Made by a program: the position numbers and the translations under genes
Assembly (NCBI GenBank): GCA_903952145.1
Contig: CAJBES010000242.1
Coordinates: 1,516 to 65,515 of the forward strand
Length of the DNA stretch: 64,000 bases
DNA from: an uncultured Opitutaceae bacterium
GTDB lineage: Bacteria; Verrucomicrobiota; Verrucomicrobiia; Opitutales; Opitutaceae
Direction of reading: 5' to 3'
Notes under the pieces: model-generated
What the model saw: only the letters and a program-made list of their open reading frames with translations
Told to the model about the DNA's origin: nothing
Database searches by the model: none
Part shown: positions 1-64,000 of the stretch, one piece after another
Layout: the number at the start of each line of letters is the position of its first letter
Position numbering within the stretch: the stretch's first letter is position 1

Positions 1-909
1 GTATTGGTAGGCGAGCGTGTCGATGGCGACGTGCGGGTAGTCAGGTTCGATGGCCTCGGCGATCCGGTTCACGAATCGGATCAGGCTCCCGCTGAAATTG
101 CCCTCCTCGGCATCCACCGCCCGGCAGGCGACGCACTGGCAGGGGTTGTCCCAGTCGTTCTGCGAGACCGACACGATGCTCACCTCGCGATGGGCGGCGA
201 GCCAGGCGCGGATGCGCGCCAGTGTGAGTGCGAACACGTCGGGGTGGGCGAGGCACAGCTGGGTTTCATGGCGCAGGCGGACGCCGTTCACCTCCGAGAA
301 ATACTCCGGATGCGTGTCGTAGTACTGCTCGACCGGCACGAGCACGTTGAACGTGTGGACAAAGGGCAGGGCGTAGCGCACCCCGCCACCGTGTCTGGCT
401 TCAAAGGCGGGAAAGTGGCCGTTGCATTTGTTGCGTGCAGCCCAGTCGGGGTCGAGGGCTTCGAAGGCGTAGGGCTCGCGGTATTCGAAGGCCGGCCCCT
501 GCCGCTCGTCGATCGGGCCGGTCTCGATCCGTTCGCGCCGCGGAATATGACTCACCCCCGGCGCAAACCAGCGGCAACCCAGGTGCCGCTCCAGAAAATC
601 ATACACGCCATACAGCGTCCCCCGCCGCCCTTCGCCGGCGATCAGCAGGTGATCGGTTCCGGTCCGGATGATGAACCCCTCCGCCCCCGGTTCGTCGCGG
701 AGCCCTTCGGTATCGCGCGACCAACGCCCGCTGTCGCCGACCCAGATTTCCCGTGGCTGCCGCCTGGTATCGTCCGTGACGACCGACAACGCGGCCCCGC
801 CTATCTCCGCGAGATAGCGGCTCAGTTCGTCGGCCGCATGCCGCTCCGCATCGGAGGCGTGCCGGCCGGCGACAATCCGCCAATCGGACCTGCCCGCAGC
901 CGCCAGCAT
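1..909 (-). CDS. DUF4838-domain (glycoside-hydrolase-like) protein, N-terminal part only; the C-terminus lies beyond the left edge of the window
   Basis: Absent from the ORF track because it has no in-window stop. Hand translation of the minus strand from ATG (cat 907-909) is open to nt 1: MLAAAGRSDWRIVAGRHASDAERHAADELSRYLAEIGG...GFIIRTGTDHLLIAGEGRRGTLYGVYDFLERHLGCRWFAPG...SQNDWDNPCQCVACRAVDAEEGNFSGSLIRFVNRIAEAIEPDYPHVAIDTLAYQY. The upstream in-frame stop is at 1006-1008. Motifs match my recollection of DUF4838. The + ORF 4..1287 is its same-phase shadow. Confidence 0.75.
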   Translation of the reverse strand, partial: MLAAAGRSDWRIVAGRHASDAERHAADELSRYLAEIGGAALSVVTDDTRRQPREIWVGDSGRWSRDTEGLRDEPGAEGFIIRTGTDHLLIAGEGRRGTLYGVYDFLERHLGCRWFAPGVSHIPRRERIETGPIDERQGPAFEYREPYAFEALDPDWAARNKCNGHFPAFEARHGGGVRYALPFVHTFNVLVPVEQYYDTHPEYFSEVNGVRLRHETQLCLAHPDVFALTLARIRAWLAAHREVSIVSVSQNDWDNPCQCVACRAVDAEEGNFSGSLIRFVNRIAEAIEPDYPHVAIDTLAYQY

Positions 910-1182
910 AAGGGTGGCGGCCGGTCCCTGCCGAGTCGGCGCAGACGTATTGTGGTCGTGAGTCAAGGCGCTTTCGGGAAACAGGCGGGGGTGTACCGAC
1001 GCGAGTCAAATATGCTGCGGGCAATTTGGCCGCAGACCCTCGTTGGTGGAGAAATAAAGATTTCCAGCCCCAGCTTTTGGCCAATGGGTTTGCGCGATAA
1101 CTTTCCTGCCAAGAGTCAGCGACGTATGGCCCTATCGCCATACCTGACGCAGGGTCGCCGCTTGCGGCGGACCGGTTTGGGT

Positions 1183-1207
1183 CCGGCCTCATCGAGGCCG
1201 GCTACAA
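1183..1207 (-). repeat. REP-like element: TGTAG head plus GC hairpin (read on the minus strand)
   Basis: The plus strand reads ccggcctc-atc-gaggccgg followed by ctaca. The minus strand reads TGTAGCCGGCCTCGATGAGGCCGG, the same architecture as 46238-46261 (TGTAGCCGGGCTCGCTGAGCCCGG). Confidence 0.45.
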
Positions 1208-1946
1208 CCAAGCCGCTGAATTATTACCACGGATCTTCCTTCGCTGAAGCTACGGAGGACACGTCGGACCCGGATGGGCACGGATAAGTGCTGATTCAAA
1301 TCCATCCGTGTCATCAGTAATCTGCGGTTGGTTGCAAAAGGATTATCCCAAAATCATGTCGGCACACATTTCCGAAACAGGGCCAGACCCCCGGGACGTG
1401 CGGCTAAAGTATAAATGCCTGACAAGGACGTCGGCCTGCAGGCGATCCTGCAGAGGCGCTGCTGGTCTGCGCCCGATCCAAGGCCCGGGCAACATCCACT
1501 CCGGTCTTTACCACGGAAAAATGGGACCGCCGGTTCTTTCAGGCCGGTTGACCAATTCGGTGGCCAAGCCCTAGCTGCCAGCATTCATCACCTGGATCTC
1601 CCCGGAGGGAACGGGACTACTGTTTTGTGGCAGCGGAGGCATGTATTGGAATAGAATGCCTTGTTGAGTTTTTCCTGAAAGAACCGACGGACACCCGTTA
1701 CAACGTCACGCTGGCCCGGAAGCTTAACCCTAAATTTCACACCCGGTTAACCGCTGCTTTTCGCCCATGGGCGCGCATGGAGAAGGTAACCGGATCCCCT
1801 CGGAATTTATGATTCACCAATCTGGTGATCTGGTTTGGTGCCCCTGTTCTGTCCCAAAACCCTGCTTAGCGTTTATGAGCGTGGATTGCGGTTTCTCATC
1901 TGCGATGGCTGTCGCGTCGCCGCCTGCGGCGGACCGTTTGGCCCCT

Positions 1947-3338
1947 TCAGCTCTCCGGCACCGGCGCACCGGCGAACTCCGCCTGCACCCGCGTCCGGGC
2001 CGGGCTGAGACCCAGGCTGAGCCCCAAGGCCGCGACGAGCAGGGTCACCTCGAAGGCGAAGAGGCCGGTATAGGCGACCAGCGCACTGCCGGTCGCCAGG
2101 CGCAGGGTGTCCACGATCACGCCGCCCATCAGGCTGCCCGCGGCATGGCCCAGCATGTTGGCCATGCCCCAGACGCCCATCAGCAGCCCGGCGCGTTCCG
2201 GCGTGGTGAACTCCACGACACTCGAAAGCATGCCCGCCCCGGTCAGGCCGGCGCAAAAGCCCAGTCCCAGCACCAGCCAGCGGAAACTTTCCGGCGCCCC
2301 CGCCAAGCCGACGGCCGCCACCCCACTGAACACCACGATGCTCAGGCCGAGGCCGATGCGCATCAGCCGGAGCGCCCCCAGCCAGCGCAGGAGCAGCAGG
2401 CCGGAAAGCAGCATGGCGACGAGGACGCCCAGGCCCCAGAACATCGTCAGGCGCGTGGTCTGCCCGACGCTCATTCCCAGCACCAGGGCGCCGTAGGGCT
2501 CGAGCAACACATCCTGCGCCAGCGTGCCAGTGAAGGTGAAGATCACCACTACGAAGAGCCGGCGCACTTGGGGATCGGCGAAAACATAGTCCCGCAGCAC
2601 CTGCGCAAAGGGTTTTTCCCGCGCCCGCCCCGCCCGCTCCACCGCGACACCGCCCGTTTCCTGACCCGGCGCCGCAATGAATGTCAGCAGGACCACCACC
2701 AGCGCCACGCCGCCGGCGACGGTCAGCAGGCGGTTCGGATCGTAATGCTCCATCGCGCGCCCCAGCAGGCCGGCGCCCACCACGGCGCCCAGCAGCGTGG
2801 CCACCTCGTACAGCGTCATGGCCCGGGCCCGCCGCCCACCGGTGAACTTTTCCGCCACTAGCGCGTGGTAACTGTTGTGGGCGAGATTGCGGCCGACGCC
2901 ATAGAGGAGAAACGCGCCCGCGCCGGCGGCCGCGAAAACCGGCAGCGACGCGGCAAAGCGGCCGGTGACCCATGCAATGGCGTAAACGCCGCCGCCGATG
3001 AGCAGGGCGCCCAGCAGCATGTAGGGCTCGCGCCGCCGTCCGCCGATGGGATGGCCGTCCGAGCAATGCCCGAACCACAGCCTCAGCGGCGACAGCAGGA
3101 GCGGGATGGAAAACAGGAGCGCCACCAGGGTGGCCGGCAGACCGAATTCGGCGATCATCACGCGGTTGAGCGTGCCGCCGATGAGCACGCCGCCCAGGCC
3201 GTAGGCGACGGGAAAGGCCGCCAGCCGCAGGTGGTGCGCCATCGGCCCGATGAACTGTGCTCGTTGCATCCCGGATTGTAACCACCGCTGACCGCCCAAG
3301 ATCAATCCCGGCGAACAGGCCGGAAGCATCTTCGCCAC
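1947..3338 (-). CDS. BCD/PucC-family MFS transporter (LhaA/PucC-like)
   Basis: 463-aa ORF with about 12 hydrophobic segments. The N-terminal block LRLAAFPVAYGLGGVLIGGTLNRVMIAEFGLPATLVALLFSIPLLLSPLRLWFGHCSD matches the family signature GTLNRVM...P.R...G..SD. The true start may be an internal Met (3242 or about 3269). Confidence 0.8.
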   Translation of the reverse strand: MAKMLPACSPGLILGGQRWLQSGMQRAQFIGPMAHHLRLAAFPVAYGLGGVLIGGTLNRVMIAEFGLPATLVALLFSIPLLLSPLRLWFGHCSDGHPIGGRRREPYMLLGALLIGGGVYAIAWVTGRFAASLPVFAAAGAGAFLLYGVGRNLAHNSYHALVAEKFTGGRRARAMTLYEVATLLGAVVGAGLLGRAMEHYDPNRLLTVAGGVALVVVLLTFIAAPGQETGGVAVERAGRAREKPFAQVLRDYVFADPQVRRLFVVVIFTFTGTLAQDVLLEPYGALVLGMSVGQTTRLTMFWGLGVLVAMLLSGLLLLRWLGALRLMRIGLGLSIVVFSGVAAVGLAGAPESFRWLVLGLGFCAGLTGAGMLSSVVEFTTPERAGLLMGVWGMANMLGHAAGSLMGGVIVDTLRLATGSALVAYTGLFAFEVTLLVAALGLSLGLSPARTRVQAEFAGAPVPES

Positions 3339-3394
3339 GGCCGGTTCGCTTCATCGGTCCTGGTTCGAATCTGAAGCCTGGCTTCAGGCGCCGC

Positions 3395-3471
3395 TGGCGT
3401 CCCCACGGGGATTCGAACCCCGGTTCTCACCGTGAAAGGGTGGTGTCCTAACCGGGCTAGACGATGGGGAC
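3395..3471 (-). tRNA. tRNA-Glu (anticodon UUC), CCA encoded
   Basis: The minus strand reads GTCCCCATCGTCTAGCCCGGTTAGGACACCACCCTTTCACGGTGAGAACCGGGGTTCGAATCCCCGTGGGGACGCCA. It has a 7-bp acceptor stem, a CGGGG/CCCCG T-stem with a TTCGAAT loop, and a CTTTCAC anticodon loop. It is close to E. coli tRNA-Glu. Confidence 0.95.
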
Positions 3472-3677
3472 TAACCGCGGAACGTCGGAAGCTACGTCGC
3501 ACCCCGTCTCGCGCAAGGCAATTTTTCCCTCGGCACCGCCAGCCAAAACCGGATTTCTCACCGCCTCCGCACCGCCTGAAAACACCGTTTCAGCCGTGCG
3601 CAGGTCCGCCTCCGCCGGCGCCGGCACAACGGCTATTGCCCGTTGGCGTGAAATGAGTTGGGGTCGCCGTCCGCCCT

Positions 3678-6098
3678 ATGCCAACGCCGTCCCCGGCCCC
3701 CGTCCTGTCCTCCAACCTGGTTGTCCGCGCCGGCTTCGGTGCGGATGATCTCGCCCCCGGCAGCCGGCTTTGTCCGCTGCCGCCCAAGACCGACTTCACG
3801 GCCAGCTGGATCTGGGTGCCGGAGCAGAGCGGCTATGAGCGGCGCAACAGCTACGCTTGGTTCCGCCGGACCTTCACCGCGTCCGGCGACCTCACGCTGC
3901 ACATCGCGGCGGACAGCACCTACGAACTCCATCTCGACGGCGCCCTCGTCGACCGCGGCACCGCCCCGGCCGAGGTTTCCTACAAGACTTTCGACACCCA
4001 CCGGCTCACGGTCGGCCCCGGCCGGCATGTGCTCGCCATCCTCGTGCACCATCTTGGCCAGCAATGCGCCACGGCCATGCGTTCGCGGCCGGGTTTGCTG
4101 GTGGAAATGACGTCCGCCGGCAGCGACCCGGTGATCTCCGACGCCAGCTGGAAGGTCCTGCCCGCGGCCGCCTACCAGCAATGGCTGCCCTGCATGATGT
4201 CGCACTTCGGGTTCTACGAAGTCTGCGACCACGCCAAGGTCCCGGCGGGCTGGACCACCCTTGCATGCGACGATGCCGCCTGGTCCGCGGCGGAGGTCAT
4301 CGGCCCGGCAGGCTGCGCTCCCTGGTCGCGGCTGATTCCCCGCGACATCCCGGCCCTCGCCACCGCCATCATCGCCGTGGAGCGCATTACGTCCCGCGGC
4401 AGCTACCAGACCGGCCCGATCGCCGAAACGGAAAAGGAGATCACCGTGGCGGTCGAGATGGCCACACGTATCCGCCGACCGGATCCGGCGGTGGCGACCG
4501 CGTTGCCGCTGGCCTTGGCCCAAGGCGCCGCCAGCGAGTTTGCCGTGGTCGATTTCGGCCGGGTCGTGACCGGGCACGTCCAACTGGAATTCACCGGCGC
4601 GCAGGCCGGCCAGAAGGTGGACATCGGTTACGACGAGATTCTGGACGCCGACGGCCGGCCCAACCCGCGGCGCACCTACGTGCATGCCGCCGACCGCGCC
4701 TTTCTGCGCGCCGGCCAGGGTGAGCTGCAGATTCACGGCGGCCGGGGCTTCCGCTTCCTCCTGCTCGATGTCGCCGCGGGTCTGGGCGGCCTGACGCTCA
4801 CGCGCGTCGCGGTGGCGGAGCGCACCTATCCGGTCGCCCGCACCGGCACCTTCCGCAGCTCCGATCCCGAGCTTGCGCACCTGTACGAGGTCGGGCTCAC
4901 GACCACGCGCCTTTGCCAGCTGGACAGCTATGTGGACTGCCCGTCGCGCGAGCGGGTCATGTGGATGGACATGACGGTGGAGGCGCAATGCAGCGTCTAC
5001 GGCTTTGGCGAAACCGCGCTGTGGCGCCATTGCCTCTACCTGTTTGCGCAAAATCCCTGCCGGGAAGGCGCCACCGCCGGCGCGATCAAGGGCTTCGCCC
5101 CCTGCGACTACGATCCGATGCTCGTGAGCTACACGCTCTACTACCTGATCTCGGTCGCGGATTTTCACCACCACAGCGGCGACCGGCCGGCGGCCGAAGC
5201 GCTGTTCCCGACCGTGTTGAAACAACTGGAGGTGATCGCACGCTTCACGACCCCCGAGGGGTTGATCAACGAGAAATGGCCGGGCTGGGGCACCTTCCTC
5301 GACTGGTCGGCCATGGACATCGGCGGCGTCTCCTCATGCAACAACGCCATCTACATCCGCGCCCACCGCGAGACCGCCCGGCTCGCGCGCGCCCTGGGTA
5401 TGGTCGACGTGGCCCGGGAACTGGAGGCCAGGGCGGTGAGCCTCGCCGAGGCCTATCGCCGCGCTTTCTGGTCCGCCGACGAAGGGCTCTTTGTCGACTC
5501 GCTTTACGACGGGAAGCCCAGCGCCGTCCGCAGCCAGCTGGCCAACGTCATGGCGGTCTGGGCCGGCGTCGTGCAGGGGCCGGAGGCGCGCACCCTGCTG
5601 GCCAAAATCATGGACGAGTCGCGCCTGCTCCCGATGACCGGCTGCAACCACCGCCTGAAGCCCGGCTTCACCTGCCAGACCGGCGGCCTCGTGCGGATCG
5701 GCACGCCCGGCTCGGGCTTCCTGCTCGTGCAGGTGCTGTTCGAGCTCGGCCTCGCCCGCGAGGCCATCGCCTATCTCAAGGCCAACTGGCTGCCGATCAC
5801 GCGCGGCGGGACCTACGCCGAGCATTTCGCCAACGACTACGACATCAGCTACTGCCATGGCTGGGGCGCGGGCGCCGTGGTACAACTGCCGGCATATGTC
5901 CTCGGCATCCGCCCGGTGGCCCCCGGCTGGCGGGAGATCGAGATCCGGCCGCAATGCGCCGGACTCGACTGGGCCGAGGGCACCGTCCCCACGCCGCACG
6001 GCGACATCACGGTCGTCTGGCGCAAGGTCGGCGGCGAGCCCAAGCTGGAGTATCAGGTGCCACCCGGGATCAAGGTGGTGCAAGCTGCTTTCCGGTAG
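3678..6098 (+). CDS. alpha-L-rhamnosidase family protein (GH78-like)
   Basis: 806 aa. The N-terminal block SWIWVPEQ...YAWFRRTFTASGDLTLHIAADSTYELHLDGALV is typical of the bacterial rhamnosidase N domain. The six-hairpin domain motif DCPSRERVMWMDM (DCP.RER.GW) is present. Confidence 0.8.
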   Translation: MPTPSPAPVLSSNLVVRAGFGADDLAPGSRLCPLPPKTDFTASWIWVPEQSGYERRNSYAWFRRTFTASGDLTLHIAADSTYELHLDGALVDRGTAPAEVSYKTFDTHRLTVGPGRHVLAILVHHLGQQCATAMRSRPGLLVEMTSAGSDPVISDASWKVLPAAAYQQWLPCMMSHFGFYEVCDHAKVPAGWTTLACDDAAWSAAEVIGPAGCAPWSRLIPRDIPALATAIIAVERITSRGSYQTGPIAETEKEITVAVEMATRIRRPDPAVATALPLALAQGAASEFAVVDFGRVVTGHVQLEFTGAQAGQKVDIGYDEILDADGRPNPRRTYVHAADRAFLRAGQGELQIHGGRGFRFLLLDVAAGLGGLTLTRVAVAERTYPVARTGTFRSSDPELAHLYEVGLTTTRLCQLDSYVDCPSRERVMWMDMTVEAQCSVYGFGETALWRHCLYLFAQNPCREGATAGAIKGFAPCDYDPMLVSYTLYYLISVADFHHHSGDRPAAEALFPTVLKQLEVIARFTTPEGLINEKWPGWGTFLDWSAMDIGGVSSCNNAIYIRAHRETARLARALGMVDVARELEARAVSLAEAYRRAFWSADEGLFVDSLYDGKPSAVRSQLANVMAVWAGVVQGPEARTLLAKIMDESRLLPMTGCNHRLKPGFTCQTGGLVRIGTPGSGFLLVQVLFELGLAREAIAYLKANWLPITRGGTYAEHFANDYDISYCHGWGAGAVVQLPAYVLGIRPVAPGWREIEIRPQCAGLDWAEGTVPTPHGDITVVWRKVGGEPKLEYQVPPGIKVVQAAFR

Positions 6099-6171
6099 GC
6101 TGGCCGGCCGACATGCAACCGTGGTCAGAAAAAGCTTCTCCCCGCCGCCCCTTTGCGTGCAAATCCCACCC

Positions 6172-7083
6172 ATGAACTTCGCTGCCATCGCCACCGCCCT
6201 GCCCGTCGAAGCCCGCACCTCCTTCACCGGCCTGCCGTTGCCGCTCCTCGCCTCCGGCAAGGTCCGCGAGATTTTCGATCTCGGCGACGCCCTCCTCCTC
6301 GTCGCCAGCGACCGCCTCTCCGCCTTCGACGTGATTATGCCCGACGGCATTCCCGGCAAGGGCATCATCCTCACCCAGATGAGCCTGTGGTGGTTTGCGC
6401 AGACCCGGCACCTCATCCAGAACCACCTGCTGCCCGATCAGGCCGGCGAGTTTGCCCGCCGCGGCCTGCATGACCGCGACCTCCAGCTCCGCAGCATGAT
6501 CGTCCGGAAACTCAAGCCCCTCACGATCGAATGCGTCGCCCGCGGCTACCTCATCGGCAGCGGCTGGAGTTCCTACCAAAAGTCGGGCGAGGTCTGCGGC
6601 ATCCGGCTCCCCGCCGGCCTCCGCCAGGCGGACAAACTTCCGGCCCCCATCTTCACCCCGACCACCAAGGCGCCCAAGGGCCAGCACGACCTGCCCATCA
6701 ACGACGCCCAGGGGGCCGCCACCATCGGCCCCGCGCTCTATGCGCAGGTCAAAGCGCTCAGCCTCGCGCTCTACTCGTTCGGTCACGACCGCGCGAAACA
6801 GGCCGGCATGATCCTCGCCGACACGAAATTTGAATTCGGCACCGACGCGGCGGGCCAGCTCTTCCTCATCGACGAAGTACTCACGCCCGACTCCTCCCGC
6901 TACTGGCCGGCCGGCGAATACCGGGCGGATTGCTCGCCCCCGAGCTACGACAAACAATTCGTCCGCGACCACCTCCTCGCCCTCAAGTGGAACCAGTCGC
7001 CGCCCGCGCCGCGGCTGCCCGCCGACGTCATCACGCGCACCCAGGAGAAATACCTCGCCGCGCTGCGCAACCTGATCGGCTGA
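6172..7083 (+). CDS. purC: phosphoribosylaminoimidazole-succinocarboxamide (SAICAR) synthase
   Basis: Starts at ATG 6172: MNFAAIATALP...GKVREIFDLGDALLLVASDRLSAFDVIMPDGIPGKG...CVARGYLIGSGW...ILADTKFEFG...LIDEVLTPDSSRYW. These are canonical long-form PurC motifs. Confidence 0.95.
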   Translation: MNFAAIATALPVEARTSFTGLPLPLLASGKVREIFDLGDALLLVASDRLSAFDVIMPDGIPGKGIILTQMSLWWFAQTRHLIQNHLLPDQAGEFARRGLHDRDLQLRSMIVRKLKPLTIECVARGYLIGSGWSSYQKSGEVCGIRLPAGLRQADKLPAPIFTPTTKAPKGQHDLPINDAQGAATIGPALYAQVKALSLALYSFGHDRAKQAGMILADTKFEFGTDAAGQLFLIDEVLTPDSSRYWPAGEYRADCSPPSYDKQFVRDHLLALKWNQSPPAPRLPADVITRTQEKYLAALRNLIG

Positions 7084-7107
7084 GGCGCCCAACCTAGGAG
7101 CCACCGC

Positions 7108-8145
7108 ATGTTCCAGCGCGTCACCCTGCGGGATATCGCCAAGGATGCCGGGGTGCATTTCACCACGGTCGGCCTCGCCCTGCGCAACGACCCGCGCGTC
7201 ACTCCCGCCACCGCCGCCAGGGTGCAGGCCTCCGCCCGTAAACTCGGCTACGCCCACGACGCCATGCTCTCCGCGCTGTCGCTCTACCGGCACCGCAATT
7301 CCCAGCGCTTCGCCGGCGTCATCGCCTATGTGGTCACCTACAGCCCGGAGCAGCTCAAGGCCAACCTCACCGAACAAGTCGTGGTGGCGGCCACCGCGGC
7401 GCACGCGCTGACGCACAATTTCCGGCTCGAATCCTTCCAAATCGACGCGCCCGAGATGACCGCGGAACGCCTGAGCAAGCTCCTGCGTGCCCGCGGCATC
7501 CAGGGGATGATCCTCGCTCCGCGCCTCCCCACGCCCGGCCCGATGCCCAACCTTGAGTGGGAGTACTTCTCCCCGGTCGCCATGGGGTTCTCGATCACCA
7601 ACCTCACCGTCCACCGGGTCTGCCCCTACCATACCCACAACGTGCGGGTGTGTCTCCGCCAGATGCGGACGCATGGCTACCGCCGCATCGGCCTGATTCT
7701 GCCGCGGGAAATCTACGAGCGCAACCGCGGCCACGTGCTCGGGGCCTACGCGGCCGAGCAATACCTGCTGCCCGAAACCGAACGGGTGACCCCGCTGTTC
7801 GTGCCCAACGCGCAGATCACCAAAGCCACCGTCGGCCAGTGGCTGCGCGACCAGCAGCTCGACGGCGTGATCCTGAGTTCCATGCCGCTGGAGATCATGG
7901 GTTTCATCCGGGAGCTGGGCTATCGCGTGCCGGACCAATTGGGCGTGGCGTTGATCTGCCTGTACGGCCAGACTGAAAACTTCGCCGGCATCGACGAACA
8001 CGTGGATCAGCTCGGCGAGAGCGCGGTCGACGCCGTGATCGGCATGATCGGCCGCAACGAAAAGGGTCTGCCGGCCCATCCGCACTACACCCTCATTGAA
8101 GGCAGCTGGGTGGAACGCCCGACGGTGCGCGCGCTGCCCGTTTAG
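7108..8145 (+). CDS. LacI-family transcriptional regulator
   Basis: N-terminal HTH VTLRDIAKDAGVHFTTVGLALRNDPRVTPATAARVQASARKLGY followed by a periplasmic-binding-protein-like sugar-binding fold. Colinear paralog of 26755..27798. Confidence 0.9.
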   Translation: MFQRVTLRDIAKDAGVHFTTVGLALRNDPRVTPATAARVQASARKLGYAHDAMLSALSLYRHRNSQRFAGVIAYVVTYSPEQLKANLTEQVVVAATAAHALTHNFRLESFQIDAPEMTAERLSKLLRARGIQGMILAPRLPTPGPMPNLEWEYFSPVAMGFSITNLTVHRVCPYHTHNVRVCLRQMRTHGYRRIGLILPREIYERNRGHVLGAYAAEQYLLPETERVTPLFVPNAQITKATVGQWLRDQQLDGVILSSMPLEIMGFIRELGYRVPDQLGVALICLYGQTENFAGIDEHVDQLGESAVDAVIGMIGRNEKGLPAHPHYTLIEGSWVERPTVRALPV

Positions 8146-8376
8146 CTCGGCCGCGTTGCAGGCCCGGTGGGACCACCCCGTGAGACCTCGCCACCGTCGC
8201 CACGGCTATCGCACTGGCCCACAGCTTGCGGAGCGACTCCGGCCAGATTGCGCCCTGAGCCTGGCCGGTGAACGCCTGAACAGGCTGCGGCGCGCTGGCG
8301 GACGAGAAATGTCTGGCAGCGTCGCGCCAGGTGGGCGAAACTCCGGGGTCGTTTCGTTCATCATCGCCTCCCGCCC

Positions 8377-10878
8377 GTGCGCTCCCCCCGACCTTATTGG
8401 CACCATTTTGCGGTCAATATCATCTCGCCGGCCATCCTGACGTTTGCGCTCTTTCTCGTCGTAATCTTTGCGGTCATCCTGCCGACGATGCGCAAAAACA
8501 TCGTCGAGCGCAAAAAGGAGATGATTCGGGAGTTGACCCAGGCGGCCTGTAGCGAACTGGCCAGCCTGCACGAACAGGAGCAACGCGGGATCTTGGATCG
8601 GGCGGCCGCCCAGGCCGCGGCGGCCGGGCGCATCCAGGCCATGCGTTACGGCGACGATGGGAAAGACTACTTTTGGATCTCCGATGCCCAGACGCGCATG
8701 GTGATGCATCCTTATCGGCCGGAACTCAACGGCCAGAGTCTGCTGGAGTATTCCGACCCGGCGGGGAAGAAGCTTTTTGTCGAGTTCACCAAGATCGTCC
8801 GGGCGCAGGGCGATGGCTATGTGGAATACCGCTGGCAATGGAAGGACGACGAGCGGCGGGTGGTGCCCAAGCTTTCCTACGTGAAAGGCTTTGCCCCGTG
8901 GGGTTGGATTGTCGGAACCGGCATCTACCTGGAGGACGTGCGGGCGGAAATCAGCCAGATGATCCGCCGGGTACTGCAGGTGGCGCTGGCGATTTCCGGT
9001 GTCATTGCGGTGCTGCTGGCCTACATCGCCAAGCAGGGCCTCGACCTTGAGCGCCGCCGCTGGGCCGCCGAGACGGCCCTGCGCGAATCGGAGGAAAAAT
9101 ACCGGTTGCTGGTGGAGGGCACGACGGAGGGGGTGCTGCTGGTGCTGCAAGACCGGCCGGTCTATGCGAACCGCACCCTGCTTGACCGGCTGGGTTATTC
9201 GGCCCGGGAGATAGAGGAGCTGCCCTTGGAACGAATCATCGCCGCGGTCGCCACCGGCGGGCCGGCCTCGTCGGAGCAGCGGGCGCGCATCACCGCCAAG
9301 AGCGGCGAAGTCACGGAGGTGCTGCTGACTTCCGCATCGGTGACGATCGGCGACAAGCGCGGGCAAATTCTCACCGTCAAGGAAGTGGCCGCCCGCCGCA
9401 AGACCGAGGAGACGTTTGCCCGCCTGCTGGCCGACCTGCAAAGCATGCTGCCGCTGGCCACGCGCTCGATCAAGGCCTCGCCGCTCAGCCTCGTCGTGTG
9501 TGAGCTGGATACCCCGATCCACCAGGCGGCCGCGGCCATGAGCCGGGCGAAATCCAGCGCCATTCTGGTGAAAGCGCCGTCCGGGGAGGCCATCGGCATC
9601 GTGACCGATCAGGATTTCCGCTCCCGGGTGCTGGCGACGGGGCGGAACCCCGCCCTGCCCGTCTCGTCGATCATGAGCGCACCGCTGGTGCAGATCGGGG
9701 ATCGCGCCCTGCTGTTCGAAGCCGCACGGCTCCTGCAAGAGCGCAACCTGCAGCATCTCGTGGTGACCGATGAACGGGGCAACGCGCTCGGGGTCCTGAC
9801 GGCGACCGAGGTGCTGCACGTGCAGCGGCACGCGGTGGCGATGGTGCTCAACGAAATCCAGGGGGCGGCTGCGCCCGAGGAATTGCGTGACAGCCGCGCC
9901 AAGCTGCCGGTGTTTGTGAAAGCCCTGCTGGAGAGCGGGGCGCGCGTGGAGAGCATCACCCGGATCATGACCACGGTGTCGGACGCCGTTGTGGTGCGGT
10001 TGCTCGCACTGGCCGAGGCCGAACTCGGCCCCCCGCCCACGGCGTATGCGTTTGTGGCGCTGGGCAGCGAAGCCCGGGAGGAACAGACGCTGGCCACCGA
10101 TCAGGACAACGCCCTGATCTACGCGGACGTCCCCCCTGAGCGGAGCGAGGCGGTCCGGGCCTATTTCCTGCGGCTGGGCGAAAAGGTGTGCGGTTGGCTC
10201 GATCTGGTCGGCTACCATCGCTGCAAAGGCGAAGTCATGGCGTGCAACCCAAAATGGTGCCAGCCGCTGGCGCAGTGGCGGCAGTATTTCACCGACTGTG
10301 TCCTGGCGGCCAATCCGCAGGATCTGCTGGACGTGAATGTCTTTTTCGACTTCCGCTGCGCCCATGGCGAAGCCGCCTACGTGGTCCAGTTGCGCCAGCA
10401 CCTCCAGCGGATCCTCGAGGGCGAGGGCAAGCACACCTTTTTCTTCCACCTCGCGCAGAGCACGCTGCAATTCCGTCCGCCCCGGGGGTTTTTTGGCAAC
10501 ATCCAGCTGGAAGCAGCCGGTGAACGGCCGGCGGCCTTCAACATCAAGGCGGCCATCATTCCGCTGGTGAATTTCGCACGGATCTATGCCTTGCAGCACG
10601 GATTCGCCGAGACGAACACGCTCGATCGGCTGCGCCGGCTGCGCGACCAGGGCCGGCTGGTGCCGTCGAGCCACGACGAACTGGCGCAGGCCTACACCAC
10701 GTTGATGCTGATGCGGCTCAGACACCAGGCGGCGCAGTGGAATCGCGGCGCGATGCCCGACAACTTCATCGACCTGCAGGAACTCACGCAGCTCGATCAG
10801 TCGGTCCTGAAGAAGGTGTTTGCCGACATCACCGTCTTCCAGGCGCGCCTGGAGACCGACTTTGCCCGTACGGCGTGA
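8377..10878 (+). CDS. membrane sensor protein: TM - sCache_2 - TM - PAS - CBS pair - DUF294 putative nucleotidyltransferase plus DUF294_C
   Basis: GTG start. TM1 is FAVNIISPAILTFALFLVVIFAVIL. Cache block: RYGDDGKDYFWISDAQTRMVMHPYRPELNGQSL...GDGYVEYRWQWKDD...KLSYVKGFAPWGWIVGTGIYLEDV. TM2 is VLQVALAISGVIAVLLAYI. PAS block: SEEKYRLLVEGTTEGVLL. Two CBS repeats (GIVTDQDF..., LVVTDERGNALGVLTATEV). Pol-beta-type NTase motif: FVALGSEAREEQTLATDQDNALIY. Confidence 0.85.
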   Translation: MRSPRPYWHHFAVNIISPAILTFALFLVVIFAVILPTMRKNIVERKKEMIRELTQAACSELASLHEQEQRGILDRAAAQAAAAGRIQAMRYGDDGKDYFWISDAQTRMVMHPYRPELNGQSLLEYSDPAGKKLFVEFTKIVRAQGDGYVEYRWQWKDDERRVVPKLSYVKGFAPWGWIVGTGIYLEDVRAEISQMIRRVLQVALAISGVIAVLLAYIAKQGLDLERRRWAAETALRESEEKYRLLVEGTTEGVLLVLQDRPVYANRTLLDRLGYSAREIEELPLERIIAAVATGGPASSEQRARITAKSGEVTEVLLTSASVTIGDKRGQILTVKEVAARRKTEETFARLLADLQSMLPLATRSIKASPLSLVVCELDTPIHQAAAAMSRAKSSAILVKAPSGEAIGIVTDQDFRSRVLATGRNPALPVSSIMSAPLVQIGDRALLFEAARLLQERNLQHLVVTDERGNALGVLTATEVLHVQRHAVAMVLNEIQGAAAPEELRDSRAKLPVFVKALLESGARVESITRIMTTVSDAVVVRLLALAEAELGPPPTAYAFVALGSEAREEQTLATDQDNALIYADVPPERSEAVRAYFLRLGEKVCGWLDLVGYHRCKGEVMACNPKWCQPLAQWRQYFTDCVLAANPQDLLDVNVFFDFRCAHGEAAYVVQLRQHLQRILEGEGKHTFFFHLAQSTLQFRPPRGFFGNIQLEAAGERPAAFNIKAAIIPLVNFARIYALQHGFAETNTLDRLRRLRDQGRLVPSSHDELAQAYTTLMLMRLRHQAAQWNRGAMPDNFIDLQELTQLDQSVLKKVFADITVFQARLETDFARTA

Positions 10879-10930
10879 GGCCGGATGATGAAACGACAAG
10901 CGCTCCAAGCCCCGGCCAGGGATTGACCCG

Positions 10931-11728
10931 ATGCGTGTCCTGATCCTCGGCGATGTGCATGGCCAGCACGGGAAACTCGCCGCCGCGCTACGGCAGGCGC
11001 AGGCGGACTACCGGATCGAGGCCGCGATCCAGGTGGGCGATTTCGGTTTCTACAAAAACCTGCTGGGGGCTGCCAGTGCCGGGCGGGTCCGCTATCCCGT
11101 GCCGCTGCACGCGATCGACGGCAATCACGAGGATCATGCGTGGCTGCGCCGCGCACGGTTGACCGGAGCGGCGCACAGCTGGGCGCGCGAGCTCAATCTG
11201 ATCTACCAGCCCCGCCCCTCGGTGGCCGTGCTGGGGGCCGCCAAGGTCGGTTTCCTCGGCGGGGCTTTGCACGTGGACCGGCCGCAAAAACACAATTGGC
11301 TGGGCGGTTTCCCGAACTACATCCTGCGCCGCCACCGGGAGCAGGCCGTCACCTTGTTCAACCGGGAGCGCCCCGAGCTCATCGTGACGCATTCCTGTCC
11401 CGCCCGCATCGGCCTCGGGATGCAGAGCACTGCGGCAATGCAGCCCGGCGTGGCGGAACACATCGTCGCGGCGGGATTTGATCCCGGGCCGGCGGACGAT
11501 TGCGGCGAAGTGGAGTTGAGCCGGCTCTGGTGCGAACTCGCCTACAAACCGCGGGCCTGGGTCTTTGGCCATTTTCACCGAGCGCACGAAGCCGTGATCG
11601 AGGGCACGCGATTTGTGGGCGTGAGCGACGAGCTCGATGGCCCCCATCGCCGGCTGGCGATTTGGGACACCGAGGAAAAAAAACTACTGCTGTGCCCCGC
11701 CGACCCGAGCGCCGGGAACCCCGGGTAA
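10931..11728 (+). CDS. calcineurin-like metallophosphoesterase
   Basis: All metallophosphoesterase signature blocks are present: LGDVHG, VGDFG, IDGNHEDH, THSCP, GHFH. It lies 52 nt downstream of the DUF294 gene on the same strand. Confidence 0.85.
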   Translation: MRVLILGDVHGQHGKLAAALRQAQADYRIEAAIQVGDFGFYKNLLGAASAGRVRYPVPLHAIDGNHEDHAWLRRARLTGAAHSWARELNLIYQPRPSVAVLGAAKVGFLGGALHVDRPQKHNWLGGFPNYILRRHREQAVTLFNRERPELIVTHSCPARIGLGMQSTAAMQPGVAEHIVAAGFDPGPADDCGEVELSRLWCELAYKPRAWVFGHFHRAHEAVIEGTRFVGVSDELDGPHRRLAIWDTEEKKLLLCPADPSAGNPG

Positions 11729-11782
11729 TGCCCCGCCTCGCGGCGCGCCCTCCCCCTGGCAGGAGTTGCGCCGCGGATACTG

Positions 11783-13708
11783 TCAGCCCGCAACGCAAGC
11801 CGGCTTTGCTTCGGGCCGCGGGGTCAGCAGTGAGACCACCACGAGGACCAGGAAGCCGAGGGGGATGGTGACGATGGCGGGCTGGCTAAAGGGGACGATG
11901 GCGTTGGCAGGATCGAGGCCGTAAACGTCCTTGTAAGCCTGTGCGCTCAGGAGAATCCAGCCCAGCGAGGCGATCATGCCCACGGTGATGGCGGCGGTGA
12001 TGCCCTGTTTGGTGGTGCGTTTCCAGAAGAGCAGCATCACCAGGGCGGGGAGGTTGGCGGAAGCCGCGATGTTGAAGGCCCAGCCGACCAGGAAATTGAC
12101 ATTCATCTTCTGGAACATGATGCCCAGGCAGATGGCCAGCGCGCCCACGCACAGCGCCGCGATCTTGGCCGAGCGCACTTTTTGGAAATCGTCCATTTTG
12201 ATCTTCAAAAAGTTGGTCATGAGGTCATGCGCCACCGCGCCGCTCGCGGCCATGATCAGACCGCTCACCGTGCCGAGCACGGTGGTAAAGGCCACGGCCG
12301 AGAGCACCGCGAAGAGCAGTTCGTTCAGACTGCGGGCCAGCAGCGGCGCCGACATGTTGGAATCCGTGACATCCAGCGCACCGCTGGTCATCGCGCCGAG
12401 GCCAAGGAAGAGCGTCAGCACATAGAAAAAGCCGATGGCGGCGATGCCCACCACTGTGCTCTTGCGGGCGCTGAGTTGGTCCTTGACCGTATAATACCGG
12501 ATCAAAATGTGCGGGAGCGACGCCGTGCCGCAAAACAGTGCCAGCATGAGCGAGAGGAAATCGAGTTTGTCGAAGAATTTCTCACTGCGCACCTTCTTGA
12601 AGGTCGGACTGGAGCCGGGGGCCATGAAATCGCTGCCTGGCGTGGGCTTCTGGTAATACACCGTCGTCATGCTGCCGTCAGCCTCGGCAACCTTATCCGA
12701 GCCCCACAGGATGACTTCGCTGTCCTGCATGGTGGTGATAAACGAGACCGGATTGAGCGGACCGGTCTTTTCGACGCCACCCGGCAGCTTGGAGGCATAG
12801 CCCACCGGCAGCAGGTCCGCTTCGCCCACCCCTTTGCCCCGCGGCCGTCCGTTGGCCAGTTTGCGCCCGTCTAGCAGCACGGTCAGGGTCTGGGCTTCGG
12901 AGAGCAAAGCGCCTTCCTTGCGCCAGACCGTCACCACCCCGGCGGCATCCTGCACGCGGACATAGGGCTTCCCCTGCCACGGGCCTTCCTCGGAGAGCAC
13001 CGTGCTGCCGGCCGCGTCCGTGACGGTGGCCGCGGGCACGCCGTGCCGGAGGATCTGCACCTCCTTGCCGTTGGCGTCGGTGGGCTTGGTGGTCACGCCG
13101 CGGAACATGAGCATGACGGTAATGGCCGCGCACAGCGCGACCAGCAGGCTGCCTTTGATGAATTGGACCCACGTGGTCGAAACCATGCCGGCGGTTGCGA
13201 CAATCGTAGTGACGATCAAACCCACGACGATCACACCCACGTAATGCGGAAAGCCCAGCAGCGGTTGCACCAGGGCGCCAGCGCCGACCATCTGCGGGAT
13301 CAGGTAGAAGCAGCTGACCACCAGCGTGCTGATGGCCGCCGCCAACTTGATGCCGCGGGAGTTGAACTTGTTGTCCAGCGCGTCGGCAAAAGTGAAACGT
13401 CCGAGGCGTTTCAGCGGTTCGGCGATGATGAACAGCGCCACGATCCACCCGGCCAGGTAACCGATCGAGTAGAGGAAGCCGTCGTAGCCGAAGAACGCGA
13501 TCATGCCGCAGATGCCGAGGAAAGAGGCCGCCGACAGGTAGTCGCCGGCAAACGCGATGCCGTTGACAAACCAATGAATGCCGCCACCGGCGGCGAAGTA
13601 GCCGCTGGCGGACTTGGCCCGCGCCCCCAGGTAGAAGCTGATGCCGATGACCGACCCGGCGAAAAACAAGAAGACTAGGACGGCGATCCAAGAAGTTGCG
13701 TGAATCAT
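11783..13708 (-). CDS. actP: sodium:solute symporter family, cation/acetate symporter ActP-like, with a large inserted loop
   Basis: 641 aa. N-terminal GYFAAGGGIHWFVNGIAFAGDYLSAASFLGICGMIAFFGYDGFLYSIGY, plus GTASLPHILIRYYTV, match ActP motifs. A hydrophilic segment of about 180 aa (residues ~203-381) separates the TM bundles. Confidence 0.85.
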   Translation of the reverse strand: MIHATSWIAVLVFLFFAGSVIGISFYLGARAKSASGYFAAGGGIHWFVNGIAFAGDYLSAASFLGICGMIAFFGYDGFLYSIGYLAGWIVALFIIAEPLKRLGRFTFADALDNKFNSRGIKLAAAISTLVVSCFYLIPQMVGAGALVQPLLGFPHYVGVIVVGLIVTTIVATAGMVSTTWVQFIKGSLLVALCAAITVMLMFRGVTTKPTDANGKEVQILRHGVPAATVTDAAGSTVLSEEGPWQGKPYVRVQDAAGVVTVWRKEGALLSEAQTLTVLLDGRKLANGRPRGKGVGEADLLPVGYASKLPGGVEKTGPLNPVSFITTMQDSEVILWGSDKVAEADGSMTTVYYQKPTPGSDFMAPGSSPTFKKVRSEKFFDKLDFLSLMLALFCGTASLPHILIRYYTVKDQLSARKSTVVGIAAIGFFYVLTLFLGLGAMTSGALDVTDSNMSAPLLARSLNELLFAVLSAVAFTTVLGTVSGLIMAASGAVAHDLMTNFLKIKMDDFQKVRSAKIAALCVGALAICLGIMFQKMNVNFLVGWAFNIAASANLPALVMLLFWKRTTKQGITAAITVGMIASLGWILLSAQAYKDVYGLDPANAIVPFSQPAIVTIPLGFLVLVVVSLLTPRPEAKPACVAG

Positions 13709-13717
13709 GGTGGTTCC

Positions 13718-13987
13718 TTATTTCGATTTGCGGCAGAGACGCATGTAGACCAGCGCCAGCACGAGCGCGGCGGCGATCAACGCAAAACCATAGACGACCG
13801 CGAGGTTGGCGCCGCCGGCAAAGGGCTTGCGCATCACCTCCGGCCAGAAGGCGCTGAGCGCCATGAAGCCGCCGTAAAAAACCACATAGATGGCAAACAA
13901 AACCAGCCCGATGCGTGTGTTGTGCGCGACGACCATCGCATCTTCCTGTTCACGAATTACCGGAGTCTTGAAATCAAGTGAAGCCAT
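13718..13987 (-). CDS. DUF485 (YjcH-like) small inner-membrane protein
   Basis: 89 aa with two TM helices (IGLVLFAIYVVFYGGFMAL, LAVVYGFALIAAALVLALVY). Sits 9 nt upstream of actP, the canonical yjcH-actP arrangement. Confidence 0.85.
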   Translation of the reverse strand: MASLDFKTPVIREQEDAMVVAHNTRIGLVLFAIYVVFYGGFMALSAFWPEVMRKPFAGGANLAVVYGFALIAAALVLALVYMRLCRKSK

Positions 13988-14005
13988 GGGGGTATTTTTT
14001 TAGGG

Positions 14006-15442
14006 TTAGAACTTGTAGGTGATCCCGAATTGCTGGCGCCAGTCGGTGCCAGGTGCGTTCACCTTGTAAGTGGTCTCCAGCCAGGAAAGTTCGAACGCCA
14101 GCTGCACCTGCGCGTTAAGCGAATAATGCACGTTGCCGAAGACGAGGGTGTTCTTGGTGCGGGCGTCCTTGGTGGAATCCCCATTCCCGCTCAGATCGTC
14201 GTCGTCCGGATTGTCCAGACCGGCGCCGAGGTTGAACTGCCACAACGCGGAGGGAGTCAGTGTGACCGAGGCCCAGCCGCCGACAGTGTCGATTTCCCGG
14301 TTCAGGGTGAGGTTGACGCCCTGACCGATGCCGCCGAGGTGGGAGTCGAAATTGCGTCCTTGGAAAGCTTCGGCCTGCAACAGCAGCGTCGGGCTGAGCG
14401 GCAGGCGCAGGTCGGCATTGATCGACCAAGTCTCGAAGGTGTCACTCCCACCCAGATTGGTGCGATGAATCTCTTCGGACCCAAGGTGCCCCGAAACCCC
14501 GATGGTGGCCACCTGTTTGGGTGCGATCGGAAAACTCAGGCCGGCCCGGCCTGCGAACGTGGGATACCCGCCGTCGGCGCCGGTATCGGGGTCGTTGGCA
14601 GTCGCAAAGACCGCCTTGCGGCCGGTGATGGTGCGGCTGATGCCGCCGTCGAGTTTCAGATCCACGCCTTCATCGATGTCGATGCTCTTGACCAGTCGCA
14701 GTTGCGGCCGCCGGTAGCCGACGTTGCCCTGCCACCAGGCGACGCTGTAGTTGACGGTGGTCGGATTCAGGGGGGAGATGATGTCCGAGGTCTGACCTGC
14801 GATGAGGGCCAGCTTGCGCAACGGCCAGTCCATGCGCACAAAGGCGTGGCGCAGCATTGGTTCGGGTTTGTTTTCCGCGACGCCGGCCCCGTAGAAATCG
14901 ATCTCGATTTTGCCGGTGGCCTGAAAACTCGCAGTCGTGGGGCCGGTGGCGTCCACGCCCAGCCGGGTCTGGTTGGCGGTGAGGTTGAAGTGATGGTCGT
15001 TCATGAGCACACTTTCCGACTCCATCCAGCGCGCGAAATTGCCGAGCGAGGTCCGGGAATCGTCGAAGGCGGCATCCAGTTTCACGTAGCCGTAGAAATT
15101 GAGGTCCAGGCCGGAGCGCGCCGGCTGGCCCTTCAGACCGGCGAGCGACTTGAGCTTGGCGGTCTCGGCCTCCGTGAAGCCTGAAGCGGTGGCGGGCCGG
15201 GCGGAAGGGGCCGCGGGTGGCGTGGCGGATGCGACCGCGGTAGGACCGGCGGCAGGCGCCAGCATTTTCTTGATCGCGGCGAGGTCCCGCTCGACGCTTT
15301 CGAGTCGCTGCTGCAATTCGGCGTTCTGGCGCTTCAGCGCTTCTACGTCCTCTGTAGCGACCAGCGCCTTCGGGCCCAAGCCCAGGCCGATGGCAATGGC
15401 CAGCGTGAAAAAGACCGATCGCCTGGTTGTTTTCGAAGTCAT
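14006..15442 (-). CDS. outer-membrane porin with an N-terminal coiled coil (DcaP-like)
   Basis: Start chosen at MTSKTTRRSVFFTLAIAIGLGLG (signal-like). Then a coiled coil, EDVEALKRQNAELQQRLESVERDLAAIKKML, and a Pro/Ala linker. The rest is an alternating beta-strand pattern ending in FGITYKF (C-terminal Phe). Confidence 0.7.
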   Translation of the reverse strand: MTSKTTRRSVFFTLAIAIGLGLGPKALVATEDVEALKRQNAELQQRLESVERDLAAIKKMLAPAAGPTAVASATPPAAPSARPATASGFTEAETAKLKSLAGLKGQPARSGLDLNFYGYVKLDAAFDDSRTSLGNFARWMESESVLMNDHHFNLTANQTRLGVDATGPTTASFQATGKIEIDFYGAGVAENKPEPMLRHAFVRMDWPLRKLALIAGQTSDIISPLNPTTVNYSVAWWQGNVGYRRPQLRLVKSIDIDEGVDLKLDGGISRTITGRKAVFATANDPDTGADGGYPTFAGRAGLSFPIAPKQVATIGVSGHLGSEEIHRTNLGGSDTFETWSINADLRLPLSPTLLLQAEAFQGRNFDSHLGGIGQGVNLTLNREIDTVGGWASVTLTPSALWQFNLGAGLDNPDDDDLSGNGDSTKDARTKNTLVFGNVHYSLNAQVQLAFELSWLETTYKVNAPGTDWRQQFGITYKF

Positions 15443-15984
15443 GCTTTCCTTCCTTCTCGCGAGCTTTTTAGGGGGAACTGACGGGGTAAGATCCGCTAAG
15501 ACCGTGAAATACATTAGGTAAACGGCGGTTGGAGAACCGGATTCTGCCCGAGGGTGGCGCTATGAAGTGGCGCTAATGCAGTGTATTCGTTCGTGGCGGG
15601 CTTTGGATAGCTGGTTCATCCGCCTGCGGTGGCCGTGTCTTTTGGCCACCGCTCCCGGTATCACGGGAGAGCATCTGGCCTGACTCGAATATAGAGGATG
15701 CGGCGTGGCACTCCCTCGCAACGGTCCCCAAGGCTCCGACCTGGCCCAAGCCAAGTTGGCTGGAATGCCAGCACCCGAGGACCTGCGAGTGCGCTGCGGA
15801 TCATTGCCTCTATTTGCTGCCCGGCGAGGAGACGGCGCACTGCGTCACCTCGCTCCTGCGCCTCAACGAGCGCGGGCTGCCGTGTTTCCCGCACTACTCG
15901 CTGGTCGAAAGCCCGTGGGTGGATGGCCCACGGTCCGTGCCGTGCTCACGGATCAACGCACCTGCTCCCCGTCACGCCGCCGGG

Positions 15985-18519
15985 TCAGGGTGCGGTCGAC
16001 CGCCCCTGGCGGGCCTGTTCCGCCTGGATCTCGGCGCGGTGCGCCTGCTGCCATTCGTAGATCGAGCGCACGGCGGGCTGCGGGCGTTCGCTCTCGCCGG
16101 AAGTGCGGATGCGGTTGCCGCGCTCCAAGGCGGGAGGAATCGCACCGGCGACCAGCTTGGTGACCGGCCCATAGAAATGATTGTCGATCAGTTCGATTCC
16201 CGTGCAGTCGGCCGAGCCGAGATAGATCGCCGCGGGTTGCGGATCCAACAGCACGAAGACATTGCCTTGGATGAGGTGGTCGAAACTTGCGGTCTTGGCC
16301 ACGACCCCCGGGCCCCGGCCCGCGACAAAGCGGTTGTGGAGGATGAGCCACGACTCGTTCATGCCGCCCATCCAGAGCCCCGCCTTCGGGGAGGAGATGC
16401 TGCAGTTGTAGACCACGTTGCGCGGCCCGTTGGGACCATGGCCGCCATCCTCGGGCGGCGACGCCCACATGCCGTTGCCATAGGCGCCGTCGCGCTGGCT
16501 GGACTCCACGATCAACTCCTCGTAGAGGTTTTCGTTGGTCCAGCCGGCGTGCCACTGGGCATCGCTGCCATGGAACACACTTTGGCGGATCACATTGCCC
16601 GAGGAAGCCCACTGCACCACCGGCGCATGCCGCATGGCATAGGTGGTCACGTTCGTCATCAGGCAGTCGAAGGAATGCTCCCAACCGATGTAGCCGGAAC
16701 CGCCGATGTTATACCACACGCGGTCGAAGACCGAGTCGCGCACCTCACAGCGTTTCGAGTGGGGCATGTAGAGGGATTTGTCGCCGGCGCGGACCAGCTC
16801 GACGCCCCGCATCCAGCACTCCCAGCCATATTCGAACATGACGCCGTGGATCATCGCCTGCACCTCCTGCTCAAACCCGAGATCCTCCACGCCGCAATGC
16901 ACCTGGGCGCGCAGCCGCTGCACGGAGGAACCGTCGATGACGGGGAACTCCAGCCGCAGCGCCTCGCCAATCCAGACCCGGTCCCCCTCAACGCGGTTGA
17001 TCTCGTAGTGGTTGGTGCGGTTCTGCGCACCCTTGCGCGCCGTCTCAATCAGCGCCTCCCAACGCGGGGTGCAGGGCGCACTGAGCTGAATCCGGTCGCC
17101 GGCGGCCAACCCATGGCCCGGGGCCAGCTTCAGGCTCAGGTCACCGCGCCGGCCGTCGGCCGCGAGCGGGATGCGCCCGCCCACCAGGCCCCGGCCGGCA
17201 AAGGCGATCACCGCCAGCGAGCCGTGGGCGCGCGCCAAGGGAACCGCCGCGTCCAGTTGCACCTGCCGGGCCTCGGTTCGCACCGTGCCGTCGCGATAGG
17301 TGGCGCTGACCTTGAGCTCGGCCGAGCCCGGACCGACCGCCGGGGCCAGGTCGCCGGCGTTGAAACGGAAAAATATCTGGGTTTCCCAACGGCCGGACCG
17401 GGCGATCCGCTGCACGGACTTGCCCCCGGCAGTGATCTCCACCCCGGTCAGACCCTCGGGGTCAAGCCAGACATAGTAAAACCCCTGCGGATGAATTTTC
17501 CCGTCGGCGGGGATGCCGTGCAATTCCGGCGGCTCGCCCCGTTTTGAAAAGCGGGAGACCAGCCTCGTCTTTTGGGCCCCGGCGCCGCGCAGCACGATGT
17601 TGTCGCCTTTGATGACAATCGGACGGTCCAGCAGATAGCGGCCGGCCGGGATGAAGAGTCCCCCGCCTTCGGCCTTTGCCTCCAAGGCTTCGATCGCTTT
17701 TTGCAGTGCCGCAGAGTCGTCATTCCCGTCGTCGGGCACGGCGCCGTAATCAGCGGCGGAGACCGTATTTGCGCGGACCGGGATGCCGCCAGGAATGCCC
17801 ACGCGCGTCCAGTTCGGGTAGGCGATCCCGTCGGGCCCCAGCACATCCGCCGCGGTCAGCTTCGCTTTTTCTCCGGCGCGGATCCGGTAGGTGCCAGGCC
17901 AGGGCGGTGCCGTGCGGCCGGTCTCAAGCTTCTGGCCCTCGTGTTCCCGGGTCAGGTCAAGGTAGGTGCGCAGGTCCCAGTCGGCCGGACGCATGGCATG
18001 GGCCGACTGCTCCGCCACTAGGTTGCCCGCCTGGTCGTAAACCTGCAGCAGACAGAAGAGCGGCACCTCCGCCGCCGGCACACTCCTGCGCTGCGCGTAG
18101 GTGATGACGCCGGCTTGGGGCGTGACCGTGAAATCAAAACTTAGCACGCGGCGGTTGCCCACCTCGCGGTTGATGCACACCTCCTTCGCGACCGTCTCTC
18201 CGTTGAGCACAATGTCGAAGATCCGGCGCAAGGGGTCGCTCATCGCCATTTCGGTGTAGGCCAGATGCACCCGGTAAGGCTCGGCCCCGAGGCCCGACAC
18301 CCGCAGGCCGATCTCACCGGTGCACCAAGTCTGGTAGATATGCTGGAGTTCCTCGGGGACGCCCTCCACTTCCGACTCGTAGTGCCGGTGAGTAAACTTC
18401 GGCTCTCCCAGCACCGTCACGACCACCGGACGGTGGGTGGGCACACCTGTCGGCGACCCAGCCTGCACGAAACTAACCAGACACATCTGAGCAACCAGGG
18501 CCAGCAAACGGGGTTTCAT
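15985..18519 (-). CDS. secreted malectin-domain plus right-handed beta-helix (pectate-lyase-3 / GH28-related) protein
   Basis: Signal peptide MKPRLLALVAQMCLVSFVQA. Malectin-like block: YRVHLAYTEMAMSDPLRRIFDIVLNGETVAKEV. Pectate_lyase_3-like block: ADYGAVPDDGNDDSAALQKAIEALEAKAEGGGLFIPAGRYLL. Confidence 0.75.
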   Translation of the reverse strand: MKPRLLALVAQMCLVSFVQAGSPTGVPTHRPVVVTVLGEPKFTHRHYESEVEGVPEELQHIYQTWCTGEIGLRVSGLGAEPYRVHLAYTEMAMSDPLRRIFDIVLNGETVAKEVCINREVGNRRVLSFDFTVTPQAGVITYAQRRSVPAAEVPLFCLLQVYDQAGNLVAEQSAHAMRPADWDLRTYLDLTREHEGQKLETGRTAPPWPGTYRIRAGEKAKLTAADVLGPDGIAYPNWTRVGIPGGIPVRANTVSAADYGAVPDDGNDDSAALQKAIEALEAKAEGGGLFIPAGRYLLDRPIVIKGDNIVLRGAGAQKTRLVSRFSKRGEPPELHGIPADGKIHPQGFYYVWLDPEGLTGVEITAGGKSVQRIARSGRWETQIFFRFNAGDLAPAVGPGSAELKVSATYRDGTVRTEARQVQLDAAVPLARAHGSLAVIAFAGRGLVGGRIPLAADGRRGDLSLKLAPGHGLAAGDRIQLSAPCTPRWEALIETARKGAQNRTNHYEINRVEGDRVWIGEALRLEFPVIDGSSVQRLRAQVHCGVEDLGFEQEVQAMIHGVMFEYGWECWMRGVELVRAGDKSLYMPHSKRCEVRDSVFDRVWYNIGGSGYIGWEHSFDCLMTNVTTYAMRHAPVVQWASSGNVIRQSVFHGSDAQWHAGWTNENLYEELIVESSQRDGAYGNGMWASPPEDGGHGPNGPRNVVYNCSISSPKAGLWMGGMNESWLILHNRFVAGRGPGVVAKTASFDHLIQGNVFVLLDPQPAAIYLGSADCTGIELIDNHFYGPVTKLVAGAIPPALERGNRIRTSGESERPQPAVRSIYEWQQAHRAEIQAEQARQGRSTAP

Positions 18520-18698
18520 GGCGCCATGTCATCACGGCGGCGCGTTCACAAGGCAAACGCCCAGATTTTCTACTTGTAGGAGAGTCGAGTGGCACTGCGC
18601 TACGGCCAACCGACAAACTTACCGGTTGACGCTCAGAACTGCCTGTTATTTAATCACAAAGCTTTCTTAAATTTTTATCATATAGCTGCCCCCGCCAT

Positions 18699-19646
18699 AT
18701 GAATACGACGCTGCCGCGCATTCTTGCCAAAGGTCATGAGCTGGACACTTCGCCCCAGTCCTTCGGCGAGTTGCACCGATCCGATGACGTGGTGAACGAC
18801 GTCGCCGCGCTGCGGGAGCGCTTCGCGGCCGATGGCTATCTGTTCATCCCTAATTTTCTGGATCCCGCGCTGGTCCGAGCCGCACGCGCCCGGATCACGG
18901 ATGTCCTGGCGCAACGAAACCTGCTCGATCCGGCGTATCCTGCGATGGAGGCCGTGAAGCGCGCGGATGCCGACCTGAAGTTTCTCGCCGATCCGCGCCT
19001 CGCGGTGGAATTCATGAATTCCATCTCGAAGGGCAACCGGAGCATGCAGCAGCTCCTCTACGCCGGCCGAATCCTAGAACTGTTCGGGGCCTTCTTTGCC
19101 GATGCCGTCCGGCATTTCGATTTCACCTGGGTCCGCACCATGGGCAAGGGCTTCGGGACCGATCCGCATTGCGACACCGTCTACATGGGTCGCGGCAGTT
19201 CGCGCCTCTGCACCGCCTGGGTGCCCTATGGCGACATTTCCTACGAAATCGGCGGCCTGATGGTACTGGAGGGTTCCCACCGGCAGACCGCACGCCTGAA
19301 AAACTACCTGAGCCGCGACGTGGACACCTACTGCACCAACCGGCCCGAGGCGGAGAAAATCGAATCGGGCAAGATCCCGTGGAAATGGGGCGGCGTGCTC
19401 TCCAACAACCCCCACAGCCTGCGCGAACATCTCGGCGGCCGGTGGTTGAGCACCGAGTACCGCATGGGTGACATCCTGATCTTCGGCATGACCACCGTGC
19501 ACGCCAGCCTGGACAACCAGACCGACTTTTTCCGCTTTTCCACCGATACCCGTTATCAGCCGGCTTCGGAGCCCGTTGATGAACGCTGGATCGGTGAAAA
19601 TCCCATCGGCCACGGCCGGGCGGCCAAACGCGGGATGATTTGCTGA
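18699..19646 (+). CDS. phytanoyl-CoA dioxygenase (PhyH) family Fe(II)/2-oxoglutarate oxygenase
   Basis: 315 aa. N-terminal LRERFAADGYLFIPNFLDPALVRAARARI is typical of PhyH. It carries DPHCD (HxD) and a distal TTVHASLDN His. Confidence 0.8.
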   Translation: MNTTLPRILAKGHELDTSPQSFGELHRSDDVVNDVAALRERFAADGYLFIPNFLDPALVRAARARITDVLAQRNLLDPAYPAMEAVKRADADLKFLADPRLAVEFMNSISKGNRSMQQLLYAGRILELFGAFFADAVRHFDFTWVRTMGKGFGTDPHCDTVYMGRGSSRLCTAWVPYGDISYEIGGLMVLEGSHRQTARLKNYLSRDVDTYCTNRPEAEKIESGKIPWKWGGVLSNNPHSLREHLGGRWLSTEYRMGDILIFGMTTVHASLDNQTDFFRFSTDTRYQPASEPVDERWIGENPIGHGRAAKRGMIC

Positions 19647-19724
19647 ACGCCACGCAGCCCGCGATCCGGCCGGGTCCGGGCCAAGTCGCTTGAACGGGCG
19701 CTCATTCTCCTGCAGGCTCCCACC

Positions 19725-20510
19725 GTGACTACGCGCCAACAGAAAATCCTGGATGTGCTCCAAGCCAAGGGCGCCTGCACCTACCAGGAGCTCGAGCAAT
19801 TGCTGGACGTTTCGTCGATGACCGTGCGACGCGACGTCGAGGTCCTCGCGAAGCGCAACGCGCTCATCAAGACCCTCGGCGGTGCGCAGCGTTCGAACGC
19901 CCCGCGCTTCCTCTATGAAACGTCGCTGCTTTCGCGCATCGACACCAACCGCGCCGAAAAGGAGGCCATCACGGCCCGCGCCCTGGAGTTCATCCGGCCG
20001 GATCAGACGCTTTTCCTCGACGGCAGCAGCACGTGCATCGAGCTCGCCCGCCTCATCGCCAAGTCCGAACTCGCCCTCAATGTCATCACAAACTCCGCGC
20101 TCATCGCCATCGAGGTCGGCCGCACGCCCCACGCCAAGGTGATCTGCCTGGGCGGCGAATATGATCCGCAGAGCGCCTCCTTCGTCGGCACCCTCACCGA
20201 GGAGGCCTGCGCCAAGTTCTTTGTCGATGCTGCGTTCATGTCCACCAAGGCCTTCGTGGCCGCCGAGGGCACCTACGAATCCTCCATCGCCACGCTGCGC
20301 ATCAAGCAGCTGATGGCCGGACGCTGCGACAAGCTCTACCTGCTCGTGGACAGCTCGAAATTCGAGCAACGGGCCCTGTGCAAGGTCCTTGATGTGAATG
20401 CAATTCATGTGGTCATCACCGACGGCAAGTCCCCGAAGGGGTCACTCGAGCAACTGAAGAGTTCGGGCCGGCAGGTTGTGATTGCGAACGCCCCGAAAGT
20501 CCGACTGTAG
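19725..20510 (+). CDS. DeoR/GlpR-family transcriptional regulator
   Basis: HTH block RQQKILDVLQAKGACTYQELEQLLDVSSMTVRRDVEVLAKRNALIK, followed by a DeoR C-terminal sensor domain (LFLDGSSTCIELA..., LLVDSSKF). Confidence 0.9.
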   Translation: MTTRQQKILDVLQAKGACTYQELEQLLDVSSMTVRRDVEVLAKRNALIKTLGGAQRSNAPRFLYETSLLSRIDTNRAEKEAITARALEFIRPDQTLFLDGSSTCIELARLIAKSELALNVITNSALIAIEVGRTPHAKVICLGGEYDPQSASFVGTLTEEACAKFFVDAAFMSTKAFVAAEGTYESSIATLRIKQLMAGRCDKLYLLVDSSKFEQRALCKVLDVNAIHVVITDGKSPKGSLEQLKSSGRQVVIANAPKVRL

Positions 20511-20550
20511 GAGCGGCTTTATGCCGCGATGCTTCGCTCTCGTTCGCGGC
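20506..20550 (+). repeat. REP-like element (TGTAG head plus hairpin) overlapping the DeoR stop codon
   Basis: TGTAGGAGCGGCTTTATGCCGCGATGCTTCGCTCTCGTTCGCGGC, with a GCCGCGA / TCGCGGC 7-bp stem (20523-29 / 20544-50). Confidence 0.45.
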
Positions 20551-20575
20551 AAAAATACTCTTCAGCTATTCACTT

Positions 20576-20659
20576 TGTAGGGCCGGACCTTGGTCCGTGC
20601 CTGTTTGCGCAACGCGGCCGTCAACCCCTTCGAGGCACGGAGCAAGCTCCGGCCCTACA
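20576..20659. repeat. inverted pair of GTAGGGCCGGA heads forming a long imperfect hairpin (REPIN-like)
   Basis: TGTAGGGCCGGA (20576-87) pairs with TCCGGCCCTACA (20648-59). There is an inner pair CCGTGCCT / AGGCACGG. The first head matches 26603 and 62494(rc). Confidence 0.5.
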
Positions 20660-20773
20660 TAATTTCCACTCGCTCACGCTCGCAGCTCCAGCACGGGTTT
20701 CCGTTGCCTGCCTGCTTTTTAGCACTTGCCACTCTTGTTAATAATTACCATCTTTGTGTAATATTTTATCACA

Positions 20774-21664
20774 ATGGCGCTTTACCCCATTGCCCAGCTG
20801 ATTGAGCGAGCCCGCGCGGAGAAATATGCCCTGGGCTATTTCGAAAGCTGGAGCTTCGATTCGCTGCAGGGCGTGATCGACGCCGCAGAAGCCTCCCGCT
20901 CGCCCATCATCATTGGCTTCAACGGCGATTTCCTGAGCCGCCCGGAACGCCGGTTTCAGGAACGCCTGGAAATGTACGCCGCGCTGGGCAAGGCGGCCGC
21001 GGCGTCCGCGACCGTGCCGTGCGGCCTCATCTTCAACGAATGCCCGCGCGATGACTGGGTCCGCCGCGCGTGCGACACCGGCTTCAATCTCGTCATGCCG
21101 GCCGACCCCAAGGCTTCGGCGCCGGACTATGCGGAGCGGGTGAAAAAAATCGTGGCCTATGCGCATCCGCGCGGCGTGGCCGTGGAAGCGGAACTCGGGG
21201 AGTTGCCTTGCGGCGCCACCGGCCATGTGCAGGCTGGCGCGGCCATGACCGACCCTGAGGAGGCCCGGGCGTTTGTGCAGCAAACCGGCGTCGATTTGCT
21301 GGCCGTCAGCGTCGGCAACATCCACATCCTGGTCAAAGGCGAGCGCCCCCTCGACCTCGACCGCCTGGAAGCCATCGCCACCCGCGTGAGCACACCGCTC
21401 GTCCTGCACGGCGGCACCGGCATCTCCGCCGCCTCGCTGCAGGGTGCCATCGCCTTGGGCGTGGCCAAGGTGAACTATGGCACGTACCTGAAACAAAGGT
21501 ACCTCGCCGCGCTGCAAAAGTCGCTCCAGTCAACCGCGGCGGATCCCCATGCCTTGCTCGGCATCGGTGGCGACCGGGATCTCATGGCCACGGGCCGCGC
21601 GGCCGTGCGGGATGCGGTCAACGAGCGCATTGGGTTGCTGGGTTGCTGCGGCAAGGCCCCATGA
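20774..21664 (+). CDS. class II fructose/tagatose-bisphosphate aldolase family (FBA_II, GatY/KbaY-like)
   Basis: AEKYALGYFESWSFDSLQGVIDAAEASRSPIIIGF, VEAELGEL and LVLHGGTGIS are family motifs. Confidence 0.9.
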   Translation: MALYPIAQLIERARAEKYALGYFESWSFDSLQGVIDAAEASRSPIIIGFNGDFLSRPERRFQERLEMYAALGKAAAASATVPCGLIFNECPRDDWVRRACDTGFNLVMPADPKASAPDYAERVKKIVAYAHPRGVAVEAELGELPCGATGHVQAGAAMTDPEEARAFVQQTGVDLLAVSVGNIHILVKGERPLDLDRLEAIATRVSTPLVLHGGTGISAASLQGAIALGVAKVNYGTYLKQRYLAALQKSLQSTAADPHALLGIGGDRDLMATGRAAVRDAVNERIGLLGCCGKAP

Positions 21665-22641
21665 AAACCAACCGGACCATCGGCTGCGCCGGCATTCTCG
21701 TGGAGGACATCTTCTGCGGACCGCTCGCCGCATTGCCCGCCGCCGGCCAGCTCGCCGCCATCTCCGCCCTGCCTTCAAAACCCGGCGGATGCGCCGCCAA
21801 TGTCGCCATCGATCTCGCCAAGCAGGGCCTGCAGGCCGATCTCGCCGGCGTGGTCGGCTCCGACGCCTCCGCCACCGTCCTGCTCGACGCCTTCCAGCGC
21901 CGCCAGATCGGCTGCTCGCAACTCCAGCGTTCGCCCACCCTGCCGACCAGCCGCACAGTGATACTGCTGATCAAGGGCGAGGACCGCCGCTACCTGCACG
22001 TCTTCGGCGCCAACGCGGAATTTTCCGCCGCACATCTGCCGCGCGCCTGGCTGCAAACGCTGGACACCCTTTATATCGGCGGACTGTTCGTGCTGCCGGG
22101 GTTGAACTGCCGGGAACTCGCGGGCGTGCTGCACGAATGCCGGACGCTGGGCGTGCGCACGGTGGTCGACGTGGTCGTGCCCGAGGGCTGCCCGGTGCAA
22201 ACCCTAAGGGATCTCGATCTCGTGCTGGCCGCCACGGACTATTTTCTCCCCAACGATGACGAGGCGCGCCGCCTCACTGGCTTGGATTCGGTCGAAGCCC
22301 AGATGGCGGCCCTGCTGAAGCTTGGGGCCAAAAACGTGATCATCACCCGCGGCGGCGCCGGTGCGGTGGCGGGCACCGGCCACCAGCGCTGGACCTGCGG
22401 CAGTTACGCCATGGACGCCCTCGACCCCTCCGGCGCCGGCGACGCCTTTGCGAGCGGCATCCTCACCGGCATCGCGCACGGCTGGGATATGCCGGCCATG
22501 CTCACCTTCGCCTCCGCCCTCGGCGCCTCGGCCACGCGCGCCATCGGCACGACCGACGGCGTGTTTACTTTCGACGAGGCGCGGCAGTTCGTGCAATCGA
22601 ACCCTCTGCCAATCCAAACCTCCACCGTCAGGTCCGCCTGA
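21661..22641 (+). CDS. PfkB-family carbohydrate kinase
   Basis: Start at ATG 21661 overlaps the aldolase stop (ATGA). Motifs: GGCAANVAIDLAKQG, and DPSGAGDAFASG (PfkB signature 2). Confidence 0.9.
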   Translation: MKTNRTIGCAGILVEDIFCGPLAALPAAGQLAAISALPSKPGGCAANVAIDLAKQGLQADLAGVVGSDASATVLLDAFQRRQIGCSQLQRSPTLPTSRTVILLIKGEDRRYLHVFGANAEFSAAHLPRAWLQTLDTLYIGGLFVLPGLNCRELAGVLHECRTLGVRTVVDVVVPEGCPVQTLRDLDLVLAATDYFLPNDDEARRLTGLDSVEAQMAALLKLGAKNVIITRGGAGAVAGTGHQRWTCGSYAMDALDPSGAGDAFASGILTGIAHGWDMPAMLTFASALGASATRAIGTTDGVFTFDEARQFVQSNPLPIQTSTVRSA

Positions 22642-22655
22642 ACCCCGCATTGTCC

Positions 22656-23708
22656 ATGAGCGAAACGGCGACACCCATCACGATGCCCGACCTGGCCACC
22701 ACCGGCTCCGCGGTGCGGATTCTGCGCTGGCTAGTCAAGCCCGGCGAAGCCGTCACGCGCGGACAGCCGCTGCTGGAAGTGGAAACCGACAAGGCGGCCA
22801 TGGAAGTTGAATCCATCGTCACCGGCACGCTCGTCTCGACGCATTTTGCCGAGGGCGACGAGGTCTCCGTCGGGGCGGTGATGGCCGTCGTCAACGCCGC
22901 CTCGCCCACCCCCACCGCTGCTCGCGCCCCGACCCCGGTCCAAGCCGCGGCTCCGGTAAGTGCGCCGCCAAAGCCCGCCAACGCCCCCACGGGGATGTTC
23001 GCGCGCAACCGGGCAAAAGCGACCGCCCCAACCCCGCCAGCCGCCGCGGCCGGCGCGCCGCGACCGACCCTGAGCCCGGCCCAGCTGGTCGCCGCCCGGC
23101 GACTGCAACAGAGCAAGCAGACCATCCCGCATTTTTACCTCCAACTGAGCGCCAATGCCGGTTCCATGCTCGCACAGCGACAGGCCGCCCTCCCGGAAAA
23201 GCCGGTCTGGGACGCGTTTTTCGTCCGGGCCGTCGCCGTGGCCCTGCAGCAATACAACCGGTTTGCCTGCCGTTTCGAGGACGGCGCCTTGGTGCCGCAG
23301 GCTTCGGATGCCATCGGCGTCGCTGTGGATGTGGCGGATGACCTGCGCGTGATTTACATCGCCCGGGCGGCGACCAAGACCATCGCGGAAATTTCCGCCG
23401 AAATCCGCGCCGGCGCGGAAAAATTACGCCGGGGCGAATCCCTGCCGCAATCCGCCCAGTCCGGCGGTGCGGTCACAATCACGAATCTTGGCAGCACCGG
23501 CGTGGAGACTTTCAGCGCCATCATCAATCCGCCCGAGGCCGCCATCCTCGCCATCGGCGCCGTCGCACCGCAGCTGGTGCCCGTTGACGGCCAGGCCGTC
23601 GTCCAGCACCGGGTGCAACTCACGCTCTCCGCCGATCACCGCGTGGTGAACGGCAAATACGCGGCCGGATTCCTGGCCGCCGTCGTCCGGGAAATCGAAA
23701 AGTCATGA
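22656..23708 (+). CDS. dihydrolipoamide acyltransferase (E2) with a lipoyl domain and a catalytic domain only
   Basis: Lipoyl motif LLEVETDKAAMEVES, then a Pro/Ala linker. The catalytic domain starts at TLSPAQLVAARRLQQSKQTIPHFYL and carries the active-site block LTLSADHRVVNGKYAAGF. I could find no peripheral-subunit-binding domain. Confidence 0.85.
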   Translation: MSETATPITMPDLATTGSAVRILRWLVKPGEAVTRGQPLLEVETDKAAMEVESIVTGTLVSTHFAEGDEVSVGAVMAVVNAASPTPTAARAPTPVQAAAPVSAPPKPANAPTGMFARNRAKATAPTPPAAAAGAPRPTLSPAQLVAARRLQQSKQTIPHFYLQLSANAGSMLAQRQAALPEKPVWDAFFVRAVAVALQQYNRFACRFEDGALVPQASDAIGVAVDVADDLRVIYIARAATKTIAEISAEIRAGAEKLRRGESLPQSAQSGGAVTITNLGSTGVETFSAIINPPEAAILAIGAVAPQLVPVDGQAVVQHRVQLTLSADHRVVNGKYAAGFLAAVVREIEKS

Positions 23709-24703
23709 ATGGTGCCTCCGCCGCAAATTCCCCCGCCTCCCCGGTTCCTCTGGACCGGGAGTTTCTCCTCGGCCTCTACGGCAAGATGGTCCTCATCCGC
23801 GAATTCGAGGAACGCGTGAAGTTCCTGTTCCTCGAAGGCACGATGCCCGGCACCATCCACCAATGCCAGGGCCAGGAGGCGACCGCCACCGGCGTCTGCG
23901 CCGCCCTGCGCGCCGACGACTGGATCACGTCCACCTTCCGCGGCCACGGCCACGCGCTCGCCAAGGGCCTCACGGTGCAGGAAATGCTCGACGAGCTCTT
24001 CGGGGCCACTACCGGCTGCTGCAAGGGTAAGGGCGGCTCCATGCACATGGGCAACATGGCCAAGGGCATGGTGCCGGGCATCGCCATCGTTGCCGGCGGC
24101 ATCCCGCTCGCCGCGGGCATGGCCCTCGCCTTCAAGATGCAGCGCACCACTCAGGTCGTTGCGTGCTTCTTCGGCGACGGCGCCGTGGCCGAGGGCGCGT
24201 TCCACGAAGGCGTGAACATGGCCGCCATCTGGGACCTGCCCGTCATTTTCGTCTGCGAAAACAACCTCTACGGCGCCTCCACGCGCATCGACAAGGTCAT
24301 GAAGAATCCGCGCGTCTCCGCTCGCGCCGCCGCCTACGGTTTCCAGGGCGAGACCGTAGACGGCAACGATGTGCTCGCGGTCTACGCCGCCGCCCAACGC
24401 GCCGCCGAGGCCTGCCGCAACGGCCAGGGCCCCGTCCTCCTCGAGCTCCTCACCTACCGCCGCACCGGCCACTCGCGCCGGGATGCCTGCCACTATCAGG
24501 CGAAGGACGAGCGCGAGGCCTGGTTCTCCCGCGATCCCATCACCCGATTCGCCACCCAGCTCCTCGCCCGCCGCGACATCACGCAAGCCGATCTTGACGC
24601 CATCAAGGCGCGCATCGACACGCAGATCGCCCAGAGCGTCGAGCTCGCCAAGCAGGCCCCGCAGCCCACGCTCGCCGACCTGACCACCGACGTCTTCGCC
24701 TGA
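23705..24703 (+). CDS. TPP-dependent dehydrogenase E1 component, alpha subunit (pyruvate/acetoin/BCKA type)
   Basis: ATGA overlap with E2. Motifs: GQEATATGVCAAL, GKGGSMHM, CFFGDGAVAEGAFHEGVNMAAIWDLPVIFVCENNLYG (TPP-binding motif). Confidence 0.9.
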   Translation: MNGASAANSPASPVPLDREFLLGLYGKMVLIREFEERVKFLFLEGTMPGTIHQCQGQEATATGVCAALRADDWITSTFRGHGHALAKGLTVQEMLDELFGATTGCCKGKGGSMHMGNMAKGMVPGIAIVAGGIPLAAGMALAFKMQRTTQVVACFFGDGAVAEGAFHEGVNMAAIWDLPVIFVCENNLYGASTRIDKVMKNPRVSARAAAYGFQGETVDGNDVLAVYAAAQRAAEACRNGQGPVLLELLTYRRTGHSRRDACHYQAKDEREAWFSRDPITRFATQLLARRDITQADLDAIKARIDTQIAQSVELAKQAPQPTLADLTTDVFA

Positions 24704-24713
24704 TCCACCCGCC

Positions 24714-24953
24714 GTGCCCGCCCTTTCCGACCAGGAAAAAACCGCCGCCGCGCAATATGAGCGCGACGGTTTCTTCATCGCACCGCCGGTGATCCCCGCC
24801 GAGCTCCTGGCCCGTGTGCGCCCGCGCGTGAGCTTTGCGATCCATCTTCGCACCGAAAAATCCGGGCTCCGCCCCGGCACCCGCTGGCAGGACGCCGGCT
24901 ACCTGCACGACTTCAACGATCCGGTCGGCAGCCCCGTCATCCACCGCGCCTGA
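24714..24953 (+). pseudogene. 79-aa ORF resembling only the N-terminal approximately 35 residues of a PhyH dioxygenase (gene remnant or micro-protein)
   Basis: GTG start 11 nt after E1alpha; stop 14 nt before E1beta. LSDQEKTAAAQYERDGFFIAPPVIPAELLARV resembles a PhyH N-terminus. There is no HxD...H facial triad and the ORF is far too short for the fold. Confidence 0.35.
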
Positions 24954-24966
24954 CTTCGCCAAAAAC

Positions 24967-25983
24967 ATGAAACGACAAGGCATAGCAGAAGCCCTTCGCG
25001 ATGGCATCGCCGAGGAAATGACCCGCGACGAACGCGTATTTTGCATCGGCGAGGACATCGGCGTCCCCGGCGGCTGGGGCGGGGCATTCACCGTCACGCT
25101 CGGGCTGGCCGAGAAATTCCCCGGCCGCATCATCGACACGCCCATCGCAGAACTCGGCTTCACCGGCATGGCCGTTGGCGCCGCAATGATGGGCATGCGC
25201 CCCATCGCCGACATGCAATACGGCGACTTCCTCTTCCTCGCGAGCGACCAGCTGATCAACAACGCTGCCAAGATGCGCTACATGTCCGGCGGCACCGTCA
25301 AGGTCCCACTGGTCATGCGTGCACCCATCGGCGCCACCGGCCGCGGGTCGCAACACGCGCAGAGCATGGAGCGTTATTTCACCGGCGTGCCCGGGCTCAA
25401 GGTCGTCGCCGTCTCCACGGCCTACGACGCCAAGGGCATGCTCAAGGCCGCCGTGCGCGATGATAACCCCGTGATGATTTTCGAGCACAAGCTCCTCTAT
25501 GGCTCGAAGGGTGCGCGCGCCGAACCCGGCGCCGTCGACGCGACCAGTGACATTCCCGACGGCGACTACATTGTCCCGCTGGACCGCGCCGCAGTGCGCC
25601 GTCCGGGCTCCCAGGTCACGGTGCTGGGCTGGCTGCTCATGGCCCATTTCGCGGCCGCCGCGGCCGAGCAGCTGGCCGCGGAGGGGATCAGCGCCGAGGT
25701 CATCGACGTGCGCAGCCTTTCGCCCATCGATTACGAGACCATTGGTGAATCCGTGCGCAAGACCGGCCGGGTCGTCATCGTCGAGGAAGGACCCAAGACC
25801 GGCGGCGTGAGCGCCGAAATCTGCGCCGGGATCATGGAGCGCTTCGGCGATTACCTGCAGGCGCCGGTCATCCGCGTAGCCTCCGCCGACGTGCCGGTGC
25901 CGTTCACGCCCATCCTGGAGAACGCCTACCGGCCGGACGCCGCGCGCATCGCCCAAGCCTGCCGCGATCTCATCGGCCGCTGA
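24967..25983 (+). CDS. E1 component, beta subunit (transketolase-like pyrimidine-binding plus C-terminal domain)
   Basis: MKRQGIAEALRDGIAEEMTRDERVFCIGEDIG...RIIDTPIAELGFTGMAVGAAMMGMRPI...QHAQSMERYFTGVPGLKVVAVSTAYDAKGMLKAAVRDDNPVMIFEHKLLY. Confidence 0.9.
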   Translation: MKRQGIAEALRDGIAEEMTRDERVFCIGEDIGVPGGWGGAFTVTLGLAEKFPGRIIDTPIAELGFTGMAVGAAMMGMRPIADMQYGDFLFLASDQLINNAAKMRYMSGGTVKVPLVMRAPIGATGRGSQHAQSMERYFTGVPGLKVVAVSTAYDAKGMLKAAVRDDNPVMIFEHKLLYGSKGARAEPGAVDATSDIPDGDYIVPLDRAAVRRPGSQVTVLGWLLMAHFAAAAAEQLAAEGISAEVIDVRSLSPIDYETIGESVRKTGRVVIVEEGPKTGGVSAEICAGIMERFGDYLQAPVIRVASADVPVPFTPILENAYRPDAARIAQACRDLIGR

Positions 25984-26015
25984 CCAGGCCACCGCTTTTC
26001 AACCCAACCCCCAAC

Positions 26016-26564
26016 ATGATCACCGCCCAGCAACAGGACACCTACCGCCGGCAGGCCAGGGAATATTTTTCCACCCGCGCCGGCCTGATCATCACCACTG
26101 AGGAAAAGAACCGGATTGAAATCGCCGATTTCGGCCTCGGCGACTTTGAGCACACCGGCCTCGCCGTGCTGGTCTACGTCAACACCGAGCGCTGCTGCGC
26201 CAAGGAACTCGCGATGCTCCCACGCCAGACCTGTCCCGAACATGTGCACCCGCCCGTCGGCGCCGATCCCGGCAAGGAGGAGACCTTCCGCTGCCGCTGG
26301 GGCCGGGTCTACCTGTACATAGAGGGCCCGGCACCGGAGCGCGTGTCCGTGTGGCCCCCGGCCGGCCGGGAAAAAACCTACACCGTGTGGCACGAGGTCG
26401 AGCTGAATCCCGGCGACCAGTACACGCTGCGCCCGGGCCTGAAGCATTGGTTCCAAGCCGGGGCCGAAGGGGCCGTGGTCTCGGAATTTTCCACGCACAG
26501 CACGGACGAGCACGACATCTTCACGGACCCGGAAATCCAGCGCTTCACCAAACTAAAACCCTAG
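26016..26564 (+). CDS. D-lyxose/D-mannose-family cupin sugar isomerase
   Basis: 182 aa. AKELAMLPRQTCPEHVHPP...KEETFRCRWGRVYLY...LRPGLKHWFQAGAEGAVVSEFSTHSTDEHDIFTDPEI matches my recollection of the YdaE / E. coli O157 z5688 type lyxose isomerases. Confidence 0.8.
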   Translation: MITAQQQDTYRRQAREYFSTRAGLIITTEEKNRIEIADFGLGDFEHTGLAVLVYVNTERCCAKELAMLPRQTCPEHVHPPVGADPGKEETFRCRWGRVYLYIEGPAPERVSVWPPAGREKTYTVWHEVELNPGDQYTLRPGLKHWFQAGAEGAVVSEFSTHSTDEHDIFTDPEIQRFTKLKP

Positions 26565-26602
26565 GCAGGAGCCTGTTGGCAGGCGATGGCTTGGTTTCGA
26601 CC

Positions 26603-26638
26603 TGTAGGGCTGGACCAAGGTCAAGCCCTACATTTTTT
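26603..26638 (+). terminator. rho-independent terminator built from a GTAG-headed REP-like hairpin
   Basis: TGTAGGGC (26603-10) ... GCCCTACA (26625-32) followed by TTTTTT (26633-38), 39 nt after the isomerase stop. Confidence 0.6.
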
Positions 26639-26754
26639 CCAACGCCTGCAAGCAGGCTCCTACCCATCCAATTTTTAATTTCTACTTGTAGTAAAGCTGC
26701 GCCGAAGAATCCACTTGGAGAACGGGCGGCCATGATTGATCCTCTGCGGGCCCC

Positions 26755-27798
26755 ATGGAAAAGCACGTGACGTTACGCGACCTCGCCAAGGTGACCGGTG
26801 TACACTTCACCACGGTGGGGCTTGCGCTGCGCAACGATCCGCATGTGAACCAGGTAACTGCGGAACGGGTCCGGGAAACCGCCCGGAAGCTGGGCTACAA
26901 GCACAACGCCATGCTGTCGGCGCTCTCCTCCTACCGCCGCGGTGAAAGCCGCCGGTTCGCCGGCGTGCTCGCCTACGTGCTGAATTACGATCCCGCCCTG
27001 TATCAGGGTAACCTGGCCGAGGCGACCCTGCGCAGCTCGGTGATCGCCTATGCCGAGGCCCAAGGGTTTTCCCTTGAAAGCTTCCATGTCACCGATCCCG
27101 GGATGACCGGCCGGCAACTCAGCCGGATTTTGCGCGCCCGCGGCATCCGGGGTGTGATGCTGCCGCCCCGATTACCCGTGCCAGGGCCGATCTCCGATCT
27201 CGAATGGGCGCACTTCTCCACCGTGGCGGTGGGCTATTCCATCACGAACGTCGCCGCGCACCGTGTAACCATCCACCATGCCTACAACATGCGGCTGTGC
27301 CTGCGGAAACTGCGGGAACGGGGTTACAAGCGCATCGGCCTGGTGCTGCACCAGGATTTTTCCGAGCGCAGCCTCGGCATCATGCTCGGGGCCTATCTGG
27401 CCGAACAATACTCGCAGCCCGCCGCCAACAACGTGCCACCACTTTACGCCAAGGCCGTGACCAAGCAGGCTCTGAGCCGGTGGTTGAAGACTCAGCGTGT
27501 CGACTGCGTCGTCCTGCCCGGCTATCCGCTCGATATCTACGACTGGATCAAGGAACGCGGCTACGCCGTGCCCGAGGAGATGGGCATCGCGCTGATCTCC
27601 CGGTTCGGTCAGTCCGATCACATTGCGGGCATCGACGAGCAGAATGACTTGCTCGGCATCACAGCCGGCAAGTGCCTCGTCTCGCTGCTCCAGCACAACG
27701 AACTCGGCCTCCCTGAATACCCGGTCTACACGATGGTCGAGGGCCGTTGGGTGGACCGGCCCACAGTGCGCGCCGTCGCGGCACCCCAGCCAGCCTGA
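26755..27798 (+). CDS. LacI-family transcriptional regulator (paralog of 7108..8145)
   Basis: VTLRDLAKVTGVHFTTVGLALRNDPHVNQVTAERVRETARKLGY. Colinear similarity to the other LacI over the full length, e.g. LEWAHFSTVAVGYSITN versus LEWEYFSPVAMGFSITN. Confidence 0.9.
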   Translation: MEKHVTLRDLAKVTGVHFTTVGLALRNDPHVNQVTAERVRETARKLGYKHNAMLSALSSYRRGESRRFAGVLAYVLNYDPALYQGNLAEATLRSSVIAYAEAQGFSLESFHVTDPGMTGRQLSRILRARGIRGVMLPPRLPVPGPISDLEWAHFSTVAVGYSITNVAAHRVTIHHAYNMRLCLRKLRERGYKRIGLVLHQDFSERSLGIMLGAYLAEQYSQPAANNVPPLYAKAVTKQALSRWLKTQRVDCVVLPGYPLDIYDWIKERGYAVPEEMGIALISRFGQSDHIAGIDEQNDLLGITAGKCLVSLLQHNELGLPEYPVYTMVEGRWVDRPTVRAVAAPQPA

Positions 27799-29292
27799 TC
27801 AGGCCTCGAAGGCCGCGGTGTAGGCGACAACGTTGCGGCCGGAAATCTTGAGGCGGATATATTTGCCCTTGAGCGCGTCGAGGTTCGCGTGGTTTTTCCA
27901 CACGATCTCCTGATGCTGACTGTCACCGGTGACGGGCACGCTATCCGCCGTAGTGAACCCCTCGTACTCGGTGCCGTAGCCCGGACGCTTGACCGTAACG
28001 GTCACCTCGCCGCGGCAGACGAAGTTAAGGAAGAGACGGCCACCGGGGCACTTGAAGGGCAGCGTGACAAAGTAGCCGTCGTGCTCGGTCTGCTGGCCGA
28101 TGAGTCGATCCTTCCGGAAGGTGGCATACGCCAGCGAGGGACGCTGCGCGGGGTTGCCGCCGGTATCGGCCGCGTCGTGCCGGTCGGCCGAGGCGTAGTA
28201 GTAATAGCGGTATTCCTCTCCGACCAGAATCGGCTCCGCCAACCCGACATAAGCCCCGCCGCTGTCGTAGGTGCCCGGTGCGCCGGGGGACAGAAGATGC
28301 GGGCGCGACGGCATCCGCCGCCAGTTGATGTTGTCCCCACTCTCGATCAATTCGACCCAAGTCGTCTGCGTGGAGAGATCGTAAAGGTTGAGGAAACCCA
28401 GCGTGCGACCGCCCAGCGTGAAGGTGGACTGGTTGTAGAAATTGGTGCCCTCATTGTCGCCGTGGTCGGGCGTGAAGATCCACTGCGGCTCGGTCCAGTT
28501 CTTGAAGTCGTCGCTGTAGGTGAGCATCCGGCTGCGGTTGCCGGCATGCCGTTCCTTCAGGAAGGCGAAGTACCGGCCTGTGCGCTTGTCCTGCCAGATC
28601 GACGAGGCATCCTGCGAAGGCAGCACGGTGCCGGTGAACGTCCAGTGCAGGCCGTCCGGCGACACGAACAGGCAGACCCCGGTGAGATCGTTGTCCTTCG
28701 TGTCGATGTGAAACATGGACATCTTGTAGCGCCGCGCCGGGTCCCGCTCGATCATGTCCTCGATCACCGTGCTGGCATCATTGTAGTAGGAAGCCCACGT
28801 CAGGATGATGTTGTTGCCGGGAAACTTGTCCTGGAAATGCAGGTTCAGCGCGGGGCGGCGCCACGTCAGGCCGTCGTCGGACTCGGCGTAGCACACGACG
28901 CAGTGGTTTTTTCCCTGCATGGAATTGTCCACCAGCACGGCGCCCTCCTGCGCCCCGGGAAAATCCGTGTTGTAGAAAAACTTGAATTTCCCGTCCACCT
29001 GCGAGCGGATGACGCTGCCCCAGTTGATCCCGCCGCCGCCCTCCCAGGGCATCTGCGCGGTCATGACCGGATTCCCCGCCGGCTTTTTCAGCAGCTCGAA
29101 GCGGTCGTAGCAGTTCTTCTGCTCCGTGATGTTGCCGGGGCTGAAAAGCACCTCGCGCAACACGCCCCTGGCCGGAACCGCCGCGGCCGGCGCCGCCGGT
29201 TCACCCGCCGCCGTGAGATTGAAATTCGCCAGCGGCAGCGCGGCGGCCAGCAACGAGGTGTTCTGCAGGAAGGTGCGGCGGGTGGATTTCAT
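27799..29292 (-). CDS. Tat-exported glycoside-hydrolase-like beta-propeller protein (GH32/43/130-like fold; family uncertain)
   Basis: Twin-arginine signal MKSTRRTFLQNTSLLAAALP. Repeated blade-like segments: DDGLTWRRP, SPDGLHWTF, SDDFKNWTEP, SGDNINWRRM. Confidence 0.65.
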   Translation of the reverse strand: MKSTRRTFLQNTSLLAAALPLANFNLTAAGEPAAPAAAVPARGVLREVLFSPGNITEQKNCYDRFELLKKPAGNPVMTAQMPWEGGGGINWGSVIRSQVDGKFKFFYNTDFPGAQEGAVLVDNSMQGKNHCVVCYAESDDGLTWRRPALNLHFQDKFPGNNIILTWASYYNDASTVIEDMIERDPARRYKMSMFHIDTKDNDLTGVCLFVSPDGLHWTFTGTVLPSQDASSIWQDKRTGRYFAFLKERHAGNRSRMLTYSDDFKNWTEPQWIFTPDHGDNEGTNFYNQSTFTLGGRTLGFLNLYDLSTQTTWVELIESGDNINWRRMPSRPHLLSPGAPGTYDSGGAYVGLAEPILVGEEYRYYYYASADRHDAADTGGNPAQRPSLAYATFRKDRLIGQQTEHDGYFVTLPFKCPGGRLFLNFVCRGEVTVTVKRPGYGTEYEGFTTADSVPVTGDSQHQEIVWKNHANLDALKGKYIRLKISGRNVVAYTAAFEA

Positions 29293-29301
29293 GGCTGGGC
29301 G

Positions 29302-30294
29302 TTACAAGTGTTTGGCGCGATGGGCCGCGTAGGCCGCGTGCAATTCATCGGTGCCGGGCGCGCCGATGTTCACTAGGCTGCTGCGCTTGTTCATCAGGCC
29401 CTGATATTGGTAGATGATGAGCTTGTCGGCAATCGGCGCCGCGACGCCCATCTGCCGCTCCAGCCGCTCGAACTCGCAGGGCGTGCAGATGCGGCGCCCG
29501 TCGGGACGCTTCTCGGTGTACTCGAAGACCTCGCAATTCACCCACATCTGCTGGCCGAGCTTCTCATGGAGCGGCTTGATGAGGCCGTAGCCCTCGGCGG
29601 CCACGTAGAAATTGAGGTTCTTGTACACCTTCTCGAATCCGGCGTGATCCTGGTAGGCGAAGATGTCGACGTTCAGCTGCTCCAGCTGCCGCTGCAGCGG
29701 GTCCAGTTGCTCGGGGCGCGGCTTCTTCAGATTGGCCGGGGACATCATGAGCTTCGCGTCCCCCACGCGCTCCCGGATGCTCTTTACGAAGCGCGAGGTC
29801 TTGTCGCAGTCCTCCTGCGCAAACAGCCCGCCCTCCTTGATGCCGTGCGCCTCAGCGGTGATGTAGAAGCCCTGCAGCGCCTTGTAGCCGCCGTATTTCT
29901 CGCGGAGGTCCTCCGCCATGGCGCCAAGCCAGGCGTCGTGTTCGGGCGGCACGTCGGGATTGGCGTTGAGCGAATAGCGGCCGAACGCGCCCAGGCCCAG
30001 GTAGACCCCCATGCCGCGCCGGTCGGCGGCGCGCACAATGGCGCCCACGGGATCCGCACACGGCATCGGCAACTGGATCCCCACGGTCTGGCGGTTCGCG
30101 GGATAGAGCGGCCGGCCCCAGATGGCGCAATTGAGGATGATCACGGTATCGAGCCCGATCCCGTGCATTTGCCCCACGATGGCGTCCCAGTTCTCGTCGC
30201 GCCATTCGCGGCACTCGTCCACCCAGTATTGAGCGTCCCAGTTGTTGACATGCTGGATGTCGATGAAGCTGCCGGAGATGAATGGCTTTATCAT
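29302..30294 (-). CDS. DUF4434-domain protein (TIM-barrel glycosidase-like)
   Basis: Start taken at MIKPFISGSFIDIQHVNNWDAQYWVDECREWRDENWDAIVGQMHGIGLDTVIIL (cat 30292-94). The listed 463-aa ORF extends upstream into the MFS gene and has an Arg/Pro-rich, shadow-like composition. Confidence 0.75.
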   Translation of the reverse strand: MIKPFISGSFIDIQHVNNWDAQYWVDECREWRDENWDAIVGQMHGIGLDTVIILNCAIWGRPLYPANRQTVGIQLPMPCADPVGAIVRAADRRGMGVYLGLGAFGRYSLNANPDVPPEHDAWLGAMAEDLREKYGGYKALQGFYITAEAHGIKEGGLFAQEDCDKTSRFVKSIRERVGDAKLMMSPANLKKPRPEQLDPLQRQLEQLNVDIFAYQDHAGFEKVYKNLNFYVAAEGYGLIKPLHEKLGQQMWVNCEVFEYTEKRPDGRRICTPCEFERLERQMGVAAPIADKLIIYQYQGLMNKRSSLVNIGAPGTDELHAAYAAHRAKHL

Positions 30295-31541
30295 GGTGAA
30301 ATCGGAGTGGCGGCGGACTCGTCCCGCGGCCGGACCAACAGGAGCATCGCCGCGCACAGCACCATGCCAGCGGCGCCGGCCATGAACAGGAGGCTGACAT
30401 CGATTTGGGCGTCGCGCAACGCCCCGCCCGCATAAGTGGTGAACCCGCCGACGGCACAGGCAAAGAGGTTCAGCACCCCGAAGCCGGTCGCAATGTAGCG
30501 CGGATCCAGAATCAGGCAGAGGATCGGCATCATCTCGGCACTGGCGAAGGCGATGGTCAGTCCGTAGAGCACAAGCCCGACGATCGCCACCGGCAGCACG
30601 GACGTGGTTGATACCAGCAGGATCGCGGGAACCGAAAGGGCCAGGCCGATGGCCGTGACATGGAGGCAAGCGCGGCGGTTCGTGCGGCTCCACCGGTCAG
30701 ACCAGGCTCCGCCGACCGCGAGTCCGATCAGTGACGCCACGTTCACATACACGGTGGCGATGAGTCCGGCCTCGCCCTGCGGCAGCTTAAAATGCTCCTG
30801 CAAGTAGGTGGGCATCCAGCCGATCACCATCCAGGCGGCGACGCCCAAAAGGCCCCAGTAGATGAAGGCCAAGATGAAGGAACGGCTGCCAAACAGGCTC
30901 CTGATCGCCGCACCCATGCGGACGCCCGAGATCGCGGTGGCGACCGAGGCCGCCGCACCGGTGCGCTGGGGTGCATCCCGCAGCAGGGCGAGCAGCACCA
31001 CGGCAAAGCTTATGCCGACCAGGCCGAAGAGCGAGAAGGCAAGGCTCCAATGGTGCCGTTCGGCGATCCAGCCGCCCAAACCGCCCATCGCTCCGCCAAT
31101 CATCACGCCGCCCAGCAGGATGCCCGTGGCCAGCGAACGCGTGGTTCCCCGGTGGTAGTCGGCCACGAGCGCGAGCGCCGCCGGCAGAAAACAGGCTTCG
31201 CTGATGCCCATCAGCAGCCGCGTCGCCAGCAGCTGCTCATAAGTCTTCGCATGCGCGGTCAGCCAGGTGATCAGCGACCAAACGAACAGGCTCCCGATGA
31301 TGACGCGCGAACGGTTGAAACGGTCGGCCAGGTAGCCGGCAAACGGACTCAGGACCGCATAAACCACCAGAAAGGCCGTGGTCAGCAAACCGAACTGCGC
31401 CTCGGTCATAGGAATCGATTCCTTCAACGAACTGCGCATGGTCGTGATCATCACGCGGTCGAGATAGTTCAGGCACCCAACCACCCAGAGCAGCCCCACG
31501 ATCAGCCACGCCCGGGCGGGCAGCTTGGTGTCAACGGTCAT
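30291..31541 (-). CDS. MFS transporter (anion:cation symporter-like)
   Basis: 416 aa with 12 predicted TM segments. Motifs: LNYLDRVMITTMRSSL, GYLADRFNRSRV. 4-nt overlap with the downstream DUF4434 gene. Confidence 0.9.
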   Translation of the reverse strand: MTVDTKLPARAWLIVGLLWVVGCLNYLDRVMITTMRSSLKESIPMTEAQFGLLTTAFLVVYAVLSPFAGYLADRFNRSRVIIGSLFVWSLITWLTAHAKTYEQLLATRLLMGISEACFLPAALALVADYHRGTTRSLATGILLGGVMIGGAMGGLGGWIAERHHWSLAFSLFGLVGISFAVVLLALLRDAPQRTGAAASVATAISGVRMGAAIRSLFGSRSFILAFIYWGLLGVAAWMVIGWMPTYLQEHFKLPQGEAGLIATVYVNVASLIGLAVGGAWSDRWSRTNRRACLHVTAIGLALSVPAILLVSTTSVLPVAIVGLVLYGLTIAFASAEMMPILCLILDPRYIATGFGVLNLFACAVGGFTTYAGGALRDAQIDVSLLFMAGAAGMVLCAAMLLLVRPRDESAATPISP

Positions 31542-31717
31542 GGTGTGATGGAAGTGTGGATTGCGGCATCATCCCTGCAGAGGTGGAGAGGGAATGGGTG
31601 GACGCTCGGACCAGAGGCTTGATTGCGCCATGCTTTCAGGTTTGGGCGACGGCGGAAACCATGGATTTATTCCAGCAGTAGCCTAATCGGAAAATTCGAC
31701 GACGCCTTGGGCCTGTG

Positions 31718-31747
31718 AAAAGGGGCCACGCCGCGTGGCGTGGCCCC
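31718..31747 (-). terminator. rho-independent terminator of the TonB-dependent receptor gene
   Basis: GGGGCCACGC (31722-31) / GCGTGGCCCC (31738-47), a 10-bp stem with a 6-nt loop. On the minus strand it is followed by TTTT (plus-strand aaaa 31718-21). It lies 34 nt after the stop. Confidence 0.7.
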
Positions 31748-31780
31748 GGAAACCTGCAAACCAGCCATCCGAACGGGCTG

Positions 31781-34282
31781 CTACAATTTGAACCCAACCG
31801 AAATCCGGACCTCAAGGCCGTCGCTTCGGGTCAGATCGTTGATCGTATCAGTGATGTTGATCAGGTTGAGCGTGATCTCGGTCGGCGTGTTCCTGAACTT
31901 GGTGCGATAGGTGCCGAACAAGTCGATGATGGTTTCCGCCGGCACGATGAGATCCATGGTCGGACTGTCGGTCATATTGTATTCGGCGGAATACCTGATG
32001 GCGCTGCCCACGCTGACGTTATTAAGGAAGCCGCTGGTGAAGTTGTACTTCGTGATCAGGTTGGTCTTCCACAGCGGATTCTTCTGCGGGCGGCGCAGGA
32101 GCGCCTTGATGTAAGTGGTCAGATACGGCTTGCTCAAATCAAGCGCCGGATCGCTGACCACCTTGGCCTCGTATTCGTAGTTGAAATTCAGGATGCCCTG
32201 AAAAATCCGGTTCGGCGTCCAGGCGATGTCACCGTCAATACCCTTCACCTGCACCACACCGCCGTTCTGTCTCCAAGTGACGCGGTTGTTCGGGTTGGGA
32301 TCATTGAGGCGGGGCTCCAGGATGTTCTTGGCGTAGTCGCTCCGGATGATGCCGTCGCGCTGGTCGAAGTAGTGCGAGACGCTGCCGGCGAGCGTGTTGT
32401 CCTTCCAGTTGGTCTTCACGCCAAACTCGGTGCCATTGCCCTTTTCATAGTTGAGCTGCCGCCGGCTCGCCAATTCGGCCGGGGTCATGCCGGGACCCTC
32501 GATGGTGTAGTTGTTGCCGAACACGAAGTTTTGGCCCTTCGAGGCAAAGACCCGGAATCCGGGCACTACTTCATAGACGGCGCCGACGGACCACGTGTCG
32601 TGCGCAAATCCGGTCTGCTTCTGTTTTACCCGGCGGCCACCTATCAGGATGTTGAGCTTGTCCTCCAGAGTCGTGGCCCGATACGTCGCATAGTAGTCCT
32701 TGAAGTCCGCGTTCGAACGCGAGGTCACCCGCGGTGCGCTGCCGATGATCGGCCACATGCTGGGGATGGGTTTGCCGCCGAACGGATCGTACCATTGATA
32801 AACGGCGACGCCGGTCAGCGGGTTGCCCAGCTCGTCCACGCTCGCGGTGGCCTTCGTATAGTCGATCGTGACATTGCCGTTGGTATTCTTTGAACGGCGC
32901 ATTTCCGCGCCGACGAGAACCTGGTGCTTGATGCCGGCCAGCTCCGTGTCGAACACTCCGTCAAGCGTCTGCACGTCCGAATAGGCGGAGCGCACCCCGT
33001 TGGTGGCGGCGTCGATGTACTGCACGTTGAGTGTGGGCACCCGGCCGTCGGCGCGCAGACCGCCGTTGGTGAGGACGAGATGCCGCACGAAATTCGCAGA
33101 GGTTTCCATCCGGGTCCAATGATACTTGAGCGAGAAGTGCTCAATCGGGGTGAACGTCATGCTGGAATCGAAGACCTTCGTCTCGCCGTCCTGGTTGCCC
33201 AGGGAAACCTGCATCTTGTCCCCATCGGGTGAATAGCGGTTCCAATTGATGGTATCACCGGTGAACTGGAAGGGCTGCAGACCGGTCCGCTCCAGCGTGT
33301 CGGCCGTCCAATTCAAGAGGAAGGCGTTCCACTGCAGGTTGCGGCCGTAGCGTTCCCCGACCTTGGCCCGGGCCGCGGCGTCGTCGGCCAGGCCGTATTT
33401 CGTCTTCATGAAGTTGAGGATCGCCGCGCTGGGATTGGTGAGGTCCTGGTAAAATTGCGGGTTGAGTACGAAATCGCGCGCAAACGTGCCGTAGGGAATC
33501 TTCTGCTTGGTGTAGTTGACCTCTGCCTCAAATTGGAATTTCGAGTTGGGCCGGTAGATGAAGGACGGGGCGATGAACATCTCCTGGCGGTCTTGGCCGT
33601 AGACGCGGCCGGTGCGGCTGTAGTACGAGCTGATGAGCCGCCAGGCCATCTTGGGATTAAAGACGCCCTGCATATCCAGCAAGGCCTTGTTGTACTGGAG
33701 CGTGCCGGCGGTCAGCTGCACCGAGGCCGCGGTGGTGAACTGCGGCTTTTTCGTGATGTAGTTGGCCACGCCGTTCGGGGTCGAGTTGCCGTAGAACAGT
33801 CCCTGCGCGCCCTTGGCGATTTCCACGCGGTCGATGTTGTCCATGACCAGGTAGGGAGTCAGTCCGCCGGCGCTGGAGAAGCCCACGCCGTTGAAATACC
33901 GTGGCAGCTGGAACCCGCGCATGGTGACGATACCGCTCTGGCCGACCTCGTTCTCACCCACGGTCACGCTGGCAGAGTAGCGGAAGACGTGATAATCCTC
34001 GGTCACGCCGAAATCCTTGAGCAGTTCGCCCGAAATGACCTCGATCGCCAGCGGTTCGGTGAGGATGGGCACGCCGACGCGCGAAGTGGTGATGGTGCTG
34101 AGCTTGCGGTAGCCGAGATCATTGTCCGCCGAGACATGAAACGGACTGAGGATCACGGGCTCGCTGTTGCTGTTGGGCGCAGCGGCTTGATTGGCCGCGG
34201 TCGTCTGGGCACTGAGCAGGGCAGTTAGGCCGAGCCAGAGGCTGGCGCACACTGCCGCATGCTGGATGGACTTTGTGTTCAT
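31781..34282 (-). CDS. TonB-dependent outer-membrane receptor
   Basis: Signal MNTKSIQHAAVCASLWLGLTALLSAQ. Plug region: LSPFHVSADNDLGYRKLSTITTSRVGVPILTEPLAIEVISGELLKD. An 833-aa beta-barrel pattern runs to the C-terminus. Confidence 0.9.
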   Translation of the reverse strand: MNTKSIQHAAVCASLWLGLTALLSAQTTAANQAAAPNSNSEPVILSPFHVSADNDLGYRKLSTITTSRVGVPILTEPLAIEVISGELLKDFGVTEDYHVFRYSASVTVGENEVGQSGIVTMRGFQLPRYFNGVGFSSAGGLTPYLVMDNIDRVEIAKGAQGLFYGNSTPNGVANYITKKPQFTTAASVQLTAGTLQYNKALLDMQGVFNPKMAWRLISSYYSRTGRVYGQDRQEMFIAPSFIYRPNSKFQFEAEVNYTKQKIPYGTFARDFVLNPQFYQDLTNPSAAILNFMKTKYGLADDAAARAKVGERYGRNLQWNAFLLNWTADTLERTGLQPFQFTGDTINWNRYSPDGDKMQVSLGNQDGETKVFDSSMTFTPIEHFSLKYHWTRMETSANFVRHLVLTNGGLRADGRVPTLNVQYIDAATNGVRSAYSDVQTLDGVFDTELAGIKHQVLVGAEMRRSKNTNGNVTIDYTKATASVDELGNPLTGVAVYQWYDPFGGKPIPSMWPIIGSAPRVTSRSNADFKDYYATYRATTLEDKLNILIGGRRVKQKQTGFAHDTWSVGAVYEVVPGFRVFASKGQNFVFGNNYTIEGPGMTPAELASRRQLNYEKGNGTEFGVKTNWKDNTLAGSVSHYFDQRDGIIRSDYAKNILEPRLNDPNPNNRVTWRQNGGVVQVKGIDGDIAWTPNRIFQGILNFNYEYEAKVVSDPALDLSKPYLTTYIKALLRRPQKNPLWKTNLITKYNFTSGFLNNVSVGSAIRYSAEYNMTDSPTMDLIVPAETIIDLFGTYRTKFRNTPTEITLNLINITDTINDLTRSDGLEVRISVGFKL

Positions 34283-34397
34283 GGTGAGATGATGCGATGG
34301 AACTGAGAAGACGGATGGTGGGGTAAGGCCGTGCGACAGCCGTTCGGACGAGCGACGCTAATGCCCACTCGTGGGCCTGACGGGCAAACAATGCTTA

Positions 34398-34464
34398 TCG
34401 CTACCTGTAGGTATGCGCCCGCGATCGCAGGGCCGGTGGCGTCCACCGCCTACAGGTAGGCGCA
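34398..34464. repeat. inverted doublet of CTAC-NN-GTAG motifs (67 bp) in the divergent TBDR/GNAT intergenic region
   Basis: TCGCTACCTGTAG (34398-410) is the reverse complement of the 13-mer CTACAGGTAGCGA at 37333-45. GCCTACAGGTAGGCGCA (34448-64) is the reverse complement of 37087-103. Confidence 0.6.
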
Positions 34465-34617
34465 GAGTTCCGTCGCCGCGCGCCCGTCCTGTCACCAAGG
34501 AATTTTCACCCACATTCCGCACCGTCTGCATTCTTCCCTTTCCCATCGGATATTGCCTGTCCCGCCTTTTGCCTCTGCCCACTCAGTCCATTTTTCCACC
34601 GCCCAACCTTATCCCCC

Positions 34618-35619
34618 ATGACCTCTCCTGACTTCCTCGTGGATCTGCAGCTCGACACCCTACCCTACCCGCTTGCGGTCATGGCCCGGGATGAACTGAT
34701 CTGCCTGCTGCGCACGGAGTGGACCGCCACCGATTACAACTGGCTCGAGGCCATGCGGGGCGACTACAGCGGACAACTGGCCATAACCTCGGTCGTGGTC
34801 CGCCGCCAAGGCATGCCGCTCGCGACCGCCACCATCCATTTTGCCCGCCTCCAGCCGGAGGTCGCCGTAATCGGCAATGTGCTCACCCTGCGCCAGCATC
34901 GCGACCAAGGCCTAGCCAGCCGGGTGATCGAGGTGGCGCTGAAGCTGGCCTGGGACGCCGGCTGCAAGGTGTGCCTGCTCGGCACCGCGCGCAATCCGCA
35001 CAATGTCTACATGCACCACGGCTTCGCGTGGGAGAACGGGATGGTCATGCGCTGTCATTTCAAGGCTGCGGATTTCGAGCAGAAATGTTTCACCCCCGGC
35101 CAGTCGGCCGTCATCCGGGCCGCACACTGGGGCGATCTGCCCGGCCTGGCCCTGCTGGCGGCCCAGCCCGTCGCCACGATCTGCCTCGATTATCCGCGCG
35201 GACTTTTGTCGGGCCGCTATCTTGCGGCCCAGCGTTGCCTCTCGAATTTTCCCGTGCTCTGGTATGATACCTCCGCCCGGGGCGGTTTGTTGGCCGTGCT
35301 GGCTGGTCCGGAAAACAGCCGGGTCTTCGGTTTCGGCAGCGTGACCCTTACCGCCAACGGCACCCACCCCAGAACGGCGACCGTCGAATTTGCCTCGCAC
35401 GACCATTACGCGCCCCACCTGCCCGCCCTGCTCGCGCACCTGCTCAACGACTGCCGGGAGCGGGAGGTCCGACAGGCCGAGGCGAAGGTGGCCGCCGGTG
35501 ATGAGGCCAAACTCGCGTGCCTCAGCGCCGCAGGCTTCACCGTCACCGCACGCCTGCCCGCCGCCTTGAAGCTGAACAATGGGCCGATGGATGTGATCCA
35601 GCTCGGCCGCGCACTGTAG
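34618..35619 (+). CDS. GNAT-family N-acetyltransferase (tandem GNAT-like halves)
   Basis: VIGNVLTLRQHRDQGLASRVIEVALKLAWDAGCKVCLLGTARNPHNVYMHHGFAWEN is an acetyl-CoA-binding Q/RxxGxG/A-type block. The C-terminal half is a second, degenerate GNAT-like domain. Confidence 0.75.
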   Translation: MTSPDFLVDLQLDTLPYPLAVMARDELICLLRTEWTATDYNWLEAMRGDYSGQLAITSVVVRRQGMPLATATIHFARLQPEVAVIGNVLTLRQHRDQGLASRVIEVALKLAWDAGCKVCLLGTARNPHNVYMHHGFAWENGMVMRCHFKAADFEQKCFTPGQSAVIRAAHWGDLPGLALLAAQPVATICLDYPRGLLSGRYLAAQRCLSNFPVLWYDTSARGGLLAVLAGPENSRVFGFGSVTLTANGTHPRTATVEFASHDHYAPHLPALLAHLLNDCREREVRQAEAKVAAGDEAKLACLSAAGFTVTARLPAALKLNNGPMDVIQLGRAL

Positions 35620-35747
35620 GGGGATATCAAGCCTCCGCGATTTGTAATTCTGAGACGCAATCCTCTGTTCTGCTTCCCTGAGGCTTTGTCACGTGACAAA
35701 GCGGTCGGGCTTGGTCGGAGTTTTTTGTGCGTGAACTGACCGGTACT

Positions 35748-36910
35748 TCAGCGCCGGATCCAATTCCCGTCGGGCCGTGTCTTGGTCTCGGGCGGCCGGG
35801 GCCAGCCAAACATGCCCAGATCCACCGCACTGCTCCGGCCCGCCATGCGCGCGGCCAGATGCCCTCCCACGGCCGCGGCGCTGGCAAAGCCGTTGCCGCT
35901 CCAGCCGCAATTGCACCAGAAACCGGCGACCCCGCCGATGTTGCCGATAATCGGATGCGCGTCCGGCGTCATGTCGTAGATCGCCGCGAATCCGCCGGCA
36001 TAAACTCCGCGTCGCATCGAGCGGAAACGCTTCTTCAGGTCCTCGCGCAAGGTCTGCAGTTTGGCGGCGGTGATCGTCTCGTCACACTCATCGGGATCAA
36101 CCGGATGGTTCGTCCAGCCGAAGTGCGCCGCCCGCAGGATGTGATCGCCAACCTCGCGGAAGTAAACCTGGTTGACCCCGTCGGAAAAGATCGGGCTGCC
36201 GACGGGAATTGCCTCCGGCCGCTGAAATAAAGCGGTGCCGCCATTGTGCGTCTCGATCGGCAGCTGCACGCCGAGCCCGCCGCCAGCCGCGCCGACCACG
36301 GACCCGCACAGTTCACCACCGTGCGCGTGTGAATGACCCCTTGATCGGTCTCGACCGCCTCGATGCGCGAGCCGCTCGCCCGGAGGCCCGTGACCTGCAC
36401 ACCTTCATGCACCTTCACGCCGAGGCGCTCCGCTGCGCGCGCCAGTGTCCGCGTCGTGAGCACCGGGTCGGCATAGCCTGCCCGCGCCAGCCACAGGCCC
36501 TGCTCGTCGCCGCGGAACTCGGCATCCGGCACCCGCGACCGCAGCGCGCCGACATCCAGAATTTCAAACTGTACCCCGAGTTGCTTCATCAGGTGCAGGT
36601 TTCCCCCGAGATCCGCCTCGCTGAAATTTAGCGTGAACCGCAGGAATCCGCGTTCCACGAAACCGGCATCGCCGCCGACCACTTCATCCCAGCGCTCCAT
36701 CATCTCCGTCGCCTCCATGACGAGCTGGATGTATGGCGCCTCGGTGAAGATGGGCCGCATCATCGCGCCGCTCTTGGCCGTGGGCCCTGACGCCACTCCG
36801 AACTTGTCCACCACGACCACGCGGCCGGCTCCGGCCCTGGCCAGATGAAAGGCGGTCGAGGCCCCGTGCACGCCGGCGCCGATCACGACTACGTCAGCGG
36901 TCTGGTTCAT
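35748..36910 (-). pseudogene. FAD-dependent oxidoreductase (DAO / sarcosine-oxidase-beta-like) interrupted by a 1-nt frameshift
   Basis: The N-terminal part (from ATG 36910) reads MNQTADVVVIGAGVHGASTAFHLARAG...VVNCAGPWSARLAAG. The C-terminal part continues in another frame as GLGVQLPIETHNGGTALF...CGWSGNGFASAAAVGGHLA (ORF 35748..36299). One extra G in the run at about 36276-36278 (minus-strand GCGGCGGGCTC) would restore ...RLAAGLGVQLP... Confidence 0.75.
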
Positions 36911-37086
36911 GAGGCAGCCTCCGCCAGAACGAAATGGACCGCAAGAGTCGCCCGGCGGAAAATCGCCGTGGTTGGGAGGAGACCGGATATCATGGGAAAG
37001 GTGGTTTTGGTATCCAGCCGCCGCGAGGTTGCGGACGGCCCGAGCTGGCAAAGACATGCCCCGTCGCCAACCCGGCAATCTGCGGG

Positions 37087-37345
37087 TGCGCCTACCTGTA
37101 GGCCAGGCGGGAGGGCGCCCACCGTAACAGCACAGCCGCAACCGGGTTGAAGGGATGGGGCACGACCTCCGCTCCGGACGGGCTGTGCATGGTAGACGCA
37201 CGCCAAACAGCCCGTCTGGCCTGCCCTCCGTTGGCCGGGCGCTGCCAATGGCAAAGACTCATCTTTTTAGGTAAGTTTCATTAAGCGGCTACTGCATTTC
37301 AGCACTACAAAGTTGCGCTTCACCCGCGTAAACTACAGGTAGCGA
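37087..37345. repeat. the same two end motifs as 34398-34464, in inverted order, bracketing about 230 bp of hairpin-rich spacer
   Basis: TGCGCCTACCTGTAGGC (37087-103) and CTACAGGTAGCGA (37333-45). Internal inverted repeats: GACGGGCTGT / ACAGCCCGTC and GCACAGCC / GGCTGTGC. Confidence 0.55.
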
Positions 37346-37440
37346 AGCAATACGCTGCCCGCCGCCGCTCGATCCATTATCAATGGCCCGTTAATCTGTT
37401 TCTCTTCCCCAAGCCTTTCCCATATCCACCCTACTGAAAT

Positions 37441-38931
37441 ATGAGCTCCCTGCACGGCATCCTGAACCCATGGAAACCGGAGGCCCTGGAGAAAATCCAT
37501 CAGGCCAGCCTGCAGATACTGGAGCGGACCGGAGTGTGGGTGGGCCACGACGAGGCGCTCGACTCCCTGGAACGCACCGCCGCCCGGGTGGACCGCGCCA
37601 CGAAGATTGTGCGCTTCCCGGCCGCCATGGTGGATGAGATCATGAGGCACGCCCCGGGCAGTTGGGACCGAGTCGGCGGACCGACTCGCGAGTTTTCGGT
37701 GAGCGCCGACTGCGGCGCCCAGCACATCTGGGACTACGCCACGCGACGGGCCCGGCCGGTGGTGGCCCGCGACTTCGCCGATGTCCCGCGCCTGGTGCAG
37801 GCACTCAAGCATATCGATGCCGCCGGCACCCTCGTCCATGCTATGGAGGTGCCCCCGCAGGTGGCCGACATGATCGCCTACCGCCACATGTGGAACCACA
37901 CCGAGAAGAAGGGCGGCGGCGGCCTGGGCCGGAGTCCCAGTTGCTGCGACGCCCTGCATCCGCAGGCCTTCGACTACCTGTGCGAAATGCTGGAGATCAA
38001 GATCGGCGCGGCGAAGATGCGCAGCGACCCCGAGTTCAGCTTCTTCATGGGCGTCGCCAGCCCGCTGCGCTACAGCGAGGACATCCTGAAAATGGCGATG
38101 CACACGATCCGCCGCGGCCAGGTCGTGGGCATTGGCGGCAACTGCAATTGCGGCGTGCAATCCCCGGTCACCCCGGCGGCCAACATCGCTCTGGACCATG
38201 CGGAGCGGCTGGCCGGCATGTGCATCGTCACGGCCATCAAGCCCGACGCGAAGTTCTACTTCTGCAACCACACCTATTTTCTGGACCTGCAGAGCGCAGA
38301 CATCGCCAGTGGCTCTCCAGAGCAGACCCTGCTGGCGCTGCTCGGGCAAAAGGTGCTGGAGCACTGCGGCTTCCGGATCGTAGTGAACCATCCAATCATG
38401 GACATCGGCGCGCATTTCCCGGACGCCCAGGCCGGCGCGGAAAAGATGATGTACGCCCTGCTGACCGCCCTCGGCGGCGCCAATGGCATCGGCGGAGCCG
38501 GCCAGCTGAAGGAAGACTTCTGCTACGAACAGCTCATGGTGGACGACGAGATTGCCGGTTACGTCAAACACCTGATCAAGGGCGCGGAGATCACCGACGA
38601 GACCATCGCGCTTGAAACCATCGTTGAGCAGGGCATCGGCGCCAGCTTCATGGACTGCGACGTCACGCTCGACCACTGGCGGGAAATCTATCATCCGCCG
38701 CACCTCTTCGGCCGGAAACGGAAGTCCGAGTGGATGCGCGACGGAGCCAAGGACATCCTGACGAAGGCCCATGAAAAAGTGGAGGCCACGCTGGCTCGCG
38801 AGACCCCGACCTTCCTCAGCGCCGACCAGCTCGCCGCGATGGACAAACTCATCTTCAAGGCCTGCAAGGAACTGGCCGGAGGCTGGAATCCCGCGCCCTT
38901 CCTGAATCTGGCAGGCCGGTCCGAATCCTGA
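37441..38931 (+). CDS. MttB-superfamily (trimethylamine methyltransferase-like) protein, non-pyrrolysine type
   Basis: 496 aa, uninterrupted (no in-frame TAG). LEKIHQASLQILERTGVWVGHDEALDSLERTAARVDRATKIVRFPAAMVDEIM and the overall length fit MttB family (PF06253-like) proteins. Confidence 0.8.
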   Translation: MSSLHGILNPWKPEALEKIHQASLQILERTGVWVGHDEALDSLERTAARVDRATKIVRFPAAMVDEIMRHAPGSWDRVGGPTREFSVSADCGAQHIWDYATRRARPVVARDFADVPRLVQALKHIDAAGTLVHAMEVPPQVADMIAYRHMWNHTEKKGGGGLGRSPSCCDALHPQAFDYLCEMLEIKIGAAKMRSDPEFSFFMGVASPLRYSEDILKMAMHTIRRGQVVGIGGNCNCGVQSPVTPAANIALDHAERLAGMCIVTAIKPDAKFYFCNHTYFLDLQSADIASGSPEQTLLALLGQKVLEHCGFRIVVNHPIMDIGAHFPDAQAGAEKMMYALLTALGGANGIGGAGQLKEDFCYEQLMVDDEIAGYVKHLIKGAEITDETIALETIVEQGIGASFMDCDVTLDHWREIYHPPHLFGRKRKSEWMRDGAKDILTKAHEKVEATLARETPTFLSADQLAAMDKLIFKACKELAGGWNPAPFLNLAGRSES

Positions 38932-38989
38932 CGCCGCCGGAAGATCATACAGGTAGCAAAACGCCGCACCGGACATGGAATTTTTTCCC

Positions 38990-39003
38990 ACGTGATATCA
39001 CGT
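38990..39003. promoter_or_regulatory. perfect 14-nt palindrome ACGTGATATCACGT, candidate operator upstream of the ABC transporter operon
   Basis: Read directly; about 100 nt upstream of ATG 39106. It shares a CACGTGA core with the 18-nt palindrome at 35684-35701. Confidence 0.35.
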
Positions 39004-39105
39004 CGGTTGCACTACTGGTCGTTCGCGCTTCTAGTGTCCCGTTCCACCCTCGCTGGATTGGTTGCCTGTCGCCCCGTTTTTCCACCCGCGCTTCCTCTCC
39101 CCTGA

Positions 39106-42100
39106 ATGCCCCGTCCCCTTCCCCTGCCGTTCAAGTTCATCGCCGGCTGCTTGGGCGCGGTGCTGGGCATGACGCTGCTGATCGTCGCCGCTGGGGCGTT
39201 TTTCCGGCCGGACCTTTCGCAGGTGCCGCCGATGCCGTCTGCCGCCCAGGCCGCCGCCGCCCGCCAGGCGCGCGACGCGCGGTTGAACCCGGATCATCCG
39301 CCGGTCATCTGGCGCGACGTCGACTACGCCGAGGGTAAACGCGGCGCATGGTGGCCGAAAGGCGAGGCCCCCGTGCTCGCCGGCCTGGTCCGCGAGGGCA
39401 AACTGCCTCCGGTGGCCGAACGCACCGGCCCCGAGCCCATTGTGCTCGAGGGTGTCGAGGGCACCGGCCGCTACGGCGGCACGTGGCACCGGCTCGCGAC
39501 CAATCCGCAGGACCTCGAGGGCGTGATGAGCAGCCGCTACTCCTATGTGACGCTGGTACGTTGGTCCCCGCAGGGCTACCCGATCGTGCCGCATCTCGCG
39601 AAATCGTGGTCGGCCTCGCCTGACCGGCGCACGTGGACCTTCACGCTCCGCCAAGGCCTGCGCTGGTCGGACGGCCATCCCTTCACGACCGATGACATCC
39701 TGTTCTGGTGGAACCACGAGGTGCTCTATTTCAAATCCGACGCAAGCAACGGCGCCGGGGCCGACTACACTTTCATGCGTCACGCCGGCAAGTTCGGGCG
39801 CATCGAGCGCGTGGATGACCTGACGCTGCGCTTCGTGTTCGACGAGCCCAACGGCATCTTCCTGGAGAAGCTGGCCAGTGCGGTGGATTATTTCCGGCCG
39901 GCCCACTACCTGAAGAAATATCATCCCGAGATCGGCGATCAGAAGCTCATCGCGGAGACCATGGCGGCGATGGACCTGCCCAGCGCCTACGCGGTTTACG
40001 CCCGCATGAAGGTTCCGCTCAACCCCGCGCATCCGCGGATGTGGCCTTGGATATATGCGAACTACAAGGCCTCGGCTCCCCAGGTCTTTGTCCGCAATCC
40101 CTACTTCTACGCGGTCGATGCGCAGGGCAACCAGCTGCCCTACCTCGACCGACTCGTCTCCGACATCAAGAGCAAGGGTATGGTGACCGCGGCCGCCGCC
40201 AGCGGCGAACTCTCCTATCAGGACCGGCACATCGACTTCCAGGATTACACCCTGCTGGCCAGCGAGGCGCCGCGGCGCGGCTACCGCCTGCTGCATTCGT
40301 TCGCCGCCTCGCGGGCATGGTTTCACCTGAGCCCGAACCTGAACCGGGCGGTTGATCCGTCGAAACCCGAGACGGCGTGGAAGCACCGGCTCCTCAACGA
40401 AAAAACCTTTCGCCAGGCCCTCTCGCTCGCCATGCGGCGGCGGGAAATCAGCGCCGCGGTCTTCAACGGCGTGGGCGAACCCGCCCAGGTTTCGCCCGGA
40501 CCCGACTCGCCGTATTACAACGAGCGGCAGTACCACGCCTTCACCGACTACGACCCGGTCCGCGCCAACGCCCTGCTCGATGCGCTCGGTCTGATCAAAC
40601 GCGATCACGAGGGCTTCCGCACCTTCCCCGACGGCACGCGCATGGTTTGGTTCCTGAACGTGCCCGAGGAATACCAGCCCGACGCCGCGACGATGCTGGC
40701 GGACCAGTGGGCCGAGGTTGGCGTGCGCGCCCTCGTGCAGGTGCGCGTTCGCACCCTCTGGCAGGTCGAGCAGGCGGCGCTGGTGCACGACTTCACCGTC
40801 TGGGGCGGCCTGGACGAATTCATGGCCGTGCTGCAACCACGCTACTTCGTGCCCGTGAGCGGCGCCTCCTTCTTCGCGCCGATGTGGGGCCGCTGGTACC
40901 AGCGCGGCGGACTGCAGGGCAACCCCGAGGCCCGCGCCGCCGGGCTCGAGGGTCCGCCGCCGGGCCACCCGGCCCGCCGGGCCATGGAACTCTACGATCT
41001 CGCCCTCATTGCGCCCACGGAGAAGGAGCGGCTCGCGCGATTCAACGAGATCCTCGAGATCGCCGCCGACAATCTCTGGACCATCAACCTCGCCACACCC
41101 CCGCCCATGCTCGCGGTCGTGAAGGACGGCTTTCGCAACGTCCCGCCGAACTCCGTGGCTGCAGTCTGTTTCCAAGCCCCCGGCAATCTGGGCATGGAAA
41201 CCTACTTCTGGGACACCCCCAACGATCCGCCCGCCGTCGCGGCACAGATCAAGGAGGCGCTCACGCAACCCGTGCTCCTGCCGCGCGCCTCCGGCGGCCG
41301 GACCGCAGGTGATGCCTTACCCTGGAGCGGACGCCTTCTGGCCTGGGGGATCTGGCTCGGCGCCATCCTGGGTCTGGTGCTGCTCGGCCTGCGCCACCCA
41401 TTCGTCTGGCGGCGCCTGCTCACGCTGGTGCCCACGCTTCTGTTCATCTCCGTCATCGTGTTCACCCTCGTGCAACTGCCCCCCGGCGATTACGTGACTT
41501 CGAAGGTCATGGAGTTGTCGCTCAACGGTGACCCCAGCGCCGCCGCCCAGGTGGAGGACATCAAGCAGAGTTTCTTCTACGACGACCCGCCGTGGAAACA
41601 GTACGCCCGCTGGATGGGCTTCATGTGGTTCACCTCCTTCGAGGCGCAGGACAGCGGCCTGTTGCAGGGCAACCTCGGCCGCTCGATGGAGCGCAACCAG
41701 GCGGTCAACGAGATCCTCGGCGACCGCCTCCTGCTGACCATGGCAATCTCGTTTTGCACGATCCTGTTTACCTGGGGCGTGGCCCTGCCCATTGGCATCT
41801 ACTCGGCCGTGCGGCCCTACACCGTCGGCGACTACGTGCTCACCTTGCTCGGCTTCGTCGGCATGTCGGTGCCGCCCTTTCTCTTCGCCCTCGTGCTGAT
41901 GTACTTCAGCTCCGAATATTTTGGTGTCAGCGTCTCCGGCCTCTTCAGTGTTCGCTACGCCTCCGACCCGGTCTGGTCCTGGGGCAAGCTCATCGACCTG
42001 CTCCAGCACCTCTGGGTTCCCGTCATCGTCCTCGGGGCCGGCAGCACGGCGGTGATGATCCGCGTGCTGCGCGCCAACCTCCTCGACGAATTGAAGAAGC

Positions 42101-42426
42101 CCTACGTGGTCGCCGCCCGCGCCAAGGGCGTGCGACCCCTCAGGCTCCTGCTGAAATACCCCGTGCGCATGGCCCTCAATCCCTTCGTCTCCGGCCTGGC
42201 CGGGCTCTTCCCCCAACTCGTTTCCGGCGGCGCCATCGTCGCCCTCGTCCTCAGCCTGCCGACGGTCGGCCCCCTACTGATGCTTGGGCTCATGAATGAG
42301 GATACCTATTTCGCCGCCTCGATGCTCATGGTCCTCAGCGTCCTCGGCGTGCTTGGCACAATTGTCAGCGACCTGCTCCTGCTCTGGCTCGACCCCCGCA
42401 TCCGCCTCGGAGGTGGCAGCCGATGA
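39106..42426 (+). CDS. fusion protein: membrane-anchored family-5 (Dpp/Opp-type) substrate-binding domain plus DppB/OppB-like ABC permease
   Basis: 1106 aa. N-terminal TM FIAGCLGAVLGMTLLIVAAGAFF. SBP_bac_5-like body: LVRWSPQGYPIVPHLAKSWSASPDRRTWTFTLRQGLRWSDGHPFTTDD. Extra TM LLAWGIWLGAILGLVLLGL (about 41338-41397). Then a complete permease from FVWRRLLTLVPTLLFISVIVFTLVQLPPGDY (41401) onward. Confidence 0.85.
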   Translation: MPRPLPLPFKFIAGCLGAVLGMTLLIVAAGAFFRPDLSQVPPMPSAAQAAAARQARDARLNPDHPPVIWRDVDYAEGKRGAWWPKGEAPVLAGLVREGKLPPVAERTGPEPIVLEGVEGTGRYGGTWHRLATNPQDLEGVMSSRYSYVTLVRWSPQGYPIVPHLAKSWSASPDRRTWTFTLRQGLRWSDGHPFTTDDILFWWNHEVLYFKSDASNGAGADYTFMRHAGKFGRIERVDDLTLRFVFDEPNGIFLEKLASAVDYFRPAHYLKKYHPEIGDQKLIAETMAAMDLPSAYAVYARMKVPLNPAHPRMWPWIYANYKASAPQVFVRNPYFYAVDAQGNQLPYLDRLVSDIKSKGMVTAAAASGELSYQDRHIDFQDYTLLASEAPRRGYRLLHSFAASRAWFHLSPNLNRAVDPSKPETAWKHRLLNEKTFRQALSLAMRRREISAAVFNGVGEPAQVSPGPDSPYYNERQYHAFTDYDPVRANALLDALGLIKRDHEGFRTFPDGTRMVWFLNVPEEYQPDAATMLADQWAEVGVRALVQVRVRTLWQVEQAALVHDFTVWGGLDEFMAVLQPRYFVPVSGASFFAPMWGRWYQRGGLQGNPEARAAGLEGPPPGHPARRAMELYDLALIAPTEKERLARFNEILEIAADNLWTINLATPPPMLAVVKDGFRNVPPNSVAAVCFQAPGNLGMETYFWDTPNDPPAVAAQIKEALTQPVLLPRASGGRTAGDALPWSGRLLAWGIWLGAILGLVLLGLRHPFVWRRLLTLVPTLLFISVIVFTLVQLPPGDYVTSKVMELSLNGDPSAAAQVEDIKQSFFYDDPPWKQYARWMGFMWFTSFEAQDSGLLQGNLGRSMERNQAVNEILGDRLLLTMAISFCTILFTWGVALPIGIYSAVRPYTVGDYVLTLLGFVGMSVPPFLFALVLMYFSSEYFGVSVSGLFSVRYASDPVWSWGKLIDLLQHLWVPVIVLGAGSTAVMIRVLRANLLDELKKPYVVAARAKGVRPLRLLLKYPVRMALNPFVSGLAGLFPQLVSGGAIVALVLSLPTVGPLLMLGLMNEDTYFAASMLMVLSVLGVLGTIVSDLLLLWLDPRIRLGGGSR

Positions 42427-43556
42427 GCGACGACCTCCCCGCCGTTCGCACCGAAGCCGTCCTCTCACCCTGGGAGCTGACCCGGCGGCGCTTTGCCCGG
42501 CACAAGCTCGGGATGGCGGCGTTTTTCCTCCTGATCATCCTCTACGTGCTGGCCACCGGCTGCGAGTTTTTCGCCCCCACCACCCGGGACTGGCGCAACC
42601 TGGACTACTCCTACTGCCCGCCCCAACCGATCCGCTTCAGTTTCAAGGAAGGTTTGCACGTAAGCGCCATGCGCCGCCTCGACAATCCCGTGACCTTTGC
42701 CCGGAGCTACCTCGAGGACCGCACCGTGACGATCCCGCTCGGCTTCTTCGTGCGCGGCGAACCGCACCGGCTGTGGGGCGTCATTCCGATGGAGCGGCAC
42801 TTCTTCGGACTCAACCGCGTTGCGCTTGCCAACGCGGGACGCGCGGGTGAAACCGGTGCGGTCTTCTACCTGCTGGGTGCTGACAAATACGGCCACGACG
42901 TCCTGAGCCGGCTCTTCTACGGTGCACGCATCAGCCTCTCCGTCGGCCTTATTTCCATCGTCATCACCTTTGTGCTCGGCGTCACCCTCGGCGGCATTTC
43001 CGGCTACGTCGGCGGTGGCTGGGACAATGTCATCCAGCGCCTTATCGAGGTCATCAACGCCCTGCCCCAGCTCCCGCTCTGGCTCGCCTTCGGTGCGGTC
43101 TTTCCCGCCGAGTGGTCGCCGCTGAGCGTGTATTTTTGCGTGACGGTCGCCCTGAGCCTCATCGGCTGGACCGGCCTGGCCCGCGTCGTGCGCGGCAAGA
43201 TCCTCTCCCTGCGCGAGGAAGACTACGCCGTCGCCGCCCGGCTGCTCGGCGCCAGTCACGCGCGAGTGCTCTTCCGCCACCTCGTGCCGGGATTCACCAG
43301 CCATATCATCGTGACCCTCACACTCAGTGTGCCGGGCATGATCCTTGGCGAGACCGTGCTCAGCTTCCTCGGGCTCGGCCTGCGGCCGCCGATCGTCAGC
43401 TGGGGCGTGATGCTGCAGGATTGCCAGAATCTGCAGACCGTCGCGAACTACCCTTGGCTGTTGGCCCCGGTTTTGTTCATTGTCCTGACCATTCTGTCGT
43501 TCAATTTCGCAGGTGACGCCATGCGCGACGCCGCCGACCCCTACTCTGAACGCTGA
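42423..43556 (+). CDS. ABC transporter permease (DppC/OppC-like)
   Basis: ATGA overlap with the upstream gene. WELTRRRFARHKLGMAAFFLLIILYVL, LGADKYGHDVLSRLFYGARISL and the EAA-like region AARLLGASHARVLFRHLVP. Confidence 0.9.
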   Translation: MSDDLPAVRTEAVLSPWELTRRRFARHKLGMAAFFLLIILYVLATGCEFFAPTTRDWRNLDYSYCPPQPIRFSFKEGLHVSAMRRLDNPVTFARSYLEDRTVTIPLGFFVRGEPHRLWGVIPMERHFFGLNRVALANAGRAGETGAVFYLLGADKYGHDVLSRLFYGARISLSVGLISIVITFVLGVTLGGISGYVGGGWDNVIQRLIEVINALPQLPLWLAFGAVFPAEWSPLSVYFCVTVALSLIGWTGLARVVRGKILSLREEDYAVAARLLGASHARVLFRHLVPGFTSHIIVTLTLSVPGMILGETVLSFLGLGLRPPIVSWGVMLQDCQNLQTVANYPWLLAPVLFIVLTILSFNFAGDAMRDAADPYSER

Positions 43557-43562
43557 TTCCCC

Positions 43563-44423
43563 ATGGTATCGTTTGACACGCCCGTCCTTTCCACCCCCGC
43601 CTCCGATATCGTCTTGGAAGTCGAGAACCTGTACACCCACTTCAAGACCGACGACGGCGAGGTCGCGGCCGTGGACGGAATCAGCTTCAATGTGCGACGG
43701 GGCCGCACGCTCGCCCTCGTGGGCGAAAGCGGCAGCGGCAAGAGCGTCACGAGCCATTCCATCCTGCGGCTGATCCAGCCCCCGGGCCGGATCAGCGGCG
43801 GCCGCATTTTGCTGCGCTCGGCGCGGATGGGCGACATCGACATCGCCGGGCTCAATGAACGCTCCCCCATGCTCTACAAGGTGCGCGGCGGGCTGGTGAG
43901 CATGATTTTCCAGGAGCCGATGACCGCGCTCTCCCCCGTGCACACCGTGGGCGACCAGATCTGCGAGGCGATCTTGCTGCACCAGCCGGTGAAGAAGGCC
44001 GCGGCGCGGGACATCGCCATCGACATGCTGGGCAAGGTCGGCATCCCCGACCCCGCCCACCGTTTCCAGCAATATCCCCACGAACTTTCCGGCGGCATGC
44101 GCCAGCGCGTCGTCATTGCCATGGCCCTGGTCTGCCGACCCGAATTACTGATCGCCGACGAACCGACCACCGCGCTGGACGTGACCGTGCAGGCGCAGGT
44201 GCTCGGCCTGATCCGCAGCCTGCAGCGCGAGATCGGGTGCTCGGTACTCCTGATCACCCACGACTTCGGCGTGGTGGCGCAGATGGCCGATGACGTCGCC
44301 GTCATGCACCGCGGCCGTTTGGTCGAACAGGGCACGGTTCGCGCAGTGCTGAAAAATCCGCAGCACGCCTACACGAAGGCCCTGCTGGATGCGCTGCCCA
44401 GCCGCCACGCCCTCCGCCGATGA
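43563..44423 (+). CDS. ABC transporter ATP-binding protein (DppD/OppD-like)
   Basis: Walker A GESGSGKS, signature LSGGMRQR, Walker B LLIADEPTTALD. Confidence 0.9.
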   Translation: MVSFDTPVLSTPASDIVLEVENLYTHFKTDDGEVAAVDGISFNVRRGRTLALVGESGSGKSVTSHSILRLIQPPGRISGGRILLRSARMGDIDIAGLNERSPMLYKVRGGLVSMIFQEPMTALSPVHTVGDQICEAILLHQPVKKAAARDIAIDMLGKVGIPDPAHRFQQYPHELSGGMRQRVVIAMALVCRPELLIADEPTTALDVTVQAQVLGLIRSLQREIGCSVLLITHDFGVVAQMADDVAVMHRGRLVEQGTVRAVLKNPQHAYTKALLDALPSRHALRR

Positions 44424-45307
44424 ACACCCCCGCTCCGGCCCCCCTCCTGTCCGTCCGCGGATTGACCAAGCATTTTCCGGTCATTAGCCGGGGCTTTCGG
44501 CCGCGCGTCACCAAGCTCATCAAGGCCGTGGACAACGTGAGCTTTGACCTTGCCCCTGGTGAGACGCTCGGGCTGGTGGGCGAAAGCGGCTCGGGCAAGA
44601 CTACCACCGCCCGTTGCATCTTGCGCGCGGTGCAGCCCACCAGCGGCGAGGTCATTTTCCGGCCGCCGGGACTCGACACGGTTGACCTGGTGAAATTGTC
44701 CGACGGCCAGCTCAAGCCGCTGCGCCAGCACTTCCAAATGATTTTTCAGGACCCGTTCTCCTCGCTCAACCCGCGGATGACGGTAGGCGACATCGTGGGC
44801 GAACCGCTGCTATTGCACGGCCTGGCCCGCCGGATGGAACGTGAGGAACGCGTCGCCGACATGCTGCAGCGGGTCGGCCTCAAGCCCGAGCACCGCGTGC
44901 GCTACCCTCACGCCTTCAGCGGCGGCCAGCGCCAGCGCATCGGCATCGCCCGCGCCCTGATCATGCGGCCGGCGCTGGTGGTGTGCGACGAGGCCACCTC
45001 GGCTCTCGATGTCTCGGTGCAGGCGCAGGTGCTGGACCTGTTGAAGGAACTCCAACGCGAACTGCAGCTCACCTACCTGTTTGTTGCGCACAACCTCGAT
45101 GTGGTCCGCAACTTCTGCGACCGCGTGGCCGTCATGCGCCACGGGCGACTGGTGGAACTGGCCGGGACGTCGCAGATATTCGCTGTGCCGACCCATCCCT
45201 ACACACGCCTGCTGCTGTCCGCCATGCCCTCACCCGACCCCGATTTCCCGATGAACTTCAACGTCGGTGAGGAACTGGCCCGGCTCGATGCCACCGCCGT
45301 GTCCTGA
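44420..45307 (+). CDS. ABC transporter ATP-binding protein (DppF/OppF-like)
   Basis: ATGA overlap. Walker A GESGSGKT, signature FSGGQRQR, Walker B LVVCDEATSALD. Confidence 0.9.
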   Translation: MNTPAPAPLLSVRGLTKHFPVISRGFRPRVTKLIKAVDNVSFDLAPGETLGLVGESGSGKTTTARCILRAVQPTSGEVIFRPPGLDTVDLVKLSDGQLKPLRQHFQMIFQDPFSSLNPRMTVGDIVGEPLLLHGLARRMEREERVADMLQRVGLKPEHRVRYPHAFSGGQRQRIGIARALIMRPALVVCDEATSALDVSVQAQVLDLLKELQRELQLTYLFVAHNLDVVRNFCDRVAVMRHGRLVELAGTSQIFAVPTHPYTRLLLSAMPSPDPDFPMNFNVGEELARLDATAVS

Positions 45308-45320
45308 TCTTCCCACGGCC

Positions 45321-46139
45321 ATGAATTCGATTCGACTCCCGGCCAGTTATTACCGGCAATTCGACGCCGACTACACCCGCGATGTCCCCGGTGAAGGTTA
45401 CGGCGGCTGGGAGATCGCCGACGTCGAACTCGCGCCGGCCCACACCGCCCTAGTCGTCATGCATGCGTGGGACGGCGGCACCGCGGAGCGCTGGCCGGGA
45501 TTATGGCGCTCCACCGAGTCCATGCCCCGCATCCAGCGGATTCTTCAGGAGGTGTTTCCTCCCCTGCTGTCCGCCGTGCGCGCCTCGTCGCTGCCGTTAT
45601 TTCATGTGGTGGGCGGCCGCGACTATTATTCGCACCTGCCCGGTTATCAGCAAACCGTGCAGCTCGCCGGCCCGCCCCCGCCCAATGTCCGCGTTGCCAA
45701 GGATCCCGTGTGGGAACGGATGCAGCAATTCCGCCGCGACCAGGCGATCGGCGGCACCAGCAACTGGGCAGACATCAGCGCCCGCTACCACGAACTTGAT
45801 TTTGCCCCCGAAGCACAACCGGTGGGCGACGAGCCCATCGCGGAAAACGGACACCAGCTCACCGCGCTCTGTCTGGATCGCGGCATCAACCACCTCGTCT
45901 ATATTGGCTTCGCCATTAACTGGTGCCTGGTCATGTCACCCGGCGGCATGGTCGACATGGGGCAGCACGGGGTGATGTGTTCAGCCATTCGCGAGGCCGT
46001 CACCGCCATCGAGAACCGCGAGACCGCCCGCGGCGAACGCGAGAAGGGGCAGGCTCTGTGGCGCATCGCCCTGCAATGGGGCTTCGTCTTCGGCCTCGAT
46101 GATTTCACCCGCATGGTGCGCGCGCTGCCGGCGCGGTGA
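45321..46139 (+). CDS. isochorismatase-family (cysteine hydrolase)-like protein
   Basis: HTALVVMHAWDGG and LVYIGFAINWCLVMSPGGMVDMGQHG resemble the Asp and nucleophilic Cys blocks of the family. The assignment is tentative. Confidence 0.6.
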   Translation: MNSIRLPASYYRQFDADYTRDVPGEGYGGWEIADVELAPAHTALVVMHAWDGGTAERWPGLWRSTESMPRIQRILQEVFPPLLSAVRASSLPLFHVVGGRDYYSHLPGYQQTVQLAGPPPPNVRVAKDPVWERMQQFRRDQAIGGTSNWADISARYHELDFAPEAQPVGDEPIAENGHQLTALCLDRGINHLVYIGFAINWCLVMSPGGMVDMGQHGVMCSAIREAVTAIENRETARGEREKGQALWRIALQWGFVFGLDDFTRMVRALPAR

Positions 46140-46171
46140 GTGGACGGGGCAGCCCATTCTGCAATTGTGGC

Positions 46172-46217
46172 ACAAGCGTGAGCGAGTGGTCGAACCTCCA
46201 CTCGCTCACGCTTGTAG
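46172..46217. repeat. REP-like perfect 18-bp-stem hairpin followed by a GTAG head
   Basis: ACAAGCGTGAGCGAGTGG (46172-89), loop tcgaacct, CCACTCGCTCACGCTTGT (46198-215), then AG. The 15-mer CCACTCGCTCACGCT recurs exactly at 20666-20680. Confidence 0.6.
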
Positions 46218-46237
46218 CTACGGCCTTCCAAGCCATC

Positions 46238-46265
46238 TGTAGCCGGGCTCGCTGAGCCCGGTTTT
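46238..46265 (+). terminator. GTAG-headed hairpin plus T-run (REP-like element that could act as a terminator)
   Basis: TGTAG CCGGGCTC gct GAGCCCGG TTTT. Confidence 0.5.
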
Positions 46266-46300
46266 GATCCCGAGGTCAACGGCCCCGGCTTCAATATCCC

Positions 46301-47629
46301 CTACTGCATCGCCCCGGATTGCCGGGGCGGCGCATTGTGACCGGTCTGGCTTCGCACCAACTCCCGCCGCAGCCAGTCGAGCGCGGCGTTTACCGCGCGC
46401 TCCTTCACGGTTGCCCGCGGGCCCGGGTAACTCAGCTCCTTCGACCACACGCCGTGCGGCGCATGCAGCGCCAGAAAGATCGTGCCCACGGGATTCACCT
46501 GGGTGCCGCGACAGGACCCGGTGAACCCGGTCACCGCCACGGCATAATCCGCCCCCAGGCTCTCGGCCACTCCGGTGGCCATCGCCACGGCGCACTCCGC
46601 ACTGATCGCCCCGTGCTGCTCCAGCAGGCACTCGGGGCAGTCGAGCAGGCTCATCCTCGCCTCGTTCGAATAGCAGACCACCCCGCCGGCGAAAAATTTC
46701 GAGGCGCCGCAGAGGTCGGTGAAGGCGCTCGCCAGCAGGCCGCCGGTCGCCGTCTCCGCGACGGCGAGGGTTTTCTCCTGGGCCCGCAACAGGTCGCCGC
46801 AGACCTTGGCGAGCGAGGCATAGCCGTAGCACATGAAGTCCTCGCCCAGCAGCTGTTCACACTCGGCGGCGGCCGCATCGAGTTCCGTCAGCGTAAGTTT
46901 GCCGCCGGGCGAACTGAGCCGGCAGTCGACCTGGCCTTGATGGGCGCAGAAAGCGACGCCGAGGGCCGCGCCATACCGGTCGAAAACCGGTTGCAGCTTG
47001 GCCTCCAGCGCCGACTCGCCGATGCCGGCCGTGCGCAGCTGCATGTAGGCCTCGTGCGCCAGCAGCAGGCCGCGTTCGGCCAGACGCGGGATCACCTGCT
47101 CGGTGAACATCGGCTGCAGTTCGTTCGGCGGGCCGGGCAGCATGCAGAGCACCTTGCCGTCCTGCTCCACCCAGAGTCCGGGCGCGGTGCCGTTGGCGTT
47201 GGGCAACACCTCGCCGCGTGCGAACTTGTAGGCCTGCTTGAGGTTGTTCGGCGTCATCTTGCGCCCGAACTTGCTGAAACGGTCGACGATGGCTGCCTCG
47301 ATCGCCGGATCAAACACGAGCGGCTGGCCGAGCACCTCGGCGATGACCTCGCGGGTGCGGTCGTCGCAGGTCGGGCCAAGCCCCCCGGTGGTGATGATGA
47401 TGTCGGCCTGCGCCCAGCTCTCGCGGAACTGGCGCGCGATGTCGTCGGCCTCGTCGGTGATAGTCACGTTGCGCGCCAGCATCACGCCGCGGCGGCCGAG
47501 TTCCGCCCCGATGAAAGTGAGGTGGCCGTTGGCCGTTAGCCCGAGCAGCAACTCGTCGCCGAGCGTGAGCAATTCGAAGCGTTTGGCCGGACGAGGTCCG
47601 GCGGGAGTGGGGGAGCTGGGAGAAACCAT
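46301..47629 (-). CDS. cinA: CinA-family protein (MoCF-biosynthesis-like domain plus nicotinamide-nucleotide amidase PncC domain)
   Basis: Start chosen at MVSPSS (cat 47627-29). FELLTLGDELLLGLTANGHLTFIGAEL..., IIITTGGLGPTCDDRTRE, LAVAETATGGLLASAFTDLCGASKFFAGGVVCYSNEAR. Confidence 0.9.
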   Translation of the reverse strand: MVSPSSPTPAGPRPAKRFELLTLGDELLLGLTANGHLTFIGAELGRRGVMLARNVTITDEADDIARQFRESWAQADIIITTGGLGPTCDDRTREVIAEVLGQPLVFDPAIEAAIVDRFSKFGRKMTPNNLKQAYKFARGEVLPNANGTAPGLWVEQDGKVLCMLPGPPNELQPMFTEQVIPRLAERGLLLAHEAYMQLRTAGIGESALEAKLQPVFDRYGAALGVAFCAHQGQVDCRLSSPGGKLTLTELDAAAAECEQLLGEDFMCYGYASLAKVCGDLLRAQEKTLAVAETATGGLLASAFTDLCGASKFFAGGVVCYSNEARMSLLDCPECLLEQHGAISAECAVAMATGVAESLGADYAVAVTGFTGSCRGTQVNPVGTIFLALHAPHGVWSKELSYPGPRATVKERAVNAALDWLRRELVRSQTGHNAPPRQSGAMQ

Positions 47630-47714
47630 ACTTGCGGGAAACAGGAATAGGCCGATTCTGCAAAATTGCCAGTGGTAGTTCCAAATGTGCCCGCCTCCCG
47701 CGGGACCGACTCCC

Positions 47715-48233
47715 ATGCTTCCCGACGTCATTCTCCTCAACGGCACTTCCAGCTCAGGAAAGAGCAGCCTCGCCCGCGCCCTGCAGCGGCGGGCCGGCAC
47801 GCCGCTGCTGCATGCGTCGCTCGACCAGTTCACGGACATGTTTTTGTGGGAGGCGATCACCGATCCCGATACACGCCGGGCCTGTCACACCGCGGGCGTG
47901 GCTCACTTTCACCGGACGCTGGCCATCTTCGCCCAAAGCCCGTTCGGCATCATCGTGGATCATCTGCTGCTCACGCCCGCCTGGCATGAAGCAACCCTCG
48001 CCGCCCTCGCTGGCCGCCGCATTCACTTCATCGGCGTCAAATGCCCGCCCGCAGTGCTGCTCCAGCGCGAGGCCGCGCGGCCCGATCGGCGGCCGGGCCT
48101 GGCTCGGGGCCAGCTTGAAGGCGTCCACTCCGGCCGGAGCTACGATCTCGAAATCGACACCTCCTTGGCCCCGCCGGAGGCGTGTGCCGATCGCGTGCTG
48201 GCCTTCATCCGCAGCCGGCCCGTTCCGTCATGA
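47715..48233 (+). CDS. chloramphenicol-phosphotransferase-like (CPT family) P-loop kinase
   Basis: MLPDVILLNGTSSSGKSSLARALQ (P-loop) and the approximately 170-aa size fit the CPT family. The stop overlaps the uvrC start (ATGA). Confidence 0.7.
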   Translation: MLPDVILLNGTSSSGKSSLARALQRRAGTPLLHASLDQFTDMFLWEAITDPDTRRACHTAGVAHFHRTLAIFAQSPFGIIVDHLLLTPAWHEATLAALAGRRIHFIGVKCPPAVLLQREAARPDRRPGLARGQLEGVHSGRSYDLEIDTSLAPPEACADRVLAFIRSRPVPS

Positions 48234-49717
48234 GCAATCCGGTCGATCTCAAGGCCAAGGTGCGCGCCCTGCCGGCGAAGCCCGGCGTCTACCTGATGAA
48301 GGACCGGCTGGGCCGCATCATCTACGTCGGCAAGGCCAACAGTCTGCGCAAGCGCGTCTCGTCCTACTTCCAGCCGGGGCGCGACCGGCGCGTGCACCCG
48401 AAGATCAAGGCCCTCATCGAGACCATCGCCGACCTCGACACCATCGAGGTGAAGTCCGAGCCCGAGGCCCTGCTGCTCGAGGGCAAGCTCATCAAGCAGT
48501 GGCGGCCCCGCTACAACACCGACTTCACGGACGACAAGCGCTTCCTGCTCGTGCGGGTGGATTTCGCGCCGGAGCTGCCGCGCTTCGCCCTCACCCGCAT
48601 CCGCAAGGACACCCGCTCCCGCTACTTCGGGCCCTTCGCCCACTCCGGCCTCCTCCGCAAAACGCTGGCGCAGATGCGCCGGCAGTTCGGCGTCCTGCTC
48701 GGTGACGCCAGCCCGCGGAAACTCCCCGACGGCACCTGGCAGCTTTACGACGACGTCCGGCAGGAGCTTTACGCCCAGACCAACGTCGTCACCACCGCCG
48801 ACTACCGCGCGCGGGTCGAGGCGGCCTGCGCCTTCCTCGACGGCAAGTCCCGCGAGTGGCTCGGGAGGTTGCGCACTGAGATGACCTCGGCGGCGGCGAA
48901 ACAGGCCTTCGAGAAAGCCGCCGAACTGCGCGACCTCATCCTCGCGCTTGAGGGCACACTGGCCCGCACCCGCCGGTTTGAGCGCGACCGCACCCTGCTC
49001 CGCCCTGACCAGGAAGCGCTTGATGCCCTGCAGCTCGCGCTCCGCCTGCCCGCCCCGCCCCGCCACATGGAGTGCTTCGACATCTCGCACATCTCGGGCA
49101 CCTACGTGGTCGCCTCGATGGTGCACTTCACCGACGGCCGGCCGGACAAGGACCACTACCGCCGCTTCCAGATCAGGAGCTTCATCGGCAACGACGATTT
49201 CAAGGCCATGGAGGAGGTCGTCGGCCGCCGTTACCGCCGGCTTGCCGAGGAAGGCAAACTCCTGCCCGACCTCGTCGTCATTGACGGCGGTCGCGGCCAG
49301 ATCGCCGCCGCGCTGAAGGCCTTCATCGCCATCGGGGTCGAGCCGCCCGCACTCATCGGCCTCGCGAAAAAACAGGAGACGATCATCTTCCCTGACCAGC
49401 GCGCGCCGCTCAACCTGCCCCTCCGCCACCCCGGGCTCAACCTGCTCCAGCGCCTGCGCGACGAGGCCCACCGCTTTGCCAACACCTACAACGCCGACCT
49501 GCGTTCGCGGAAGCTGCGCGAGTCCATCCTCGACGATTTCGCGGGCCTCGGCCCCGTGCGCCGCGCCGCGCTGCTGGAGCACTTCAGCGGCCTCGACCGC
49601 CTGCGCGCCGCCACGGAGGCGCAACTGCAGGAAGTCGAGGGCATCGGCCCGAAGCTCGCCGCCGCGTTGCACGCCTTCCTGCATCAGGCTCCGCCCGCCG
49701 GCGCATTGCCGGCCTGA
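48230..49717 (+). CDS. uvrC: excinuclease ABC subunit C (compact form)
   Basis: GIY-YIG: PGVYLMKDRLGRIIYVGKANSLRKRVSSYF. UVR motif: FEKAAELRDLILALE. Endonuclease domain: IECFDISHISG. C-terminal HhH pair: LGPVRRAALLEHF...VEGIGPKLAAAL. Confidence 0.9.
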   Translation: MSNPVDLKAKVRALPAKPGVYLMKDRLGRIIYVGKANSLRKRVSSYFQPGRDRRVHPKIKALIETIADLDTIEVKSEPEALLLEGKLIKQWRPRYNTDFTDDKRFLLVRVDFAPELPRFALTRIRKDTRSRYFGPFAHSGLLRKTLAQMRRQFGVLLGDASPRKLPDGTWQLYDDVRQELYAQTNVVTTADYRARVEAACAFLDGKSREWLGRLRTEMTSAAAKQAFEKAAELRDLILALEGTLARTRRFERDRTLLRPDQEALDALQLALRLPAPPRHMECFDISHISGTYVVASMVHFTDGRPDKDHYRRFQIRSFIGNDDFKAMEEVVGRRYRRLAEEGKLLPDLVVIDGGRGQIAAALKAFIAIGVEPPALIGLAKKQETIIFPDQRAPLNLPLRHPGLNLLQRLRDEAHRFANTYNADLRSRKLRESILDDFAGLGPVRRAALLEHFSGLDRLRAATEAQLQEVEGIGPKLAAALHAFLHQAPPAGALPA

Positions 49718-49804
49718 CCGGCGGTTTTGCACTTCAACCGGCGCCGCTGGTCCAACGATACGCTCGCCTGCACCGGGTTTTCAGCCTCACCTGCTGCCAT
49801 TGCC

Positions 49805-51313
49805 ATGCGTTCTCTCCTCTCCCTCGCCCTCCTGCTCTGCATCGCCGCCCACGTCCGCGCCGACGTCACTCTCGCCCCACCCTTTCAGGACCACGCCATC
49901 GTGCAGCGCGACAAGCCCCTGCCCGTCTGGGGCCGCGCGGCGCCCGGCGAGCATGTGACCGTCGAGTTCAAGGGCCAGCGTATCGGCACCACCGTCGGCG
50001 ACGATGGCTGCTGGCTTGTCTACCTCGAGCCCGTGCCCGCCTCCGCCGAACCGGCCGTGCTCACGGTCACCGGCAAAAATACCCTCACGGTGCAGGATGT
50101 GCTCGTCGGCGAGGTCTGGCTCGCCTCCGGCCAGTCCAACATGGAGTGGCCCGTGGCGAAATCCGCCGATGCCGAGCAGGAGATGGCCACCGCCCGGTTC
50201 CCCCTCATCCGTGAGTTCGACGCCGCCAACACCGTGACGGACCAGCCCGCCGACACTGTCGCTGGCATGTGGCAACCCTGTGCGCCTGACACCGCGGGCC
50301 GTTTCAGCGCCATCGCCTACTTCTTTGCCCGCGAGCTGCACCGCAAGCTCGGCGTGCCCGTCGGCATCCTCAACAGCACCTGGGGCGGCACTGCCATCGA
50401 GGCTTGGACGGACGCCTTCACGCTCAAATCCACCGTCACTTGGCCCGCGATCGACGCCCGCTGGCAACAGTCCCTCGCCGAGTTCCCGGAACGTCTGGCC
50501 AACCATCCCGCCGAACTGGCCGCCTGGAAAAAGGCCGACGAGCTGGCCAAGGCCACCAAGACCAAAAATCCCCTGCCCTGGCCGCGCGCCCCCGTCGGCC
50601 CCGGCACACCCTATGCCCTCAGCGGCCTCTTCAACGGCATGATCGCCCCGCTCCAGCCCTACGCGATGCGCGGCGCCATCTGGTATCAGGGCGAGTCCAA
50701 CTGGCCCCGCCCCGCCGAATACGCGGAGGTCTTTCCCGCCATGATCCGCGCCTGGCGCGCCCAGTGGAACCAGGGCGACTTTCCCTTCTACTTTGTGCAG
50801 CTCGCCAACTTTACCGTCACGAACGACCCCGGCGGTCTTGCCTGGGCCTGGCTGCGCGAAGCCCAAATGAAGGCTCTAACCCTGCCCAACACCGGCGTGG
50901 CCGTGACCATCGATATCGGCGATCCCAAGGACATCCATCCGCGCAACAAACAGGAGGTCGGTCGCCGCCTCGCCCTCCTCGCCAAGGCGCAGGTTTACGA
51001 CATCCCGGTGGACTGGAGCGGACCGCTGTTCGCCTCGGCCCGGCGCGAGGGCGCGGCAATGCGCGTAAGCTTCACCCAGGCCGCCGACGGTCTCACGGCC
51101 GGGAACAAGCCGCTGCAGGCCTTCGAACTCGCCGGGGCGGATCGGATGTTTTATCCCGCCGCCGCCCGCATTGACCGCGACACCGTCGTCGTTTCCGCCC
51201 CCGAGGTGCCGGCGCCCGAGGCGGTGCGCTACGCCTGGAGCAACAGTCCCGAAGCCAACCTCTTTGGCGGCACCGGCCTCCCCGCCGCCCCCTTCCGCTC
51301 GGATGCCTGGTGA
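49805..51313 (+). CDS. sialate O-acetylesterase-like (SASA/SGNH) carbohydrate esterase
   Basis: Signal MRSLLSLALLLCIAAHVRA. GEVWLASGQSNMEW (GQSNM block), NSTWGGTAIEAW, GAIWYQGESN. Confidence 0.85.
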   Translation: MRSLLSLALLLCIAAHVRADVTLAPPFQDHAIVQRDKPLPVWGRAAPGEHVTVEFKGQRIGTTVGDDGCWLVYLEPVPASAEPAVLTVTGKNTLTVQDVLVGEVWLASGQSNMEWPVAKSADAEQEMATARFPLIREFDAANTVTDQPADTVAGMWQPCAPDTAGRFSAIAYFFARELHRKLGVPVGILNSTWGGTAIEAWTDAFTLKSTVTWPAIDARWQQSLAEFPERLANHPAELAAWKKADELAKATKTKNPLPWPRAPVGPGTPYALSGLFNGMIAPLQPYAMRGAIWYQGESNWPRPAEYAEVFPAMIRAWRAQWNQGDFPFYFVQLANFTVTNDPGGLAWAWLREAQMKALTLPNTGVAVTIDIGDPKDIHPRNKQEVGRRLALLAKAQVYDIPVDWSGPLFASARREGAAMRVSFTQAADGLTAGNKPLQAFELAGADRMFYPAAARIDRDTVVVSAPEVPAPEAVRYAWSNSPEANLFGGTGLPAAPFRSDAW

Positions 51314-51408
51314 GAAAAATCTCATTCCCCGCTCGCGGCCGGAACTATTTTTCCTAAGATCCGGACGTCCCGCCCGTTGATACCGTTGAACCCTCCCCGT
51401 TTGCTCCC

Positions 51409-53070
51409 ATGAAACGTATCCTCGCCCTCCTCTGCACGCTCACCGTCGCCGCCCTCGTCACCGCCGCAACCCAGCCGGTTGATTCCACCATCAGCGCTGT
51501 CACCGTCTATACTGACCGTGCCGTCGTCACCCGCACCGCCACCGTCGAACTGACCGGCGGCATCGCCGAACTCGTCTTCGCCAACCTGCCTCAGGCGCTC
51601 AACGAACGCTCGCTGCAGGTCAGCGGCAAAGGCACCGCCGCGGCGCTCATCCTCGACGTCAGCTCGAAGCAGACCTACGTGGACTTCACGCCCAACGCTC
51701 GCGTGAAGGAACTCGAAGATCAGCTCCGTGCCCTCGGCAAGCAGGTGCGCGGGCTCGACGACCGCGGCAGCGGCCTTCAGTCGCAGAGCACCATGCTCGA
51801 CCGGATGGAAGCTGCGCTCTTCGCCCCGCCCACCAAGGACGTGCCACGCCCCGACCTCACCCAGTTCACCAACTCCCTCACCTACCTCACCGAACAGAAG
51901 GCCCGGGTCACAACCGAGCGCGCCGCCCTCGATGAGCAGCGCGAGGACCTGCAGAACAAAACCAACACCGTGCAGCAGCAGCTCAACGAACTGCGCGGTG
52001 CCGGCGGCCGCGGCTACAAGACCGTGACCGTGCGCGTCTCCGCCGCACAGGCCGGCAACCTGCAGGTGGCCCTGTCCTACGCCGTGCCCGGTGCCACGTG
52101 GTCACCCAGCTACGACGCCCGTGTGCTCAGCACCGAGCGCGCCGTCGCCCTCGGCTACTTTGGTCTCGTCCGGCAAAACACCGGCGAAGACTGGAAGGAT
52201 GTCGCCCTCACGCTCTCGACCGCCCGCCCCGGCCTCGGCGGCGCCGCGCCCGTGCTCAGCGTATGGAACCTGGATGTATTTGTCGCCCGTCCGGCTCCGG
52301 TGGCATACGCCGAGCGCCGGGAAATGATGGCCAAGTCAGCCGCCCCCGCAGGCGTCAACATGCAGTCTCTCACGACCAATATCGCCTTGGATGAATTTGA
52401 TGCGAACAGTCTTAAAGACGCCGAAACCGCCACCGCCACCATCGAGGCCGGCGCCACCAGCGCGTCATTCAAGATCGCCACGACCGCCAGCATCCCGAGC
52501 GACAACTCGCCGCAAAAGGTGCCGATCACCTCGATCAAGCTCACGGCCAGCCCCGAATACCTCACGGTCCCTAAGCGCCAGACCACGGCTTTTCTCACCG
52601 CCAAGGTTTACAACAACTCCGAGTTTCCGCTGCTCGCCGGCGCGATGAACGTCTTCCTCGACGGCACCTTCGTCGCCACCAGCACCCTGCGCACCGTCAT
52701 GGCGGGCGAAAAGTTCGACCTCGCGCTCGGCGCCGACGAGGGCATCAGCGTGAAGCACAAGCGCGTGAACAAGTTCACCGAGGACACCGGCCTCACCAAC
52801 TCCGGCAAGCGCATCACCTACGAGTATCTCCTCACGATCCAGAACAACAAGAAGACCGCCGAGCGCGTCATCGTCGCCGACCAGGTGCCGCTCTCCCGCA
52901 ACGAGAAGATCGTCGTGAAACTGCTCTCGCCCGACGCGAAGGAAGTGAAGCCCACCGACGAGGGCACCCTGAAGTGGAGCCTCGACCTCAAGCCCGCCGA
53001 GAAGCGCGAACTGACCGTGAAATTCACCGTCGAGTATCCGAACGAGGTGAACGTCACCGGCCTCGAGTAA
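51409..53070 (+). CDS. DUF4139/DUF4140 (MuiA-like) secreted protein
   Basis: Signal MKRILALLCTLTVAALVTA. VTVYTDRAVVTRTATVELTGGIAELVFANLP (DUF4140-like), a central coiled coil, and ATWSPSYDARV (DUF4139-like). Confidence 0.75.
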   Translation: MKRILALLCTLTVAALVTAATQPVDSTISAVTVYTDRAVVTRTATVELTGGIAELVFANLPQALNERSLQVSGKGTAAALILDVSSKQTYVDFTPNARVKELEDQLRALGKQVRGLDDRGSGLQSQSTMLDRMEAALFAPPTKDVPRPDLTQFTNSLTYLTEQKARVTTERAALDEQREDLQNKTNTVQQQLNELRGAGGRGYKTVTVRVSAAQAGNLQVALSYAVPGATWSPSYDARVLSTERAVALGYFGLVRQNTGEDWKDVALTLSTARPGLGGAAPVLSVWNLDVFVARPAPVAYAERREMMAKSAAPAGVNMQSLTTNIALDEFDANSLKDAETATATIEAGATSASFKIATTASIPSDNSPQKVPITSIKLTASPEYLTVPKRQTTAFLTAKVYNNSEFPLLAGAMNVFLDGTFVATSTLRTVMAGEKFDLALGADEGISVKHKRVNKFTEDTGLTNSGKRITYEYLLTIQNNKKTAERVIVADQVPLSRNEKIVVKLLSPDAKEVKPTDEGTLKWSLDLKPAEKRELTVKFTVEYPNEVNVTGLE

Positions 53071-53095
53071 GCGACGTTTCCAAAAACTGCTCACG

Positions 53096-53123
53096 GGCGG
53101 CCCCAGACCGGGGCCGCCTTTTT
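53096..53123 (+). terminator. rho-independent terminator
   Basis: GGCGGCCCC (53096-104), loop agacc, GGGGCCGCC (53110-18), then TTTTT. It overlaps the stop codon of the convergent gene 53122..54432. Confidence 0.7.
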
Positions 53124-54432
53124 ATTCCACCCAGCCACGCAATCTCCCCAGCAAGCCCAGCCGCTCGTCCTCGATTTTCCAGTAGCTGGCCACGAGCCTG
53201 CCATAGGCCGGGGTGGCGAGGGTCAGCAGGAGTTCTCCGAGCGGATTGCGGAAGGCTATCGGGGCGTTTTTACCTGGCAGCTCCATCAGTTGCATCTGCC
53301 CGGTCGGGCTGCGGAAACCAAAAGAACCGGCGCGTGCGTTCAGCTGTTGCTGCTGCAACGCCTCGATGCCGGTCACATCGCGGCGGGCGGCCAGCGCGGC
53401 GATTTGCGCCGTATGGCGGGTCATTGCATTGCAGGTCCGGCAGCGGTGCAGGAGCGTGGGCAGATAACGGGCCCAACCGGGGCCGGGGGTGAGTTCCATG
53501 AGCGTGGGCCAATAGGCCGATTCAATCCACATCGCCCGTTCGATCGCCGCCGCGCCATCTTCACCCGCCGCCAGCACCGCAATCAGGGCCTGCCGGTGCG
53601 CGGCATCGGGCGGCGATTTTTCGAGCATGAACCGCACCCCGGCCATCGCGCGGTCCAGCGCCACCCGCGCACTCATGAAGCGAACCAGGGTGCGGGAGTT
53701 GGCCTGCAGCTTCCGGCAGACCCGGATCACCGGCACAATCATGTCCACCGCCTCGTTGCCGTGCCCTGCGGCGGCCAGCCGCATCGCTTCCGTGACTTCC
53801 AGACCCACGGTCTCGCGCCAGGGCCGGAAGGGCATGATCATGGCGCCCGGGCGCTGCGGCGTGAGATCGGCGATTTCGGGAACGGCATCCAGTGCCTGCA
53901 ACCATTCCCGACCGACGGTGTTGGCCTGCCAGGCTGCGTGCGCCTTGACCCCGTGCTTGGCAAAATAGTCCGCCCATGCGCCGGGCCGACCGAAAGGCAA
54001 CGGCACTTCCAGTTTTGGCGACATGAACTCCTGCACCGGCCGCGTGCCCGGACGTAGGGCAAACCGCAGCGTGGTCTCATAACTGGCGCGTTCGGCCCCG
54101 GTCGGCGCAACCGGCAGCGGCGGAATCGGCGTCGGCAGCAATGCCGCCTCATCGGTGCTCAGGTAAATCCAGCCGGGCGCGACGAGCACCGCCAGCACCG
54201 CGACCCGGGTCCAGGTCCCGAGGGGGTGACGGTGCGCGATGAGGGCGACCGCCACCATGGCCAGCACCGCACCGATTGCGCCGCCGGGCAGGCCGTGCAA
54301 CCGGCTGCCAACCGCCACCGCCGCCTGCACGACCACGACGGCGAGGGCCAGCCAGACCAGCAGCGCCACCAGCCGGCGGAAAGGGGAGACGGAGACGGGG
54401 GCACCGGAAACGTCAGCGGGGTTTGTGTTCAT
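53122..54432 (-). CDS. hypothetical membrane protein (N-terminal TM helices plus helical soluble domain)
   Basis: Start chosen at MNTNPADVSG (cat 54430-32). TM segments LVALLVWLALAVVVVQAAVAV, AIGAVLAMVAVALIA, VAVLAVLVAPGWIY. No family recognised. Confidence 0.55.
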   Translation of the reverse strand: MNTNPADVSGAPVSVSPFRRLVALLVWLALAVVVVQAAVAVGSRLHGLPGGAIGAVLAMVAVALIAHRHPLGTWTRVAVLAVLVAPGWIYLSTDEAALLPTPIPPLPVAPTGAERASYETTLRFALRPGTRPVQEFMSPKLEVPLPFGRPGAWADYFAKHGVKAHAAWQANTVGREWLQALDAVPEIADLTPQRPGAMIMPFRPWRETVGLEVTEAMRLAAAGHGNEAVDMIVPVIRVCRKLQANSRTLVRFMSARVALDRAMAGVRFMLEKSPPDAAHRQALIAVLAAGEDGAAAIERAMWIESAYWPTLMELTPGPGWARYLPTLLHRCRTCNAMTRHTAQIAALAARRDVTGIEALQQQQLNARAGSFGFRSPTGQMQLMELPGKNAPIAFRNPLGELLLTLATPAYGRLVASYWKIEDERLGLLGRLRGWVE

Positions 54433-54454
54433 GGGCGGGTGAAAAATCGGGCCC

Positions 54455-55696
54455 TCAGTCCCGCGCCGGCGGCGGCGGAAACAATTCACTCCACATCGGT
54501 AGCACATAGTCCGACCCGCGCGCGCGCACCTCCGCAAGTCCGGCAATTGTCTCCTGGCCGTGCGCCCAGCCCCGGTAGCCCTCCCGCGCCTTGAACAACA
54601 GGTCGGAAACCCCGATGGCCATGCGCTCCCCGATGTCGCGGCCCGACGCATCGTCGCGCCAGAGGCCGAGCACCCGGAGGCTCGCCGCCGTACCCAGGTT
54701 GATCATCACGCCCTCGAACGCATACGTCAGGCTGCTGCGCACCCCATACCAGTCGGTGCCCTCGAACTCCGTGCACATGCCCATCGCGCCTTCCCACGGG
54801 GAGATCGTGGCTTGACTGGCTCGCTGCAGTAACCGCGTGGTCTCCCCCGCCTGCACTAGGATCTCCGTGCGCACCGCCTTCGCAAACTGCCGCGCCGCCT
54901 GCGTGCGATAAAGCGCCCAGGTCTCATCCAGACCGTGGCCCTGAAAAAAACATCCGCCCCGAACTCCCGACCCGTGACCGGTCACACCGCCGGCGGCCAC
55001 CGGCCCGATGCCCCCCGGCACCTGGTGCGGGCCTCCGCGCATGAGCAGCTCCCGGATGAACGGCCGGTGCGTCCAGCAGCGCACAATGTTGCACAAGCCG
55101 GCCTGCTCCAGTGCGGCGACAAACCCGTCGAAATCGAAGCCCGCAAAAAAAGCGTTGAGCTCCGCCGCGCCGAAATAACGTCCCGCCGCCGCCAGCACAT
55201 CGACGTAGCCCTCCGCAATGTTGATGTTCCAGCTTTTGTGGTGGAGCGACGTGCCATCGAGCAGCACGTGATAGTTGTTGGCGTCGCTCATCGTGAAATG
55301 CCCCGCCACCGCCATAGCCTGCATGATGAGGTCGGCGCGGTGCTTGTGCCCGTCGGGCAGTCGCGACCAAACGGCCGGGGTCTCTTTGGCCAGCACCAAA
55401 ATCCACGCGGCGGCGGCATGCGTCCACCCGCCGATACCGCCCTGGGCCTCGGGTTCGCGGGTGTTGCCCTCCGCGTCCGGCGGCAGTCCGCCGAGCCACG
55501 GATGCAGTTTCTCCACCAAAGCCGTTGCAAGCGAGGTGCCGGCCACGACGCGGTCCGGCGCGGACCGGGTCGCAAGCGCCAGCAACTGCAGGGCAAAGGT
55601 CCGCGGCATCTCGCGGTAGCGGGTGCCCGGGACAAATTTCCAGCGCGGCGATTCTTCGCGCAACGCCGCCGCCAGCAGATCGTCGGCAAAGGGCAT
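54455..55696 (-). CDS. hypothetical protein (possibly an alpha/alpha-toroid fold); no family recognised
   Basis: Start chosen at MPFADDLL (cat 55694-96), 1 nt after the asparaginase stop. 413 aa with a coding-like composition. Confidence 0.55.
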   Translation of the reverse strand: MPFADDLLAAALREESPRWKFVPGTRYREMPRTFALQLLALATRSAPDRVVAGTSLATALVEKLHPWLGGLPPDAEGNTREPEAQGGIGGWTHAAAAWILVLAKETPAVWSRLPDGHKHRADLIMQAMAVAGHFTMSDANNYHVLLDGTSLHHKSWNINIAEGYVDVLAAAGRYFGAAELNAFFAGFDFDGFVAALEQAGLCNIVRCWTHRPFIRELLMRGGPHQVPGGIGPVAAGGVTGHGSGVRGGCFFQGHGLDETWALYRTQAARQFAKAVRTEILVQAGETTRLLQRASQATISPWEGAMGMCTEFEGTDWYGVRSSLTYAFEGVMINLGTAASLRVLGLWRDDASGRDIGERMAIGVSDLLFKAREGYRGWAHGQETIAGLAEVRARGSDYVLPMWSELFPPPPARD

Positions 55697-55697
55697 C

Positions 55698-56696
55698 TCA
55701 GTAATCCTGGAAAATGGCCTGCAGCCGCTGCGGGTCACCGGTGCGGGTGAGCCCGAGCTGCAGCAGCACCCGCGCTTTTTGCGGATTGAGCTCCTCGGCG
55801 GACACGAAACCCGCCGCATCATCGTCCACCTCGATGTTGCGCTCCACCAGACCGCCGCCCGTGCGGGAGCTGCGGACCACGGCGACGCCGGCCTGCGTCG
55901 CCGCCGTGCAGGCCGCCAGCGCGGCAGCCGGAATATTGCCATCACCCACCCCGGCGATGACCAGCCCGCACGCCCCCGCGCGCACCGCCGCGTCGATCAG
56001 TTCCCGGCCCATGCCGGCGTGCGCATAGACGATGTCTACGCGCGGCAGGTCCGCTGCCGACAGCGGCGCGAACTCGCTCGCGGCCGTATGACGGCGCACG
56101 GTCGGCCCGAAGTAGTGCAGCCGGCCGTTGTGGATGAGGCCGGCCAGCCCGCGGTTGGGCGACTTGAAGGTGCCGACCTGCGTCGTGTTGGTCTTGGCCA
56201 CCTCGCGGGCGAAGTGGATTTCGTCGTTCGCGACCACCAGCACGCCGCGGCCGGCCGACTCGGGCGCCGCGGCCACCGCCACGGCGTTGTAGAGATTCAT
56301 CGGCCCGTCCGCGCTGATGGCCGTGGCGGGACGCATCGCCCCCACCAGCACCACCGGCTTCGACGTCTTCAGAACCAGGTTCAGGAAATACCCTGTCTCC
56401 TCCATCGTGTCGGTCCCGTGGGTAATGACCACCCCCGCAATCGCCGGATCGTCCAGCGCCGACTGTGCCCTGGCCGCCAGCTTGCGCCACACGCCCTCAT
56501 CCATGTCCTGGCTGCCAATGCGCGCCACCTGTTCGACGTCCAGCGCCGCCAGCGCGGCAATCTGCGGGACCGCCGCCACCAGCGCCTCGATGGAAAGGGC
56601 GGCGGCCCGGTAACCGCGGCCGCTCGTCTCAGCGCCCGCAATGGTCCCGCCCGTGGCCAGCAAACGCAGCCGGGTGGGAACGGTGGAGTTGCTCAT
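55698..56696 (-). CDS. L-asparaginase (type II-like fold, no obvious signal peptide)
   Basis: LLATGGTIAG (Thr nucleophile block), VVITHGTDTMEETGYFL, and GAMRPATAISADGPMNL are classic asparaginase motifs. Confidence 0.9.
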   Translation of the reverse strand: MSNSTVPTRLRLLATGGTIAGAETSGRGYRAAALSIEALVAAVPQIAALAALDVEQVARIGSQDMDEGVWRKLAARAQSALDDPAIAGVVITHGTDTMEETGYFLNLVLKTSKPVVLVGAMRPATAISADGPMNLYNAVAVAAAPESAGRGVLVVANDEIHFAREVAKTNTTQVGTFKSPNRGLAGLIHNGRLHYFGPTVRRHTAASEFAPLSAADLPRVDIVYAHAGMGRELIDAAVRAGACGLVIAGVGDGNIPAAALAACTAATQAGVAVVRSSRTGGGLVERNIEVDDDAAGFVSAEELNPQKARVLLQLGLTRTGDPQRLQAIFQDY

Positions 56697-56899
56697 GCCG
56701 GTAGCATCAGCCGACCACGCGTCAGCGCGACAAAATTTCCTGCCGTCGGTGCTGGCATTCTACAGGTAGCTTGGCCACGGTGTTGTCGCGCCGGTCCGGG
56801 ATCCTCCCACTGCCCTTCCCAGCCCGCCTCCGCGCCCGCGTCCAGCCATTCATGATTCTGTGTTCGCCGATCTTGTCTCTGCCCGTTCAATCGCGGTTC

Positions 56900-58936
56900 A
56901 TGGCCCTTTTCTCCGCCCGCCTGTGGTGTATCGCCACGCTGGCATTGGCCACGTCCGGTTTTTCGACGGAAACGAGGGTCGAGTCGCTTGACCTGCGGGA
57001 AACTCTCCACAGTGACTGGACGATTCCGAAAACCGGACTCGCCGCCGGTGGCGGCCCGTTGCGCGTGGGTGGCAGGACCTTCTCCAACGGTTTCGGCACC
57101 GTGGGCGGCAGCCGCCTTGAGCTCGCCCTGGACGGGTCGGCGGAAAAATTCAGCGCCCTGACCGGCGCCGATGAAACCAGCGGTGCGCTCACGACCGTGC
57201 GTTGCCTCGTCGTTGGCGATGATCGCGTGCTGTATCGCGGTCCGTGGCAGCAGCGCGGCGGCCCGGCGGTGGCCCTGGAAGTTCCGTTGGCCGGGGTGCA
57301 CCGGCTGGCGCTCGTCGTGGACGTGCGCGGCGATCCCTTTGCGCGGGCCGACTGGCTGAACCCGGTCATCACTCATGCCGGCGCGGCTCCGACGGCTGCC
57401 GCTCCGGTGCCCGACACCTCGCTGCAGCTTGCCCCACCGGCTGAGCCCGCACCCCGTTTCAACACTCCCGCCCGGGCCGGCGTGCGGCCGGGACGGCCGT
57501 TCCTGCAGCGGGTCAACGTCAGTGGCGAACGCCCCTTGCAACTCACCGCGGAAGGGCTCCCCGCGGGTTTCACCTTCGACGCAAAGTATCAGGTCATCCA
57601 AGGCACTGCGCCGCTTGCACCCGGCACCGTCACGGTGCGGTTGCTGGCGGAGAATGCCCGGGGGCGCTCCGCGCACATCCTGGAGATTGTCGTCGGGGAC
57701 ACCCTCGCGCTCACACCGCCGCTGGGCTGGAGTTCCTGGTATTGCATGTCTGGCAAGGTCTCCGATACGTGGCTGCGCGACGCCGCTGCCGCCCTGCTGG
57801 CCACGGGGCTCGCAGATTATGGCTGGAATTACGTGAACCTCGATGATTTCTGGATGACCCGCCCCGCCTCCGACAGCGCGATCATCGCGCAGTTGCGCGA
57901 ACGCGAGAAGATCACGGGCCGGCTCGCCGGCTACTACAAGGTGAGGATTGACGACCCCACACTGGCGGGTCCGGCCCGCGATGCACAGGGTCGCATCCTG
58001 GCCAACGCCCGTTTCCCCGACATGCCCGCGCTCACTGCGTGGCTGCACGCCCGCGGCTTCAAGGCCGGCCTCTACAGCTCGCCGGGCGTGGTGACCTGCG
58101 GTGGCTGCACCGGCAGCTTCGGCCACGAGGCGGAGGACGCCGCGCAGTTCGCCGCGTGGGGCTTCGATTTTCTCAAATACGACTGGTGCTCCTACTACCT
58201 TGAGGCCGGCGGGCTTGAGCGCGTGGACTGGCTGCGCCCTTACCAACAAATGGGCGACGCGCTGCGGGCGCAGCCGCGCGATATCGTCTTCAGCCTCTGC
58301 CAATACGGGCTCGCCGCGGTCGAGACCTGGGGGGTGGAAGCCGGCGGCCAGCTCTGGCGCACCGGCCATGACCTCAAGGATACATGGGGCTCCATCTCCG
58401 CCGCGGGTTTCTTCGGCGAGGAGCGCGACGCCGATGTCGGCCCCGGCCGCTGGAACGACCTGGATATGCTGATGCTCGGGCAGATCGGCATGAACCGGCA
58501 GCTGCATCCGGTGCACCTCACCCGCGCGGAGCAGCGCACCCACTTCGCCCTCTGGTGCCTGCGCGGTTCGCCGCTTCTGCTGGGCGGCGATCCCACCGCC
58601 CTCGATCGCGACACCCTGGCGCTGCTCACCAACGCCGGCGCCATCGCGGTCAACCAGGACCCGCTCGCGCGACCCGCGCGACGCGTGGTGCTCAGCGACA
58701 CGCTGGAAGCCTGGATCCGGCCGCTCACCGGCGGCGCGGTCGCGGTCGGTCTCAGCAACCGCGACGAGGCCGCCGCGGTCGTGAACCTGGAATGGAGCCG
58801 GCTCGCGCTGCCCGGCCGGTGGCGCCTCCATGATCTATGGCGCGGCCTCACCGCGGAGTCCCCCGCCACCGGCTGGCAGGGCTCACTGGCGCGCCATGAC
58901 ACCGCCTTCCTCCGCCTCGAACCCGTTTCCCCATGA
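56900..58936 (+). CDS. secreted alpha-galactosidase (GH27) with an N-terminal NPCBM-like carbohydrate-binding module
   Basis: Signal MALFSARLWCIATLALATSG. NPCBM-like block: GGRTFSNGFGTVGGSRLELALDG...ADWLNPVI. GH27 blocks: PPLGWSSWYCM..., NYVNLDDFW, FDFLKYDWC. Confidence 0.8.
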   Translation: MALFSARLWCIATLALATSGFSTETRVESLDLRETLHSDWTIPKTGLAAGGGPLRVGGRTFSNGFGTVGGSRLELALDGSAEKFSALTGADETSGALTTVRCLVVGDDRVLYRGPWQQRGGPAVALEVPLAGVHRLALVVDVRGDPFARADWLNPVITHAGAAPTAAAPVPDTSLQLAPPAEPAPRFNTPARAGVRPGRPFLQRVNVSGERPLQLTAEGLPAGFTFDAKYQVIQGTAPLAPGTVTVRLLAENARGRSAHILEIVVGDTLALTPPLGWSSWYCMSGKVSDTWLRDAAAALLATGLADYGWNYVNLDDFWMTRPASDSAIIAQLREREKITGRLAGYYKVRIDDPTLAGPARDAQGRILANARFPDMPALTAWLHARGFKAGLYSSPGVVTCGGCTGSFGHEAEDAAQFAAWGFDFLKYDWCSYYLEAGGLERVDWLRPYQQMGDALRAQPRDIVFSLCQYGLAAVETWGVEAGGQLWRTGHDLKDTWGSISAAGFFGEERDADVGPGRWNDLDMLMLGQIGMNRQLHPVHLTRAEQRTHFALWCLRGSPLLLGGDPTALDRDTLALLTNAGAIAVNQDPLARPARRVVLSDTLEAWIRPLTGGAVAVGLSNRDEAAAVVNLEWSRLALPGRWRLHDLWRGLTAESPATGWQGSLARHDTAFLRLEPVSP

Positions 58937-59847
58937 AAACAGAACTCAAAATCGGCATCATCGGCCTCGACACCTCCCACGTGATCATTTTCAGCGACGC
59001 GTTTAACAACCCGGCGACGAAGGCGCCCATCGCCGGCGCCAAAGTCGTCGCCGCCTGGTCTGGCGGCTCGCACGACTTGGAATCCAGCATCAGCCGGGTG
59101 CCCGGCTACACCAAGGACCTGCAGGAAAAGTTCGGCGTGCAGATCATGGATTCCATCGAGGCCGTGGTCGCGGCGAGCGACGCCATCCTCCACACCTCGC
59201 TCGACGGCCGCGTCCATCTGGAACAGTTCCAGCGCATCGCCGCCGCCGCCAAGGGCAAGCCGGTCTTCGTGGACAAGCCTTTTGCGCTCCGGGCCATCGA
59301 TGCCCGGGCCATCTTCAACATCGCGAAGAAATTCAACGTGCCGGTCTTCACCTCGTCCTCGCTGCGTTTCTCCGGCGCCATCACCCGCATCGTCACCCCC
59401 GAGACCCGGCCCCTGGTGAAGGGCGCCCAGTTCCATGGTCCCGCCGCCTTCGAGCCCACCAACCCCGGCTTCTTCTGGTATGGCATCCACCCCATCGAGA
59501 TGCTTTTTTCCACCATGGGCCGCGGCTGCCGCAGCGTGCGGTGCGTCGCCAACGACAACTTCGACCTCATCACCGGCCTATGGGCCGACGGCCGCATCGG
59601 CTCCGTGCATTGCAACCGCACCGGCAACTACGAATACCACGGGCTGGTGCACTTTGAAAAGAACAGCGTCCACGTGAACGTTCAGACCGAAACGAAGGGT
59701 TTCTTCACCTGCCTTGCCGAGACCATCCTCGAGTTCTTCCAGACCGGCAAGGTCCCGATCGATCCCGAGGAGACCATCGAACTCATCCGCTTCATCGAGA
59801 CCGCCAACGAAAGCCGCGCCAACGACGGACGCGAAGTCCTGCTCTGA
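58933..59847 (+). CDS. Gfo/Idh/MocA-family oxidoreductase-like protein
   Basis: ATGA overlap with GH27. Rossmann start LKIGIIGLDTSHVIIF, then GKPVFVDKPFA. Confidence 0.75.
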   Translation: MKTELKIGIIGLDTSHVIIFSDAFNNPATKAPIAGAKVVAAWSGGSHDLESSISRVPGYTKDLQEKFGVQIMDSIEAVVAASDAILHTSLDGRVHLEQFQRIAAAAKGKPVFVDKPFALRAIDARAIFNIAKKFNVPVFTSSSLRFSGAITRIVTPETRPLVKGAQFHGPAAFEPTNPGFFWYGIHPIEMLFSTMGRGCRSVRCVANDNFDLITGLWADGRIGSVHCNRTGNYEYHGLVHFEKNSVHVNVQTETKGFFTCLAETILEFFQTGKVPIDPEETIELIRFIETANESRANDGREVLL

Positions 59848-59905
59848 CCCCCGCCCAAGCCGATTTGTAACGCCCTACGTTGCAAACCGCCCGGGCAACA
59901 TTCCC

Positions 59906-62317
59906 ATGAAAATCATCTCCCGGGCCGGCAAAGTCTCATTTCTCGCGGGTCCCTTCACCCTCGGTCCCGGCGCCCCCGCGTTGCGGATCGATGGGAAAAA
60001 ACACCCGCTCCACCCCGGTGCAGGCACGGCGCGCCGCGCCGTGTGGCGCAGCGCCCGGGTCGAGCTGGCCCAGGCTTTCGCCACGGAAACGGCCCGGCGC
60101 GTGCGCGTGACCAGCACGCTGCGCAATACCGGACCGCAGCCGCTCACGCTCAACGCGGTCGTGCTTTTCGCCACGCCCCGTCTCGGCCTTGGCGCCCAGC
60201 CCGAAGCCGTGCGGATCCTGGAGCAGGCCTCCTACATGGGCCGCGTGCGCACCCCGCGGCAGATGCTGACGGGCAGCGACCAGCTGACCGCGCTCGACGG
60301 CACGACCGGGGCGTTCACCAGTCAGATGCACACCGTGTTCTACAATCCGGCGGCACAACAGGGGCTGCTCATCGGTTTCGAGACGGTCGACCGCTGGCTG
60401 CCCAACCTGACGGGGCGCATGTTCACGCAGGTCGGGCGCATGGCATCCGGAACGGACAACGTCGATGCCGGCAGCGCCGGCCGGGCGGCGACCGCCAAGG
60501 CCACGCCCGCCAAACCGGTCAGGGTCCCCGCCTTCCGCCAGTTCTCGATTGATTTTGACGGCGGCGATCTGCTCGTCGCGCCCGGTGAAACCGTGGCCCT
60601 GGGTGATTTCGTCATCGAACTCGGCGCCGATCCGCTGGCCCTCCTTGACGGGCACGGTGCGCGCATCGCCCGGCGCAACCGTTTCGCGCCGCCGCCGGGG
60701 CCGCTGGTCAACTGGTGCAGCTGGTATCCCTACCGCCTGCGGGTGGACGAAGCCAATGTGCTCGCCACCGCCCGCGCCGCCCGGGCGCGCCATCTCGACC
60801 AGCTCGGCCTGCGCTTCGTGCAGGTCGATCTCGGCTGGGAAAAGGACAATATCCCCTCCTTTTTTGAGGAGAACGAGCGGTTTGCACACGGGCTCGGCTG
60901 GCTCAGCGCCGGGCTGCGCCGGGAGAACTTCGATCTCGGCCTATGGGTCGGCGTGCTCTGCATCGCGGAAACCCATCCCATCGCGCAGGAACATCCTGAG
61001 TGGCTGCTGCGCGGCGCCGACGGCAAGCCGCACAACTGTTACAACTGGTTCTGGGCGCCGTTCTGCCCGATCTACGCGCTCGATGTCTCGCACCCCGGCG
61101 CTCAGGAGTGGCTGCGGGCAAACTTCACCCTCCTCGCCAAAAAGGGCGTGCGCTATGTGAAATGGGATTTCGCCGGCGTCGGCACGAACAAGGACCTGCG
61201 CGGCCGGCATGATCCGCGCCTCATCAACACCCGCGCGCGCGAAGCGGTGCGCACCGCCTTCCGCATCGCGCAGGACGCGCTCAACTCGCAGGGCGAGAAG
61301 GCGCTGATGATGGACTGCTCCGGCACCGATTCCGCCGCCGCCGGCATCGCCGGCCTCAACTACGCGAACATGGACACCGGCAACACCGGCCTCGGCTGGC
61401 GTCATCTGCGCGAGGTTTACACGGCCTACGCCTGCCATCTTTTCAAAAAACACTGGGCGCTCCTCCAACCTTCGTGCCTCGTCGTCGGCCTGCCCGGCAC
61501 ACTCGAGGAGGCGCGCATCCGCGCGACCGTCACCTTCATGGGCGCCGGCCATGTGGACCTCGGCGACGATCTCACCACCTTGCCCGAGGACCGCTGGGCC
61601 GTGTTGCTCGCCACGCTGCCGCCCAACGACACCCCGGCCAAAACGGTGGACCTCTTCGAGCCCATCGCCACCGGCACCCTGACCTATCTCTCGCTTATCA
61701 AGGCCCAGCCGACCGAGCCGCCGCGCCCCGCCCCCGATCCGCAGGGCGCCTGCGTGTGGTCGCTGCCCGTGAAAACCGCCTGGGATGAGTGGACCCTCGT
61801 CGCGGTCTTCAACTGGACGGAACCGCCCGTGGAGGAAGGTTCCAAGGTCAACCTCGGCCGCCGTTACCAAGTCGCCTTCAAACGGCTCGGCCTGCCGGCC
61901 TCCGCCCGGCTCTGGGCATATGAGTTCTGGTCGGGCCAGTTTCTGGGCGAGATCCCGCGCACCCCGCAACCCGCCGGTGCCTACCGGCACCCCGGTGATT
62001 TTTCCCATCCGATCCTTGAATCGAAGGCCGGCCTCCTCGACCTCGGCTTCCACGGCCCCGCCGTGAAGCTGCTCGTGTTGCGCCGGCCGCGGCCGCACCC
62101 GTGGCCGGTCGGCACCAGTTTCCACCAAAGCGGCGGTCGCGAGTTGAGCGACGTGCGGTGGGACGCCAACACCCGCACCCTCTCCGGCCGGCTCCACCGG
62201 CCCAAGGGCGAAAGCGGCTTCATCATGCTCGCCGTGCCCTCGCCTGATGGTGTCGCCACGCACAAGCTGCCCCTCATCGCCACCGCCGACATCACCCGGT
62301 GGTCGGTGCGGCTGTAA
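59906..62317 (+). CDS. GH36-like alpha-galactosidase/melibiase-family protein (cytoplasmic)
   Basis: Start chosen at MKIISRAGK (ATG 59906). VNWCSWYPYRLRVDEANVL..., LRFVQVDLGWEKD and GVRYVKWDFAG resemble the clan GH-D (GH36) catalytic blocks. Confidence 0.7.
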   Translation: MKIISRAGKVSFLAGPFTLGPGAPALRIDGKKHPLHPGAGTARRAVWRSARVELAQAFATETARRVRVTSTLRNTGPQPLTLNAVVLFATPRLGLGAQPEAVRILEQASYMGRVRTPRQMLTGSDQLTALDGTTGAFTSQMHTVFYNPAAQQGLLIGFETVDRWLPNLTGRMFTQVGRMASGTDNVDAGSAGRAATAKATPAKPVRVPAFRQFSIDFDGGDLLVAPGETVALGDFVIELGADPLALLDGHGARIARRNRFAPPPGPLVNWCSWYPYRLRVDEANVLATARAARARHLDQLGLRFVQVDLGWEKDNIPSFFEENERFAHGLGWLSAGLRRENFDLGLWVGVLCIAETHPIAQEHPEWLLRGADGKPHNCYNWFWAPFCPIYALDVSHPGAQEWLRANFTLLAKKGVRYVKWDFAGVGTNKDLRGRHDPRLINTRAREAVRTAFRIAQDALNSQGEKALMMDCSGTDSAAAGIAGLNYANMDTGNTGLGWRHLREVYTAYACHLFKKHWALLQPSCLVVGLPGTLEEARIRATVTFMGAGHVDLGDDLTTLPEDRWAVLLATLPPNDTPAKTVDLFEPIATGTLTYLSLIKAQPTEPPRPAPDPQGACVWSLPVKTAWDEWTLVAVFNWTEPPVEEGSKVNLGRRYQVAFKRLGLPASARLWAYEFWSGQFLGEIPRTPQPAGAYRHPGDFSHPILESKAGLLDLGFHGPAVKLLVLRRPRPHPWPVGTSFHQSGGRELSDVRWDANTRTLSGRLHRPKGESGFIMLAVPSPDGVATHKLPLIATADITRWSVRL

Positions 62318-62470
62318 TTCCCTCCTCCCTCTGCAGAAACATCAAATGGCTGGTTGAAATTCAACGAGCCAAGGCGGCCCGCCGGGACGCGGGCCCTCCA
62401 GCCCAATCAGATCGATTGGAGGGCGCGCGTCTCTGCGCGCCGGGGTTCGGAGACAACGTAAAGCATGAGC

Positions 62471-62494
62471 GACCGGACCATGGTCCGGCCCTGC
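62471..62494 (-). repeat. third copy of the G[TC]AGGGC[CT]GGACC-WW-GGTC REP-like head
   Basis: The minus strand reads GCAGGGCCGGACCATGGTCCGGTC, versus GTAGGGCCGGACCTTGGTCCGTGC at 20577 and GTAGGGCTGGACCAAGGTCAAGCC at 26604. Confidence 0.5.
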
Positions 62495-62607
62495 GGTCCA
62501 GATGCATTCGGCCGTTGGTGTAAATTGATCCTCATGCGTTGTTGGCACGGGACAGCAGGCATGCGGGAAACATTCAATCAGCCGCGGGCGGCTGCGCGGT
62601 GCCAACG

Positions 62608-64000
<1,393 letters not shown>

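Follow-up and report, generated by a model that had tools for sequence, protein, structure and literature searches.

What does a membrane-spanning sensor do when its output domain is a nucleotidyltransferase (NTase), and when it is encoded together with a metallophosphoesterase (MPE) beside an acetate-permease operon? The question arises in a 64,000-nucleotide stretch of DNA (the window) from an uncultured Opitutaceae bacterium, where an 833-aa sensor-nucleotidyltransferase ORF (8377 to 10878, forward strand) is followed after 52 nt by a 265-aa MPE ORF (10931 to 11728, forward strand). An earlier note on this DNA had read the two proteins as an NTase and the hydrolase of its own product.

Layout and conservation of the sensor–MPE pair

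The domain HMM scans that the earlier note had called for were run on both proteins and recovered the sensor domains and a calcineurin-like MPE. The domain order that the earlier note gave for the sensor, TM–sCache_2–TM–PAS–CBS–CBS–DUF294–DUF294_C, is borne out by Pfam, NCBIfam and hydropathy, and its placing of an MPE with complete signature blocks just downstream is borne out by the ORFs and the metal-ligand motifs. A protein 100% identical to the sensor is present in public metagenomes. Both genes also proved, as claimed, to be convergent with a porin–DUF485–ActP operon on the opposite strand. The first gene of this operon encodes a DcaP-like outer-membrane porin (14006 to 15514, reverse strand; Pfam DcaP 6e-8; the public gene call starts at 15442 and gives 478 aa), which is found in about 10 related loci, and it is followed by a small DUF485 (YjcH-like) membrane protein (13718 to 13987, reverse strand; Pfam 2e-12) and a 641-aa ActP/MctC-like Na+/monocarboxylate symporter (11783 to 13708, reverse strand; SSF 1e-70). 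The symporter contains an insertion of about 155 aa (aa 203-357) that splits into two stretches its matches to both MctC (3e-122, 409 bits, curated cut-off 670) and the ActP subfamily (2e-117, 393 bits, curated cut-off 750), each of them scoring under its cut-off. This long ActP, with which DUF485 co-occurs in related loci, is linked to the sensor–MPE pair in 41 loci at identities of at least 55%. Rfam reports nothing near the operon, and no structured RNA or riboswitch was seen there.

Seventy MPE loci, all from metagenome-assembled genomes (MAGs) and drawn from several phyla, were compared. In 63 of them the gene immediately upstream of the MPE encodes the sensor, most gaps being between -4 and +10 nt, and these pairs come from MAGs of Verrucomicrobiota, Lentisphaerota/Kiritimatiellia, Planctomycetota, Acidobacteriota, Myxococcota and Bdellovibrionota. 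With the same two genes together in 63 of 70 loci that were assembled independently, the arrangement is not a chance one, and the loss of linkage in relatives that the earlier note had named as fatal to its reading is not what is seen. The pair is real and conserved. An ActP/MctC-like SSS transporter lies within about 3 kb of 55 of the 63 pairs, in four orientations, and because these vary (convergent, divergent, co-directional) the linkage survives rearrangement. Searches by tblastn with four partner exonucleases found no DEDDh exonuclease, either in the 64-kb window or at any of the 70 MPE loci.

Input and output domains of the sensor

The input half of the sensor, on the forward strand, consists of TM1 (aa 10-43, 8404 to 8505; Kyte-Doolittle mean 2.77 over 19 residues), a periplasmic sCache_2 domain (aa 44-197, 8506 to 8967; Pfam PF17200 5e-40), TM2 (aa 195-222, 8959 to 9042; hydropathy 2.46) and a cytoplasmic PAS domain (aa 236-345, 9082 to 9411; TIGR00229 8e-7, with PAS_8 at 2.6e-4 over aa 240-287), so that the Cache domain is bracketed by two hydrophobic segments. 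Its closest solved relatives are Adeh_3718 (PDB 4K08, E 1e-36), which is acetate-bound, and PscD (PDB 5G4Y, E 3e-31), a binder of C2/C3 carboxylates, which bears out the statement in the earlier note that sCache_2 domains of several chemoreceptors bind such ligands. With ligand contacts taken from the solved structures (PMC5062169, PMC3831638), the predicted carboxylate pocket of the sensor comprises Y98, W100, H111, F134, Y151, W153 and K165, which correspond to Y90, W92, H103, F126, Y143, W145 and K156 of PscD. All seven of these acetate/propionate/pyruvate-contact residues are invariant among 52 sensors, and all seven are identical in the class of C2/C3-carboxylate sensors that includes Adeh_3718, PscD and McpP, in which the sCache_2 fold likewise sits between two TM helices. 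The sensor thus appears, from its pocket residues, to detect acetate-like acids outside the cell. Its best NCBIfam match is MctS, the sensor kinase of a monocarboxylate transport system, but whereas MctS and the three Cache relatives signal through an MCP signalling domain or a histidine kinase, the output here is an NTase.

The output half begins with a CBS pair (about aa 373-488, 9493 to 9840, forward strand; Pfam CBS in two stretches, 2e-14), to which PDB CBS pairs match over aa 366-490 and which Foldseek also matches to CBS pairs. It continues with a DUF294 Pol-beta-type NTase (aa 510-647, 9904 to 10317, forward strand; Pfam PF03445 9e-47) and a helical, 'substrate-binding' DUF294_C domain (aa 687-829, 10435 to 10863, forward strand; Pfam PF10335 1e-42) of the KNTase_C clan, which also holds the C-terminal domains of GlnD and GlnE (PMC3710099). 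The catalytic residues are G563-S564 and D575-x-D577, with a third carboxylate, D658, just past the domain end; none of the five varies among 52 sensors or in alignment A2, so the degenerate active site that had been named as a refutation is not found. Foldseek searches with a model of the NTase and C-terminal domains (pLDDT 82) gave as top matches the N- and C-terminal domains of GlnE and DrrA bound to Rab8a (1V4A, 1e-8; 6YX5_B, 1.8e-8, TMt 0.70; 3K7D, 1.9e-8), and these are moderate matches, with TM about 0.5-0.7 and 12-15% identity. GlnE and DrrA, the best structural matches of the model, are protein AMPylases. At the sequence level Pfam reports DUF294 and DUF294_C alone, with neither GlnE nor GlnD_UR_UTase, and a sequence search of the PDB returned none of GlnE, GlnD and DrrA. 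Nor is there a Pfam cNMP_binding match, the N-terminus being TM–sCache_2–TM–PAS. A CBASS-like role in anti-phage defence was considered and set aside, PADLOC models giving a significant match for neither the sensor nor the MPE.

The MPE and its replacement across DUF294 loci

The MPE (Pfam Metallophos 1e-10, Metallophos_2 5e-9) has the MPE fold and all five motifs (DxH, GD, GNH[DE], H and GHxH), with its metal ligands complete as D8-x-H10, G-D37, G-N65-H66, H154 and G-H214-x-H216, and these ligands are kept in 62 of 63 partner MPEs. Hydropathy finds no TM segment, which should place the enzyme in the cytoplasm with the NTase. Its family has few members (57 representatives at E <= 1e-30 among 1.84 billion) and has the invariant motifs GGALHxDRPQ and DCGE. 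An AF2 model (pLDDT 78.8) matched Dbr1, aq_1956, SbcD/Mre11, GpdQ and Rv0805 in Foldseek (E 4e-9 to 3e-6, TM 0.5-0.64, 12-17% identity), with Dbr1 at the top (TM 0.62, 17% identity) and Rv0805 ranked 16th or lower. Dbr1, Mre11/SbcD, GpdQ and Rv0805/CpdA share the fold and the complete binuclear-metal motif set, and the two invariant motifs are what is specific to the family. The PDB sequence search and the NCBIfam profiles returned no match for the MPE, and identification as a class III cNMP phosphodiesterase (CpdA/Rv0805) or as Dbr1 was rejected, neither having a profile or a close structural match. Distant homologues sit in RNA-repair-like operons (Thg1–MPE–Macro and RlaP–RlaP–MPE).

The co-occurrence analysis of exonuclease against MPE partners that the earlier note had proposed was run on these 70 loci and 80 further DUF294 loci, and the two partners are mutually exclusive. 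Among the 80, cNMP-type sensors have a DEDDh exonuclease in 19, and Cache-type sensors have an MPE (of two families) in 9, a PHP protein in 3 (in two as an N-terminal fusion to the sensor) and a GAF–HD-GYP protein in 2, in which the motif HHERYDGSGYP was read directly. In four Cache-type and seven cNMP-type loci with complete flanks, no phosphoesterase is adjacent. The proposal that a Cache domain has here replaced the cNMP domain and a phosphoesterase the exonuclease is thus supported, and extended by PHP and HD-GYP proteins filling the same slot. That the slot is filled by four phosphodiesterase folds unrelated to one another, and that fusion occurs, is evidence for an NTase teamed with an enzyme that hydrolyses its product, and so supports that part of the earlier reading. 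On this view the MPE would do the work that in Proteobacteria falls to the DEDDh exonuclease encoded with cytoplasmic cNMP-type DUF294 proteins.

The sensor and MPE are one version of a widespread, known but functionally uncharacterised gene pair. Its COG2905-type form (the P. aeruginosa PA3233/PA3232 region, P. putida PP_0354/PP_0353, P. fluorescens Pflu5625) shares the CBS–DUF294–DUF294_C core, with about 29-38% identity over the NTase region, an operon logic in which a phosphodiesterase gene abuts the NTase gene, and ActP/DUF485 or DUF4212/SSS transporters as frequent neighbours. It differs in its input, a cytoplasmic cNMP-binding domain in place of a periplasmic sCache_2 between TM helices plus PAS, in its DEDDh exonuclease partner in place of the MPE of the 70 loci, and in its distribution (Proteobacteria and Bacteroidota, against PVC, Acidobacteriota and Myxococcota MAGs for the Cache–MPE form). 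The earlier note's statement that COG2905-type genes lie beside a DEDDh exonuclease and acs/actP holds in annotated records of P. aeruginosa (DUF485–actP–cNMP/CBS/DUF294–3'-5' exonuclease) and Paracoccus (acs–DUF4212–SSS–DUF294…exonuclease), with the correction that DUF294–exonuclease pairs also occur outside acetate loci, in sugar-utilisation clusters of Vibrio pelagius and Hymenobacter. No SSS gene adjoins the pairs in Vibrio pelagius and in Bacteroidota-like loci, so ActP cannot be a universal target. The literature up to 2026 calls the pair uncharacterised, in agreement with the earlier note (PMC5715377, PMC9927547, bioRxiv 10.64898/2026.09.07.749794). In P. putida, where the exonuclease is RNase T-like, its mutant is impaired on pyruvate, like ΔactP-I, and the NTase mutant is not (PMC9927547), the kind of asymmetry to be expected of an eraser and the inhibitory writer that it opposes. 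COG2905 genes show cofitness with a DUF4212 symporter, and Price et al. speculated that symporter expression needs COG2905 (bioRxiv 10.1101/072470).

A candidate nucleotidylylation switch and its alternatives

Our preferred reading, tentative and put at a little under even probability, is that the two genes form a signalling module which responds to short-chain monocarboxylates outside the cell through a protein-nucleotidylylation cycle. The periplasmic sCache_2 domain would bind acetate, glycolate, propionate or pyruvate, as its identical pocket suggests, and TM2, PAS and the CBS pair would relay the signal, the CBS pair probably adding adenine-nucleotide/energy status. The relay would control the cytoplasmic GlnE/DrrA-like NTase, which has the fold and catalytic residues of such an enzyme and is presumably active, and which would attach an NMP to a hydroxyl group. 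That hydroxyl most likely belongs to a protein, given that protein AMPylases are the closest relatives in structure, and a plausible target would lie in the co-conserved ActP/DUF485 uptake system or in acetate assimilation. The translationally coupled MPE would then cleave that phosphodiester and reset the switch, so that monocarboxylate uptake or use would be adjusted quickly to the external supply. Parallels may be seen in GlnD and in DrrA–SidD, where a sensor-regulated NTase faces an opposing metal-dependent hydrolase and where, as in GlnE, a Pol-beta NTase precedes a helical KNTase_C-clan domain. HD is the fold that GlnD uses for UMP removal, and the hydrolase opposing DrrA is the PP2C-like SidD. 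GlnD differs in sensing through ACT rather than Cache/PAS/CBS domains and in having its hydrolase built in rather than as a separate MPE, though some Cache-type DUF294 sensors resemble it in having an HD-family partner. Against a mark on protein, the best-known HD-GYP, TrpH-like PHP and DEDDh enzymes act on nucleotides or nucleic acids, as do the Dbr1/Mre11/Rv0805-like structural neighbours of the MPE, and its distant homologues lie in the repair-like operons; the moderate GlnE/DrrA matches, the DUF294 loci with no adjacent phosphoesterase and the exclusion of ActP as a universal target also count against it.

An alternative is a diffusible signal. External carboxylate might prompt the NTase to make a nucleotide product, either an oligonucleotide (linear or cyclic) or a small molecule with an NMP attached, and the MPE would degrade this product, much as sensor-GGDEF proteins are paired with EAL or HD-GYP enzymes. 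Cache–TM–PAS inputs are typical of second-messenger cyclases, HD-GYP enzymes, a fold found among the partners, are c-di-GMP/cGAMP phosphodiesterases, and TrpH-like PHP proteins are pAp/nanoRNA hydrolases; the partner DEDDh exonucleases are Orn-like, and some MPEs (Rv0805, GpdQ) are phosphodiesterases. The fused PHP–sensor–NTase would resemble GGDEF–EAL hybrids as a synthase with its hydrolase, such a signal would explain why DUF294 contexts vary with no fixed neighbour, and the P. putida asymmetry fits it equally well. We nevertheless judge a second messenger rather unlikely, since the modelled NTase and C-terminal domain are nearest to protein AMPylases and not to CD-NTases, OAS or cyclases, neither a receptor domain nor a riboswitch candidate was seen with Rfam empty near the operon, and PADLOC gave no CBASS-type signal.

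The nuclease-type partners (PHP and the RNase T-like DEDDh exonuclease; PMC9927547), Dbr1 as an RNA debranching enzyme ahead of SbcD/Mre11 among the matches, the Thg1 and RlaP operons and the speculation on symporter expression would also fit an NTase that extends the 3' end of an mRNA, sRNA or tRNA governing transporter expression, with a partner that trims or heals it. This is improbable, the NTase model being like GlnE/DrrA and not like CCA-adding enzymes or poly(A) polymerases, no conserved structured RNA being detected in the locus by Rfam, and the repair-context MPEs being only 43-47% identical and accompanied by other NTase families. To our knowledge, there is no precedent for a membrane-anchored RNA-tailing enzyme. 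Least probable is that the MPE does not reverse the NTase, acting with it in a joint pathway (such as pyrophosphate removal or substrate preparation) or as an unrelated housekeeping enzyme: the evidence for antagonism of the two is indirect and some DUF294 sensors stand without an adjacent phosphoesterase, but against this are the tight coupling across phyla, the placing of a small MPE family beside the sensor in 63 of 70 loci, the filling of its slot elsewhere by three other folds and by fusion, and the opposite P. putida mutant phenotypes, which argue for a specific, probably opposing partnership.

Beyond the preferred nucleotidylylation cycle, it is possible, if doubtful, that DUF294 NTases with their swappable DEDDh, MPE, PHP and HD-GYP partners embody a widespread and unrecognised signalling chemistry, which would be a nucleotide second messenger or a reversible cycle of protein nucleotidylylation, new in either case, and which is here wired directly to an acetate receptor. 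If so, an extracellular acetate receptor would in this lineage control monocarboxylate uptake without a transcription factor.

The sensor and metallophosphoesterase genes

The sensor gene (8377-10878, + strand) encodes a protein of 833 aa in which Pfam and NCBIfam recognize an sCache_2 domain (aa 44-197, Pfam 5e-40), a weak yet reproducible PAS domain (PAS_8 2.6e-4; TIGR00229 8e-7), two CBS stretches, the DUF294 nucleotidyltransferase (NTase) domain (aa 510-647, 9e-47) and DUF294_C (aa 687-829, 1e-42). The Cache domain is flanked on both sides by strongly hydrophobic segments (aa 10-43 and 195-222), which therefore place it outside the cytoplasm and everything beyond residue 222 within it. The metallophosphoesterase (MPE) gene at 10931-11728 (+), 52 nt 3' of the sensor gene, encodes a calcineurin-like protein of 265 aa with the full set of metal-binding motifs intact and without a transmembrane segment. 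The earlier note had placed both ORFs within 8377-11728, with this domain order, the 52-nt spacing and intact MPE motifs, and its observation is confirmed.

The closest solved relatives of the Cache domain are Adeh_3718 (4K08, E 1e-36), whose crystal holds acetate, and PscD (5G4Y, E 3e-31), which by ITC binds glycolate, acetate, propionate and pyruvate and contacts its ligand through Y90, W92, H103, F126, Y143, W145 and K156 (PMC5062169, PMC3831638). The counterparts in the window protein are Y98, W100, H111, F134, Y151, W153 and K165, invariant in 52/52 sensors. Because these seven contact residues match and the solved relatives bind these acids, the sequence strongly predicts that the Cache domain binds C2-C3 monocarboxylates, and the earlier note's statement that sCache_2 domains of several chemoreceptors bind C2-C3 carboxylates holds for acetate-bound Adeh_3718 and for the ITC ligands of PscD. 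The best NCBIfam match of the sensor is MctS, the sensor kinase of a monocarboxylate transport system.

In the NTase domain G563-S564, D575-x-D577 and D658 are invariant, so that the catalytic residues, whose possible degeneracy the earlier note had raised, are not degenerate on alignment. An AlphaFold model of aa 355-833 (pLDDT 82) has as its top three structural matches the GlnE N-terminal domain (1V4A), DrrA with Rab8a (6YX5, TM 0.70 on target) and the GlnE C-terminal adenylylation domain (3K7D), with CBS pairs following, and DUF294_C shares a Pfam clan with the C-terminal domains of GlnD and GlnE (PMC3710099). These fold matches and the common clan make protein AMPylases the nearest characterised relatives; by sequence profile the sensor is not a member of the GlnE, GlnD or DrrA families. 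A PDB sequence search with the MPE gave no significant match and NCBIfam gave none, and since the PDB search was empty the MPE was compared by structure model instead (pLDDT 79), for which Dbr1 is the best match (E 4e-9, TM 0.62) and aq_1956, SbcD/Mre11, GpdQ, LpxH and Rv0805 are further ones. In these matches the MPE model resembles phosphodiesterase/nuclease-type MPEs and not protein phosphatases.

Conservation of the pair and its link to monocarboxylate transport

The MPE alignment, run against one genome per species, returned 70 loci, all in MAGs and none in a cultured isolate, which span Verrucomicrobiota, Lentisphaerota/Kiritimatiellia, Planctomycetota, Acidobacteriota, Myxococcota, Bdellovibrionales and Elusimicrobiota. 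The bin labels Eisenbacteria, NC10, Paceibacterota and Accumulibacter are odd given 72-77% identity to Verrucomicrobiota proteins, and some bins may therefore be mislabelled; one locus (L069) appears degraded, with fragmented matches. A DUF294 sensor ORF lies directly upstream of the MPE on the same strand in 63/70 loci, so the linkage of the two genes is conserved, and the interval from sensor stop to MPE start is mostly -4 to +10 nt, a spacing that indicates co-translation. Every full-length sensor (52/52) has a Cache-type N-terminus. The MPE family is small, with 57 representatives at E<=1e-30 among 1.84 billion and 416 matches in 90% clusters, and highly constrained, with 75% mean column identity across classes and the family-specific invariant motifs GGALHxDRPQ and DCGE in addition to the metal ligands.

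The seven loci in which the MPE has no DUF294 sensor are varied: L005 adjoins another SSF symporter, L047 has nearby only a DUF1538 protein and a family-2 glycosyltransferase, and the neighbours in L061, L065 and L070 have no Pfam match. The remaining two, L064 (7215-9345, Thg1–MPE–Macro with overlapping genes) and L067 (8287-10792, RlaP–RlaP–MPE), are RNA-repair-like operons in Planctomycetota MAGs whose MPEs are more distant homologues (43% identity). No MPE–sensor fusion was found among 150 representative MPE homologues, the sole long match (P0341, 824 aa) being rejected as a fusion because it carries no sensor domains, and a plasmid collection held no homologue of the window MPE family, only a Bacillus MPE at 27% identity.

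An ActP/MctC-like SSS gene occurs within about 3 kb in 55/63 pairs; 41 of these, usually accompanied by DUF485, are long-type ActPs (>=55% identical), and 14 belong to a second ActP/MctC-like clade, while most of the eight pairs with no nearby SSS gene are on truncated contigs. Pair and SSS gene share the convergent arrangement of the window in 35 loci and are divergent or co-directional elsewhere, and in one Verrucomicrobiae MAG sensor, MPE, DUF485 and ActP genes follow one another consecutively. That the linkage persists through such rearrangement argues for a functional tie. In the window the minus strand carries genes for a DcaP-like porin, a DUF485 protein and an ActP/MctC-like symporter, the operon ending 54 nt from the MPE stop, and the arrangement LacI–sensor–MPE / ActP–DUF485–porin is present in identical form on many metagenomic contigs, with homologues labelled Opitutaceae or Verrucomicrobiota.

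The symporter itself has an insertion of ~155 aa (aa 203-357; window 12638-13102, minus strand) that matches no Pfam family and that, from a count of hydrophobic segments, is suggested to be periplasmic. It recurs in the ActP of L075 and, in a longer form, in that of L129, both of which adjoin Cache-DUF294 sensors; neither P. aeruginosa ActP nor the second SSS clade (L053, L022) has it.

Partner replacement and proposed chemistry

In the annotated record of P. aeruginosa the order is DUF485–actP–cNMP/CBS/DUF294–3'-5' exonuclease with a 4-nt overlap, and in that of Paracoccus acs–DUF4212–SSS–DUF294…exonuclease, which bears out the neighbourhood of DUF294, exonuclease and acetate genes that the earlier note describes for Proteobacteria. 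The records of Vibrio pelagius and Hymenobacter place DUF294–exonuclease inside sugar-utilisation clusters; on the plasmid loci of Hymenobacter (L071) and Vibrio pelagius (L072) the surroundings are polysaccharide/uronate clusters with LacI or KdgR adjoining, and no SSS transporter lies near either DUF294–exonuclease pair, so the module is not limited to acetate loci. Neither the window nor any of the 70 MPE loci contains a homologue of any of four exonucleases that partner DUF294 proteins.

A metagenome scan with a DUF294 alignment (the narrower A4, the broad A3 being too divergent) gave 80 further loci, which were classified by tblastn and Pfam. Sensors with a cytoplasmic cNMP-binding domain have an adjacent DEDDh exonuclease in 19 loci and no detected partner despite complete flanks in 7. 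Cache-type sensors have a downstream MPE of the window family in 4 loci, an upstream MPE of a different family in 5, an adjacent or fused PHP in 3, an adjacent GAF–HD-GYP protein (HHERYDGSGYP motif) in 2, and no detected partner with complete flanks in 4. The PHP domain (DxHxHS…SDG…LTDH) is joined to the N-terminus of Cache–PAS–CBS–DUF294 in L129 (3709-6972, 1087 aa) and L144 (516-3821, 1101 aa), where PHP and NTase are both predicted to be cytoplasmic, and is a separate gene 8 nt upstream of a Cache-type sensor in L140 (249-980). The GAF–HD-GYP gene is directly upstream of its sensor in L143 (2223-3395) and L149 (2864-4030), which are related (64% identity), so this partnering may be a single event. 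The short DUF294 proteins of L096, L097 and L101 (484-489 aa, about 4480-7000), which have no Cache or cNMP match, are encoded after a succinyl-CoA ligase alpha-like gene (CoA_binding + Ligase_CoA), a further tie of DUF294 to acyl-CoA/organic-acid metabolism.

One slot taken by four unrelated folds of metal-dependent phosphodiesterase, together with fusion, is the signature of a conserved NTase/phosphodiester-hydrolase system, and this replacement is the strongest comparative argument of the analysis. It sustains the view that a Cache input has replaced the cNMP domain and a phosphoesterase the exonuclease, and the interpretation as a carboxylate-driven writer and eraser is supported by the comparative evidence, with the chemistry of NTase and MPE putative. 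Our preferred reading of these data is reversible nucleotidylylation, in which the NTase would be controlled by external carboxylate and the MPE would remove its nucleotidyl mark; parallels are proposed with GlnD, which combines an NTase with an HD domain, and with DrrA/SidD.

On pyruvate the P. putida exonuclease mutant grows poorly, as does ΔactP-I, and growth of the NTase mutant is not impaired (PMC9927547), an asymmetry that we, and not its authors, would expect if the NTase writes an inhibitory mark that the hydrolase erases; cofitness also ties COG2905 genes to a DUF4212 symporter (bioRxiv 10.1101/072470). The main rival is that the NTase makes a nucleotide messenger which the partner degrades. 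Consistent with a messenger, small nucleotides are substrates of HD-GYP, Orn-like DEDDh, TrpH-like PHP and Rv0805-like MPE enzymes alike, second-messenger enzymes typically include fusions of synthase and hydrolase, and some DUF294 pairs sit in contexts without SSS genes. The mutant asymmetry agrees as well with a messenger as with a protein mark, and the AMPylase-like fold fits the protein mark that we prefer. Action of NTase and MPE on RNA ends is a weaker candidate, to which the Dbr1 match of the MPE model and the occurrence of distant MPE homologues beside Thg1, Macro and RlaP genes point.

DUF294/COG2905 proteins are common in bacteria, and in Pseudomonas their genes rank with those whose dependence on the acetate two-component system is strongest. 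A search of the full-text literature (DUF294, COG2905, PF03445, PA3233, PP_0354 and related) found no biochemical characterisation of any DUF294 protein, in keeping with the earlier note's statement that the pair is uncharacterised, and no paper that speaks of Cache-type DUF294 sensors, of the PHP fusion or of partners of the MPE, PHP or HD kind; a September 2026 preprint still lists PP_0353/PP_0354 as of unknown function (bioRxiv 10.64898/2026.09.07.749794). In the window a known but functionally uncharacterised pairing of genes takes a new form, and the partner-replacement pattern is, as far as could be checked, a new observation. The Cache variant offers an experimental handle that cytoplasmic versions lack, a predictable ligand (acetate and other C2-C3 carboxylates) and a defined partner, and the occupation of the slot by phosphodiesterases of four folds, sometimes fused, makes it testable that the NTase makes a phosphodiester product which the partner hydrolyses. 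The module is thereby a means to attack the long-standing question of DUF294 function; if the proposal is true, bacterial nutrient sensing would gain a novel element, either a reversible modification of proteins or a nucleotide signal, and the tuning of short-chain fatty-acid uptake in uncultured Verrucomicrobiota and relatives would be accounted for.

Surroundings of the locus

The LacI regulator gene 5' of the sensor (7108-8145) is not part of the module, as it is not kept beside the pair in the 70 loci, and LacI or KdgR genes adjoin other DUF294 pairs sporadically. Rfam, run on the whole 64-kb window, gave no riboswitch or leader near the operon, its sole match being a tRNA gene (3398-3471, - strand), and promoter and terminator scans of 7000-16500 gave none exceeding shuffled expectation. 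A CBASS-like reading is ruled out, PADLOC having given no defence-system match. Polysaccharide-degradation genes are abundant around the locus (3678-6098, 15985-18519 and 59714-62317), among them a rhamnosidase-like GH, a malectin plus pectate-lyase-like beta-helix protein and a melibiase-like GH; alongside them are LacI and DeoR regulators and a TonB-dependent receptor, and the whole fits an Opitutaceae-like lifestyle. At 39106-42426 (+) a single ORF of 1106 aa has both a solute-binding domain (SBP_bac_5) and the permease domain of an ABC transporter (BPD_transp_1), and is either a fused binding protein/permease or two genes read as one.
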